Part shown: positions 1 through 43,978 of the stretch, one piece after another | Layout of the letters: each line of letters starts with the position of its first letter | Position numbering within the stretch: the first letter of the stretch is position 1 | NCBI GenBank assembly: GCA_029259185.1 | Contig: JAPDJF010000026.1 | Span: 1 to 43,978, forward strand | Source: Hadesarchaea archaeon | GTDB lineage: Archaea > Hadarchaeota > Hadarchaeia > Hadarchaeales > WYZ-LMO6 | Direction: 5' to 3' | DNA: 43,978 bases | Made by a program: the position numbers and the translations under genes | The notes under the pieces: generated by a model | Seen by the model: only the letters and a program-made list of their open reading frames with translations | What the model was told of the DNA's origin: nothing | Databases searched by the model: none

Positions 1-405
1 CTCGCCAGTCGATCTTTGTACTCCACCACAACTGCATCTATCTCGCCCCTTCTGGCGAGTTCGAACAGCTTCTTCAATCCCTTCCTGTTCTCGTTCACTC
101 CAGAAGCCACATCTTCGATTACATCGACGACTTCCAGTTTGTTTGTTACGCAGTAGCTCAGCAGCCTTTCTCTCTGCCTGTTCAGGTTCCCGGCATCCTG
201 CTGTTTCTTTGCCGAGACCCTCGCGTAAATGGCCACTCCGGTGGGTCTTCTTTCTATAATACCCATCAATCTGTCCAGCTCCGCCTTCTCCACGATGTTT
301 TCCAATCCTCACTCCCCTTATCACTCCTTGATCGATGTACTTCCGTAGCGTATGGGGGTGTAATCCCGTGTACTCGGCGGCCTCCTTCATTCTCATTAGT
401 GCCAT
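1..405 (-). pseudogene. tnpA: IS607-family serine-recombinase transposase TnpA, 5' part, frameshifted; runs off the left edge
   Basis: Manual translation from the ATG at 405 gives the HTH region [38 protein letters not shown]. After a +1 shift near 295 it continues IVEKAELDRLMG...VAIYARVSAKKQQDAGNLNRQRERL...DVASGVNENRKGLKKLF...VVVEYKDRLA. The YARVS catalytic motif and DRLA are typical of IS607 TnpA. Confidence 0.88.
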
Positions 406-498
406 CAATTTGTATTAGTATTTGTGAAGTTATCGGCAACTGTTACTCACCTCCCGAAAGCTAGCTTTAACTACACCGCCGGGGTTTGGAGGTTTGGA

Positions 499-1098
499 AT
501 GAAAATAGGGGTACTCGGACTCCAGGGTGCTGTTTCGGAACACCTCTCTGCGACAAAACGAGCGATGGACTCGCTCGGCATCCGAGGAGAGGTAAGATGG
601 GTCAGCCACAGGGATCACATTGACGGGTTGGATGGTCTCATACTCCCGGGAGGAGAGAGCACAACCATCGGAAGGCTTATGGCCACCACCGGTCTCCTCC
701 AAGAGATCAAGGACGCGGTGGAGAAGGGACTCCCCATCCTCGGAACTTGTGCTGGACTCATCTTGATGGCGAAGGAGGGTGATAAACATGTTGAGAGGAC
801 CAAGCAACCCCTTCTCCGCGTGATGGATATCAAGATCATCAGGAACGCGTTCGGAAGACAGAGAGAATCATTCGAGGTGGATATTCCAATCCGGGGACTG
901 AAGGGTAAACCCTTCAGGGCCGTGTTCATCCGGGCCCCTGCAATAGAACGTCTGTGGGGTGGGGCCGAGTCGCTGGCCGAGCTGGAGGGAAGAACGGTAG
1001 CGGCGAAACAGGGGAGGATGTTAGCGTTCTGTTTCCACCCGGAGCTAACGGAAGATACTAGGATACACGAGTGGTTTCTTGAACTCTGCAAGGGATGA
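499..1098 (+). CDS. pdxT: Pyridoxal 5'-phosphate synthase glutaminase subunit
   Basis: Motifs MKIGVLGLQG, PGGESTT, GTCAG nucleophile, RNAFGRQRESF and FHPE. GGAGGT RBS lies before the ATG at 499. Confidence 0.95.
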   Translation: MKIGVLGLQGAVSEHLSATKRAMDSLGIRGEVRWVSHRDHIDGLDGLILPGGESTTIGRLMATTGLLQEIKDAVEKGLPILGTCAGLILMAKEGDKHVERTKQPLLRVMDIKIIRNAFGRQRESFEVDIPIRGLKGKPFRAVFIRAPAIERLWGGAESLAELEGRTVAAKQGRMLAFCFHPELTEDTRIHEWFLELCKG

Positions 1099-1106
1099 AG
1101 TGGGGG

Positions 1107-1304
1107 CTACCGCTTTTTGAATTTCCTTATCCTCAGCTCTTGGGTTTTGGGGTTGACCTCTAGGGAGAGGATATCTCCCGGCTTGAACGGAAATGCGGAA
1201 TCCCTAGCGAGTTCAGTAGGCACATAGATGAAGAATTTGTCGTAGGTACAGCCTCCTGTTCGTGTCGGGCGATTGATCAACCTTCCTCTTCCTGTGAGTA
1301 CCAT
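1107..1304 (-). CDS. Small AbrB/MazE-like (swapped-hairpin) DNA-binding protein, 65 aa
   Basis: YDKFFIYVPTELARDSAFPFKPGDILSLEV...LRI matches the AbrB-like pattern IyiP..a......f..Gd.v.i. Confidence 0.65.
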   Translation of the reverse strand: MVLTGRGRLINRPTRTGGCTYDKFFIYVPTELARDSAFPFKPGDILSLEVNPKTQELRIRKFKKR

Positions 1305-1439
1305 CCCAAAAGCCTCTCGGGAACTTTTTAATACCCCTTTCCGTCTACCATAACTTAACAACACTCCCAGAAAACAAATTGATGACACAAATTTTAAATA
1401 CTTCGTTGCCAATCTCCTCAGTACCAAAACGTGAGAAAC

Positions 1440-1598
1440 ATGCATCGTTCACCAGACCGTGGAACCAAGAGACGTTGCCCTGAGTGTGGGGGTGAATTTC
1501 ACTCAGACATAGGACTCGTGCTCCACCTGCAGAAGGAACACGGGTACGGACGGGCGGATGCTTGGGAGATAGTGCATGGGGAGAGGGCCAAAAGCTGA
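1440..1598 (+). CDS. C2H2 zinc-finger microprotein, 52 aa (not in ORF track)
   Basis: MHRSPDRGTKRRCPECGGEFHSDIGLVLHLQKEHGYGRADAWEIVHGERAKS has the C-x2-C-x3-F-x5-L-x2-H-x4-H pattern. An AT-rich TTTTAAATA lies upstream at about 1391. Confidence 0.7.
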   Translation: MHRSPDRGTKRRCPECGGEFHSDIGLVLHLQKEHGYGRADAWEIVHGERAKS

Positions 1599-1610
1599 AT
1601 GTCCCCAGCC

Positions 1611-2375
1611 TCAGTTGAAACTCACCAAGCGATACTTTCCTTTACACAGGCCAGTTAATTCCTCAGCCTTCTTAACCGCATCATCGAAGCTACCTATCTC
1701 GTCGACCAGTTTCAATGCCAAAGCGTCGACCCCGTAGAGGGTGGAACCGTCCGTGAGGGAGTCGATCACGTTCTCCAGTTGTGGCCGATTTCGCTTTATG
1801 CGCTTCACAACCTCATCCAACAGGTTCTCCACAAGCTCTTGGAGGTACTCGTTCTCCTCAGGGGTCGGACTGCGATACCACGCCCCCAGATCCTTCATCG
1901 GTCCCGTGACCCATCGGTAGTACCTTATTCCCTCCTTCTCAAGCCAGTTCTCATAACTCACCCAAATCGCCATCACGCCGAGTCCACCCGTAATGGTCGC
2001 ACTCCGTGCGAAGATGTAGTCCGAGGCCGTCGAGACGAGATACGCTCCGGAGGTCGCGTACTCCCCCATCGCGACGATCACCGGCTTATTTTCGTTAAGC
2101 ATCCTGAGCGCCCTCTCCGTTTCAAAACAGGCTTGTACACTCCCCCCCGAACTGTCTACATCTAGGATCACCGCCTTAACGGTAGGATCGCCTAATGCAT
2201 CCCGTGCCAAATCGGCGTAACCGAAATCGTTTATCTCCCCCCTTATGTGAATGACAGCTATCTTCGTGGGGCTCGCCCGATAGGCATCTAGAACCGCGAG
2301 CCCTAAGGAGAGGAGAAGCAAAGCAGCGACAAGTCCCCATGCGTATTTCTTCCACACTTTCCTAGTTCTCCTCAC
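1611..2375 (-). CDS. sppA: Signal peptide peptidase SppA (S49 family)
   Basis: N-terminal TM helix, DSSGGS, ATSGAY and ITGGLGV motifs. Start placed at GTG 2375 and is approximate. Confidence 0.85.
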   Translation of the reverse strand: MRRTRKVWKKYAWGLVAALLLLSLGLAVLDAYRASPTKIAVIHIRGEINDFGYADLARDALGDPTVKAVILDVDSSGGSVQACFETERALRMLNENKPVIVAMGEYATSGAYLVSTASDYIFARSATITGGLGVMAIWVSYENWLEKEGIRYYRWVTGPMKDLGAWYRSPTPEENEYLQELVENLLDEVVKRIKRNRPQLENVIDSLTDGSTLYGVDALALKLVDEIGSFDDAVKKAEELTGLCKGKYRLVSFN

Positions 2376-2558
2376 CTTTCCACCTATGAGCCTAACCTTC
2401 CTTGATGTCTTGAGATAGAAACCGACGTGCCCCGCGTGAACTCCACCCACGAGAAAAACGGGAATTCGCTCGTCATCTCAACCTTCATTCACCACCATTT
2501 CGGGAGACCGTCTATAAGCCTTTCCTATGGTGCCCGATCCTTTCCTCAACCAAGGACT

Positions 2559-4949
2559 TCAGTTCGACCCCTGCCCGATCACTTGCTCCACTCGGGTTGG
2601 CTCGTCCTTGTTTTTATCCCGGTAGAAACGGTAGAGGTAACCGCTGACCGCAGCCTCAAGTCGCTCTTCATGGGTTATGAGCAATACCTGGCGGATCAGC
2701 TCGGGCAAGCGTTCCCTGAGAACCTTAGCGAGCTCTTGAATACCCTCCGAGTCCAAATTGTGGGTGGGCTCGTCAAGCACTATCCAGCTCAGTCTCGGTG
2801 CTAGGGCCAAGGCGAAGGCTATTCGCATGACCAAGCACGCGTCGGTTCGCTCTCCGCCGCTCGCTACTCCTTCAACGGGGACCCAGTTCCCCCTCCGGTC
2901 TCTGAGCTCCAGCACGTAATCTCCCTTCGCCCCGACTGAAAGCCTCACCGAGGTATAATCCCCGTAGGGGTAAATTCCATCCCACAGATCGGCCATCGTC
3001 TGATTAACCAAATCGACGAACCTAACACGCATCGCCACCTGGGTTCTAGAGAGTGCCGTCTGGATGAGGTTCAGTGCGGTGGCGGCTTCGCTGAAGTATC
3101 TCGCCTCCACCTCACTCCTCCTGAGTGAAAAGACTTTATCCTCGATGCTTTTTATCAGCCTCTTGCGCTCTTCCACCAGCTTCTCTTTCCCCCTGATGTC
3201 TGCTTCGATCGCCCCCACTCGGCTTATGAGCCTCTCCCGGGCTTCCTTCAGCTCTCTCAGCTTAGACTCACTGTACGTCTTCTTGATCTCCCAGATCTCT
3301 CGTTGGAGGTTCAACCCTTCTGCCTTCTTTCTCCTCAACTCCGCCTCCTGTCTTTGCAGATCGGAGCGGAGTTCCAGCTTCGACTTCAGATCCGACAAAC
3401 GAGTGCGGGTGTCCTCGACTCGTCCACGCACGCGCTGGAGTCTTGCCCTCAGATCCTCCACCGCCACCCTCTCCTCGCGCAGCTCCTCGTTCACCTTCCT
3501 TTGACTCTCGAGCACCTGCCCGTGTTCCTCCAAGACTCGAGGGAGGTCATCCACCTCTCTCATCATCGTCCTCACCTTCTCCTGGAGTTCGAGTTTCTCG
3601 CCGAGTGCTCTCTCCAGCCTCAAGCACTCAGCCTCGAGGACGGGGATCCTCTTCTTCTTCTCGTCCACCTCACGCCGCCGCCTCTCCATCAAACTCCGCT
3701 TTTTCCCTTCCTCCAAGGGAGACTCACACACGGGGCACGTCGACCCGGCCTCTGCTAGCTCTTCCACACTCGACTCCAGCTCGTTCACCCTCTCCCTCGT
3801 GGAGGTGAGTTCAACCCTGAGGGAGTTGAGTTCCGACCGGATTCTCTCTATCGAGGCGGATAGCTCATCCACCCCGATCTCCTTGAGTTTTCTCTCGATC
3901 CTCCGCTTCTCCTCCATTTCGTGCTCGAGTCTTCTCCGGTTCTCCTCGAGCATGCTCAACCTAGCCTCAAGCTTTCCCACCTTGGACATGGCGGAGTTGA
4001 GTTCCGAATTCAGCTCCGCCTCCTCTCTCAGAGCCTCCGAGCTGGCACGCTCCGCTTCCCGATACTCCCTCTCCAGCTCATCCATTCCCACCTCGATCGC
4101 TGGGCCGAGCTTCGCCCTTATCTCATCCACCCTGCGCTTCAGGGTACGGATCTCCCCCTCCTTCCCATCCATAGCTCGTTCGAGCTCTCCCAGCCTGCGC
4201 CCGGCATCTTCCATCTCTCTCAACGGTGCCTCGATCTCTTCCAGTTTAGACCGAAGTTCCCGGAAGCGACTTTTGGCCTCCTCTAGGGACGCTTCGAGGT
4301 TCTTAGCCTCCTCGACGTAGGTCGGGAGGAGGGCTATCGAGGAATCTTGACGGAGCTGGGCCGCTAACCTTTCCCTATCCTGGGCCCTGTCCGCGAGTCC
4401 CCTTGAGAGGGAGCCCAGCCTCCTACGTGCCTCCTCAAGCTTGTCCATCCCCATCAGCTCGTCTATCTTCTCCCTCCTCTTCCCCACCGGGAGGATCAGG
4501 AAGAGATCCAGCCTATTCTGCTGAGCGTACACGGCCCTCTCGAATAGGTCATAGTCCATCCCTAGCAATGACTGGACGAGCTCAGTCACCCTGCTCGAAC
4601 TCGGGCTCTCTATTACCCCTCCGTTGACCTTTCTCAGCTCGGAGAATGCGGTTCCTTCCCCCCTCCTTATCACCCTCTTGACCACGTACTCCTCCCCCTC
4701 GGGGGTGACGAAACCCACCTCCACCTCAGACGATTCCGCGGGCTCGGGCTTGCCCCTGATGAGATCCTCGAGTTTGATCTTCCTCATTTTGACATCGGGG
4801 GTCGTTCCGAAGAGGCCCATCGTTATCGCCTCTAGCACGCTACTCTTCCCCGTCCCCATCCCTCCGACAAGGATGTTGGTACCATCCCCGAACCTGAGCT
4901 CGGTGTCCCGGTGAGATCTCCAATTCTTGAGCCTCACGTAGGTTATCAT
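2559..4949 (-). CDS. rad50: DNA double-strand-break repair ATPase Rad50
   Basis: Walker A GGMGTGKSS, Q-loop, long coiled coil with a CPVC zinc hook, SGGE signature and LDEPT Walker B. Coupled to mre11. Confidence 0.93.
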   Translation of the reverse strand: MITYVRLKNWRSHRDTELRFGDGTNILVGGMGTGKSSVLEAITMGLFGTTPDVKMRKIKLEDLIRGKPEPAESSEVEVGFVTPEGEEYVVKRVIRRGEGTAFSELRKVNGGVIESPSSSRVTELVQSLLGMDYDLFERAVYAQQNRLDLFLILPVGKRREKIDELMGMDKLEEARRRLGSLSRGLADRAQDRERLAAQLRQDSSIALLPTYVEEAKNLEASLEEAKSRFRELRSKLEEIEAPLREMEDAGRRLGELERAMDGKEGEIRTLKRRVDEIRAKLGPAIEVGMDELEREYREAERASSEALREEAELNSELNSAMSKVGKLEARLSMLEENRRRLEHEMEEKRRIERKLKEIGVDELSASIERIRSELNSLRVELTSTRERVNELESSVEELAEAGSTCPVCESPLEEGKKRSLMERRRREVDEKKKRIPVLEAECLRLERALGEKLELQEKVRTMMREVDDLPRVLEEHGQVLESQRKVNEELREERVAVEDLRARLQRVRGRVEDTRTRLSDLKSKLELRSDLQRQEAELRRKKAEGLNLQREIWEIKKTYSESKLRELKEARERLISRVGAIEADIRGKEKLVEERKRLIKSIEDKVFSLRRSEVEARYFSEAATALNLIQTALSRTQVAMRVRFVDLVNQTMADLWDGIYPYGDYTSVRLSVGAKGDYVLELRDRRGNWVPVEGVASGGERTDACLVMRIAFALALAPRLSWIVLDEPTHNLDSEGIQELAKVLRERLPELIRQVLLITHEERLEAAVSGYLYRFYRDKNKDEPTRVEQVIGQGSN

Positions 4950-6232
4950 CTCCCCACCCCCTTCAGCTCGATCTCGACCAGCTTGCTCACCACCTCCATC
5001 ACCCTCTCTCTGGCTTCGTCCTCCCTTCCCTCGACCAGCAGCCCATAGAGGGTTCTCACGTCCAGTGGATAGGAATACCCAAGCTCCCTGAGGTTGGAGT
5101 CGAGAAGCGAAACCGCTATTTCCTCCATCGAGCGGGCATCCTTCAGTTCCCTCAGCATCTCTATCCTCTCACGCAGCCCCGGGGAGACGAGTTCATCCTT
5201 ACTTATGCTCACTATCGCGCGATCGGAGAGCTCGTCCACAACGGACCGCTCGTCGAAGTCGCTCTTCGATGTCTCCCTCGAAAGGGTTCCTTTCAGTCTG
5301 AGCCGTACGAGGGGGAGCTTCTGGAGGTTGCGCCTCTCCCCAGAGAGCATCTCCCCGATCTTCCTCCTGATTGCTTCGTTCAGGGTGGGCAGATCCACAC
5401 CGTCGAAATTCATCTCCGCATAGAAGAAGTCTCTGGGACTCTTCAGCTCGATGAACTCGTAGCGGGTCTCCTCACCCACATCCACCATGTAAAAACCCTT
5501 TCTGCTCTCCGCCTCAACCTGCAACAGCTGAGTACGTTCGATACTCCCAGGAAACAGCAGGGGTTTTCCACCCACAGAGGACTCCGCCCGATAGTGCACA
5601 TGTCCACAGAGATACATGTCGAACCCTCTAGGAAGATCCTCGGGAGATATGGTGGGTCTTTCCTCCGTCGAGTACACGTACTGACCAACGGACTGGTGGA
5701 GCATCAGGACGTTGAACGCTCCCTCGACGGGTTTGGGATTCCAAGTGTCCAGGATGCTCTTCGCCTGCCTCTCGGGAACGTTGCTCATCCCGTGAACGGC
5801 GAGGATCCCCTCGGGAGTCTCCAACACAACCGCACTTGTGTGGAGGTGGATGAGGATTCCCGCCGCTTCCAGCGCCTCCACCGGATTCGTGAGCCCCCCA
5901 ACCCTGCGCTCGTGATTCCCGTGGATGGCTACCATAGGTACCCCACGGAGCGCAAGGGGAGAAATATCCGCTGGATCCTTTGCAAGGGTCTCCCTCAGCT
6001 TGACCTCGCCCCTCCCCCTCGCCAAATGAGAGGTTAGCACTCTCAGCGCTCTCGCCCAGATCTCCTGTTTGGGAATCCTCGCGTCAAAGATGTCCCCCAG
6101 CATCAAAATCACTTGGGCACCACGTTCGACCGCGAGCTCAAGCGCTTCCTTCAGCTGGTCAAAGGAGTCCTCACCCCTAGGAGTCCCCCACTTCACCCCC
6201 AAGTGGGCATCCCCTATTACTGCAAACTTCAA
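4946..6232 (-). CDS. mre11: DNA repair nuclease Mre11
   Basis: Phosphoesterase motifs GDAHLG, GDIFD, GNHE, HQ and GHVH. Probable TTG start at 6232; overlaps the rad50 start (ATGA). Confidence 0.92.
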   Translation of the reverse strand: MKFAVIGDAHLGVKWGTPRGEDSFDQLKEALELAVERGAQVILMLGDIFDARIPKQEIWARALRVLTSHLARGRGEVKLRETLAKDPADISPLALRGVPMVAIHGNHERRVGGLTNPVEALEAAGILIHLHTSAVVLETPEGILAVHGMSNVPERQAKSILDTWNPKPVEGAFNVLMLHQSVGQYVYSTEERPTISPEDLPRGFDMYLCGHVHYRAESSVGGKPLLFPGSIERTQLLQVEAESRKGFYMVDVGEETRYEFIELKSPRDFFYAEMNFDGVDLPTLNEAIRRKIGEMLSGERRNLQKLPLVRLRLKGTLSRETSKSDFDERSVVDELSDRAIVSISKDELVSPGLRERIEMLRELKDARSMEEIAVSLLDSNLRELGYSYPLDVRTLYGLLVEGREDEARERVMEVVSKLVEIELKGVGR

Positions 6233-6315
6233 AATACCACCATCAAAGTTTTCCCCGAATCGTTTTGAAGTTTTCCCAGTCCAACGTTTTATGACCAAAA
6301 ACTTATGATTAAAGG

Positions 6316-7545
6316 ATGTTTTCCCCTTGGACCGAAAAGTACAAGCCATCGAAATTAAGCGAAGTTGTGGATCAGGGGCAAGCGGTCAAGGCTGTAATGG
6401 AGTGGGCGAGGGGGTGGGAAAGGGGAAAGCCTGCCAAACCCGCCCTCCTGCTCTACGGTCCACCAGGCTCAGGCAAAACCACCATAGCGGAGGCCCTAGC
6501 CAAGGAGTTCGGATGGGACTCGATCCAGCTGAACGCGAGCGACAAGCGTACCTTCGAGGTGCTCAAGCGAGTCGCGGGGGAAGCTGCGACCACGGGAACC
6601 CTCTTTGAGGGGGCTGGGGGGAGAAGACTCGTGATCCTGGACGAGGCTGACAACATTCATTCCCGCTCCGATTTAGGGGGGTACAGAGCGGTGAGGGAGG
6701 TCCTCGGGAGAACCACGAATCCCATCATCCTCATAGCGAACGATCGCAGGGCAATACCCTCCGAGATCCTGAACTCGTGCCTGCAGGTGAACTTGAGACG
6801 TCTCTCACCCCAATCCATCGAAAGAGCCCTCGAGCGGATATGTGAAATGGAAGGAATAGAAGCAGAACCCCTAGCGCTGAAACGGATAGCCGAGGCCTCC
6901 CGGGGTGATCTCAGGGCTGCCATAAATGACCTCCAGACATCGGCCACCGGGAAGAAGAGGTGCGCGATAAGGGATCTCGCCCTATACCTCAGGGATATGG
7001 AATCCAACGTGTTCCAAGTATTAGGAGGAATCCTCCACGCATCCTCGGTTGGGGAGGCGAGGAGAATCCTCTGGAGCCTCGATATGCCTCCAGACGAAGC
7101 GATAGGGTGGATAAGCGAGAACGCACCGCTCCTCGCCAAGAACCCCCTCGATAGAGCCAGGATCTATGAGGCCCTTTCGAGGGCGGATATCTTCCTCTCC
7201 AGGGCGAGGAGGAAGCAAGTGTACGGACTCTGGGGATACGCCTCCGACCTCATGGCCGCCGGACCTTCGATCCTGAGGGATGGAGAAACCGTGAGCAGGA
7301 GGCTCCAAGTACCGAGTTCAGCCATCGCTTACAGACAAACTAGAGGGGAGAGAACCTTCCGGGAAAGCGTGGCGAGGAAAGTGGCCTCCCGGTGTCACAC
7401 CTCTTCAAGGGTAGCTCGTAAGCACTTCCTCAAATATCTGGGGGTCATCCTGAAGCACGATAGGAAGAGGGGGAGGGCCATAGCGGAAGAGCTTGAACTC
7501 ACCGAGGGGGAGGCAGAGTACCTCAAGTCGGTGGTGGATCTCTGA
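6316..7545 (+). CDS. rfcL: Replication factor C large subunit
   Basis: PWTEKYKP, GPPGSGKT, LNASD, LDEAD and GDLRAAINDL motifs, plus the RFC-L C-terminal LSRADIF motif. Confidence 0.93.
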   Translation: MFSPWTEKYKPSKLSEVVDQGQAVKAVMEWARGWERGKPAKPALLLYGPPGSGKTTIAEALAKEFGWDSIQLNASDKRTFEVLKRVAGEAATTGTLFEGAGGRRLVILDEADNIHSRSDLGGYRAVREVLGRTTNPIILIANDRRAIPSEILNSCLQVNLRRLSPQSIERALERICEMEGIEAEPLALKRIAEASRGDLRAAINDLQTSATGKKRCAIRDLALYLRDMESNVFQVLGGILHASSVGEARRILWSLDMPPDEAIGWISENAPLLAKNPLDRARIYEALSRADIFLSRARRKQVYGLWGYASDLMAAGPSILRDGETVSRRLQVPSSAIAYRQTRGERTFRESVARKVASRCHTSSRVARKHFLKYLGVILKHDRKRGRAIAEELELTEGEAEYLKSVVDL

Positions 7546-8633
7546 AGATCGTCAAGAAGCTCCAGCTCGGAAGGCTAGCAACCGATCTCCCGAACCGGAG
7601 GCTTCCCGTCTACAACTGGTTCCCTATGAAGGAGGCATTCTCCAGGGATCTCGTTGTGATGCTCATCCGTGGATTTTATCTGGGGAAGGGGAACTCGGTC
7701 TTGGATCCGTTCTGCGGAGTGGGCACCACCCTGCTCGCGTGCAAGGAATTGGGGGTCGATTGCTGGGGATACGATGTCCACCCCCTCATGCTCTTCGTCT
7801 CCCGCGTCAAGCTCGGGGAGTACGACGTCCGCGAGCTGGAGGAGGTGTCGAGGGTTCTACTCGCCGCCCCCTTCGAAAGGCCAGAAGTTCGAGCTTCCGA
7901 TTTCCTCCGGAGGTTCTTCCCGCAACACGTGCTGGAGGACATCTTCTTCTTCAAGGGGAAGATAGAGGAAATCGGTAGCGGAGCGATAAGGGATTTCTTG
8001 CTCACCGCCCTTGTGGGTGCGGCGATGGAATGCACGTGGGCACGGAGAGATGGGGCGGCGGTGAAAGTGAGGATGAGGAAACTCCCACCGTTGAGGGAAG
8101 TCCTGTCCCGGAGGTTGAGCTGGATGCGCGACGACGTGGAGAGACTTGGGGTCAAGAGGGCGAGCATCACGGTAAAGGAGTGCGACGCGAGACGGATGGA
8201 TGCCGATGACGAAACGTTCGACGCCGTGATCACCTCCCCCCCCTACCTCGGAAAGTTCGAGTACGCGAGGGCGTATCGTGTGGAGGAGGAGATCCTCGGG
8301 CTCGAGCCCCCCTCGCCGGAGAAGCTTCTGGGTTCCCCCAAGAACCCAGAGGAGGTCGCGGATCCGGAACTCTATTTCAACGACCTATCGAAAGTCGTGA
8401 ATGAAATGTACAGGGTGTGCAAACCCGGGGCAGATGTCGCGCTCTTGGCCTCGGACGGGTGTTTCCCCAAGCGAGGGGTAGTGGAAGTTTGCCAGCCCCT
8501 CCGAACGATGGCGGAAAGGGCAGGATTTAAGACTAGGCGAGCACTCGTGATCAATCGCAGGTTCTGCACCTCCCCCTCCAGACGCAAGCTCGGGATTTCC
8601 CAAGAGTACATCTTCCTCTTGAGGAAGCCGTGA
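7542..8633 (+). CDS. Orphan amino-DNA methyltransferase (probably m4C, alpha-type motif order)
   Basis: DPFCGVGTT (motif I) precedes ITSPPY (motif IV). The frame is open upstream of ATG 7626 through the conserved-looking PVYNWFPMKEAFS to a CTG at 7542 that overlaps the rfcL stop. Confidence 0.8.
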   Translation: MKIVKKLQLGRLATDLPNRRLPVYNWFPMKEAFSRDLVVMLIRGFYLGKGNSVLDPFCGVGTTLLACKELGVDCWGYDVHPLMLFVSRVKLGEYDVRELEEVSRVLLAAPFERPEVRASDFLRRFFPQHVLEDIFFFKGKIEEIGSGAIRDFLLTALVGAAMECTWARRDGAAVKVRMRKLPPLREVLSRRLSWMRDDVERLGVKRASITVKECDARRMDADDETFDAVITSPPYLGKFEYARAYRVEEEILGLEPPSPEKLLGSPKNPEEVADPELYFNDLSKVVNEMYRVCKPGADVALLASDGCFPKRGVVEVCQPLRTMAERAGFKTRRALVINRRFCTSPSRRKLGISQEYIFLLRKP

Positions 8634-8640
8634 GGAGTCC

Positions 8641-9564
8641 TCAGCCACCTTTGAAGTATGGCTCCCTAAGCTCCACGGCACGTCTGAACGCTTCCCTAAC
8701 TCCATCCCCGTCGCCCTCCCTCAGAGGGGAAAGCACATCTACTAAGTTGTCGTTGCGCATCAGACACGGTTTCAGGTAGCCGTCGTGAGTCAGTCTCAGG
8801 CGGGTGCAGTGGGCGCAGAACTCTGAGTTGTGCATAGGTCTCACGACCTCGACCTCTCCGCCCTCCAGGCGGTACACCCTCCTAGCCTGCATCTCGTTCC
8901 GCGTTCTCACCTCGAGCGCAACGCTTTCGAATTCCTGCTCAAGGGATCTCAGATCGAAGTGGAAATGGTCGTACACCCATGGAGGGGAATCGGGAAGGCG
9001 GATCAGCTCGAGGAGCTGAAGCATCACCCCCTTCCTTCGAGTGAACTCTATCATCCGCCCCACCTCTCGCTCGTTCACCCCCTTGAGCACAAGCATGTTC
9101 AGCTTTAGGGGAACCAAGTGTGCATCCAGCGCCGCCTCTATCCCTGCTAGCACCCGATCCAGCGCCTTGACTCCTGTGAGCTTGGCGTACAGCCTTGGGT
9201 CGAGGGTGTCGAGACTCACGTTCACCCTTTTCAGCCCCGCCCGAGCTAATCCCCTTGCCCTCTCAGCGAGCTTCACCCCATTCGTCACCATCGAAACTTC
9301 TTCGATCCCGGGCTGGGTCACGGCAGCTACTATCTCCTCGAGATCGTCCCGCATGAGCGGCTCCCCCCCCGTGAGTTTTATTTTGGATATTCCGAACTCC
9401 GAGCCCACCCGAACGATTTCCCCGATCTCCCCGGCCGTCATTTGCCTATTCCCGCGATCCTGACCCTCCCTGTGACAATACACACACCTCAAGTTACAGA
9501 CGTTCGTGACGGAGATGCGCAGGCTACGTACGGGCCTGCCAAACCTATCCCTCACCGGAACCAT
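8641..9564 (-). CDS. moaA: GTP 3',8-cyclase MoaA
   Basis: DRFGR..LRISVT, CNLRCVYC, TGGEP, FCAHCTRLRLT...PCL and a terminal GG. Confidence 0.95.
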   Translation of the reverse strand: MVPVRDRFGRPVRSLRISVTNVCNLRCVYCHREGQDRGNRQMTAGEIGEIVRVGSEFGISKIKLTGGEPLMRDDLEEIVAAVTQPGIEEVSMVTNGVKLAERARGLARAGLKRVNVSLDTLDPRLYAKLTGVKALDRVLAGIEAALDAHLVPLKLNMLVLKGVNEREVGRMIEFTRRKGVMLQLLELIRLPDSPPWVYDHFHFDLRSLEQEFESVALEVRTRNEMQARRVYRLEGGEVEVVRPMHNSEFCAHCTRLRLTHDGYLKPCLMRNDNLVDVLSPLREGDGDGVREAFRRAVELREPYFKGG

Positions 9565-10303
9565 CCCTTCGTCTCCTCACCTTTATCTCAATTTCCTCCC
9601 CCGATGCCCCCCTCAGGGCGGTGAGCATGCCTGCGATCGTCCCCGAGATGAACCTCTGAACGAAAGGATTCAGGGGCAACTCCCTCCCGTTCACCCTGAG
9701 CTTCACCCATCCCTCGAGGGCAGGACATTCCCTCCTACTGGTTCTCCCGGAGACAGCGGCTAAGATGAATTCCTTGCAAGTTTCATATCCACACGCACCA
9801 CAGTTCAACCCCCCAACCGGACTCGTTGCCCTCTCCTCGACGAAGTCCGCTAGCCCCTTGATGTCCTCCCTCTGGAAAACGGGTTTTCCACCATGTCCCT
9901 CACCCACGAAACCCGCGGTGAACTCGTCATCAAGCTCTGACGCCTCCCTCTCATCTCTAGCCACCATCACTTTCACCACGTTTTCGATGCGCTTGAACCC
10001 TTCTAAAACGATGAAATCCAGCTCACGCATCGAGAGGAGCAAGCGGTACAGATCCGCCCCCCTCTTGTCCACGACCGCGACCTCCCCTGGACTGAGGGCA
10101 ACCACGACTTCGCTTCCAGCTCGAGCGTGCCTCCAAGTGTCCGTACCCGGCACATCGATTGTAAAATTGGGATGGGGAATGTGTTTCACCGTCCCAACAC
10201 GATGCCCTCGTTTCACGAGCTCTTCGATGAGTCTAACCGCCACTTCCGTTTTTCCGCTGTCCTTGTATCCTCCTACCCCTATCACCTTAAACGAGTTCCT
10301 CAC
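9545..10303 (-). CDS. mobB: Molybdopterin-guanine dinucleotide biosynthesis protein MobB with C-terminal Fe-S domain
   Basis: GYKDSGKT, VKH, D.PGTDT, EGFK and NCGACGYETC...CP. Confidence 0.9.
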   Translation of the reverse strand: MRNSFKVIGVGGYKDSGKTEVAVRLIEELVKRGHRVGTVKHIPHPNFTIDVPGTDTWRHARAGSEVVVALSPGEVAVVDKRGADLYRLLLSMRELDFIVLEGFKRIENVVKVMVARDEREASELDDEFTAGFVGEGHGGKPVFQREDIKGLADFVEERATSPVGGLNCGACGYETCKEFILAAVSGRTSRRECPALEGWVKLRVNGRELPLNPFVQRFISGTIAGMLTALRGASGEEIEIKVRRRRDGSGEG

Positions 10304-11522
10304 CTCCGAACGTAGTCACTTCGACCTCTTCCCCTTCCCTAACCATCTCGCGCTCGATTGGGATCCTGATGTAACCATCCGACACCACCAGCGAGGTGAT
10401 CGCGCTCGAGCCCATGCGCACGGGCTCCGCCACCAGCTCCCCATCCCTGAGAACCAACTTCACCGGAACTAGCTCTTCCCTCCCCCTCGCCGATCTCAAG
10501 CTCGTGGAGAGGCTGGCCCTCACGCTGATCGAAGGGGAAGCCGATGCACCGCTCATCGCTCTCAGGTATGGGGACACGACCTGATAAAACACCATGAGCG
10601 CGGAGAGAGGATATCCCGGCAGTCCGAATATCGGCTTTCCCTTCACGACTGCCACGAACGCCGGTTTCCCGGGCTTCATCGCCAAGCCGTGGAAGATCAA
10701 TCCGGGCTTTCCGAGCTTACCCACCACCCCCGGGACGAGATCCCTCCCCCCAGCGGAGGAGCCACCCGAAACGAGGACGGCATCGCAACTCGAAATCCCC
10801 TTTTTCAGAAGCTCTAGCGTACCTTTAGGTTCGTCAGGGGCCACCCCCAACCACTGGGGCTCACAACCGCATGAGCTAACGGCAGCGCACAGCATAGGAC
10901 CATTGACGTTGTAAACCTCCCCCGGCCTGAGCCTCTCCCCCGGATTCGCGAGTTCATCCCCGCTTGCTATCACCCCCACCCTCGGCTTGGCATAGACCCT
11001 CACCTTCCCCACCCCGATCGCCGCTAGGGTTCCCACCAGCCTAGGCGTGAGGATCTTCCCGGCACATCTTATAACCGCACCCTTTTTGAGTTCCGACCCC
11101 CTGAACAACACGTTCTCACCGGGGGGTACAGCACGCGTTACCCTCACGCGTCCACCCTCCTCCGAGGCGTATTCGCTCATCACCACCGCATCGGCTCCCT
11201 TGGGGATGGGTGCTCCTGTGCCTATCTCCACGCACTCGCCCCTCCCGACCGTCACCTCCGGCCACTCACCCGCGTTCACCCTTCCCGCGAGCCTGAGGAG
11301 GACAGGATTCCCCTCATCGGCACCGAAGGTGTCTTTAGCACGGAGGGCGTAACCGTCATAAGCCGCCCTGTCGAATGGGGGGAGATCCACCTTTGACACC
11401 ACATCCCTTGCCGCAATCATGCCTACCACCCCCCACACGTTTTTCTCAACCACCCTCGGTCTGGGTTTCCACCACTTCTCGATCCTCGCCCTAGCCTCGT
11501 GTACCCCGATTACGTACTTCAA
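10287..11522 (-). CDS. moeA: Molybdopterin molybdenum/tungsten transferase MoeA
   Basis: PPFDRAAYDGYA, TGAPIP.GADAVVM.E, SGDEL, SGGSSAG, KPGKP and LPGYP. Confidence 0.95.
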   Translation of the reverse strand: MKYVIGVHEARARIEKWWKPRPRVVEKNVWGVVGMIAARDVVSKVDLPPFDRAAYDGYALRAKDTFGADEGNPVLLRLAGRVNAGEWPEVTVGRGECVEIGTGAPIPKGADAVVMSEYASEEGGRVRVTRAVPPGENVLFRGSELKKGAVIRCAGKILTPRLVGTLAAIGVGKVRVYAKPRVGVIASGDELANPGERLRPGEVYNVNGPMLCAAVSSCGCEPQWLGVAPDEPKGTLELLKKGISSCDAVLVSGGSSAGGRDLVPGVVGKLGKPGLIFHGLAMKPGKPAFVAVVKGKPIFGLPGYPLSALMVFYQVVSPYLRAMSGASASPSISVRASLSTSLRSARGREELVPVKLVLRDGELVAEPVRMGSSAITSLVVSDGYIRIPIEREMVREGEEVEVTTFGGEELV

Positions 11523-11526
11523 CCTT

Positions 11527-12198
11527 TCACCTTCTGAACCTCACCTTCTGGACGAGTAGCTTCCAGAATATCTTTATCCCGCTGAGGATCGTGGTCCCCT
11601 TGCCCTTCGAGTATTCATTATAGTAGCATTTCACCGGAACCGTTTTTATCCTCAGGCCGAGCTTCGAAGCCTGGATTATTATCTCGGAGGAGACCTCGTA
11701 CCGATCGCTCTTTATATCTACCCTCTCAAGTGCCCTCTTCGAGAACCCCCGGTTACCCGACTGGGAGTCCGTGAATAACCCACTAAAGATAAACGTTATG
11801 AAATCGAGCACGAAGTTCCCAAAACGCTTGTGCAAAGGGATGTTGACATTTCGTCTCACGCCTATCACGAGATCCGCCATGTCGAGGCTCGAGACGATCT
11901 CCGCTACGGATTTTGAGTCGTGCTGTCCATCCGCGTCGAAGGTCACAACTCGGCGGGCACCGAGTTCCTTCGCCTTCTCCAACCCCGTCCTCAGGGCCGC
12001 ACCCAAACCTGAGTTCTTCAAATGGCTCACCACCAAGGCTCCCTTGGAGCGGGCTATCCGTGCGGTGGCGTCGGTCGAGCCATCATCCACCACTATGAGG
12101 TTTTTCCATCCTTCCTTTTTCAGATCATCAAGTACCCTCCCTATGGAGTGCTCTTCGTTATACGCGGGTATGATCACCCAGACATCTCCCCCTTTCAT
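11527..12198 (-). CDS. Family 2 glycosyltransferase (DPM1-like)
   Basis: IIPAYNE, VVDDGSTD, DADGQH and DSQSG motifs. Confidence 0.9.
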   Translation of the reverse strand: MKGGDVWVIIPAYNEEHSIGRVLDDLKKEGWKNLIVVDDGSTDATARIARSKGALVVSHLKNSGLGAALRTGLEKAKELGARRVVTFDADGQHDSKSVAEIVSSLDMADLVIGVRRNVNIPLHKRFGNFVLDFITFIFSGLFTDSQSGNRGFSKRALERVDIKSDRYEVSSEIIIQASKLGLRIKTVPVKCYYNEYSKGKGTTILSGIKIFWKLLVQKVRFRR

Positions 12199-12362
12199 CG
12201 GTGAAAATTAGCCGGTGGGATTCAAAATCTTTGGGTGGGGCCGGAACCTGCCGTTAGTCCTCACCCCTTGAGTTGAATAATCAAGTTCCCGATAATATGA
12301 ACTCCGTTTCAAGATCCGTGACAGCGATTGGTCAATCATGCACCCACGTCCGCCCGGTCGCA

Positions 12363-12452
12363 CTCGTTTATCTCCTCGAACTCGTAGTCCGCGATTCCAG
12401 TCCAGCATTGCCAGAACTCCCTCCTACCCGAGCGACGAGAGTAACCGATCAA
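12363..12452. repeat. 90-bp direct-repeat copy of an internal cas6 segment (partner at 14072-14161)
   Basis: ctcgtttatctcctcgaactcgtagtccgcgat(t/c)ccagtccagcattgccagaactccctcctacccgagcgacgagagtaaccgatcaa occurs twice, with one mismatch. Confidence 0.95.
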
Positions 12453-12463
12453 GCTGGGACTAC

Positions 12464-12500
12464 GTTTCAATAGCAAGCCTCAAAAAGTGAGGATTGAAAG
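12464..12500 (+). CRISPR. Solitary CRISPR-like direct repeat (37 bp), no array
   Basis: GTTTCAATAGCAAGCCTCAAAAAGTGAGGATTGAAAG has a GTTTCA 5' end, a CCTCA/TGAGG hairpin and the canonical ATTGAAAG 3' handle. It lies 11 bp from a cas6 fragment. Confidence 0.7.
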
Positions 12501-12622
12501 GTGGTCAGCAGAGGTCGGTCTTCTTCAGATTTTCAACGGACTCCAATAATTTTTATAGCATCCATCCGCATCCCAACAGCTTCATGGTTCCCGTAATAGC
12601 TAAGATAGTTCACTAAACCTTC

Positions 12623-12892
12623 CTAGAACTTTCTGATCATTTTCCTGAGTTCTTCCGCCCTAGAAGGCGGTATGAGCTTCCGCTTTTCCAAATCCTCAAT
12701 GCATTTTTCAGCGTACTTACACCAGACGATGCACGAAGCGGATGCCTCCAAATGCAGAGTCCTCCCACACTTCGGACATTTGGTTTCAGTCTCGTAGTCG
12801 AAGAACTCCACTTCCTCCCCACATGCGGGACATGTTCTCGTTACTATTTTGGGTTCAATTAACCTCTTGGCACCGGGGCATCTATCTATCAT
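12623..12892 (-). CDS. Small Cys-rich double zinc-ribbon protein, 89 aa
   Basis: MIDRCPG...CPACGEEVEFF...CPKCG...SCIVWCKYAEKC, with 8 Cys. Confidence 0.75.
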   Translation of the reverse strand: MIDRCPGAKRLIEPKIVTRTCPACGEEVEFFDYETETKCPKCGRTLHLEASASCIVWCKYAEKCIEDLEKRKLIPPSRAEELRKMIRKF

Positions 12893-13065
12893 CGTCTCGT
12901 GAACTACTCCTAGCTTTCGCAGGGGATCTTCTTCCCTGCTCCGCCCAATAAGGAACAAACGTCAAAGATAATATACGTTCCGTCCCTCATCCCCCCTTTC
13001 GGAAGGAGACTTCTCAGCGTAAAGTAAAAGGTTATTATCACGAAAACCGAAATGCCGGTGGGGAG

Positions 13066-13473
13066 ATGAGGGATAGAAAAGAGGTGATCAAGAAAATCGC
13101 AGACACTTTGTCGGAGTTCGAAGAGGTGGAATTGGGCTATGTGTTTGGCTCATTTTACGAAGGGGGGGAATTCAGAGACATCGATGTCGCGATACTGGTG
13201 TCTGGCTTCCCTCCTGCGTACGACTCCGCTGTGCTCGCCAACAAGATCGCCGGAGAACTCGAGAAGGTGCTTGGTCATGAATTCGAATTCGACGTGAAAG
13301 TCCTCAACTCCTCCCCGATTTACTTTCAGTACGAGGTCATAAGGAAAGGTAAACCGGTTTTCTGCCGTGATGAGTCCAACCGTGTCAGGTACGAGAGCAC
13401 TGTTCTATCCGAGTACTTGGACTACCGGGAGGTTCTGGACTGGTTCGACGAAAAATTGCTCGCGAAGGTTTGA
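13066..13473 (+). CDS. Minimal nucleotidyltransferase (MNT) antitoxin, MntA-like
   Basis: YVFGS...RDIDVAIL, DVKVLN.SP..FQYEVI..G. Confidence 0.9.
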   Translation: MRDRKEVIKKIADTLSEFEEVELGYVFGSFYEGGEFRDIDVAILVSGFPPAYDSAVLANKIAGELEKVLGHEFEFDVKVLNSSPIYFQYEVIRKGKPVFCRDESNRVRYESTVLSEYLDYREVLDWFDEKLLAKV

Positions 13474-13474
13474 G

Positions 13475-13897
13475 ATGTTCGACAAGCGGGGAATCGTGGA
13501 TCACCTGAGGGAACTCGGGCGGGCAACGGAGGACTGGAGGAGGTACCAGAACATCTCGCTCGATGAGTTGCGGCGGGACAGGGACAAACAAAATATGGTC
13601 CTGCACGCCCTTCTGGTCAGCATCCAAGCGGCGATAGACATTGCAAATCACCTGATCGCGGAGCGGAGTTTGAAGAGGCCATCCACTTATAGAGAAAGTT
13701 TTCTGATCTTGTCTGAGGAAGGGGTTATCCCATCCGATCTCGCCAGCGAAATGTCCGAGCTGGCTGGCTTCAGGAACGTGTTGGTTCACCTTTACTGGGG
13801 GCTCGACCTCGAAGCGGTTCACGGCATGCTGAAGGCGAAGTTGAGCGTCGTGAAGGAATTTGAGAGAGTAGTGAAAAAGTTGGTGTCCGGAAAATAG
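13475..13897 (+). CDS. HEPN/DUF86 ribonuclease toxin, HepT-like
   Basis: GFRNVLVHLY matches the R-x4-H-x-Y motif; IQAAIDIANHLI; starts 1 bp after the MNT gene. Confidence 0.9.
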   Translation: MFDKRGIVDHLRELGRATEDWRRYQNISLDELRRDRDKQNMVLHALLVSIQAAIDIANHLIAERSLKRPSTYRESFLILSEEGVIPSDLASEMSELAGFRNVLVHLYWGLDLEAVHGMLKAKLSVVKEFERVVKKLVSGK

Positions 13898-13978
13898 AAT
13901 CCCGCCAAAGAACTTCCGAAACTGGCTTGGGCCGCCGGATCAAGATCTTCTCCAGCCCGAAAATAAGAAGACGAGAGC

Positions 13979-14391
13979 TTAGCTCGGCCCCACGTCGAAG
14001 AATCCCAGTCCGAAGGAGGACTTCGCCCCAGCACCGAGCACTTTTCCTACGCCTAGCAACCACTGCCCGACCTCGTTTATCTCCTCGAACTCGTAGTCCG
14101 CGATCCCAGTCCAGCATTGCCAGAACTCCCTCCTACCCGAGCGACGAGAGTAACCGATCAAACGGTGGTGGTGCCGTGCGACTGGGTTGACCCTCCCCTT
14201 GACCTCGGGCTCGGGAACCCTGCTTCCGTCACCATACTCGTTGACGAGCAGGACCAAGCGCTGCCTTATGAGCCTCAACAGGTGTTCGGGAGATGGGGGG
14301 AAATCCTTTGGGAGCTCCATGGGTGTGCGGAAGCCCACGCGCAGGCGGGTCTGCTTGAGGGTGGAAGTTCTTGAACATCAATGACCTTCAT
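13979..14391 (-). pseudogene. cas6: CRISPR endoribonuclease Cas6, C-terminal half only
   Basis: RVGFRTPMEL (the F.TP strand of the second RRM) and the terminal Gly-rich loop LGAGAKSSFGLG. The N-terminal RRM is missing and there is a probable frameshift near 14365. Confidence 0.8.
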
Positions 14392-14407
14392 ATTCCGAGG
14401 GTAGATC

Positions 14408-14655
14408 GTGCTGGAGGTGCCCCTCACTCCGGTCTCGTCGTCCTCCGTGTTCGGCAGGTATTTCGTTCGGTACCCGCGCCGTAGGGGCCCTGTACTCGAC
14501 GAACAACTGGAGCTTCGGAAAGGCCACCGGTTTAGCCTGCGACGCATGGCCTTGCCGTTCCTCGACTTGCGATTGGAGCGCATTGACTGGCGGATGCCCG
14601 CCAGGTTCTCGAACACTAGCTCGACCCGTTCGCGTTCAAGGTATTGTCTGGTATA
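14408..14655 (-). pseudogene. tnpB: TnpB/Cas12f-like RNA-guided nuclease fragment (RuvC-II region)
   Basis: The sequence reconstructs as ELVFENLAGIRQ...RRRLNRWPFR/KLQLFVEYRA/LRRGYRTKYL...RGTSST across two compensating frameshifts at about 14516 and 14485. Confidence 0.75.
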
Positions 14656-14857
14656 ACTTGTATTGTTTTAGGGTAGCAGCACCCCAAATAACTGTTTATA
14701 AAAAAGCCTCACTCAAGAGCCTCAAGGACGAAGGGCCCAGTCTTAACAGCAAATTTGAATAGGACTGGTACCAGCATTAGATCAGAGAAGACGGCCATCT
14801 TTACCGATCGGCTAACCCTGACTAAAGATATATGGTACCTTTCCAAGAACTTTTTAG

Positions 14858-15268
14858 ATGAAAACTTGGTATTCCGAAATCACTTTCTCGACGAAAAAGC
14901 GAAGGGAAGTCGTGGACCTAACCGATGAGGTACTTGCCGAAGTTAGGAAATCCGGAATAAAGAATGGTCTGCTTGTGGTTCAGCTCCCCCACGCTACGTC
15001 CGCTTTAGTCCTAAATGAGGGGGAAAGAGGTGTTATGCACGACTTACTCCAGAAGCTTGAAGATTTAATCCCCACGAGGGAAGGATATGAGCATGATCGG
15101 ATCGATGACAACGCACACGCCCATCTCAAATCCGCTATCGTTGGGTCCTCACGAGTTTTGCCCGTGGTCGGGGGAAGGGTTATCAGGGGAACCTGGCAAA
15201 ACTTCCTCGTAATCGAGGAAGATGGCCCCCGGACGAGGAGGCTCGCGGTATTCGTGATGGGTGAGTGA
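14858..15268 (+). CDS. yjbQ: YjbQ/UPF0047 family protein (secondary thiamine-phosphate synthase-like)
   Basis: HATSALVLNE, HDRIDDNAHAHLKS, GTWQ and EEDGPR. Confidence 0.9.
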   Translation: MKTWYSEITFSTKKRREVVDLTDEVLAEVRKSGIKNGLLVVQLPHATSALVLNEGERGVMHDLLQKLEDLIPTREGYEHDRIDDNAHAHLKSAIVGSSRVLPVVGGRVIRGTWQNFLVIEEDGPRTRRLAVFVMGE

Positions 15269-15790
15269 GTGACCACGTACCTCGATATCGAAACCACATC
15301 CAAGAAAGCTGACGAGGGAATGATAGTCGCGATGGGAGTCCTCAAGGGGGATACTCCCCAAGTGAGGTTCGCCAAAACTCCCGAGGGGGAGAGGGCCGTG
15401 CTGGAGTGGCTGACCCAGGAGCTAGGGGACTGCGACCTCTTGGTCACGTGGTACGGCTCGGGCTTCGATATCCCCTTCATCCTCGCTAGGGCTGTTCTTC
15501 TAGGGGTAGATATGGAGAGGATCTTTACCGTTCCCTCCCTCGACCTCTACGTGTGGTGCAAGCGTCACCTCCTCCTATCCAGCTATAAGTTGGAGTCCGT
15601 GGCCAAATTCCTCGGGATGTCCAGGAGAGTCGATTTTCAGGGGGGAGATGTATCGACCCTCTTCAAGCTCACTATCCAAGGGGATGAGAACGCGAAGAAC
15701 CTCATAATCGAACACTGCAAGGAAGACCTAGAACTCCTGAGGTACGTGCACGAAAGAATGAAGTCGTGCGGATCGAGCGAGCTGGGGTAA
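15269..15790 (+). CDS. YprB-like RNase H-fold 3'-5' exonuclease
   Basis: YLDIETT, VTWYGSGFDIPF, YKLESVA and HCKEDL (DEDD-type motifs). Confidence 0.8.
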   Translation: MTTYLDIETTSKKADEGMIVAMGVLKGDTPQVRFAKTPEGERAVLEWLTQELGDCDLLVTWYGSGFDIPFILARAVLLGVDMERIFTVPSLDLYVWCKRHLLLSSYKLESVAKFLGMSRRVDFQGGDVSTLFKLTIQGDENAKNLIIEHCKEDLELLRYVHERMKSCGSSELG

Positions 15791-15799
15791 ACCGGTATC

Positions 15800-16417
15800 A
15801 TGGGGAACGGAACTCCTCCGAATCGGGTTGAACTCCTCCGGAAGCTCGAGGCCGAGGCCCTGAACTGCAGGCGCTGTGGACTTCACCTAGGGAGGAAAAA
15901 AGTAGTTTTCGGCTCCGGGTCTCCGAACCCGAAGTTGGTCATGGTGGGTGAGGCCCCAGGTGTCAACGAGGACCTGCAGGGACTCCCATTCGTCGGAGCG
16001 GCGGGCAAGTTCTTGGATTCGCTCCTAGAGTCGATAGGTCTGCACAGGAGTGAAGTGTACATCACCAACACCATCAAGTGCCGACCTCCTGGTAACCGAA
16101 CCCCTTCACCTGAGGAGATCGAGGCCTGCCGTCCCTTCCTAGAGAAACAGATGAAAATCCTCATGCCTAAACTCGTAGTGGCCCTGGGGAGAACCGCTGC
16201 GACCACCCTCTTGGGGAAGGGGGTGAACATCACCTCAGAGCACGGTAGATTCATTGGGTGCAAGTTCGGAGGAACCTCGTTCAGACTCTTCCTGACCTAT
16301 CATCCCGCAGCCGCGCTCTACAGCGCGAGAAACAGATCCAAACTTCAAGAGGACTTCTCGAAACTCGGGGAGATCGTTAGGACTTCGTCCCTTGAGAGAG
16401 ACCCTCCTCAACCATAG
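15800..16417 (+). CDS. udg: Family 4 uracil-DNA glycosylase (4Fe-4S)
   Basis: CRRC, GEAPG, PFVGAAG, KCRPPGNRTP...C and YHPAA. Confidence 0.93.
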   Translation: MGNGTPPNRVELLRKLEAEALNCRRCGLHLGRKKVVFGSGSPNPKLVMVGEAPGVNEDLQGLPFVGAAGKFLDSLLESIGLHRSEVYITNTIKCRPPGNRTPSPEEIEACRPFLEKQMKILMPKLVVALGRTAATTLLGKGVNITSEHGRFIGCKFGGTSFRLFLTYHPAAALYSARNRSKLQEDFSKLGEIVRTSSLERDPPQP

Positions 16418-16434
16418 CTCCGGTGGGATTAAAC

Positions 16435-17790
16435 GTGGCGAATCCAAGTTTGATGATGTTTGGATACACCGGTAGACTCAGGGAGGTGCTGGAGAGGATC
16501 TCCGCGAAAGTCGGGGACACCCTCAGGGTGGAGAAAGGAGACACCGTGTACGAAGGGACATTGATGCCTCGGACCGAACTCGGAGATCCGAACTGTGTGG
16601 TTCTCAAGCTCCCGAACGGGTACAACGTTGGGGTGAGGATCGGTGAGGACACGAAAATCTCCAAGCTCTCTTCGGGGAAGTTCCGAAGACCAAAACCTCC
16701 ACCGCTACTGGCGAAGCCAGATCCCTCGAAGCCGCTGGTGACGATCGTGGGAACCGGGGGAACTATAGCCTCGAGAGTAGACTACCGCACCGGTGGGGTA
16801 TACCCCGCATTCACCCCGGAGGAGATCTACGCCTCAGTGCCGGAGATAGCTGAGGTGGCGAACGTTAAGCTCGTGGAGGCATGTAACGTTTTCAGCGAAC
16901 ATATGACCCCAGATCTCTGGATCCGGATAGCCCGAACGGTGGTCGAAGAGCTGAACTCGGACGCGAGGGGTGTGGTAATCGCCCACGGGACGGACACGAT
17001 GGCATACACTGCCGCAGCCCTGAGTTTCATGCTCCGCGGGCTCCACAAGCCGGTGGTTCTCGTGGGATCTCAGAGATCCTCGGATCGACCGAGCAGCGAT
17101 GCTCCCATGAACCTCCTCAGCGCGGTCGCCGTTGCGGCGAGGTCACAAATAGCGGAGGTGTGTGTGGTCATGCACGGATCGGTGAGCGACGATTTCTGCC
17201 TGATCCACCGTGGAACGAAAGTCAGGAAGTGCCACACGAGTCGCAGGGACGCTTTCCAGACCATCAACGATCTCCCTCTCGGCATCGTGAGGGATAGGAG
17301 GGTGGAGATGCTCACCCAAGACTACAGGAGGATGAACCCCAAGGGGAGGGTGGAACTGGACGACCGCATTGAACCTAGGGTGGCCCTAGTCAAAGTCACT
17401 CCAGGGATGAGTGGGGATCAAGTTTTGGCCCTCCTAGAACTCGGGTACAGAGGGATCGTCGTGGAGGGGACCGGGCTGGGGCACGCTCCGGAGAGCCTCT
17501 TTGGAGCCATAAAGAAAGCGGGTGAGAAGGGTGTCCCAGTGGTGATGACCTCCCAGTGTCTCTGGGGAAGAATCGATATGAAGGTATACTCCACCGGAAG
17601 AGACCTGCTGGGGATGGGGGTGATCCCCGGTGAGGACATGCTCCCAGAGGTGGCTTACGTCAAGCTCATGTGGGTACTGGGCCACGTAAGGAAACCCGAC
17701 GAGGTCAAGGCGCTGATGCTCAAGAACGTGGCGGGGGAGATCTCCTCTAGGACGGACCTGCGAACGAAGCCACCCTCCAACCCGATCTAG
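16435..17790 (+). CDS. gatD: Glu-tRNA(Gln) amidotransferase subunit D
   Basis: N-terminal KL.NGYNVG domain, TGGTIASRVDY, HGTDT and GSQRSSDRPSSD. Start approximate. Confidence 0.95.
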   Translation: MANPSLMMFGYTGRLREVLERISAKVGDTLRVEKGDTVYEGTLMPRTELGDPNCVVLKLPNGYNVGVRIGEDTKISKLSSGKFRRPKPPPLLAKPDPSKPLVTIVGTGGTIASRVDYRTGGVYPAFTPEEIYASVPEIAEVANVKLVEACNVFSEHMTPDLWIRIARTVVEELNSDARGVVIAHGTDTMAYTAAALSFMLRGLHKPVVLVGSQRSSDRPSSDAPMNLLSAVAVAARSQIAEVCVVMHGSVSDDFCLIHRGTKVRKCHTSRRDAFQTINDLPLGIVRDRRVEMLTQDYRRMNPKGRVELDDRIEPRVALVKVTPGMSGDQVLALLELGYRGIVVEGTGLGHAPESLFGAIKKAGEKGVPVVMTSQCLWGRIDMKVYSTGRDLLGMGVIPGEDMLPEVAYVKLMWVLGHVRKPDEVKALMLKNVAGEISSRTDLRTKPPSNPI

Positions 17791-20099
17791 CGCTTCGTTC
17801 TGAATTTTCCCTTTCGCTTGGAGCGACGAGCGTAAGCGAGATAGACGGTTGGGAGGATGATCAAAGCGGCGACAAGGGCATACAAGATGACGAGTGCCAC
17901 GAGTTCACCGAACCTCGTCATCGCCGGCATCCTGGAGAGCGAGAGGATGCCGAAACCTCCCGCCATCGTCACCATCGCTACCAGGATAGCCCTCCCCACG
18001 TGTCGAACCGTATTGACCGCCGCTCGGTCGGGTGCCCATCCACGAATCTTCCAGTCCTCCCTGAACCTAGAAGCCATCTGCACACTGTAGTCTATCCCCA
18101 TCCCTATCATCAGGCAGAAGGAGCCCATCGTGAACACATCCACCGACCACCCAAGGAGCCTGAAGGTTCCGAACTCCCACGCTATCACAAGACACACGGG
18201 TAGGATCGCGATGGCTCCCACCGGAAGGGATCTGAACAGGATCAGGAGGGAAAAGAAGCATAGGACTAGAGCCAGGGCCGTCATCCTCACCATGCTTGGA
18301 CGGATACCTTCGAATATGTCCGTGATGACCGCCGGCTCCCCTCCAACCGCCGGCTCGCCTCCCCACCGCATGGTTATCACGTCGCTCTGGAATTCGGAGA
18401 CATGCGCCCTCACCACATCGGTCGCTCGCTTGAAATCCCGATTGGTCGTGCCGCTCACGTAGAAGACCAAGAGGGTCTCGGTGCCATCTTGGGAGAGCAG
18501 GAGGTTTATGCTCTCGTCCGATTTCCGGACGTTCTCAACGATTTTCAACACCTCCTCCTTCGTTTGGGGAAATTCCCCCATCGTCGCGTACCGGAGAAGA
18601 TCCGCTATGCTCGTCCCCCCCGTGATGACACCCACACCATCCGGATCTGCAAGCACCGCACCCTCCAGCTGGGATATTTCATTGAGGGCTTCGGGCTCGA
18701 AGAAGTCTCCGCTGACGAGGACGAAGAGCAAGGATTGGCCCCCAAACATTTCGTTTATCTCGTGTTTGGTGTCTAGCGATTCGACACCTTTTGGGAGGAA
18801 CAGGTCGAACGACATCGTCGTGCTTACCCCTCTAGCCGCTACCACACACGCGAGCGAGCTCACAACCGTCACCGCGAGCACGACTTTCCAATTGCGTACC
18901 AAGGATCTTCCCGTTCTCACCAGGAGGACGTTGAGTCTTTCTCCACCCAAGTACGTTCTCTGGGGTGTCGATATCCTTCCCCGCTCCCTCCGATGCCTCA
19001 TAGCCACGAGGGAGGGGAGGAACGAAATCGTCAGAAGGAAAGCGAAAGTCACACCCAGCGCCGCGAGTTGCCCGAGCGTGCGATTCGGAGGAAAGTCTGA
19101 TATCGAAAAAGAGAGGAAGCCTATCACCGTGGTTATCAAGCATATCAAAACCGCGGATCCTATCCGATGGACAGAGGTCTCTAGGGACTTCTGGGGGCTC
19201 TTCCCTCCTCTGCGTTCCTCGTAGTATCTGTTGAGGATGTAAATCGAGTAGTCTATGCCCGCAACCATCGTTATCGGAACGAGCGCCACGTGCAGAGCTG
19301 TGAAGTCTATTCCAAGCAAACCCATGGTCCCCATGGTCCACATCGTTGCCAGACCAACGACTGAGAAGCACATCGCCACATCCGAAAACCTCCGGAACGC
19401 GAGGAACAAGATGAAGATGACAAATACCAGAACCGCGGGGATTAACACGCTGTTGTCCCTGTTCATCATCTCATGGATGTCATGCTGGATGGAGTAAGCT
19501 CCCGTGACGCTCAGCTCTAGGTTCTCCGCGGTGCTCTCGAACTCATCAACCTTCGCCCGCACCGACTGCGCCGTGTCCATGAGCTCTGAGGTCGTCAGGA
19601 GAGTGTTGAGGTACACGCGAATCAGGCCCGCTTTCCTGTCCCGGGTTAGAAACATCGCTATTTGCTTCGATGTCATGGGATCCGAGAAGAGGTTATCCAC
19701 GATGCGGGCGGCGGCGGCCTCCAGTAAGGGGTCGGAAAGGTTTTCATAACCGGGAATACATCGAATGTAGTCGACATAGGACTGACATCCCAGCACTCTG
19801 TTTTCGAGTTCTGGGTCGGAGGAGAGGGAATCCTCCAGCTCAAGGATCGAGCGGATCACATCAGCCTTTAACAGATTCTCCGCTTCGACCAACACCGTCT
19901 CATAGGATGTGCCCACGAACTCGTTGCTGATCTCTAAGGAGACCCCGACCGAAGTGTACTCGTCAGGTAGAAATTTTTTGAAATCAGAGGTCTGGGAGAT
20001 CCTCGTCACTCCATACCCCATGACACACGAGACGAGGAGGATGGTAAGGAGGATGAGCTTGTACCTCTCCTCACACAACCTAGCGATGTCCCTCAGCAT
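17787..20099 (-). CDS. RND/MMPL-family membrane transporter
   Basis: Two repeats of TM + large extracellular loop + 5 TM, with GIDYSI and GIDYSV motifs. Confidence 0.88.
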   Translation of the reverse strand: MLRDIARLCEERYKLILLTILLVSCVMGYGVTRISQTSDFKKFLPDEYTSVGVSLEISNEFVGTSYETVLVEAENLLKADVIRSILELEDSLSSDPELENRVLGCQSYVDYIRCIPGYENLSDPLLEAAAARIVDNLFSDPMTSKQIAMFLTRDRKAGLIRVYLNTLLTTSELMDTAQSVRAKVDEFESTAENLELSVTGAYSIQHDIHEMMNRDNSVLIPAVLVFVIFILFLAFRRFSDVAMCFSVVGLATMWTMGTMGLLGIDFTALHVALVPITMVAGIDYSIYILNRYYEERRGGKSPQKSLETSVHRIGSAVLICLITTVIGFLSFSISDFPPNRTLGQLAALGVTFAFLLTISFLPSLVAMRHRRERGRISTPQRTYLGGERLNVLLVRTGRSLVRNWKVVLAVTVVSSLACVVAARGVSTTMSFDLFLPKGVESLDTKHEINEMFGGQSLLFVLVSGDFFEPEALNEISQLEGAVLADPDGVGVITGGTSIADLLRYATMGEFPQTKEEVLKIVENVRKSDESINLLLSQDGTETLLVFYVSGTTNRDFKRATDVVRAHVSEFQSDVITMRWGGEPAVGGEPAVITDIFEGIRPSMVRMTALALVLCFFSLLILFRSLPVGAIAILPVCLVIAWEFGTFRLLGWSVDVFTMGSFCLMIGMGIDYSVQMASRFREDWKIRGWAPDRAAVNTVRHVGRAILVAMVTMAGGFGILSLSRMPAMTRFGELVALVILYALVAALIILPTVYLAYARRSKRKGKFRTKR

Positions 20100-20318
20100 C
20101 TAGGGATTCTTCCCGCCCGATATAAAATGCTCTCGGATGGACGAGTTTGGTGCCTCCCCCAGATCTCACCCTCGCCCCCAAGAGAATAAAAAGCATGCCC
20201 GAGGACGTTGAATCGAGATGAGGACTGGAGAAACGAGTGAGCGCTTGGCATCTCCTCACGCGCCTCCGAATTTCTGGAAGGGTGCCTCCCGAGTGGATCC
20301 GAACCGAACGGTGAGAAG

Positions 20319-22220
20319 ATGAGAAAGGAAGCATACGAAGAGCTGAAACCGATGGTAGGTTTGGAGATCCATCAGCAGCTCGACACTAAACACAAACTGT
20401 TTTGTAACTGCCCTACGACCATGAGGGAGAAAACACCACTGACCACGATCGAACGCCGCCTGCGACCAGTACAGAGCGAGTTGGGAGAGACGGATGTCGC
20501 CGCACAGTTCGAGTACCTACGCAACAGGTCCTTTTGCTACCAAGTGTTTTCGGGTGAGAGTTGCCTCGTGGAAACCGACTGTGAACCACCCCACGAATTA
20601 AACCCTGAGGCCCTGGAGATCGCTTTGCAGATAGCACTATTACTGAACTGCAGAATACCTGACGAGATCCACACCATGCGGAAGATCGTCATCGACGGGA
20701 GCAACACGAGTGGATTTCAACGCACCTGCATAGTCGGTTTGGGCGGCTTCCTCGAATATAAGGGAAGGAGGATCGAAATTTCCACTATCGCTTTGGAGGA
20801 GGACGCGGCCGCGATCGTCTCCGAGGAAAGGGGGAAGGTGACCTATAGGCTGAACCGGCTTGGGGTTCCACTGGTCGAGATCGGAACCGGACCTATAGTG
20901 GGGCACACACCCCAAGAAATTCAAGAAATAGCATATTCGATCGGGATGATCTGCCGTGCGACCGATAAGGTCAAGCGCGAGATCGGGGCCATCCGACAGG
21001 ATGTCAACATCTCGGTGAGAGGGGGAGCCAGGGTCGAGATCAAAGGGGTTCAGGAACTCGGGCTCATCTCAAAAGTCGTCGAACGCGAGGTTCAGAGACA
21101 ACTCGCCCTCATCGAAATCAAGAAGGAACTCGCCCGACGTGGGGCGGGAAGGGTCGAAAAAGAATTCGTGGATGTCACGGAAGCTTTCTCTGGTACGGGG
21201 TCGCAGATTGTGAGCAAGGGGCTCGCGAAAGGGAAGAGGGTGCTGGCGGTCAATCTACCTAAGTTCGCCGGGCTCGTAGGCAGGGAATTACAACCGGGGA
21301 GGAGGCTCGGAACCGAACTCGCGGACTGGGCGAAGTTGTACGGAAAGGTTGGAGGAATACTCCACACGGACGAGCTACCGGCGTACGGGATCTCCCGAGA
21401 GGAGGTGGAGAGGATAAGGAGGGCCACGGGTGCGAGCGAGGACGATGCAGTTGTGATCGTGGTCGATACGAGGGAGAAAGCCCGAACCGCCCTAGCTGCA
21501 GTTGTCGATAGGGCAAACCAAGCGATCGAAGGCGTCCCGGAGGAGACGAGGAGGGCCCTCCCCGACGGGAATACCGAATTCATGCGCCCCTTACCCGGAG
21601 CGGGACGGATGTACCCGGAGACCGACATCCCACCGATCCCCATCCGGGAAGACAGGCTGAAAACTCTGAGAGAGAGCCTCCCCGAACTCCCGGAACGGAA
21701 GAAGGAAAGGTTCATGAAAGAATATGGCCTAGGCGAGGAGATGGCCGGGCGTCTCAGCCTCTCCGAGAAAGCGGGGCTCTTCGAAAGGCTCGCGAGGGGA
21801 TCCGGTGCGAGTCCAAAGCTCATAGCCACCACCTTGGAAGAGACGATGGTGAGTCTGAGGAGGGAGGGGATCGAGGTTGAGAGGGTTCCAGAGTCCTTCT
21901 TGCTGGACATGTTCAATCTTATATCGAACGGAAAGCTGGCCAAGGAAGCTATACCGGAGGTGCTCGCGGAGGGATCGAAGGGGAAAGATATTCAAGAGGT
22001 TCTCAAGAAACTTGGGCTTCGGGCTCCGGGTGAAGAGGAACTTAAAAGGTTCGTCCGAGAAGTTACGTTGGCCAACCGGAAGCTGATAGAGGAAAGAGGT
22101 GAGGCAGCCATGAAACCCCTGATGGGAATCCTGATGAAACACTTGCGTGGGAAAGTCGATGGAAAAGTCGTGAACGAAGCTCTAACCCACGAAATCCGAA
22201 AAATGCTGAGGAAGGAGTGA
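20319..22220 (+). CDS. gatE: Glu-tRNA(Gln) amidotransferase subunit E
   Basis: GLEIHQQL..KLFC.C, MRKIVIDGSNTSGFQRT, RQDVNIS, GAD insertion domain and RMYPETD. Confidence 0.96.
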   Translation: MRKEAYEELKPMVGLEIHQQLDTKHKLFCNCPTTMREKTPLTTIERRLRPVQSELGETDVAAQFEYLRNRSFCYQVFSGESCLVETDCEPPHELNPEALEIALQIALLLNCRIPDEIHTMRKIVIDGSNTSGFQRTCIVGLGGFLEYKGRRIEISTIALEEDAAAIVSEERGKVTYRLNRLGVPLVEIGTGPIVGHTPQEIQEIAYSIGMICRATDKVKREIGAIRQDVNISVRGGARVEIKGVQELGLISKVVEREVQRQLALIEIKKELARRGAGRVEKEFVDVTEAFSGTGSQIVSKGLAKGKRVLAVNLPKFAGLVGRELQPGRRLGTELADWAKLYGKVGGILHTDELPAYGISREEVERIRRATGASEDDAVVIVVDTREKARTALAAVVDRANQAIEGVPEETRRALPDGNTEFMRPLPGAGRMYPETDIPPIPIREDRLKTLRESLPELPERKKERFMKEYGLGEEMAGRLSLSEKAGLFERLARGSGASPKLIATTLEETMVSLRREGIEVERVPESFLLDMFNLISNGKLAKEAIPEVLAEGSKGKDIQEVLKKLGLRAPGEEELKRFVREVTLANRKLIEERGEAAMKPLMGILMKHLRGKVDGKVVNEALTHEIRKMLRKE

Positions 22221-22334
22221 ATGTGCAGAGCGATGGGGGTCCATCACCTCCGGTGGAGACGGCGGATCCCAAGATGGCCCCCTTTATAAGAGGGTACCCA
22301 GAGGTGGTGAGAACTAGAGGACGGGGGACTTGAG

Positions 22335-25300
22335 TTGTGTGGAATCGTCGGCTACATCGGTAAACGCAAAGCAGCGCCCCTCTTATTCGATGCACTGAGG
22401 CGTTTGGAATATCGGGGGTACGATTCCATCGGGGAAGCGACCATCTGGAAGGGAAAACTATACGTGAAAAAGGATCGGGGAAAAATCGAGGATGTCCATC
22501 GCAAACTAAAACTCGACGATTTGCCAGGCAATGTGGGGATAGGGCACTGTCTACATCCCGAGACCATAGTCCAACTGGGCGATGGCAGGATCACGCGTAT
22601 TTCCGAGATAGATCGAAAATGCCATGTCTGGGCATACCGTATTCACGAGAGAAAATTCGTGCGTGCGAGGGCTCTGTGCTTCAGACACCCCGCCCCCCCT
22701 TACCTCCACAGGATAAAGACTCAGTTCACCGAAATCGTCTGCACAGGGAATCACCGTCTGCTCGTGGCGGGGGCGAACGGGAAGATAGTCGAAAAGAGGG
22801 TAAGGGATATCGAAAGAGGTGACTTGCTCCTCTGCGCTGGGAGGATTTCGATCGGGGGGAGGTCGAAGGAGCTTAGAGACGCGCAGGATAAGCAGTACAT
22901 CGCCCTCACGGCTGAGGGTGCGACGAAGGTGTCTTTCCCACGCAAAACGGGGAAAAAACTCATGCAGCTCGTGGGCTACATGCTTGGAAGTGGACACCTC
23001 GGGAAGCGAACCGTGAGAATCGAGGACATGGACAGGTCCCTCTTGGAGAGATACAACGAACTCTTCCGAGATCTCTTTGGGATCTCCGGGCGGATCGTGA
23101 GATCGAAACGAAAGGATGCGTACTCTCTGGAAATAAACGACGAACGCTTGTGCGAGTGGTTCACGGAAAACTTTCCGGAGTTACGGCGGGGGGAATTCCC
23201 AACTTGGATCGGTGGGCTTCCCGAACCCCAAGTACTCGCATTCGTCGGTGGCTTCTTTGATGCGAAGGGGATCATCGACTCCGATGGCGGACAGCTCCTC
23301 CTCAGGGGGAGCCGAAAGAACGTGAGGATGATCCAAACCCTCTTACTCAGAGCTGGCATCCTCTCATCCTGCACCCGATTCATGCCCAATGACTCGAATT
23401 GGAATGATCCCCACCCCCTGACGATTTCGAACCGCGACCAAGTGAAAAGATTTCTCGAGAGAATACCCATCCTCTCAAGTGTTAAATCGGCAGAAGCGAG
23501 AGATGCCATGCGCAAACTCTTAAAGGGTTCTCCTCGCACCGATTTCGAATTGCTGATTTCAAAGGAAAACACTCGCAAATCCCTCAGCCATCCCTCGAAA
23601 GGCTGGAGGCTTGCCACAATGCGTTCCATCCATCGAACTCAGAGAGACGGAGGGTCAAAAAAAACACCTGAGTTTTCGGGCGCACCAGTCGTGTTTCAGA
23701 AGGTCGTTTCAAACGAGAAGATCAAGAGCGATGTGAAATATGTGTACGACTTAGAGGTTCCGGGACTCGAAAATTTCGTGGCGAACTGCATCGTTTCCCA
23801 CAACTCACGCTGGGCAACCCATGGGCGTCCATCGAAGGTCAACGCCCATCCACACCTCGACACCTTCGGAAAGGTTGCCGTCGTGCACAATGGAATCTTG
23901 GAGAATTACCTAGAACTCAAAAACTTCCTCCGAAAAAAGGGATACCGTTTTTCCTCTCAGACCGACACGGAGGTGATCCCGAACCTTATCTCCTATTTCA
24001 TGCGAAAGGGAAACAGTTTGGAAAAAAGCACCGAAGAAGCTACGAAGCATCTCATTGGAAGCTTTGCCATCGCTGTGATCTGCACCGGGGAACCAAAAAA
24101 ACTCGTTGGAGTCAGGAGGGAAAGCCCACTCATCGTTGGGGTGGGGGATGGAGAAATGCTCTTGGCCTCGGACGTTCCAGCCCTGCTACCCTTCACTAGA
24201 CGTGTTATGCCTCTCCAGAACGACGAGATGGTGGTGCTGACGGAGTCATCGGTGGTCGTGAGGCGCTTGTCCGATGGAGAAGTGGTGAAGAGACCACCTA
24301 TTACCGTGACATGGACCGCCGAGATGGCGGAGAAAATGGGATACCCGCACTTTACCCTCAAAGAGATATTCCAACAACCCGAAGCCATACGGGAGACCCT
24401 GAGGGCCGCCCCCGGAGAACTGGAGAAGCTCTCGAACCTCTTCGTGAGATCGGATAGGGTGTATGTGGTCGGGTGTGGGACTTCCTATCACGCAGCACTC
24501 GTGGGGAAGTATATCCTCGCCCGGCTAGCAGACTTCTCCGTCGAAGCGGTGATAGCTTCAGAATTTCAGGAGAGCTGCAGGGTTGATCGTAGGAGCGCGG
24601 TGCTAGCGATAACTCAATCGGGGGAAACGGCTGACGTGCTCAAAGCCGTGAAACTCGCCAAGGCAGTGGGTGCCAGAGTGGCATGCCTCACCAACGTGGT
24701 GGGAAGTTCCATAACACGAGAGAGTGATTTGGTCTGCCACACCCACGCTGGGCCGGAGGTGAGCGTCGTGGCGACCAAAACTTTCGCTTCTCAAGTCGCA
24801 TATCTCTCCCTCTTCTCGATCCGGATGGGGGAGAAGACCGGGACGCTGAGGAGATCGGAAGCAAGCGAACTGTGGTCCGAGCTCCTTCGAATCCACGAGG
24901 CTGTAGAGGAGGCGGTTCGCGATTCGGTGGGCAAAACTAGGAGGATAGCGAGGAGATACTTGGATGCTGAGCATTTCTATCTCATAGGGAGGGGGATAGG
25001 CTACCCAATCGTGATGGAGGGTGCCCTGAAAATAAAGGAGATATCCTACATTCACTCCGAGGCGCTGGCGGCTGGAGAACTCAAACATGGCACCCTCGCT
25101 CTCATCGAGAAGGGAACTCCGGTAATAGCGGTGGCTCCCAACGGCGGCGCCAAAGCTAGGTTGATCAGCAATATCGAGGAGATCAAGGCAAGGGGGGCGA
25201 CTATCATAGCCGTGGCCGAGGAAGGCGACCCTGAAGTGGCTAAGCACGCGAACGTAGTGATCCCGGTTCCGAAGGTGAAAGAATTGTTCAGCCCCCTCGT

Positions 25301-25403
25301 CTTTGTCCCCCCACTTCAACTCCTTGCATACCACCTCTCTGTCGGGAGGAACCAAGATCCAGACAGACCTAGGTCGTTGGCAAAATCCGTCACCGTCGAG
25401 TAA
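22335..25403 (+). CDS. glmS: Glutamine-fructose-6-phosphate transaminase, intein-containing
   Basis: MCGIVG, LEYRGYDS, GIGH|intein|SRWATHG, two SIS domains and C-terminal PRSLAKSVTVE. Confidence 0.96.
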   Translation: MCGIVGYIGKRKAAPLLFDALRRLEYRGYDSIGEATIWKGKLYVKKDRGKIEDVHRKLKLDDLPGNVGIGHCLHPETIVQLGDGRITRISEIDRKCHVWAYRIHERKFVRARALCFRHPAPPYLHRIKTQFTEIVCTGNHRLLVAGANGKIVEKRVRDIERGDLLLCAGRISIGGRSKELRDAQDKQYIALTAEGATKVSFPRKTGKKLMQLVGYMLGSGHLGKRTVRIEDMDRSLLERYNELFRDLFGISGRIVRSKRKDAYSLEINDERLCEWFTENFPELRRGEFPTWIGGLPEPQVLAFVGGFFDAKGIIDSDGGQLLLRGSRKNVRMIQTLLLRAGILSSCTRFMPNDSNWNDPHPLTISNRDQVKRFLERIPILSSVKSAEARDAMRKLLKGSPRTDFELLISKENTRKSLSHPSKGWRLATMRSIHRTQRDGGSKKTPEFSGAPVVFQKVVSNEKIKSDVKYVYDLEVPGLENFVANCIVSHNSRWATHGRPSKVNAHPHLDTFGKVAVVHNGILENYLELKNFLRKKGYRFSSQTDTEVIPNLISYFMRKGNSLEKSTEEATKHLIGSFAIAVICTGEPKKLVGVRRESPLIVGVGDGEMLLASDVPALLPFTRRVMPLQNDEMVVLTESSVVVRRLSDGEVVKRPPITVTWTAEMAEKMGYPHFTLKEIFQQPEAIRETLRAAPGELEKLSNLFVRSDRVYVVGCGTSYHAALVGKYILARLADFSVEAVIASEFQESCRVDRRSAVLAITQSGETADVLKAVKLAKAVGARVACLTNVVGSSITRESDLVCHTHAGPEVSVVATKTFASQVAYLSLFSIRMGEKTGTLRRSEASELWSELLRIHEAVEEAVRDSVGKTRRIARRYLDAEHFYLIGRGIGYPIVMEGALKIKEISYIHSEALAAGELKHGTLALIEKGTPVIAVAPNGGAKARLISNIEEIKARGATIIAVAEEGDPEVAKHANVVIPVPKVKELFSPLVFVPPLQLLAYHLSVGRNQDPDRPRSLAKSVTVE
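22548..23804 (+). mobile_element. Intein (419 aa) in GlmS with degenerate LAGLIDADG endonuclease
   Basis: Starts CLHPET, block B TGNHRLL, ends VYDLEVPGLENFVANCIVSHN followed by Ser(+1). Endonuclease-like blocks are LVGYMLGSG and FVGGFFDAKG. Confidence 0.92.
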
Positions 25404-25450
25404 ACCCGACAGAAATCGTTATTTGAAACGAGCCCATTAAACTCATAACG

Positions 25451-26458
25451 ATGAGGGCCCTCATCCTTGCGGGTGGGTTCGCCACGAGGCTCGGTCCGAT
25501 CGGGGAAGCCATGCCCAAGGCCATGATAACGGTGGAGGGGGACACGGTTCTCGGCCACATCCTCCGAAAGCTCGAAAAGTTAGGCGTGGAACCCCTGATA
25601 ACGACGAACAAACGATTCGAGCCGTTTTTTCGAGGATACCCGAACGTCTTGATAGAGGAGGCCACCAGAGAAGAGGAAAAACTCGGAGCGGTTAGTGCCA
25701 TTGCGAACGCCATCGAGAGGGCTGGAATAGAGGACGACTTGCTCGTGATATGCGTGGATAACTACTTCTCCTCAGACCTCAAGGGTTTCATCTCAAGCTA
25801 CACCGGAGAACCGCTCGTGGGAATCTACTATGTTGGAGAACATCCAGACATGCGGGCAGAGGAGATGGCCACCGTAAAATTCGAGGGAAGCGAGAGGTAC
25901 CCCCCACCCAGCAGGAGCTTTTACATCCAAGACTTCAGAGAGAAGGTCAAGCCCCCCATAAGCCAGTACGTCAGCACAGGAATATACGTGCTGCCTAAGC
26001 GCGTCTTTCCGATCCTCCGAAGCTATTGTGCGGCGAAGAAGCAAGATGCCCCTGGGTTCTTCATCCAACACCTGCTCCAGCTCGGAGAGAGGATGAAAGG
26101 ATATCTCCTAGAGGGCGAGTGGTATGATGTGTCCCACAAGAGTTACCTCCAGACCTTCAGAGAGGCCAAACTCGTGAAGAACGATAGAGACGCCATCCGT
26201 TGTGAGAGGGATTTGGGAGGAGCCCTGCTCCTCTCCCTGACCATCCTCCACGCGGGATGTGTCCACGTGATCCAAGGGGGGGATAGGGTCTGTTTCTTCG
26301 TGGACGGTGAGGGGGAAATGAAGGTCGGTGAAAAAATCCGCCGAGTAAGGGGGAAGGATGTGATAGAGATCGAGTCCGGAACCAGAGCTGAGATAAGGAA
26401 CGCTTCGGGTAGGGATCTCATCTTCGTGTCCGTGGGTACTAAGGGCAAGACACCCTGA
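25451..26458 (+). CDS. Sugar-phosphate nucleotidyltransferase with C-terminal cupin domain
   Basis: [10 protein letters not shown]...PKA, EK and WYDV motifs; C-terminal [12 protein letters not shown]...DVIEI...IRN cupin strands. Confidence 0.82.
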
Positions 26459-26487
26459 GTCCTGGTCACCAAAACCTAACATATCTC

Positions 26488-26563
26488 CACTCCTTGATCG
26501 ATGTACTTCCGCAGGGTATGGGAGTGTAATCCCGCGTGCTCGGCGCAACTGTTGCCCACCTCC
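26488..26563 (-). mobile_element. Small internally deleted remnant of the IS607 element at the window start
   Basis: 26488-26545 matches 322-379 (about 5 substitutions) and is joined directly to gcaactgttgcccacctcc, which matches about 436-454. Confidence 0.85.
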
Positions 26564-26615
26564 TCCATTCTCCTCTGACCCCGACCAAATTTATTTTAAA
26601 GAGGAAAAGCGTGAA

Positions 26616-27647
26616 GTGGCAATTGGTGATCATTTACCCTGTGTGCTCGTGTGCGGCGGCCAGTGGGGCGATGAGGGAAAGGGCAAGGTGGTCGCTTACC
26701 TTGCCCTAAAGTACAAGCCCAAGATCGTGGCCAGAGCTGGAGTCGGACCGAACGCCGGACATACGGTCTACTTCAAGGGGAAAAAATTCGGGCTGAGACA
26801 AGTGCCGTGTGGATTCGTATACGGGGGTTCGAGGATCCTCATAGGACCCGGGGTGCTCGTGAACCCCGAAGTCTTGCTCAAGGAAGTGGAGGAAACGGGG
26901 ATAGGAGACAGGCTCGGTGTAGACCGTAAGTGCGCCCTCATAGAACCCGTCCACATCGAAAAGGATCGAAGCTCCGAACATCTAAAGGAGAAGATAGGCA
27001 CCACCGGAACGGGATGTGGGCCCGCGAACGTGGACAGGGTGGGGAGGAGGGCGAAGCTGGCCGAGAGTTCACCCGAACTCCAGCCATTCCTCACCGATGT
27101 CCCATCTGAGATCAACGAGGCACTCAACGAGAGAGCTCTGGTTCTAGTAGAGGGGAGCCAGGGCTTTGGCCTTTCTCTGATTCACGGCACTTATCCCTAC
27201 GTCACGAGCAAGGACACGACCGCTGGAACTATGCTCGCGGATGTGGGGGTGGGACCGACCAAAGTTTCGGAGGTGATCCTGGTGTTCAAAGCGTACGTGA
27301 GCAGGGTGGGTGCGGGAACTTTCCCCACCGAGATCTCCCAGGAGGAAGCCGAAAAGCTCGGCATAGTCGAGTATGGCACGGTAACGGGGAGGAGGCGACG
27401 CATAGGTCGCTTCGACTTCGAACTCGCGAAGAGGGCGGCCATGATCAACGGTGCCACCCAGCTAGCCATAACGTGTATCGACAGGTTATTTAAGGGCTGT
27501 GAAGGTGCTAGGAGGTTTACGGAACTCACGGGAGATGCCAGAAAGTTCATCGAACGCGTGGAGGAGGAAACCGGAGTACCCGTGACCCTCGTATCCACCG
27601 GGGAGGGGATAGAGGACATCATCGACCTGTCCCGGGGTAAATTGTGA
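26616..27647 (+). CDS. purA: Adenylosuccinate synthetase (short archaeal type)
   Basis: [38 protein letters not shown] and [10 protein letters not shown]. Confidence 0.96.
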
Positions 27648-28189
27648 TGAAAAAGAGATTGGTTATAGCCGTGACAGGTACCCCAGGTACAGGCAAATCA
27701 TCGTTTGCGGGGGGGCTCGCCCGGAGGTTGAACGCGAAACTCGTGAGGCTGAACGAACTCATAGAGGATGAGGGAGCGTATAGGCTCGACTCGGACGGTA
27801 GTAGGCTCGTCAACCTGCGAGAAATGAGGAGGGGATTTTCAAAGGTTCTCAGAAGGACGGAGGGACCGATCGTGGTGGAGGGTCATCTCTCCCACTTCCT
27901 CCCGCCGAACTCGCTCTCCCACGTGGTGGTCCTGAGAACCCATCCAAGAATCTTGGAGGAACGTCTGAGGAAAAGGAGATACCCGGAGAAGAAGGTGAGA
28001 GACAACGTGGAGGCTGAAGCCATAGACCTCATCCTCTGGGAAGCCGTGAAATTTCACGGAATGGAAAGGGTCTTCGAAATAGATACCACCGAAGGGGGAG
28101 ACACGATTGAACTCTTCTTGGACGCCCTCAAGGGTAAAACCGAGCTCAGGCCGGGGAGGATCCGGTGGCTGGAGGAGTACTTTCGATAG
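27644..28189 (+). CDS. Adenylate kinase of the AK6/Fap7 family
   Basis: [21 protein letters not shown]...KV.DN.EAE and EIDTT. Confidence 0.88.
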
Positions 28190-28223
28190 GAGTTATAAGA
28201 AGGGACCAACTACCTTTCTTGAG

Positions 28224-29090
28224 ATGTGGGCGATAAGAACCACTTTGCTCCTAGGAGTGATGACCGGTCTCCTGCTGGCCACGGGATACGCCCTAGGCTA
28301 CCTCACCGGAGCCCCCATCCTCTACACGCTCACGGGGGCGTTCGTCTTCGCCATGGTGATGAACCTCATGGTATTTTTCTACGCGGATAAGTGGGTGCTC
28401 AAACTGTACAGGGCTAGATTCGTGAGTGAGGAAGAGGAGCCCACGCTGCACCGGATAGTCTCCAAGCTCTCCAAGAACGCGGGACTCCCGAAACCTAGGG
28501 TGGCTTTGGTACCAACCGACGCTCCCAACGCCTTCGCCACGGGGAGAAATAAGCACAAAGCGGTAGTCGCCGTCACCCGCGGGGCGATGGGATATCTCAG
28601 CGAGGAGCAGCTCGAAGGGGTGATCGGGCACGAGCTGGCTCACATCAAGAACAGAGACATGCTGGTCAACACCTTAGCCGCCATGGTGGCCGGAGCGATA
28701 TCGTACATAGCCTTCGTGGGGAGGTGGTCTATCTTCTTCGGTGGGGGAAGCAGAAGGGATGGTGGAGCTTGGCTCGCCTTGCTCGCGGTGATCTTAGTCC
28801 CGATAGCGGCCGTGCTCGTGAGGCTGGCCATCTCGCGGACGAGGGAGTACGGGGCTGACGAAGAGGGGGCACGAATCTCTGGAAAGCCCAGAGCCTTGGC
28901 AAGTGCGCTGAGGGTTCTAGAGAACTACGCTAGATCCAGACCCATCGGTGGAGGAAATCCCGCGACATCCCACCTCTTTATAGTAAACCCGTTTCGTGGA
29001 ACTTCCTTGACAAACCTCTTCTCGACCCATCCCCCGACGGAGAAGAGAATCCAGAGGCTTGAAGCTTTAGCCGAGCGGATCGAGAGCTAG
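28224..29090 (+). CDS. htpX: Membrane zinc metalloprotease HtpX
   Basis: PNAFATG, HELAH, SRTREYGAD and FSTHP, with TM segments. Confidence 0.94.
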   Translation: MWAIRTTLLLGVMTGLLLATGYALGYLTGAPILYTLTGAFVFAMVMNLMVFFYADKWVLKLYRARFVSEEEEPTLHRIVSKLSKNAGLPKPRVALVPTDAPNAFATGRNKHKAVVAVTRGAMGYLSEEQLEGVIGHELAHIKNRDMLVNTLAAMVAGAISYIAFVGRWSIFFGGGSRRDGGAWLALLAVILVPIAAVLVRLAISRTREYGADEEGARISGKPRALASALRVLENYARSRPIGGGNPATSHLFIVNPFRGTSLTNLFSTHPPTEKRIQRLEALAERIES

Positions 29091-29242
29091 CCCATCAGGT
29101 GCAAGAGGAATTCGAACGCTATGGATCCCACGGCGAACCCCATGACTGCCTTTGGAGATATCTTTATGCCAGGCCCCTCCTCGGTGAAGTACCTCAGGAG
29201 TCCTGCGCCCGTGGGTGGTAATCTTTCCTCCCTCCTCCTCAT
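29087..29242 (-). CDS. secG: Preprotein translocase subunit Sec61beta (archaeal SecG), 51 aa (not in ORF track)
   Basis: MRRREERLPPTGAGLLRYFTEEGPGIKISPKAVMGFAVGSIAFEFLLHLMG contains the hallmark AGL.RYF.EE..IKISP followed by a single TM helix. Confidence 0.9.
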   Translation of the reverse strand: MRRREERLPPTGAGLLRYFTEEGPGIKISPKAVMGFAVGSIAFEFLLHLMG

Positions 29243-29287
29243 CCCAAAAACTTCCCTACCTACTACCTATTAAATGATGGGGAGGAA

Positions 29288-30670
29288 ATGAACTCGGAAA
29301 TAATGTCGAAGTACGTGCCGGATGAAAGTGTGATCGTTAACGGCTTCTTGAGAAAGCTCGCGGAGTCTGAACTGGGAGGGAGTGAAATCGTCCTTCCGAA
29401 CATTCTTATAGCGAGGTTTGAAACCCAAGCGAAGGAGGGGAAAGACTCGGGGCTCGTGGGACTGACTGAACTCCTTCGTCTCAGGAAGCTCGCCGATGAG
29501 GGGTGGATAAGGCTGAGTTTCGCTGGTGGGTACCTCACCCCCGAATCCAATTCGGTGGGGGCGGGAATCCGGCAAATAGCCGCGGAGACCGATTCCACCC
29601 TCCTCACCAGCGACGAGATAATGGCTGACGTAGCGAGGGTCGAGGGACTCAAGGTAAAGCTGGTGACCCCTCCGCCCGAGGAACGAAAGCCGAGGCTATT
29701 GAACTACTTCGGGGCGGACACGATGTCCGTGCACTTGAAGGCAAGGGTAAGGCCGTTGGCGAAGGTTGGGCGTCCGGGCAAGCTCAAAGTCCTACCCCTG
29801 GGAGAGAAGCCGCTCACCGAGCGGGAACTCAGGGAGATGGTCCATGAGATAATGGAACTCGCCAAACAAGATCCAGAGTGCTTCATCGAGATCGAGAAGG
29901 GGGGTGCGACCCTGATCCAGTACCACGAGTACCGGATCGCCATAGCTAGGCCCCCATTCAGTGACGGATTCGAAATAACCGCGGTCAGGCCCGTGGTCAA
30001 GGTGAGCTTGGAGGATTATCATCTCTCGAACAGGCTCAAGGAGAGACTGAAAGAGAGGGCAGAGGGGATCCTCATAGCCGGACCGCCCGGGGCTGGAAAG
30101 AGCACGTTCGCCCAAGCCCTTGCTGAATTCTACTGCTCCTCCCACAAAATAGTGAAAACGATGGAGTCCCCGCGCGACCTGCAAGTGATGGATGAGATAA
30201 CCCAGTACACCTCCCTAGAGGGCGACATGGAGAAAACAGCCGATATCCTTCTACTCGTAAGGCCCGATTACACGATCTACGACGAGCTCAGGAAAACCAC
30301 CGATTTCCAGATATTCTCGGACATGAGACTGGCGGGTGTGGGGATGGTGGGGGTGGTTCACTCCACGAGGGCCATAGACGCAATCCAGCGGCTGATAGGG
30401 AGGGTTGAGCTCGGGATGATTCCCATGATCGTAGACACCGTGATATTCATCAAGAACGGGGAGATCAAGGAGGTGTACTCCCTCCGCACCTCGATCAAAG
30501 TCCCTTCGGGGATGAGGGACGAGGACCTGACGAGACCCGTGGTCGAGATCCTCGACTTCGAGACCGGTGAACCGAGGTACGAGATGTACACCTTCGGGGA
30601 ACAAGTGGTGGTCGCAGATCTTCGTGAACATCCATTCCCCAGATTCAGGAAGAGGCCTAAGTGGAGATAG
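29288..30670 (+). CDS. PINA-type ATPase (PIN domain + VirB11/PilT-like ATPase)
   Basis: N-terminal PIN-like YVPDESV, TMSVHLK, GPPGAGKSTFAQAL, MESPRDLQ, YDELR and MRLAGVGMVGVVH. Confidence 0.88.
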   Translation: MNSEIMSKYVPDESVIVNGFLRKLAESELGGSEIVLPNILIARFETQAKEGKDSGLVGLTELLRLRKLADEGWIRLSFAGGYLTPESNSVGAGIRQIAAETDSTLLTSDEIMADVARVEGLKVKLVTPPPEERKPRLLNYFGADTMSVHLKARVRPLAKVGRPGKLKVLPLGEKPLTERELREMVHEIMELAKQDPECFIEIEKGGATLIQYHEYRIAIARPPFSDGFEITAVRPVVKVSLEDYHLSNRLKERLKERAEGILIAGPPGAGKSTFAQALAEFYCSSHKIVKTMESPRDLQVMDEITQYTSLEGDMEKTADILLLVRPDYTIYDELRKTTDFQIFSDMRLAGVGMVGVVHSTRAIDAIQRLIGRVELGMIPMIVDTVIFIKNGEIKEVYSLRTSIKVPSGMRDEDLTRPVVEILDFETGEPRYEMYTFGEQVVVADLREHPFPRFRKRPKWR

Positions 30671-31172
30671 GTGAGGGAACGAACTTTTTCTGCAACTCGA
30701 TTACCTCTGAGCTGCTTTCGGCACGCGAGTACTCCTCCAAGTACGCGCGATTGAGTTCCAGAAAGGTGGGGCCCCACTTGAAAGGTTTCAAGATTTCTTC
30801 CGCCTCTTGGGGGTGACCGAGGATGAAGAGAGCGGCGGAGAGTGCCTCAGCCGTGCTGAGCGTCGTCGGCCTCCCGTAGTGGGTCGGGTTAGCCGCCACC
30901 AAGTACGGGAGGGCACGGGGCACCATCTTCCTGAGTTTATGCATTTTCCCCAAGCGTTTCCACGAGCAATCCAGCGCCACCAGACCCCTCCGCTCCGCTC
31001 TCCTCGCGTCTCCCCTCGAAAGCGCTCGGGAAGCACGAGGGTCAAGCAGAATTGCACCTCCAGGTAGTTCGCGCAGTTCGAACGTCATTTCCACCTTCCC
31101 GAACTTGTGGAGACGGATGGCGGTGCATCGCTTAGGGTCGCATTCCCTCGCGTTGTAAACTACTATCTTCAT
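30657..31172 (-). CDS. tsr3: 16S rRNA aminocarboxypropyltransferase Tsr3
   Basis: ECDPKRCT, ALDCSW, RALPYLVAANPTHYG, LSTAEA and FKWGPTFLELN. Real start is the ATG at 31172. Confidence 0.92.
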   Translation of the reverse strand: MKIVVYNARECDPKRCTAIRLHKFGKVEMTFELRELPGGAILLDPRASRALSRGDARRAERRGLVALDCSWKRLGKMHKLRKMVPRALPYLVAANPTHYGRPTTLSTAEALSAALFILGHPQEAEEILKPFKWGPTFLELNRAYLEEYSRAESSSEVIELQKKFVPSPIST

Positions 31173-31180
31173 CTCGACCA

Positions 31181-31435
31181 CCGCGAGGAGACCCGTCCGA
31201 AAGGGCGGGGGGGAACTGCGGAGGATTTTTAGGTGAAAATGCGCGTGCGATGTCTGAAAGGCAATCCCGCGGGGAGCGGCTCGGATGTGGGCCGGATGTC
31301 CGGAAGCCCGAATAGGGCTCCGGACCGAAGCGGGCGGAGGAGTCGAGCAGGCTCGCTCTGGACGCGCCGCCGTCAACCGGCCCCGTGCGGGTCTGAGTGC
31401 GATGAGTTTCGAGCGCCATGATCACCTCCAAGTCC
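31181..31435 (+). ncRNA. Candidate structured non-coding RNA of unknown family
   Basis: Very GC-rich intergenic region with several hairpins whose G-U pairs and GNRA loop work only on the + strand, plus a long closing stem (see findings). Confidence 0.4.
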
Positions 31436-31440
31436 CTTCT

Positions 31441-32544
31441 TTAGGGAGGAGTAGTTGACCGGAAAGACATCGCTTCAAGATGAAGAAAATTTTTCCTGAC
31501 CGTATTCCGTCTCGCTTCCACCCCGGCCCCGAGAGGACAGGCGGGATCTGCCCCCGAGAGATTCTCACTCAACTTACAAACCCTAGCCATGCACCCAAAG
31601 CACATCTCAAAGTATTCACACTCCGAGCAGGGGGGCTCCCGCCACCTTCTGGATTTGAAGGCTTTTATGAGGGGCGAAGTTCTCACCCGCTCCCACCCCC
31701 TCCTCAGACTTTCCTCAGGGTACTTGGAGATTACCGAACTCGATGGAGAAAACATGCACGGAAGAATCGCCCCATCGGGACGGATATACAAACTCGTCCC
31801 ACATGCACACCCCTTGAACTCGGAGATCGTGATTCCGCTCCTCCCATCCGGTATCTCAACGCCCTCCTGATCGGCGAACGCCCACAGGAAAGGTTCATCG
31901 TAGAAGACTCGTACTCGAGGATCTTGGAGTCCCCGATAGATCGCCCGAAGCACTCGAGCGTGATCCCCAGGTGAAAGGGCGTACTTCTTGTAATACGGGT
32001 CCGAAAATCCTCTGTCCGAGGGCTGGAGCGGGATGAAGGTGACGAATTTCCCACCGTGATCGGAAACGAATCTCACTATCCCCTTGACCTGGTGTAAGTT
32101 CCGTTTGGACAACACCACCGTAACTCCATGGAACAAGCCTTCTCTGGACGCGAGTTCAACCGCCTCCACCAAACGGTGAAAGCTTGCACCGGACTTCGTG
32201 GATTCATACACCTCTCCGGTCACACCATCCATGGAGAAGATAACTTTCACCCCTAACCTTCTCAGTTCACGGGAAACACGCTCGGTGAACAACATTCCGT
32301 TGGTGATCAGGTAGAGGTCCAGCCGATCCATCTCTTCAAGCACCTCAAATAGTTCCTTCCTCATCAGCGGCTCACCACCCTCCACTATCACCCATCCAGG
32401 ATTCAAGCCGACAACTTCACCCGCCAGCTCCACTAGGAGTTCAGGTGGCATCTCCTCCACGGGATTCGCCACACAGTGCCCGCACCTCAGGTTACAATGA
32501 GAAGTTATCGCCCAGTCGATGTAGAAAGGTCTCAATCCCACCAC
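31441..32544 (-). CDS. Radical SAM protein with SPASM domain
   Basis: CNLRCGHC, GGEP, and C-terminal GCACG...PC...CSEC...CFGC...C...DPAC. Confidence 0.88.
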   Translation of the reverse strand: MVGLRPFYIDWAITSHCNLRCGHCVANPVEEMPPELLVELAGEVVGLNPGWVIVEGGEPLMRKELFEVLEEMDRLDLYLITNGMLFTERVSRELRRLGVKVIFSMDGVTGEVYESTKSGASFHRLVEAVELASREGLFHGVTVVLSKRNLHQVKGIVRFVSDHGGKFVTFIPLQPSDRGFSDPYYKKYALSPGDHARVLRAIYRGLQDPRVRVFYDEPFLWAFADQEGVEIPDGRSGITISEFKGCACGTSLYIRPDGAILPCMFSPSSSVISKYPEESLRRGWERVRTSPLIKAFKSRRWREPPCSECEYFEMCFGCMARVCKLSENLSGADPACPLGAGVEARRNTVRKNFLHLEAMSFRSTTPP

Positions 32545-32582
32545 CCCCTAAACTCCCCCAACTCCATAAAAAAGCTTAGGAT

Positions 32583-33002
32583 TCACCCAAACACGTGCAC
32601 GACTTCCCACCCGGCCTCGCGAAGCTTTCCTGCTATGAAACGGCGATGACAGGCCTGGGGGTTGGGCTCCACACACACAAGGCAAGTGACACTCTCTCGC
32701 GCGAGCCTCACCACCTTCCCAAGCCCGCGCTTGAATTCTTCACTCTCCATGAACGCCTCGTATCCTCCCCTTCTGTACCCACCGAGCTCGGGCAAATGCA
32801 CGTACCGGATCCCCTGGAGGGGAAGGGTTCTCTCCAGACTTTCTTTCTTGAATTCGGGCCACTTGGAGGTGGGGAAGGCGCGGACGTCGACCAAGATCTC
32901 TACGCGGAGCCTGCGGAGGATCTTTAGAAAATCCTCGAAATTCTTGTCCCCGTAGCCGATCGTGTAAATCCTTCGTATCTTCCCGCGTGAGCGTCTCGAC
33001 AT
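32583..33002 (-). CDS. DUF488 family protein
   Basis: IYTIGY, LVDVR.FP, Y.HLPELGG and C.E...CHR. Confidence 0.85.
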   Translation of the reverse strand: MSRRSRGKIRRIYTIGYGDKNFEDFLKILRRLRVEILVDVRAFPTSKWPEFKKESLERTLPLQGIRYVHLPELGGYRRGGYEAFMESEEFKRGLGKVVRLARESVTCLVCVEPNPQACHRRFIAGKLREAGWEVVHVFG

Positions 33003-33053
33003 GAGCTCACCGTTAACCTTTCGTCCCTTTGATATAACGGATGCAGGTAAAAT

Positions 33054-34178
33054 ATGGGTGATATGATAATCTCAAACGCCGCCATCCTCGAGGGAAAAGA
33101 CCTCGACATCGTGAGGGGATACCTTGAGGTACGCAACGGGCGGATCGAGAGGATCTCCGAGGGTTCTCCTCCCACTTGGGACTTGAACCTGAAAGGGGGG
33201 TTCATCCTCCCACCCCTCGTGAATGCCCACACCCATGTGGCGGACTCGGTGGCCAAAGAGCTGTACTTGGGGAAGGAACAGCATGAGGTGGTAGGGAGGG
33301 GAGGAGAAAAGTTCAAGGTGTTAAACTCTACTCCTCGAACCAAGCTGAAGAGGTCCATACGCTCGACCCTCAGGTACATGCTGAGAACAGGTACTCTCGC
33401 CCATCTCGACTTCAGGGAAGGGGGGAGGGAAGGGATAAGGTTGCTCAAAGAGGCCTCAGTCAGTGAGGTGAAAACTTTCATTCTCGGACGTCCCTCCACC
33501 ATCGTGGAAACGGATGAAGTGTTGGATGAAAGCGACGGAGTGGGGCTCCCTTCTCTCATGGATCACGAAGAGGACAAACTCGAACTCATATCGAGGAAAG
33601 TGAAACGTGCGAGGAAGCTTCTCTCATCCCATGTGGCCGAGACTCATTGGAAGAGGAAGATCGAGATAAAGAGAGCGATTAAGCTCAGGCTCTCTTTCGC
33701 AGTCCACCTCACGCACGCCGACGAAGACGACTTGATCTCTCTCCACAAAAGGGGGATCCCGATCGTATTCTGCGCCAGATCTAATTCCCTCCTCTCGGTC
33801 GGTCTCCCACCAATTAACTCGGCCATCCGGAGTGGAGTGAAGTTCATGCTCGGAACCGACAACGTGGGGATCTGTGAGCCGAACATGTTTGAAGAAATGA
33901 AATTCGCGTGGGCCTACGTGAGGATGGCAAATCCCAAAGCAGGAGAGGAGGAGGCGTTAGCTCTCCTCAAGTCCGTGACGATCGAACCGCTAGAACATTT
34001 CGATATCCCGTGGGGACCACTGGAGGAGGGGGGGGAAGGCACATTCATCGTGCTCTCGAGGCGAGGGGGTCTCCTCGACCTAAGGCATGCGCATGCCGGG
34101 ATCGTCAATCGAGTCGGATCAGAGAACATCCGAGCCGTTTTCCTCGATGGGGAGAATATTTTAAGAGCAAGAGATTAG
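33054..34178 (+). CDS. Metal-dependent amidohydrolase/deaminase
   Basis: Metal-binding motifs NAHTH, DFREGG, HVAE, VHLTH and GTDN. Confidence 0.85.
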   Translation: MGDMIISNAAILEGKDLDIVRGYLEVRNGRIERISEGSPPTWDLNLKGGFILPPLVNAHTHVADSVAKELYLGKEQHEVVGRGGEKFKVLNSTPRTKLKRSIRSTLRYMLRTGTLAHLDFREGGREGIRLLKEASVSEVKTFILGRPSTIVETDEVLDESDGVGLPSLMDHEEDKLELISRKVKRARKLLSSHVAETHWKRKIEIKRAIKLRLSFAVHLTHADEDDLISLHKRGIPIVFCARSNSLLSVGLPPINSAIRSGVKFMLGTDNVGICEPNMFEEMKFAWAYVRMANPKAGEEEALALLKSVTIEPLEHFDIPWGPLEEGGEGTFIVLSRRGGLLDLRHAHAGIVNRVGSENIRAVFLDGENILRARD

Positions 34179-34203
34179 TTGTTTGAGCCGACGGTGGGGA
34201 AGA

Positions 34204-35040
34204 ATGAAAGTCAAGGAGATTATGTCAAAGGAAGTGAAATACGCTGAAGTTCCGGGGACGCGGGCTGAGGCGGTGGAGTTGCTCAAAAGTTTAGGGGTCA
34301 GTGCCATCCCCGTGGTGAAGAGCGACACGAAGGAGCTGGTAGGGATGGTAACTCTCAAAAAGCTTTTCGAAAATCCGGACGAGGACCAGCTCGCCATGCT
34401 AGTAGACAGGGGGATACCGACCGTCAGACCCGAAGATGAACTCCAGGTGGCAGCAGGACACATCTTGAAGAGTGGGAGCAGGAGGCTCTGCGTGGTAAAG
34501 GATGGAGAACTCAGAGGCATCATAACGGTTAGAGACATAGTCTACAGGGCCCTAGCCATGATGGATCTCGACAGACCCGCTTCGGACTTCATGCGCCCAA
34601 CCGTGGCCGCGGTCTGGGAGGGAACGCCACTCAAAGCTGCGGTGGAGGTAATGGCACTCGCGAACGTGCGTGCGCTCCCCGTGATAAACGAGAACGGTGA
34701 CCTAGTGGGGATAATAGACGACTCCGACATAATAAAGCTGGCCGAAATAGAGACGAGTTCCAAGATAAGTCAGGTGGCGGGGAAGAGCGAGGGGGACAGC
34801 TGGACGTGGGACAGCGAGGCGAGAATATACATCACGAAACACGAATTGACGATCCCCGACGCGCTGGTAAGGGATGTGATGGTGAAGGATTTGATAAGCA
34901 TAACGAAGAAGACATCCGTTAGCAAATGTGCTCAACTCATGAAGGAGTACAGGATCGAACAGACACCCGTGCTCACCGCAGAGAACAAGTTCATAGGATT
35001 GGTGAGAGACATCGACCTCCTAGGTGCCCTCCTCGAATGA
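34204..35040 (+). CDS. CBS-domain protein (four CBS repeats)
   Basis: Repeated VKEIM / PVV..GMVT / GIITVRD / GIIDDSD / GLVRDID motifs. Confidence 0.88.
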   Translation: MKVKEIMSKEVKYAEVPGTRAEAVELLKSLGVSAIPVVKSDTKELVGMVTLKKLFENPDEDQLAMLVDRGIPTVRPEDELQVAAGHILKSGSRRLCVVKDGELRGIITVRDIVYRALAMMDLDRPASDFMRPTVAAVWEGTPLKAAVEVMALANVRALPVINENGDLVGIIDDSDIIKLAEIETSSKISQVAGKSEGDSWTWDSEARIYITKHELTIPDALVRDVMVKDLISITKKTSVSKCAQLMKEYRIEQTPVLTAENKFIGLVRDIDLLGALLE

Positions 35041-36578
35041 AGCGTTCGACCATCGCAGTGAGAGTGAATCTCTTGTCATCGAACCATGAAGAGCTCATGG
35101 AATTGGCCATACGGAGAGGATTCATCTGGCCATCGTTCGAGATGTACGGGGGGGTGAGAGGCTTCTACGACTTCGGGCCCTTGGGAACCCCACTCAAAAA
35201 TAAAATCATCCAGAAGTGGAGGGAGTTCTTCGTTCTGGGGGAAGGATCGTTGGAAATAGATTCGCCCACCATAATGCCCGAGGAGGTTTTCAAAGCGAGC
35301 GGGCACTTGGAACACTTCGTCGACCTTATGACCGAATGTGAGAAATGCGGCCAAGCCTTCAAGGTCACGGAACTCGTGAAGGAGAAGACAGGAATGGACG
35401 TTGAGGGATCACCGAAGTTGGAACTGGAGAAAATCATCCGGCAACATGAGATCGCATGCCCTGAGTGTGGGGGGAAACTCGGCTCTGTGTTCGAATTCAA
35501 CACGATGTTTCGGACTGTGATAGGACCGGGGGGAAAAAGAGTGGGATACCTCAGACCCGAGACCGCCCAAGGCATCTTCGTCGATTTCAAACGTCTCTGG
35601 AGACAAGCGAGGGAGATGTTACCCTTCGGGGTCGCCCAGATAGGGAGGGGGTATAGGAATGAGATATCCCCCAGGCAGGGAATGATAAGGCTCAGGGAAT
35701 TCACGATGGCCGAGCTGGAGGTGTTTTTCGACCCGGAGGGGCCGTCCCATCCCCGGTTCTCGGTACTGGGGGAAGACACGCTTAAGCTTTGGAGGGCGGG
35801 GAGGGAAAAAATCGTGGATATGGAGGTACGTGAGGCAGTCGAGAAAGGGGTCGTCTGCAATGAGCTGATGGGTTATTACATGGGTCTGACAAAGCGCTTC
35901 CTGATCGAACTCGGCATACCGGAGGAAAACATCCGGTTCAGAGAACAGACCGAAAGACAGAGGGCCCACTACTCGAAAGAAACATGGGACGCTGAAGTAA
36001 GGACGGAGAGGTTCGGGTGGATCGAAGTTGCGGGGATAGCCTACCGAACCGATTACGACCTCTCACGGCACTCGAAATTCAGTAAGGAGGACCTGACCGT
36101 ATTCCTTCAATCGGAGAACAGGAGAATCACGTGTCACGTGCTCGAGCCCTCATTCGGAATCGATCGGATATTCTACTGCGTGCTCGAGCACTCGTACAAG
36201 CATGATGGGAAAAGAAAGTATCTCTCACTGAAGAGAGAACTCGCACCGATCGATGTCTGCGTGTTTCCGCTCATGAACCGAGACGGTCTTCCTGAGAAGG
36301 CCATCACGGTGCATGAGTTGCTGAGAAAGCGTAAGTTCTCCGTAGTTTATGATGCCTCCGGATCCATAGGAAGGAGGTACGCGAGGGCGGATGAGATCGG
36401 AATTCCCTACTGCATCACCATTGACCACCAGACACTTGAAGACCACAGCGTCACGATAAGGGACAGGGACACCACGAAACAAGTTAGGTCATCGATAGAG
36501 GATCTCCCCTCGACCCTCAGGTCCCTCCTGAACGGTGAACTCGAGTTCGAAAGTGCCGGAACTCCTCTCACGAAATGA
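35037..36578 (+). CDS. glyS: Glycine-tRNA ligase (alpha2 type)
   Basis: RRGF..SFE.YGG, ASGH..HF.D, LRPETAQG, RNEISPR, EPSFGIDR and SIGRRY..DE.G anticodon domain. Confidence 0.95.
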   Translation: MKRSTIAVRVNLLSSNHEELMELAIRRGFIWPSFEMYGGVRGFYDFGPLGTPLKNKIIQKWREFFVLGEGSLEIDSPTIMPEEVFKASGHLEHFVDLMTECEKCGQAFKVTELVKEKTGMDVEGSPKLELEKIIRQHEIACPECGGKLGSVFEFNTMFRTVIGPGGKRVGYLRPETAQGIFVDFKRLWRQAREMLPFGVAQIGRGYRNEISPRQGMIRLREFTMAELEVFFDPEGPSHPRFSVLGEDTLKLWRAGREKIVDMEVREAVEKGVVCNELMGYYMGLTKRFLIELGIPEENIRFREQTERQRAHYSKETWDAEVRTERFGWIEVAGIAYRTDYDLSRHSKFSKEDLTVFLQSENRRITCHVLEPSFGIDRIFYCVLEHSYKHDGKRKYLSLKRELAPIDVCVFPLMNRDGLPEKAITVHELLRKRKFSVVYDASGSIGRRYARADEIGIPYCITIDHQTLEDHSVTIRDRDTTKQVRSSIEDLPSTLRSLLNGELEFESAGTPLTK

Positions 36579-37506
36579 AAAATACCGAAATCGGGAGGGC
36601 CACGAGTAACGAAACCAATGTTGGGTAGAAGACGAGGGCCCCGTAGAGCCTCAGATCTTGTTTGTACGTATGGGCGAGAATCAGGTTGAAGATACCGGGA
36701 GGCATCATGGAGAGCATGAGCGAGGGTTTGGGTGAGATATCGGTGGCGAAATTCAGCCCCATGATCGCTATGGTTCCCAAGGTGACCAACGGAGAGACGA
36801 GGAATCTGAAGGTTCCCACCAAGAGGAGATCGCAAACGTGTTTTCGGGGGTCAAGTGCCTCAAGACAGTACCCTGCGAACAAAAGCATTGTCAAGAAGAA
36901 AGGTTTTGCGAGATATCCGTCGAAAACCTCACTCACGATTTCGGGGAGATTGGCCTTGAAGATCACGAACAAGAAGGCGAAGAAGAGGGCGAGCATCGCG
37001 GGGAAGCCCATGAGATACCCCAAAGTGGAGCGCATGCTCACTCTCTTGCTACTCACGGAAGATACGAGCATTACCCCCAAGATGAGATTGGGCACGGCTA
37101 CGGCTATGGCATAAAAACTCGCGGAAGCCAGTACCCTCGTCCCCATCGTCGCGTAAACTAAGGGAAGACCCAGATGCCCCACATTCATGAACGCTGAACT
37201 CAAAACGATCGCCGTCATCCTTTCTCTCTCTAAACCTCGAAACAAGCAGATGCCTGTGGTTACAGAAAAACAAATACTCAAGTTCAGGAGCGCTATCCAC
37301 ATGGCGGTCAAACCGCTTCGAAATTCGGAAGGTGTGCATCGGGCGATGGAGACGAAAACCACGATGGGGAGGACTATCCATAAGATCACTACGTCGAGCC
37401 ACCTGAAAGCGGGTTCGGTGATGGGGCGAAGCGACCGAAAATGCCTCAGACCCATGCCTACCAGCAACGGCACCAGGAGGTAAAGCAGGGTACCAACGTA
37501 ACCCAA
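36568..37506 (-). CDS. AEC (auxin efflux carrier/malate permease) family transporter
   Basis: About 10 TM helices, F.NVGHLGLP and MMPP motifs. Confidence 0.8.
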   Translation of the reverse strand: MGYVGTLLYLLVPLLVGMGLRHFRSLRPITEPAFRWLDVVILWIVLPIVVFVSIARCTPSEFRSGLTAMWIALLNLSICFSVTTGICLFRGLERERMTAIVLSSAFMNVGHLGLPLVYATMGTRVLASASFYAIAVAVPNLILGVMLVSSVSSKRVSMRSTLGYLMGFPAMLALFFAFLFVIFKANLPEIVSEVFDGYLAKPFFLTMLLFAGYCLEALDPRKHVCDLLLVGTFRFLVSPLVTLGTIAIMGLNFATDISPKPSLMLSMMPPGIFNLILAHTYKQDLRLYGALVFYPTLVSLLVALPISVFFIS

Positions 37507-37638
37507 CAGATCACCGCTTTCAAATCCGTTCCTCGAAATAAATGATTAGGGTTCCGTGCTGGCATCTCCTCCGCTCGCGTTCCCTCAACAAATCCATCGG
37601 GATTGGATTATTTAGTATCCGAAGTGGAAGGTAGAGAG

Positions 37639-38142
37639 ATGAAGAGACCATCGATGGACGAATACTTTCTGGAGCTCGCCAAAGTGGTCAGCCTGAGGGC
37701 CACGTGTCTCCGCAGGAGGTTCGGAGCTGTTATCGTCAAGGATGGGGTGGTGCTGAGTTCCGGGTACAACGGGGCTGCACGTAAGGTCAAAGATTGTCTC
37801 GAATTCGGTATCTGTCTCAAGGACTTGGCGGGGGCACCCCACGGCGGAGGATATGACCTCTGTCCGGCCGTCCACGCCGAGGCAAACGCCATCGTGAATG
37901 CTGCTAGGGCTGGGGTCAGCATCTTGGGGAGCACGATGTACCTCTACGGACAGGACCTGCAAGGAAATGTGGTCGAAGCCACCCCGTGCACATTCTGCCG
38001 CAGGTTGCTCATAAACTCTGGGATCGACAAAATCATCTATAAGAAGTCCGATGGCTCTGTGGGATGCTATGACATCAAAGAATGGATAAGGGACGAATCG
38101 CTAGACTACCAACGGAAGATCCAACTCCATCGAGAGAAGTAA
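37639..38142 (+). CDS. dCMP deaminase family protein
   Basis: RPS.DEYF, TC.RR.FGAVIVKD, GYNG, HAE.NA and PCTFC. Confidence 0.9.
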   Translation: MKRPSMDEYFLELAKVVSLRATCLRRRFGAVIVKDGVVLSSGYNGAARKVKDCLEFGICLKDLAGAPHGGGYDLCPAVHAEANAIVNAARAGVSILGSTMYLYGQDLQGNVVEATPCTFCRRLLINSGIDKIIYKKSDGSVGCYDIKEWIRDESLDYQRKIQLHREK

Positions 38143-38143
38143 A

Positions 38144-38836
38144 CTAAGAAAATCTGCTATCCTCGGGATACTTCGTGTACACGTAGTCCAAGAGTTCCCT
38201 AAGCCTCATTTCGTTAAACTTCTTAAGTCCGATCATGGACTTCCTTAGCCCTTCGGGCATGTTCTTGAAGATTTCCTCGGCTACCTTCTTCCCCTCGGGT
38301 GTTAGGGAGTAGAGCACGGGCTCCAGCACCTCCCTTTCCACCCTCACGAGTCCAGCGTTCTCTAGCTCGAGCACATCATCGGGTATCCCATCCGAATAGG
38401 GTCCGTGGAGGTACGGGAGGAACCGGTAAGGGATGGATCCCACTCCTCGTTCTTTCTTGAGCAAAAACAAGAGCTTCTGGAGTCTCACCCCTCCCTCCAC
38501 GCTCCCCCCCATCGCGTACAACATCGTGAGGATCCACTTCCCCTTCTCCTTCAGTTTTTCCGGATCGGCCATCCTCGGCTTCGCGACTAAGGAAGTCTCA
38601 AGCTTCAGCACCATAGCCACCCTCCTCCCCTCAGGGGTCAGCTCAAGCGTCCTCCTGAAAGGCCACTCGTCCGACTCTCTCTCCGCTATCAGACCCTCTT
38701 CTAAGAATTCCCGAATGCGCATCTCCACGGTCAGCGCGCTCCCACCCACCTCAGATTGTAGTTCCCTGACGTGCTTGGGTCCCTTCAACAGGGCGAGCAA
38801 TATTTCGGGCCCCTTGCTCCTCCTGATCCTGTACAT
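38144..38836 (-). CDS. Tandem winged-helix protein (N-terminal wHTH + YwgA/DUF4065-like domain), putative regulator of nrdGD
   Basis: N-terminal EILLALLKGPKHVRELQ...EGLI...LTPEG; C-terminal GGVRLQKLLFLL...F.PY.HGPYS...LE.AGLV...YSLTPEG. Divergent from nrdG. Confidence 0.75.
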   Translation of the reverse strand: MYRIRRSKGPEILLALLKGPKHVRELQSEVGGSALTVEMRIREFLEEGLIAERESDEWPFRRTLELTPEGRRVAMVLKLETSLVAKPRMADPEKLKEKGKWILTMLYAMGGSVEGGVRLQKLLFLLKKERGVGSIPYRFLPYLHGPYSDGIPDDVLELENAGLVRVEREVLEPVLYSLTPEGKKVAEEIFKNMPEGLRKSMIGLKKFNEMRLRELLDYVYTKYPEDSRFS

Positions 38837-38846
38837 CCCGAACTGT

Positions 38847-38864
38847 GTTACATAAATCGTAACG
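38847..38864. promoter_or_regulatory. Palindromic operator 1, GTTAC-N7-GTAAC
   Basis: GTTACATAAATCGTAACG lies immediately downstream of the minus-strand TATAAA (38865-38870) and upstream of the regulator start. Confidence 0.65.
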
Positions 38865-38938
38865 TTTATACCTTACTCTCGTATTTTTTCCTCCGTCATA
38901 TTTCACCGCTATACAATTACATTTAAAACGTGTTACGC

Positions 38939-38956
38939 GTTACAAAAATGATAACG
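38939..38956. promoter_or_regulatory. Palindromic operator 2, GTTAC-N7-ATAAC
   Basis: GTTACAAAAATGATAACG is 15/18 identical to operator 1. It lies downstream of TTTAAAA (38922-38928) and upstream of nrdG. Confidence 0.65.
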
Positions 38957-38972
38957 CATGGAGGTCGTTTGA

Positions 38973-39728
38973 GTGGGGGTTGCGGTGAAGAAAGAGGTTC
39001 TAATATCTGCCCCGAGCACCAGACCCGTTTTCAAGGGGATCCAGAAACTCTCCCTCCTCGACTATCCAGAGAAGATGGCAACCATCGTCTTCGTTGGAGG
39101 GTGTAACTTCAGGTGCCCGTTCTGCTACAACGCGGAGCTTGTCTTGAACTCCCCAGAGCTACCGTCGGTTCCCGAAAGCGGGATCCTCGAGTACCTCGAA
39201 AACAGGAGGGAGTGGCTAGATGGGGTTGTGATAACGGGGGGAGAGCCGACAATGTACCCCGAACTCCCCGACTTTCTCCAGAAAGTCAAACGAATTGGGC
39301 TAGAGATCAAACTCGATACCAACGGCTCGAACCCGGGGATGCTCGGGGAGCTGATGAGGGAGGGGCTGGTCGACTACGTGGCCTTGGACGTGAAAGCACC
39401 TCTACGCGAGGAGAAGTACGGAGAGGTCGCTGGAGTCCCGAACATGGCAAGGCTCGTCGAACGAAGCGCAAAACTCCTCCTCTCCAGTCAAATCGAGTAT
39501 GAACTCAGAACCACCGTAGTCCCGACCCTCCTCGAGGAGAACGATGTGCTCGAAATAGCCGAGCGAATAAAGGGGGCCAAGCGATACTACCTACAACAGT
39601 TCAAGCGGGCGACCACCCACTTGGATGAAAGGTTCTCCAAGATCGAACCCTACCCGCTTGAATTTCTGAGAGATCTGCAGAAAAAGGTCTCAAGCTACTT
39701 CAAGATTTGCAAGGTGAGGGGTGGATGA
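38973..39728 (+). CDS. nrdG: Anaerobic ribonucleotide reductase activating enzyme
   Basis: SLLDYP, GCNFRCPFCYN, TGGEPT, KLDTNG and RTT. Directly upstream of nrdD. Confidence 0.92.
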   Translation: MGVAVKKEVLISAPSTRPVFKGIQKLSLLDYPEKMATIVFVGGCNFRCPFCYNAELVLNSPELPSVPESGILEYLENRREWLDGVVITGGEPTMYPELPDFLQKVKRIGLEIKLDTNGSNPGMLGELMREGLVDYVALDVKAPLREEKYGEVAGVPNMARLVERSAKLLLSSQIEYELRTTVVPTLLEENDVLEIAERIKGAKRYYLQQFKRATTHLDERFSKIEPYPLEFLRDLQKKVSSYFKICKVRGG

Positions 39729-42700
39729 GCGAGAAGATAAAGAAGATCAGGAAGAGAGACGGCCGGATAGTGGACTTCGATAGGGAACGTATAACCAACG
39801 CGATATTCAGGGCAGCAGTAGCGGTCGGTGGTAAAGATAGGAGGGTGGCGGAACTCCTGACCGACGATGTGGTCAGGATCTTAGAGGAGGAATTCGTGGA
39901 CGAAATCCCAAGTGTGGAAGACATCCAAGATGTGGTGGAGCGTGTCCTCATCGAGCATGGACACGCGCGTACCGCCAAAGCCTACATCCTGTACAGGAAA
40001 CAGCACGAGGAACTCAGGAGGATTCGGTCGACGTTCATAGAGGTGGAGCGCATCGTCGATGACTACCTGAACCAAGCGGACTGGAGGGTCAGGGAGAACA
40101 GCAACGTTGGATACTCCCTCTCGGGACTCATGCTCCACATCGCAGGGTCCGTGATCGCGAACTACACGTTAGACAAGGTTTATCCCATGGAAGTGGCTGA
40201 CGCCCACAGGAACGGTGATTTCCACCTCCACGACCTCGGGATGGGTATCACTGCTTACTGCGCCGGGTGGAGTTTAGGCCAGCTCCTAGCGGAGGGGTTC
40301 AATGGGGTTCCCGGCAAGGTGTCCTCCAAACCCCCCTCACATCTCGATACCGCCCTCCTGCAAATGGCGAACTTCATAGGATGCTATGATGACCGGACGG
40401 AGATCCTGACCCGGGAAGGATGGAAGCTATTCGAAGAGCTCTCGTACGAGGATGAAATCCTCACACTCAACCCGGAAACCTATGAACTCGAGTACCAGCG
40501 TCCGACTAGAATTTTCAAATACGACTACGACGGGGAGGTGATCTCCATCAAAACGAAGTCGATCGACTTGCTCGTTACCCCGAACCACAGGTTCTTCGTC
40601 GAGCGCCCGAGCAAGGCGGGGGGAAAACTCATTTTCAGAAAAACTTTTACAAGAGCCGATAGGCTGAGAAGCGCGGACAGGGCTCCGAGGACGGGCTATT
40701 GGAACTGTAGGGATCAGGATTACTTCGTCCTGCCGACCATGGAGGAGCGCAAGGGGGAGGAGTCGAGCCGGGGGCGAGTCAGGCACTTGTCTGAGATCAA
40801 GATCCCAATGGACGACTGGCTCCGTTTCCTTGGGATATACCTAGCTGAGGGCTCGATCCACGCGGGCGGGGATGGAGAAGGGAAAGGGACGAATTATCTC
40901 ATCAGGATCACCCAGAGGGATCCAGAGAAGAGGGGAAAAATCCGGGAACTTCTCCAGAGGCTTCCTTTCAAGTACTATGAAACTTCCCGCGATTTCATAA
41001 TTTTAAGCAAACAGCTCTGGACATACCTGAAGGAACTGGGAAAGCCCCACGAGAAGTATATCCCCCAGGAGTTCAAGGAGTTGCCGCCCAAGAGGCTCTC
41101 GATCCTTCTGGAATGGATGTTAATGGGGGACGGAAGTTACTACTCGAGGGATGGCCTTCGGGAATATGTGACAACTTCCAAGCGGCTGGCGGACGACGTG
41201 CAAGAACTCTTCCTCAAGGTCGGAAAGAGTGCCTCGGTACTGAGGCAAGAAAAGAAGACGATGATCTCTCCTATGGATGTTCGCCCGCACCGCACCAAAC
41301 CGCTATACCGGGTGAGAGAACACAAGTCGAAACGCAGCGTGTTGAAGAGCCAGAAGAAGGGGGAACCCAGCCGGAAGAGAACCCACTACAAGGGGAAGGT
41401 TTACTGCGTCGAGGTTCCAAACCACGTAATTTATGTCAGACGGAACGGGAAACCAATCTTCTGCGGGAACAGCCTCCAGAACGAGTGGGCGGGTGCGCAG
41501 GCGTTCAACTCGGTGGATACCCTCCTCGCCCCGTTCGTGCGGAAGGACGGGCTGAGCTACCGGCAGGTGAAGCAGGCGATCCAGCAGTTCGTGTACAACC
41601 TCAACATCGCTTCCCGCTGGGGAGGGCAGACCCCATTCACCAACATAACCCTCGACCTCACGGTTCCCGAGGACTTGGCAAGGCAACACGTCATCATCGG
41701 CGGCAGGCTCGGGGATCGAACCTACGAGGAGTACGAGGAGGAGATGGAGCTCATAAACCGGGCTTTCATCGAAGTGATGTTCGAAGGGGATATGAAGGGA
41801 AGGCCCTTCACTTTTCCAATCCCCACCTACAGCCTGACCCGTGATTTCGAGTGGGACAACGGGGTAGCTACGCCCCTCTTTGAAATGACCGCCAAGTACG
41901 GCCTCCCGTACTTCCAGAACTTCATAAACTCGAACCTGAAGCCGAGCGATGTGCGCAGTATGTGCTGCAGGCTGAGGCTCGACCTGACGGAGCTGAGGCG
42001 CAACGTGACGGGGGGATTGTTCGGATCCGGGGACAAGACGGGATCGATAGGGGTGGTGACCATAAACATGCCGAGGCTTGGATACCTCTCCCGGGATGAG
42101 GACGAGTTCTTCGAGCGCTTGGAGCACATGATGGAACTCGCCAAGGTGGCCCTCGAACACAAGCGCGAGATGGTAACTAGGAACATGGAGAGCGGGATCC
42201 TCCCGTACACGAAGCGGTACCTAGGAACCTTCAGGAACCACTTCTCCACCATAGGCCTCGTCGGGATGCACGAGGCCTGCCTGAACCTGTTCGGGAAGGG
42301 AATAGACGAGGAGGGGGGGAAGGACTTTGCCGTCAAAGTGCTCAAGTTCATGCTCAAACGCATCGCCACCTTCCAAGAGGAAACAGGACACCTCTACAAC
42401 TTAGAGGCGACTCCAGCGGAGGGGGTAAGCTACAGACTGGCCAAGATAGACAGACAGAAATACCCGAAGATAATCACCTCAGGGGAAAGGGTTCCGTACT
42501 ACACCAACTCCACTCAGCTCCCAGCGAACTCGGGGCTTGACCTAATCGATGCTCTCAGACACCAAGAGGAACTCCAAACACTTTACACGGGTGGAACGGT
42601 CTTCCACATTTACCTAGGGGAAAGCCTGGAGGACGGTGAAAGCTGTAAGAACCTTATGAGGAAAGTGGCATCCAAAACCAGACTCCCGTATTTCACCGTA

Positions 42701-42877
42701 ACCCCCACGTACTCGATATGTAGCGAGCACGGGTTCATATCTGGGGAAAGACACTCATGTCCCTCATGCGGAAAGGAGACGGAAGTGTACTCTCGGGTGG
42801 TTGGGTACTTCAGACCCGTGAAGAACTGGAACGCCGGGAAGCAGGAGGAGTTCCGTCAGAGGGCGATGTATCATTGA
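39725..42877 (+). CDS. nrdD: Class III anaerobic ribonucleoside-triphosphate reductase with ATP cone, intein-containing
   Basis: ATP cone (IRKRDG), YCAG, QNEWAGAQA, PFTFP, SMCCRL, EATPAE, YTNS, CxxH/CxxC Zn site and the glycyl-radical YSRVVGY motif. Confidence 0.96.
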   Translation: MSEKIKKIRKRDGRIVDFDRERITNAIFRAAVAVGGKDRRVAELLTDDVVRILEEEFVDEIPSVEDIQDVVERVLIEHGHARTAKAYILYRKQHEELRRIRSTFIEVERIVDDYLNQADWRVRENSNVGYSLSGLMLHIAGSVIANYTLDKVYPMEVADAHRNGDFHLHDLGMGITAYCAGWSLGQLLAEGFNGVPGKVSSKPPSHLDTALLQMANFIGCYDDRTEILTREGWKLFEELSYEDEILTLNPETYELEYQRPTRIFKYDYDGEVISIKTKSIDLLVTPNHRFFVERPSKAGGKLIFRKTFTRADRLRSADRAPRTGYWNCRDQDYFVLPTMEERKGEESSRGRVRHLSEIKIPMDDWLRFLGIYLAEGSIHAGGDGEGKGTNYLIRITQRDPEKRGKIRELLQRLPFKYYETSRDFIILSKQLWTYLKELGKPHEKYIPQEFKELPPKRLSILLEWMLMGDGSYYSRDGLREYVTTSKRLADDVQELFLKVGKSASVLRQEKKTMISPMDVRPHRTKPLYRVREHKSKRSVLKSQKKGEPSRKRTHYKGKVYCVEVPNHVIYVRRNGKPIFCGNSLQNEWAGAQAFNSVDTLLAPFVRKDGLSYRQVKQAIQQFVYNLNIASRWGGQTPFTNITLDLTVPEDLARQHVIIGGRLGDRTYEEYEEEMELINRAFIEVMFEGDMKGRPFTFPIPTYSLTRDFEWDNGVATPLFEMTAKYGLPYFQNFINSNLKPSDVRSMCCRLRLDLTELRRNVTGGLFGSGDKTGSIGVVTINMPRLGYLSRDEDEFFERLEHMMELAKVALEHKREMVTRNMESGILPYTKRYLGTFRNHFSTIGLVGMHEACLNLFGKGIDEEGGKDFAVKVLKFMLKRIATFQEETGHLYNLEATPAEGVSYRLAKIDRQKYPKIITSGERVPYYTNSTQLPANSGLDLIDALRHQEELQTLYTGGTVFHIYLGESLEDGESCKNLMRKVASKTRLPYFTVTPTYSICSEHGFISGERHSCPSCGKETEVYSRVVGYFRPVKNWNAGKQEEFRQRAMYH
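40382..41470 (+). mobile_element. Intein (363 aa) in NrdD with LAGLIDADG homing endonuclease
   Basis: Starts CYDDRTEILT, block B VTPNHR, ends VYCVEVPNH.IYVRRNGK..FCGN followed by Ser(+1). Endonuclease blocks are FLGIYLAEG and LLEWMLMGDG. Confidence 0.92.
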
Positions 42878-42900
42878 ATTCGCGATCCCCCCCACCGACC

Positions 42901-42977
42901 TCCGAGGGGATACAGGGGACGGAGGCGATATCCCTCTGCGAGGGGGCAAGGTTGCCTCCGTCCTCCTCTTCTCTGGA
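42901..42977 (+). other. Long GC-rich hairpin downstream of nrdD (terminator, 3' UTR element or small RNA)
   Basis: GGGGACGGAGGCGAT (42915-42929) pairs with GTTGCCTCCGTCCTC (42951-42965), with an apical CCTCT-GCGA-GGGGG and a basal TCCGAGGGGA/TCTTCTCTGGA stem. Confidence 0.5.
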
Positions 42978-43074
42978 AATGAGTTTGGTGTCAGCAAACT
43001 AGGTTTCGGAGGAGCCTCAAAATGGATTGCGATATAGGTGCATCTAGAATTCACGGATGGGTGTGGTCCGTCCG

Positions 43075-43390
43075 CGAGCCAAACGGTGGATGGTGCCTCC
43101 CGCGGACGCGTACGAAGACCTCGTCCACATGCACCCTTCCAGCACCCGGGCTTCAGCCCGCGCATCCACCACACAGGAGCTTCGAGCAGTGCTTGATCCA
43201 ATCGAGGATCGTCGATTCTGCCGGCCAGTAGTCGAAGTGCTATCCTAGGTGGCCACTGTTTCCGCGAGTGAGAGCCCCTGAGCGTAGAGATGCAGCGCTT
43301 CGGTGATTACCTCCTTCGGATAGGTCATGTTCTCGAAACCGTCGCGCTCCACGAAGTAGCGCTTGCACTTTTGCATCGATAGCCCTGTTC
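43075..43390 (-). pseudogene. Degenerate DDE transposase fragment (IS6-like, Zn ribbon-HTH-start of DDE)
   Basis: Reconstructs as YRCK/CKRYFVERDGFENMTYPKEVITEALHLYAQGLSL...STILDWIKH...GRVHVDEVFVRVRG, with frameshifts and a stop at about 43240. Confidence 0.72.
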
Positions 43391-43508
43391 ACTTCTTCGT
43401 CACCTACCAAGTCCAGCTTCCAAGATGAATTGACCAATCTTAAATCACTCCTAATCCTAGGAAAAACCGAACTAGAAAGTTTTTTTATGTACAGATGGGA
43501 TATTTTAT

Positions 43509-43978
43509 GTGCCACCTCAAGAGAAAAAAAGTGAGAAAGCTTTTGAAGAAAGGGGACAAATCGAGGCCCGGGAGCGAGAATATGTAAGGGAGCTTTACGC
43601 TGTTTCCGCGAGATTTCTCCCCATAGAAAAAAGCCGGGTACTTTACTCCAGTATCAAGGAGACGTTCGGTGCAGACCCGCTTGAACTTCGCGATGTTAAA
43701 ATGTACAAGCGGGGTGGGTACCGACAGTCCAAGCGCAAGCAGGAGTTCATGAGGTTGGGCCGTCAGGTGGCCATCGAGCGTGGGCTCCCCGCTTACAACC
43801 GTGCGGTCGGGCTCCCGATAGGGCAAAGGCAGCTCGAGCCACTCATAATCTCGGGTACCAACATCGTGGTGGAGCAGGACGATACCCACCACATCAACAA
43901 TCCGGCGATCCAGCAGATGCTCGATGACATAAAGCGCACCGTCATCGTTAACCTTGACATCGCCCATCGGATGCTCAC
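43509..43978 (+). CDS. mcrA: Methyl/alkyl-coenzyme M reductase alpha subunit, N-terminal part; truncated by the window edge and absent from the ORF track
   Basis: From GTG 43509: MPPQEKKSEKAFEERGQIEAREREYVRELYAVSARFLPIEKSRVLYSSIKETFGADPLELRDVKMYKRGGYRQSKRKQEFMRLGRQVAIERGLPAYNRAVGLPIGQRQLEPLIISGTNIVVEQDDTHHINNPAIQQMLDDIKRTVIVNLDIAHRML. This matches the McrA N-terminal motifs GG..QS.RK.EF, RG.P.YN, G.P.GQR.L, SGT, DD.H..NN.A.QQ..DDI.RT.IV..D.AH. Confidence 0.92.
   Translation, partial: MPPQEKKSEKAFEERGQIEAREREYVRELYAVSARFLPIEKSRVLYSSIKETFGADPLELRDVKMYKRGGYRQSKRKQEFMRLGRQVAIERGLPAYNRAVGLPIGQRQLEPLIISGTNIVVEQDDTHHINNPAIQQMLDDIKRTVIVNLDIAHRML

Follow-up and report, generated by a model that had tools for sequence, protein, structure and literature searches.

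The question raised by this locus is which enzyme is encoded by the gene at its edge, and why that gene stops there. Some archaea attack oil alkanes without oxygen by means of alkyl-coenzyme M reductase, a nickel enzyme, and the window, i.e., the whole stretch of 43,978 nucleotides that was analysed, ends inside a gene that resembles the alpha subunit of this enzyme. The window is contig C10 of a genome assembly consisting of 54 contigs and 1.27 Mb, with an estimated completeness of 94.9%. The following features were located at its end.

43509..43978, + strand: acrA1 5′ part (AcrA alpha subunit gene), 156 codons plus 2 bases, GTG start, cut by the contig end
43852..43978, no strand assigned: 127-base shared end, the same sequence as the final 127 bases of C38 (acrA2 5′ part)
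43481..43490, + strand: A/T-rich TATA-like stretch, 19–28 bases 5′ of the GTG, read from the sequence only

The first-pass annotation had described the frame as hidden and missed by the ORF track. A listing of open reading frames with open ends showed that it is real: the frame at 43509..43976 (+ strand) encodes 156 amino acids and has no stop up to the window end. However, it is not hidden but only cut by the contig end, and it was missed because frames that run off the end are listed only when open ends are requested. The Pfam profile MCR_alpha_N matched the frame with an E value of 7e-35 (121 bits, cut-off 27), and the NCBIfam MCR alpha-subunit model TIGR03256 did so with an E value of 6.2e-34. 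Residues 46–156 were aligned to positions 5–117 of the 269 positions of MCR_alpha_N, with the remainder lying beyond the contig end. The claim that every ordered McrA N-terminal motif is present holds for the first 117 of the 269 profile positions and does not extend to the rest, because the frame stops at the contig end. Upstream, the TATA-like stretch is a candidate promoter for a possible leaderless or short-leader acrA1 transcript. An Rfam search over positions 42800–43978 gave no match at E values up to 0.1, and the six small frames between nrdD and acrA1 had no Pfam match. The remnant of a transposase is located 130–270 bases upstream of acrA1.

Comparison of the frame with solved structures yielded matches to 18 distinct McrA-type chains, the best being 5n1q (E 8.5e-28) and the weakest the ethyl-CoM reductase 7b1s (E 1.3e-13). 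The alignment to 5n1q contained the three substitutions already noticed in the first reading, namely DDTHH for DDLHF, NNPAIQQ for NNAAIQQ, and KRTVIVN for RRTVIVG. The N-terminal extension, at first estimated as about 40 amino acids, measured about 37–42 residues against the solved McrA chains, with residues 43–44 of the query opposite residues 4–7 of those chains. A protein alignment showed that this extension of about 40 residues is kept across the Acr-type clade defined below. In an alignment of 46 rows, the Asn following RT.I. was found in 28 of the 29 rows of the Acr-type clade and DDxHH in 24 of them, versus none of the 11 named canonical rows in both cases. Judging from these alignments, the substitutions listed for acrA1 are signatures of the clade.

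A check for downstream parts, suggested with the first-pass annotation, located two alpha C-terminal pieces, one of 326 amino acids at the start of C38 and one of 325 at the start of C13, together with one copy each of acrB and acrG, both on C38. The match to the alpha C-terminal domain (PF02249) at the C38 start had an E value of 2.8e-23. The N-terminal pieces in the genome are also two, found at the ends of C10 and C38. Besides the 127 bases with which both the window and C38 end, a second stretch of 127 identical bases opens both C38 and C13. When a de Bruijn assembler collapses a repeat, it leaves equal overlaps of k-mer length on either side, and these 127-base identical ends are the assembler's k-mer overlap at a repeat common to the two alpha paralogues. 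For the N-terminal pieces, the paralogues share 82% identity (125/152), and for the C-terminal pieces 84% (274/326); around the missing core, they are identical. Residues 158–283 of P0001, the nearest full-length relative, had no tblastn match anywhere in this genome; therefore, about 126 codons (378 bases) of each alpha gene are absent from the bin.

Two related loci in which the genes are unbroken, L011 (Hadesarchaea WYZ-LMO6) and L012 (Ca. Hadarchaeales JZ-2_201705_bins_146), were used to order the pieces. The window piece and the C38 piece (82.7% and 90.5% identity, respectively) match a single unbroken gene of L012, 378 bases apart, and downstream of this gene come X, acrB, acrG, Y, and the beginning of another alpha gene (X and Y are two accompanying families described below). 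L011 has an uninterrupted second alpha gene, to which the C38 end (80.6%) and the C13 start (87.7%) both align; next to it lie X2 and then the same reversed CoA-ligase-like gene that is present on C13. From these gene orders, C10, C38, C13 is the sole linear order, where the link between the window and C38 was made by synteny with L012 and by the 127-base overlaps, not by joined sequence. Public contigs were also inspected. In 4/4 runs, which belong to one study that is possibly the source of the assembly and hence are not independent, a contig of 774–821 bases starts at 43707–43716 and extends 500–560 bases beyond the window end. In run X3, the contig has the letters of the acrA2 paralogue at 43841–43851. 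The DNA continues past the window end and the two paralogue paths merge, as expected of mosaic paralogues.

The middle 126 codons are missing from a bin that is 94.9% complete, and the transposase remnant lies close to the 5′ end of the gene; both are compatible with a truly broken acrA1, a pseudogene or remnant of which the edge frame would be all that remains. This explanation is very improbable, since both junctions are exact 127-base overlaps of contig ends, as left by a collapsed repeat, and the public contigs run past the window end in all the runs. In addition, the orthologues are unbroken in L011 and L012, G001, G003, and G005 have one full-length alpha frame each (607–666 amino acids), and the identical break position recurs at contig starts in G001 and G003. 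The contigs thus compared indicate that acrA1 is cut by the assembly and whole in the organism, with the central 126 codons absent from the bin. The nickel-binding glutamine, the F430 ligand, presumably falls within these 126 codons; the consensus of the relatives at the site that we take to hold it is GGAVAQEHM.

The nearest proteins were then compared to determine the class of the enzyme. A protein search with the window piece gave 23 matches at E ≤ 0.001 among 402 candidates. The nearest proteins have 596–643 residues, and the best match, a protein of 608 amino acids, shares 85% identity with the window piece. All five matches with an organism name came from Bathyarchaeota BA1/BA2 (71% identity for BA1 and BA2), Helarchaeota, or Hodarchaeota. 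A scan of one genome per species identified 15 loci, three from Hadarchaeota, one from Bathyarchaeota BA2, three from Methanoliparia, five from Helarchaeota, and three from one uncultured archaeon; L011 and L012 are among those that carry a name. The trees included 13 or 15 of the scanned loci (L018 and L024, cut at the C-terminus, were omitted from the C-terminal tree), 10 of the 23 nearest proteins, and five representatives plus three named cluster members. The canonical rows were 11 of 120 listed proteins, chosen for having an organism name, and covered methanogens, ANME-1, Archaeoglobi, Korarchaeum, Nezhaarchaeales, and Methanosuratincola. The N- and C-terminal alpha pieces of this genome were entered as separate rows. 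P0069 and P0058, tried as the ethyl-CoM reductase (Ecr) reference, proved to be of the canonical type.

In the C-terminal tree (44 rows, 326 columns), both pieces of this genome were found in a 14-row clade (support 100/99) together with Hadarchaeota, BA1/BA2, and Methanoliparia, nested in a clade of 27 rows (100/100, branch 0.66). The C38 piece was sister to L012 (100/98) and the C13 piece was sister to L011 (99/92). In the N-terminal tree (46 rows, 156 columns), the window piece belonged to the matching 29-row clade (100/100, branch 0.78), and the 11 canonical rows formed their own group (96/96); resolution within the 14-row clade was poor for this short piece. The Acr-type clade recovered with both alpha halves includes sequences from Hadarchaeota, Bathyarchaeota BA1/BA2, Methanoliparia, and Helarchaeota. 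Six long-branch rows, including two from Syntrophoarchaeum, were placed on the canonical side, and a single clade of all Acr was not recovered. The fragment and both C-terminal pieces lie apart from the 11 named canonical McrA in these trees, in which no Ecr row was included.

Inspection of the active-site blocks agreed with this placement. The C38 and C13 pieces have GFSNTV and GWAGQEIQDH, versus GFTQY and GF[YF]GYD.QD in 11/11 of the named canonical rows; we take the canonical blocks to be the regions of the substrate-channel tyrosine and of the modified thioglycine. The glycine of the G-x-D.QD block is retained in the C-terminal pieces. Membership in canonical Mcr failed on both the clade placement and these blocks. 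Assignment to Ecr, the ethane enzyme, was also not supported, as the solved Ecr alpha chain 7b1s was no closer than canonical MCR; among the 18 chains, it ranked last with the N-terminal piece (E 1.3e-13) and 14th with the C-terminal piece (E 2.4e-52). The trees, the active-site blocks, and the partner genes support the assignment as an Acr-type enzyme made in the first-pass annotation.

The gene content of the host was examined by profile searches. Acyl-CoA dehydrogenase had eight matches in the genome and none in two methanogen controls, 3-hydroxyacyl-CoA dehydrogenase had two strong matches, thiolase had five matches over the cut-off, and CdhC was present. MtrA was not found in the genome, nor was a second, canonical Mcr, and the match to the Mer model was below its cut-off (202 vs. 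348.7 bits). This gene set is that of an alkane or fatty-acid oxidizer and not of a methanogen. The proposal that the host is an anaerobic alkane degrader is favored by the beta-oxidation genes and CdhC and by finding neither MtrA nor a canonical Mcr in the genome. The N-terminal piece does score better against canonical MCR (E 8.5e-28) than against ethyl-CoM reductase (E 1.3e-13), as could be the case if the gene encoded a methane-metabolizing MCR and the host were a methanogen or a methane oxidizer. We nonetheless regard this as highly improbable, because the trees split the alpha pieces from the 11 named canonical rows, the active-site blocks differ, the only two alpha genes found are both of the Acr type, MtrA was not found, and the genome has beta-oxidation genes that are missing from both methanogen controls.

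The unbroken relatives gave the cluster order acrA1–X–acrB–acrG–Y–acrA2–X. The acrB gene on C38 (PF02241, E 2.8e-96) and the acrG gene on the same contig (PF02240, E 4.7e-90) are the only copies in the genome, and both alpha paralogues would thus share a single beta/gamma pair. Contig C8 contains a cluster of MCR helper genes that code for the MCR glutamine C-methyltransferase, Mmp3, Mmp6, Mmp5, Mmp15, Mmp17, Mmp7, McrC, and Mmp8; McrD had a weak partial match on this contig (73.6 bits, cut-off 100). We are highly confident that acrA1 is the first gene of a Hadarchaeota alkyl-CoM reductase cluster, whole in the organism and stopped in the assembly by the stretch shared with its paralogue. As envisaged, the cluster would consist of acrA1, the SCP2-fold protein X1, acrB, acrG, the protein Y1 of about 520 amino acids, acrA2, and the SCP2-fold protein X2. 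The assembler would have stopped at the identical central stretch of the two alpha paralogues, and the remainder of acrA1 would be found at the C38 start. AcrA1, AcrB, and AcrG, with coenzyme F430, would form an (alpha-beta-gamma)2 enzyme that consumes the CoM-S-S-CoB heterodisulfide and joins an n-alkane to coenzyme M to generate alkyl-CoM. The alkyl chain would then be converted to acyl-CoA and enter beta-oxidation and the acetyl-CoA decarbonylase/H4MPT route.

The X and Y families recur beside these genes. X1 and X2 have 203 and 195 amino acids, respectively, with a conserved core of about 150 amino acids. Homologues of X were found within a few kb of the alpha gene, usually directly adjoining it, in 12 of the 15 loci and in all four named groups. 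The model of X (mean pLDDT 82.9) has the fold of SCP2 lipid carriers; the best match in a structural search was 6z1w (E 4e-7, TM 0.66 on the target), and the 42 matches at E ≤ 0.001 were mostly SCP2 proteins and alkylsulfatase C-domains. A literature search returned no paper linking SCP2 or sterol carrier protein to alkyl-coenzyme M reductase. The Y proteins beside the acr genes have 526 and 491 amino acids and belong to a family with five paralogues in this genome and five to seven matches per genome of the taxonomic family. A Y homologue with 67% identity adjoins the alpha gene of BA2, and the homologues located near the Helarchaeota acr genes are weaker and shorter. Y had no Pfam family at E values up to 10, and in the Atlas there was no match above 0.83, with a poor model. 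The AlphaFold model of Y had a mean pLDDT of 58.6, and a wide structural search with it gave a best Z of 5.4, with the first eight rows all taken up by SCP2 chains, below the level that exceeds a common arrangement.

By analogy with characterized relatives, acrA1 would have alkane-activating activity with long-chain alkanes as its substrate. Candidatus Melinoarchaeum fermentans was described as growing on long-chain alkanes with methanogens, with formation of hexadecyl-CoM and high transcription of its acr genes (PMC11297162), and hexadecyl-CoM was reported to form in cultures of Candidatus Cerberiarchaeum oleivorans (PMC10811742). Since the substrate range for this genome is deduced from relatives only, and since the differences between the two alpha paralogues are largest in the region that follows the GFSNTV block, with a possible role in substrate tuning, an Acr-type enzyme could instead act on short- or mid-chain alkanes or on other hydrocarbons, or work in the alkane-forming direction. 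This is unlikely considering that the nearest characterized relatives act on hexadecane (PMC11297162, PMC10811742), that the Acr-type clade also includes Methanoliparia, that SCP2-fold carriers, of a kind that binds C16 lipids, adjoin both alpha genes, and that the genome has many acyl-CoA dehydrogenases. A long-chain alkane thus appears to be the more plausible substrate of AcrA1.

The occurrence of divergent MCR homologues in Hadarchaeota, which the first-pass annotation gave as established, has already been published; Acr-bearing Hadarchaeota were known from MAGs and were later cultured (PMC11297162, PMC10811742). The name "putative long-chain alkane Acrs" is used in one of these reports for the Acr group of Bathyarchaeia, Hadarchaeota, Methanoliparia, and Helarchaeota (PMC10811742). 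Hence, acrA1 belongs to a published group of enzymes, of which it is an ordinary representative, and the Acr biology of Hadarchaeota is already known. L011 and L012 have the same gene order, acrA1–X–acrB–acrG–Y–acrA2–X. Their identity to this genome is 80–83% in the N-terminal parts and 88–91% in the C-terminal parts, and they are sister rows in the C-terminal tree but belong to another genus of the same family. L012 differs upstream of acrA1, as no nrdD match was found in the 10 kb before the gene. The Melinoarchaeum MAGs were assigned to GTDB family and genus WYZ-LMO6 (PMC11297162), and L011 may be in that genus, going by the MAG name WYZ-LMO6.

Going by their published descriptions, Melinoarchaeum and Cerberiarchaeum, Hadarchaeota of the family around WYZ-LMO6, resemble this genome in having two acrA in one operon with acrB and acrG, along with beta-oxidation and Wood-Ljungdahl genes; hexadecyl-CoM was detected in them by mass spectrometry (PMC11297162, PMC10811742). 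Three acrA were reported for Melinoarchaeum and a single operon for Cerberiarchaeum (PMC11297162, PMC10811742), versus two alpha genes in this genome and the same number in each of three relatives. A supplementary table places two of the three acrA copies of Melinoarchaeum on one contig, as genes 1 and 6, with acrB and acrG between them as genes 3 and 4, and the third copy at gene 1 of a second contig (PMC11297162). As tabulated, this is the layout of C38 and C13, where C38 has six genes and both begins and ends with an alpha piece; what was counted as three copies may be pieces of only two genes.

More distant systems share part of these characteristics. Although Bathyarchaeota are a different phylum, the McrA-like proteins of BA1 and BA2 share 71% identity with the window piece and were recovered in the same 14-row clade. 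The alpha gene of BA2 is adjoined by X, Y, Z, and an SCP2 gene, and acrB and acrG are 8 kb away from it. The Acr of Ca. Methanoliparum and Methanolliviera is in the same clade and has the same GFSNTV and GWAGQEIQDH blocks, with about 60% identity; its gene order is acrB–acrG–acrA, and in L015 an X homologue follows the alpha gene. Canonical McrA (5n1q, 1e6v, 1mro) is of the same family and fold as judged by sequence comparison (E 8.5e-28 with the N-terminal piece, E 6.8e-60 with the C-terminal one) and has the glycine of G-x-D.QD in common, but it differs in its active-site blocks, falls in a clade of its own, and does not have the extra N-terminal stretch of about 40 residues. The ethyl-CoM reductase alpha subunit (7b1s) is likewise a divergent alkane-activating MCR.

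The cfb genes for F430, for which a search was suggested with the first-pass annotation, were not found in the genome. Searches of this 94.9%-complete genome did not find CfbD (TIGR03282); neither NifD-like PF00148 nor porphobilinogen synthase PF00490 was found in this genome, G001, G003, G005, or G004, and CbiX (PF01903) was not found in this genome, G001, G003, or G005. Overall, F430/tetrapyrrole synthesis genes were not found in 5/6 genomes of the family, where incomplete bins are a possible cause; G001 consists of only 4 contigs. G002 has a full hemA–hemB–hemL–cobA–hemD–cfbE–cfbD–cfbB cluster on a 70-kb contig, and its cfb and hem proteins had no match in this genome. Fer4_NifH gave only weak P-loop matches. 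Mur_ligase_M was discarded as a CfbE marker because the Methanosarcina control was also without a match, which made its absence uninformative. Neither F430 nor cfb is mentioned in the main texts of PMC10811742 and PMC11297162 or in the supplementary text of the latter, and passages from two papers that name both F430 and Hadarchaeota do not treat F430 synthesis in these archaea. It is conceivable, and we propose it tentatively as somewhat short of an even chance, that most of the Acr-bearing Hadarchaeota family, including this genome, cannot make F430 or any tetrapyrrole and obtains the cofactor from neighbors. The full MCR maturation and activation cluster (McrC and Mmp proteins) is kept even though the F430 genes were not found, and F430 may be taken up from outside.

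The distribution of these genes was determined in the order. The alpha C-terminal domain was present in 4/41 genomes of the order including this one, i.e., in 3/5 of the other genomes of the family and in 0/35 genomes of the other four families, and each genome in which it was present had exactly two. The acrB gene was found in 5/5 of the other genomes of the family, and X and Y were found in 6/41 genomes of the order including this one, with 5/5 in the rest of the family and 0/35 in the other four families. The two family members without an alpha C-terminal match still have acrB, X, and Y, and their alpha C-terminal domain was probably lost to the same assembly break. The genome studied here belongs to the same family as the five relatives searched but to a different genus. 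The rest of the window codes for Rad50/Mre11, RFC, molybdopterin synthesis, GatDE, GlmS and NrdD with inteins, and GlyRS; 10 of the 15 organism-named matches of this GlyRS are of the Hadarchaeota type, and its highest identity to a foreign sequence is 70%. The short length of C38 (5.9 kb) and the mixture of phyla in the Acr enzyme phylogeny could suggest that the acr contigs were misbinned and come from another organism such as a Bathyarchaeon. The chances of this are minimal, as the window joins the acrA1 start to 43 kb of housekeeping genes with the Hadarchaeota-like GlyRS, and the family-wide occurrence of acrB, X, and Y, with X and Y in none of the 35 genomes of the other four families, speaks against it.

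The genome, which represents its own genus in the collection examined, adds one to the small set of Acr-bearing Hadarchaeota and confirms their operon layout of two alpha genes with one beta/gamma pair. Short-read assemblies of several genomes are interrupted at one and the same position by the identical core of the two alpha genes; therefore, acrA copy counts and presence/absence calls made from MAGs are unreliable. The SCP2-fold protein X and protein Y bear on the handling of long alkanes and alkyl-CoM once activation has taken place. The searches for F430 genes bear on where the nickel cofactor of archaeal alkane oxidation comes from, and, if the proposed inability to make F430 is true, the alkane-activating enzyme would depend on a cofactor supplied by neighbors, e.g., partner methanogens.

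The alkyl-coenzyme M reductase (Acr) alpha gene that is cut by the contig end is preceded by a repeated sequence, which overlaps the reading frame listed below it.
Window 43276-43465: short multi-copy element, 45-230 bases upstream of acrA.
Window 43245-43376, minus strand: 43-codon frame resembling a transposase N-terminus.
Two other contigs of the same genome (G000) carry copies of parts of the element, with 97% identity between window 43299-43465 and C1:54545-54708, and 96% between window 43276-43393 and C2:79967-80084. The depth of public contigs over the element is 4-8 times that of the flanking sequence. The 43-codon frame matches the N-terminus of an IS240/IS6-type transposase encoded on contig C4 (12 of 21 residues identical, E 3e-07). 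Elsewhere in the window, two genes contain inteins.
Window 22335-25403: GlmS, intein with a LAGLIDADG homing-endonuclease domain.
Window 39707-42877: NrdD (anaerobic ribonucleotide reductase), intein with a LAGLIDADG homing-endonuclease domain.
Window 13367-14338 carries, side by side, a gene for a HepT-like ribonuclease and a short frame that resembles Cas6 (E 6.5e-06 in Pfam).

The distribution of the two G000 alpha genes over contigs resembles the acrA layout described for Ca. Melinoarchaeum (PMC11297162), where the Supplementary Data place the three acrA "copies" on two contigs: two of them as genes 1 and 6 of one with six genes, the third as gene 1 of the other. A split of two genes at a shared core, as in contigs C38 and C13 of G000, would give this pattern, and the three "copies" may be pieces of two genes.

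The second alpha gene, acrA2, is followed on C13 by further genes.
C13 1647-8601: genes 3′ of acrA2.
They encode an ADP-forming acyl-CoA-synthetase-like protein, two Pfam SCP2 proteins, a 156-aa protein that is also encoded next to the alpha gene of a Bathyarchaeota genome (BA2), and an aldehyde:ferredoxin oxidoreductase, the enzyme type proposed in the literature for the step after alkyl-CoM.

Genes for maturation and activation of the reductase were located on contig C8, and those for tetrapyrrole and F430 synthesis in a related genome, G002.
C8:7001-20000, positions 161-8654 of this segment: eleven-gene MCR maturation and activation run.
G002 contig 15, positions 5619-16980 of locus L035: single cluster of hemA, hemB, hemL, cobA, hemD, cfbE, cfbD, cfbB and precorrin-2 dehydrogenase.
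The run on C8 includes a glutamine C-methyltransferase, Mmp3, 6, 5, 15, 17 and 7, McrC and Mmp8; its McrD match is weak and partial (73.6 bits, cut-off 100). Marker searches found no hem or cfb genes in G000 or in G001, G003, G004 and G005 of the same family, covering four markers in G000, three in G001, G003 and G005 and two in G004; in G000 a search with the hem and cfb proteins of G002 also found nothing.

Two protein families, X and Y, have members encoded near the acr genes.
C38 995-1606; C13 985-1572: X genes, SCP2-fold protein family.
C38 3815-5395; C13 3825-5300; C6:46355-47782; C7:38242-39744; C36:5236-6591: Y genes, five paralogues.
Y (about 500 aa) matched no Pfam family, and its structure model (pLDDT 58.6) had its best structural match in SCP2 at Z 5.4, a value too low to assign a fold. 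Within the order Y is confined to the Acr-bearing family, and it also adjoins the BA2 alpha gene. Twelve of the 15 Acr loci, with Hadarchaeota, Bathyarchaeota, Helarchaeota and Methanoliparia all represented, encode a homologue of X within a few kb of the alpha gene, mostly directly adjoining it. All six genomes of the host family, G000 included, encode X, compared with none of the 35 in the other four families of the order. X is a candidate carrier of long alkanes or alkyl-CoM.
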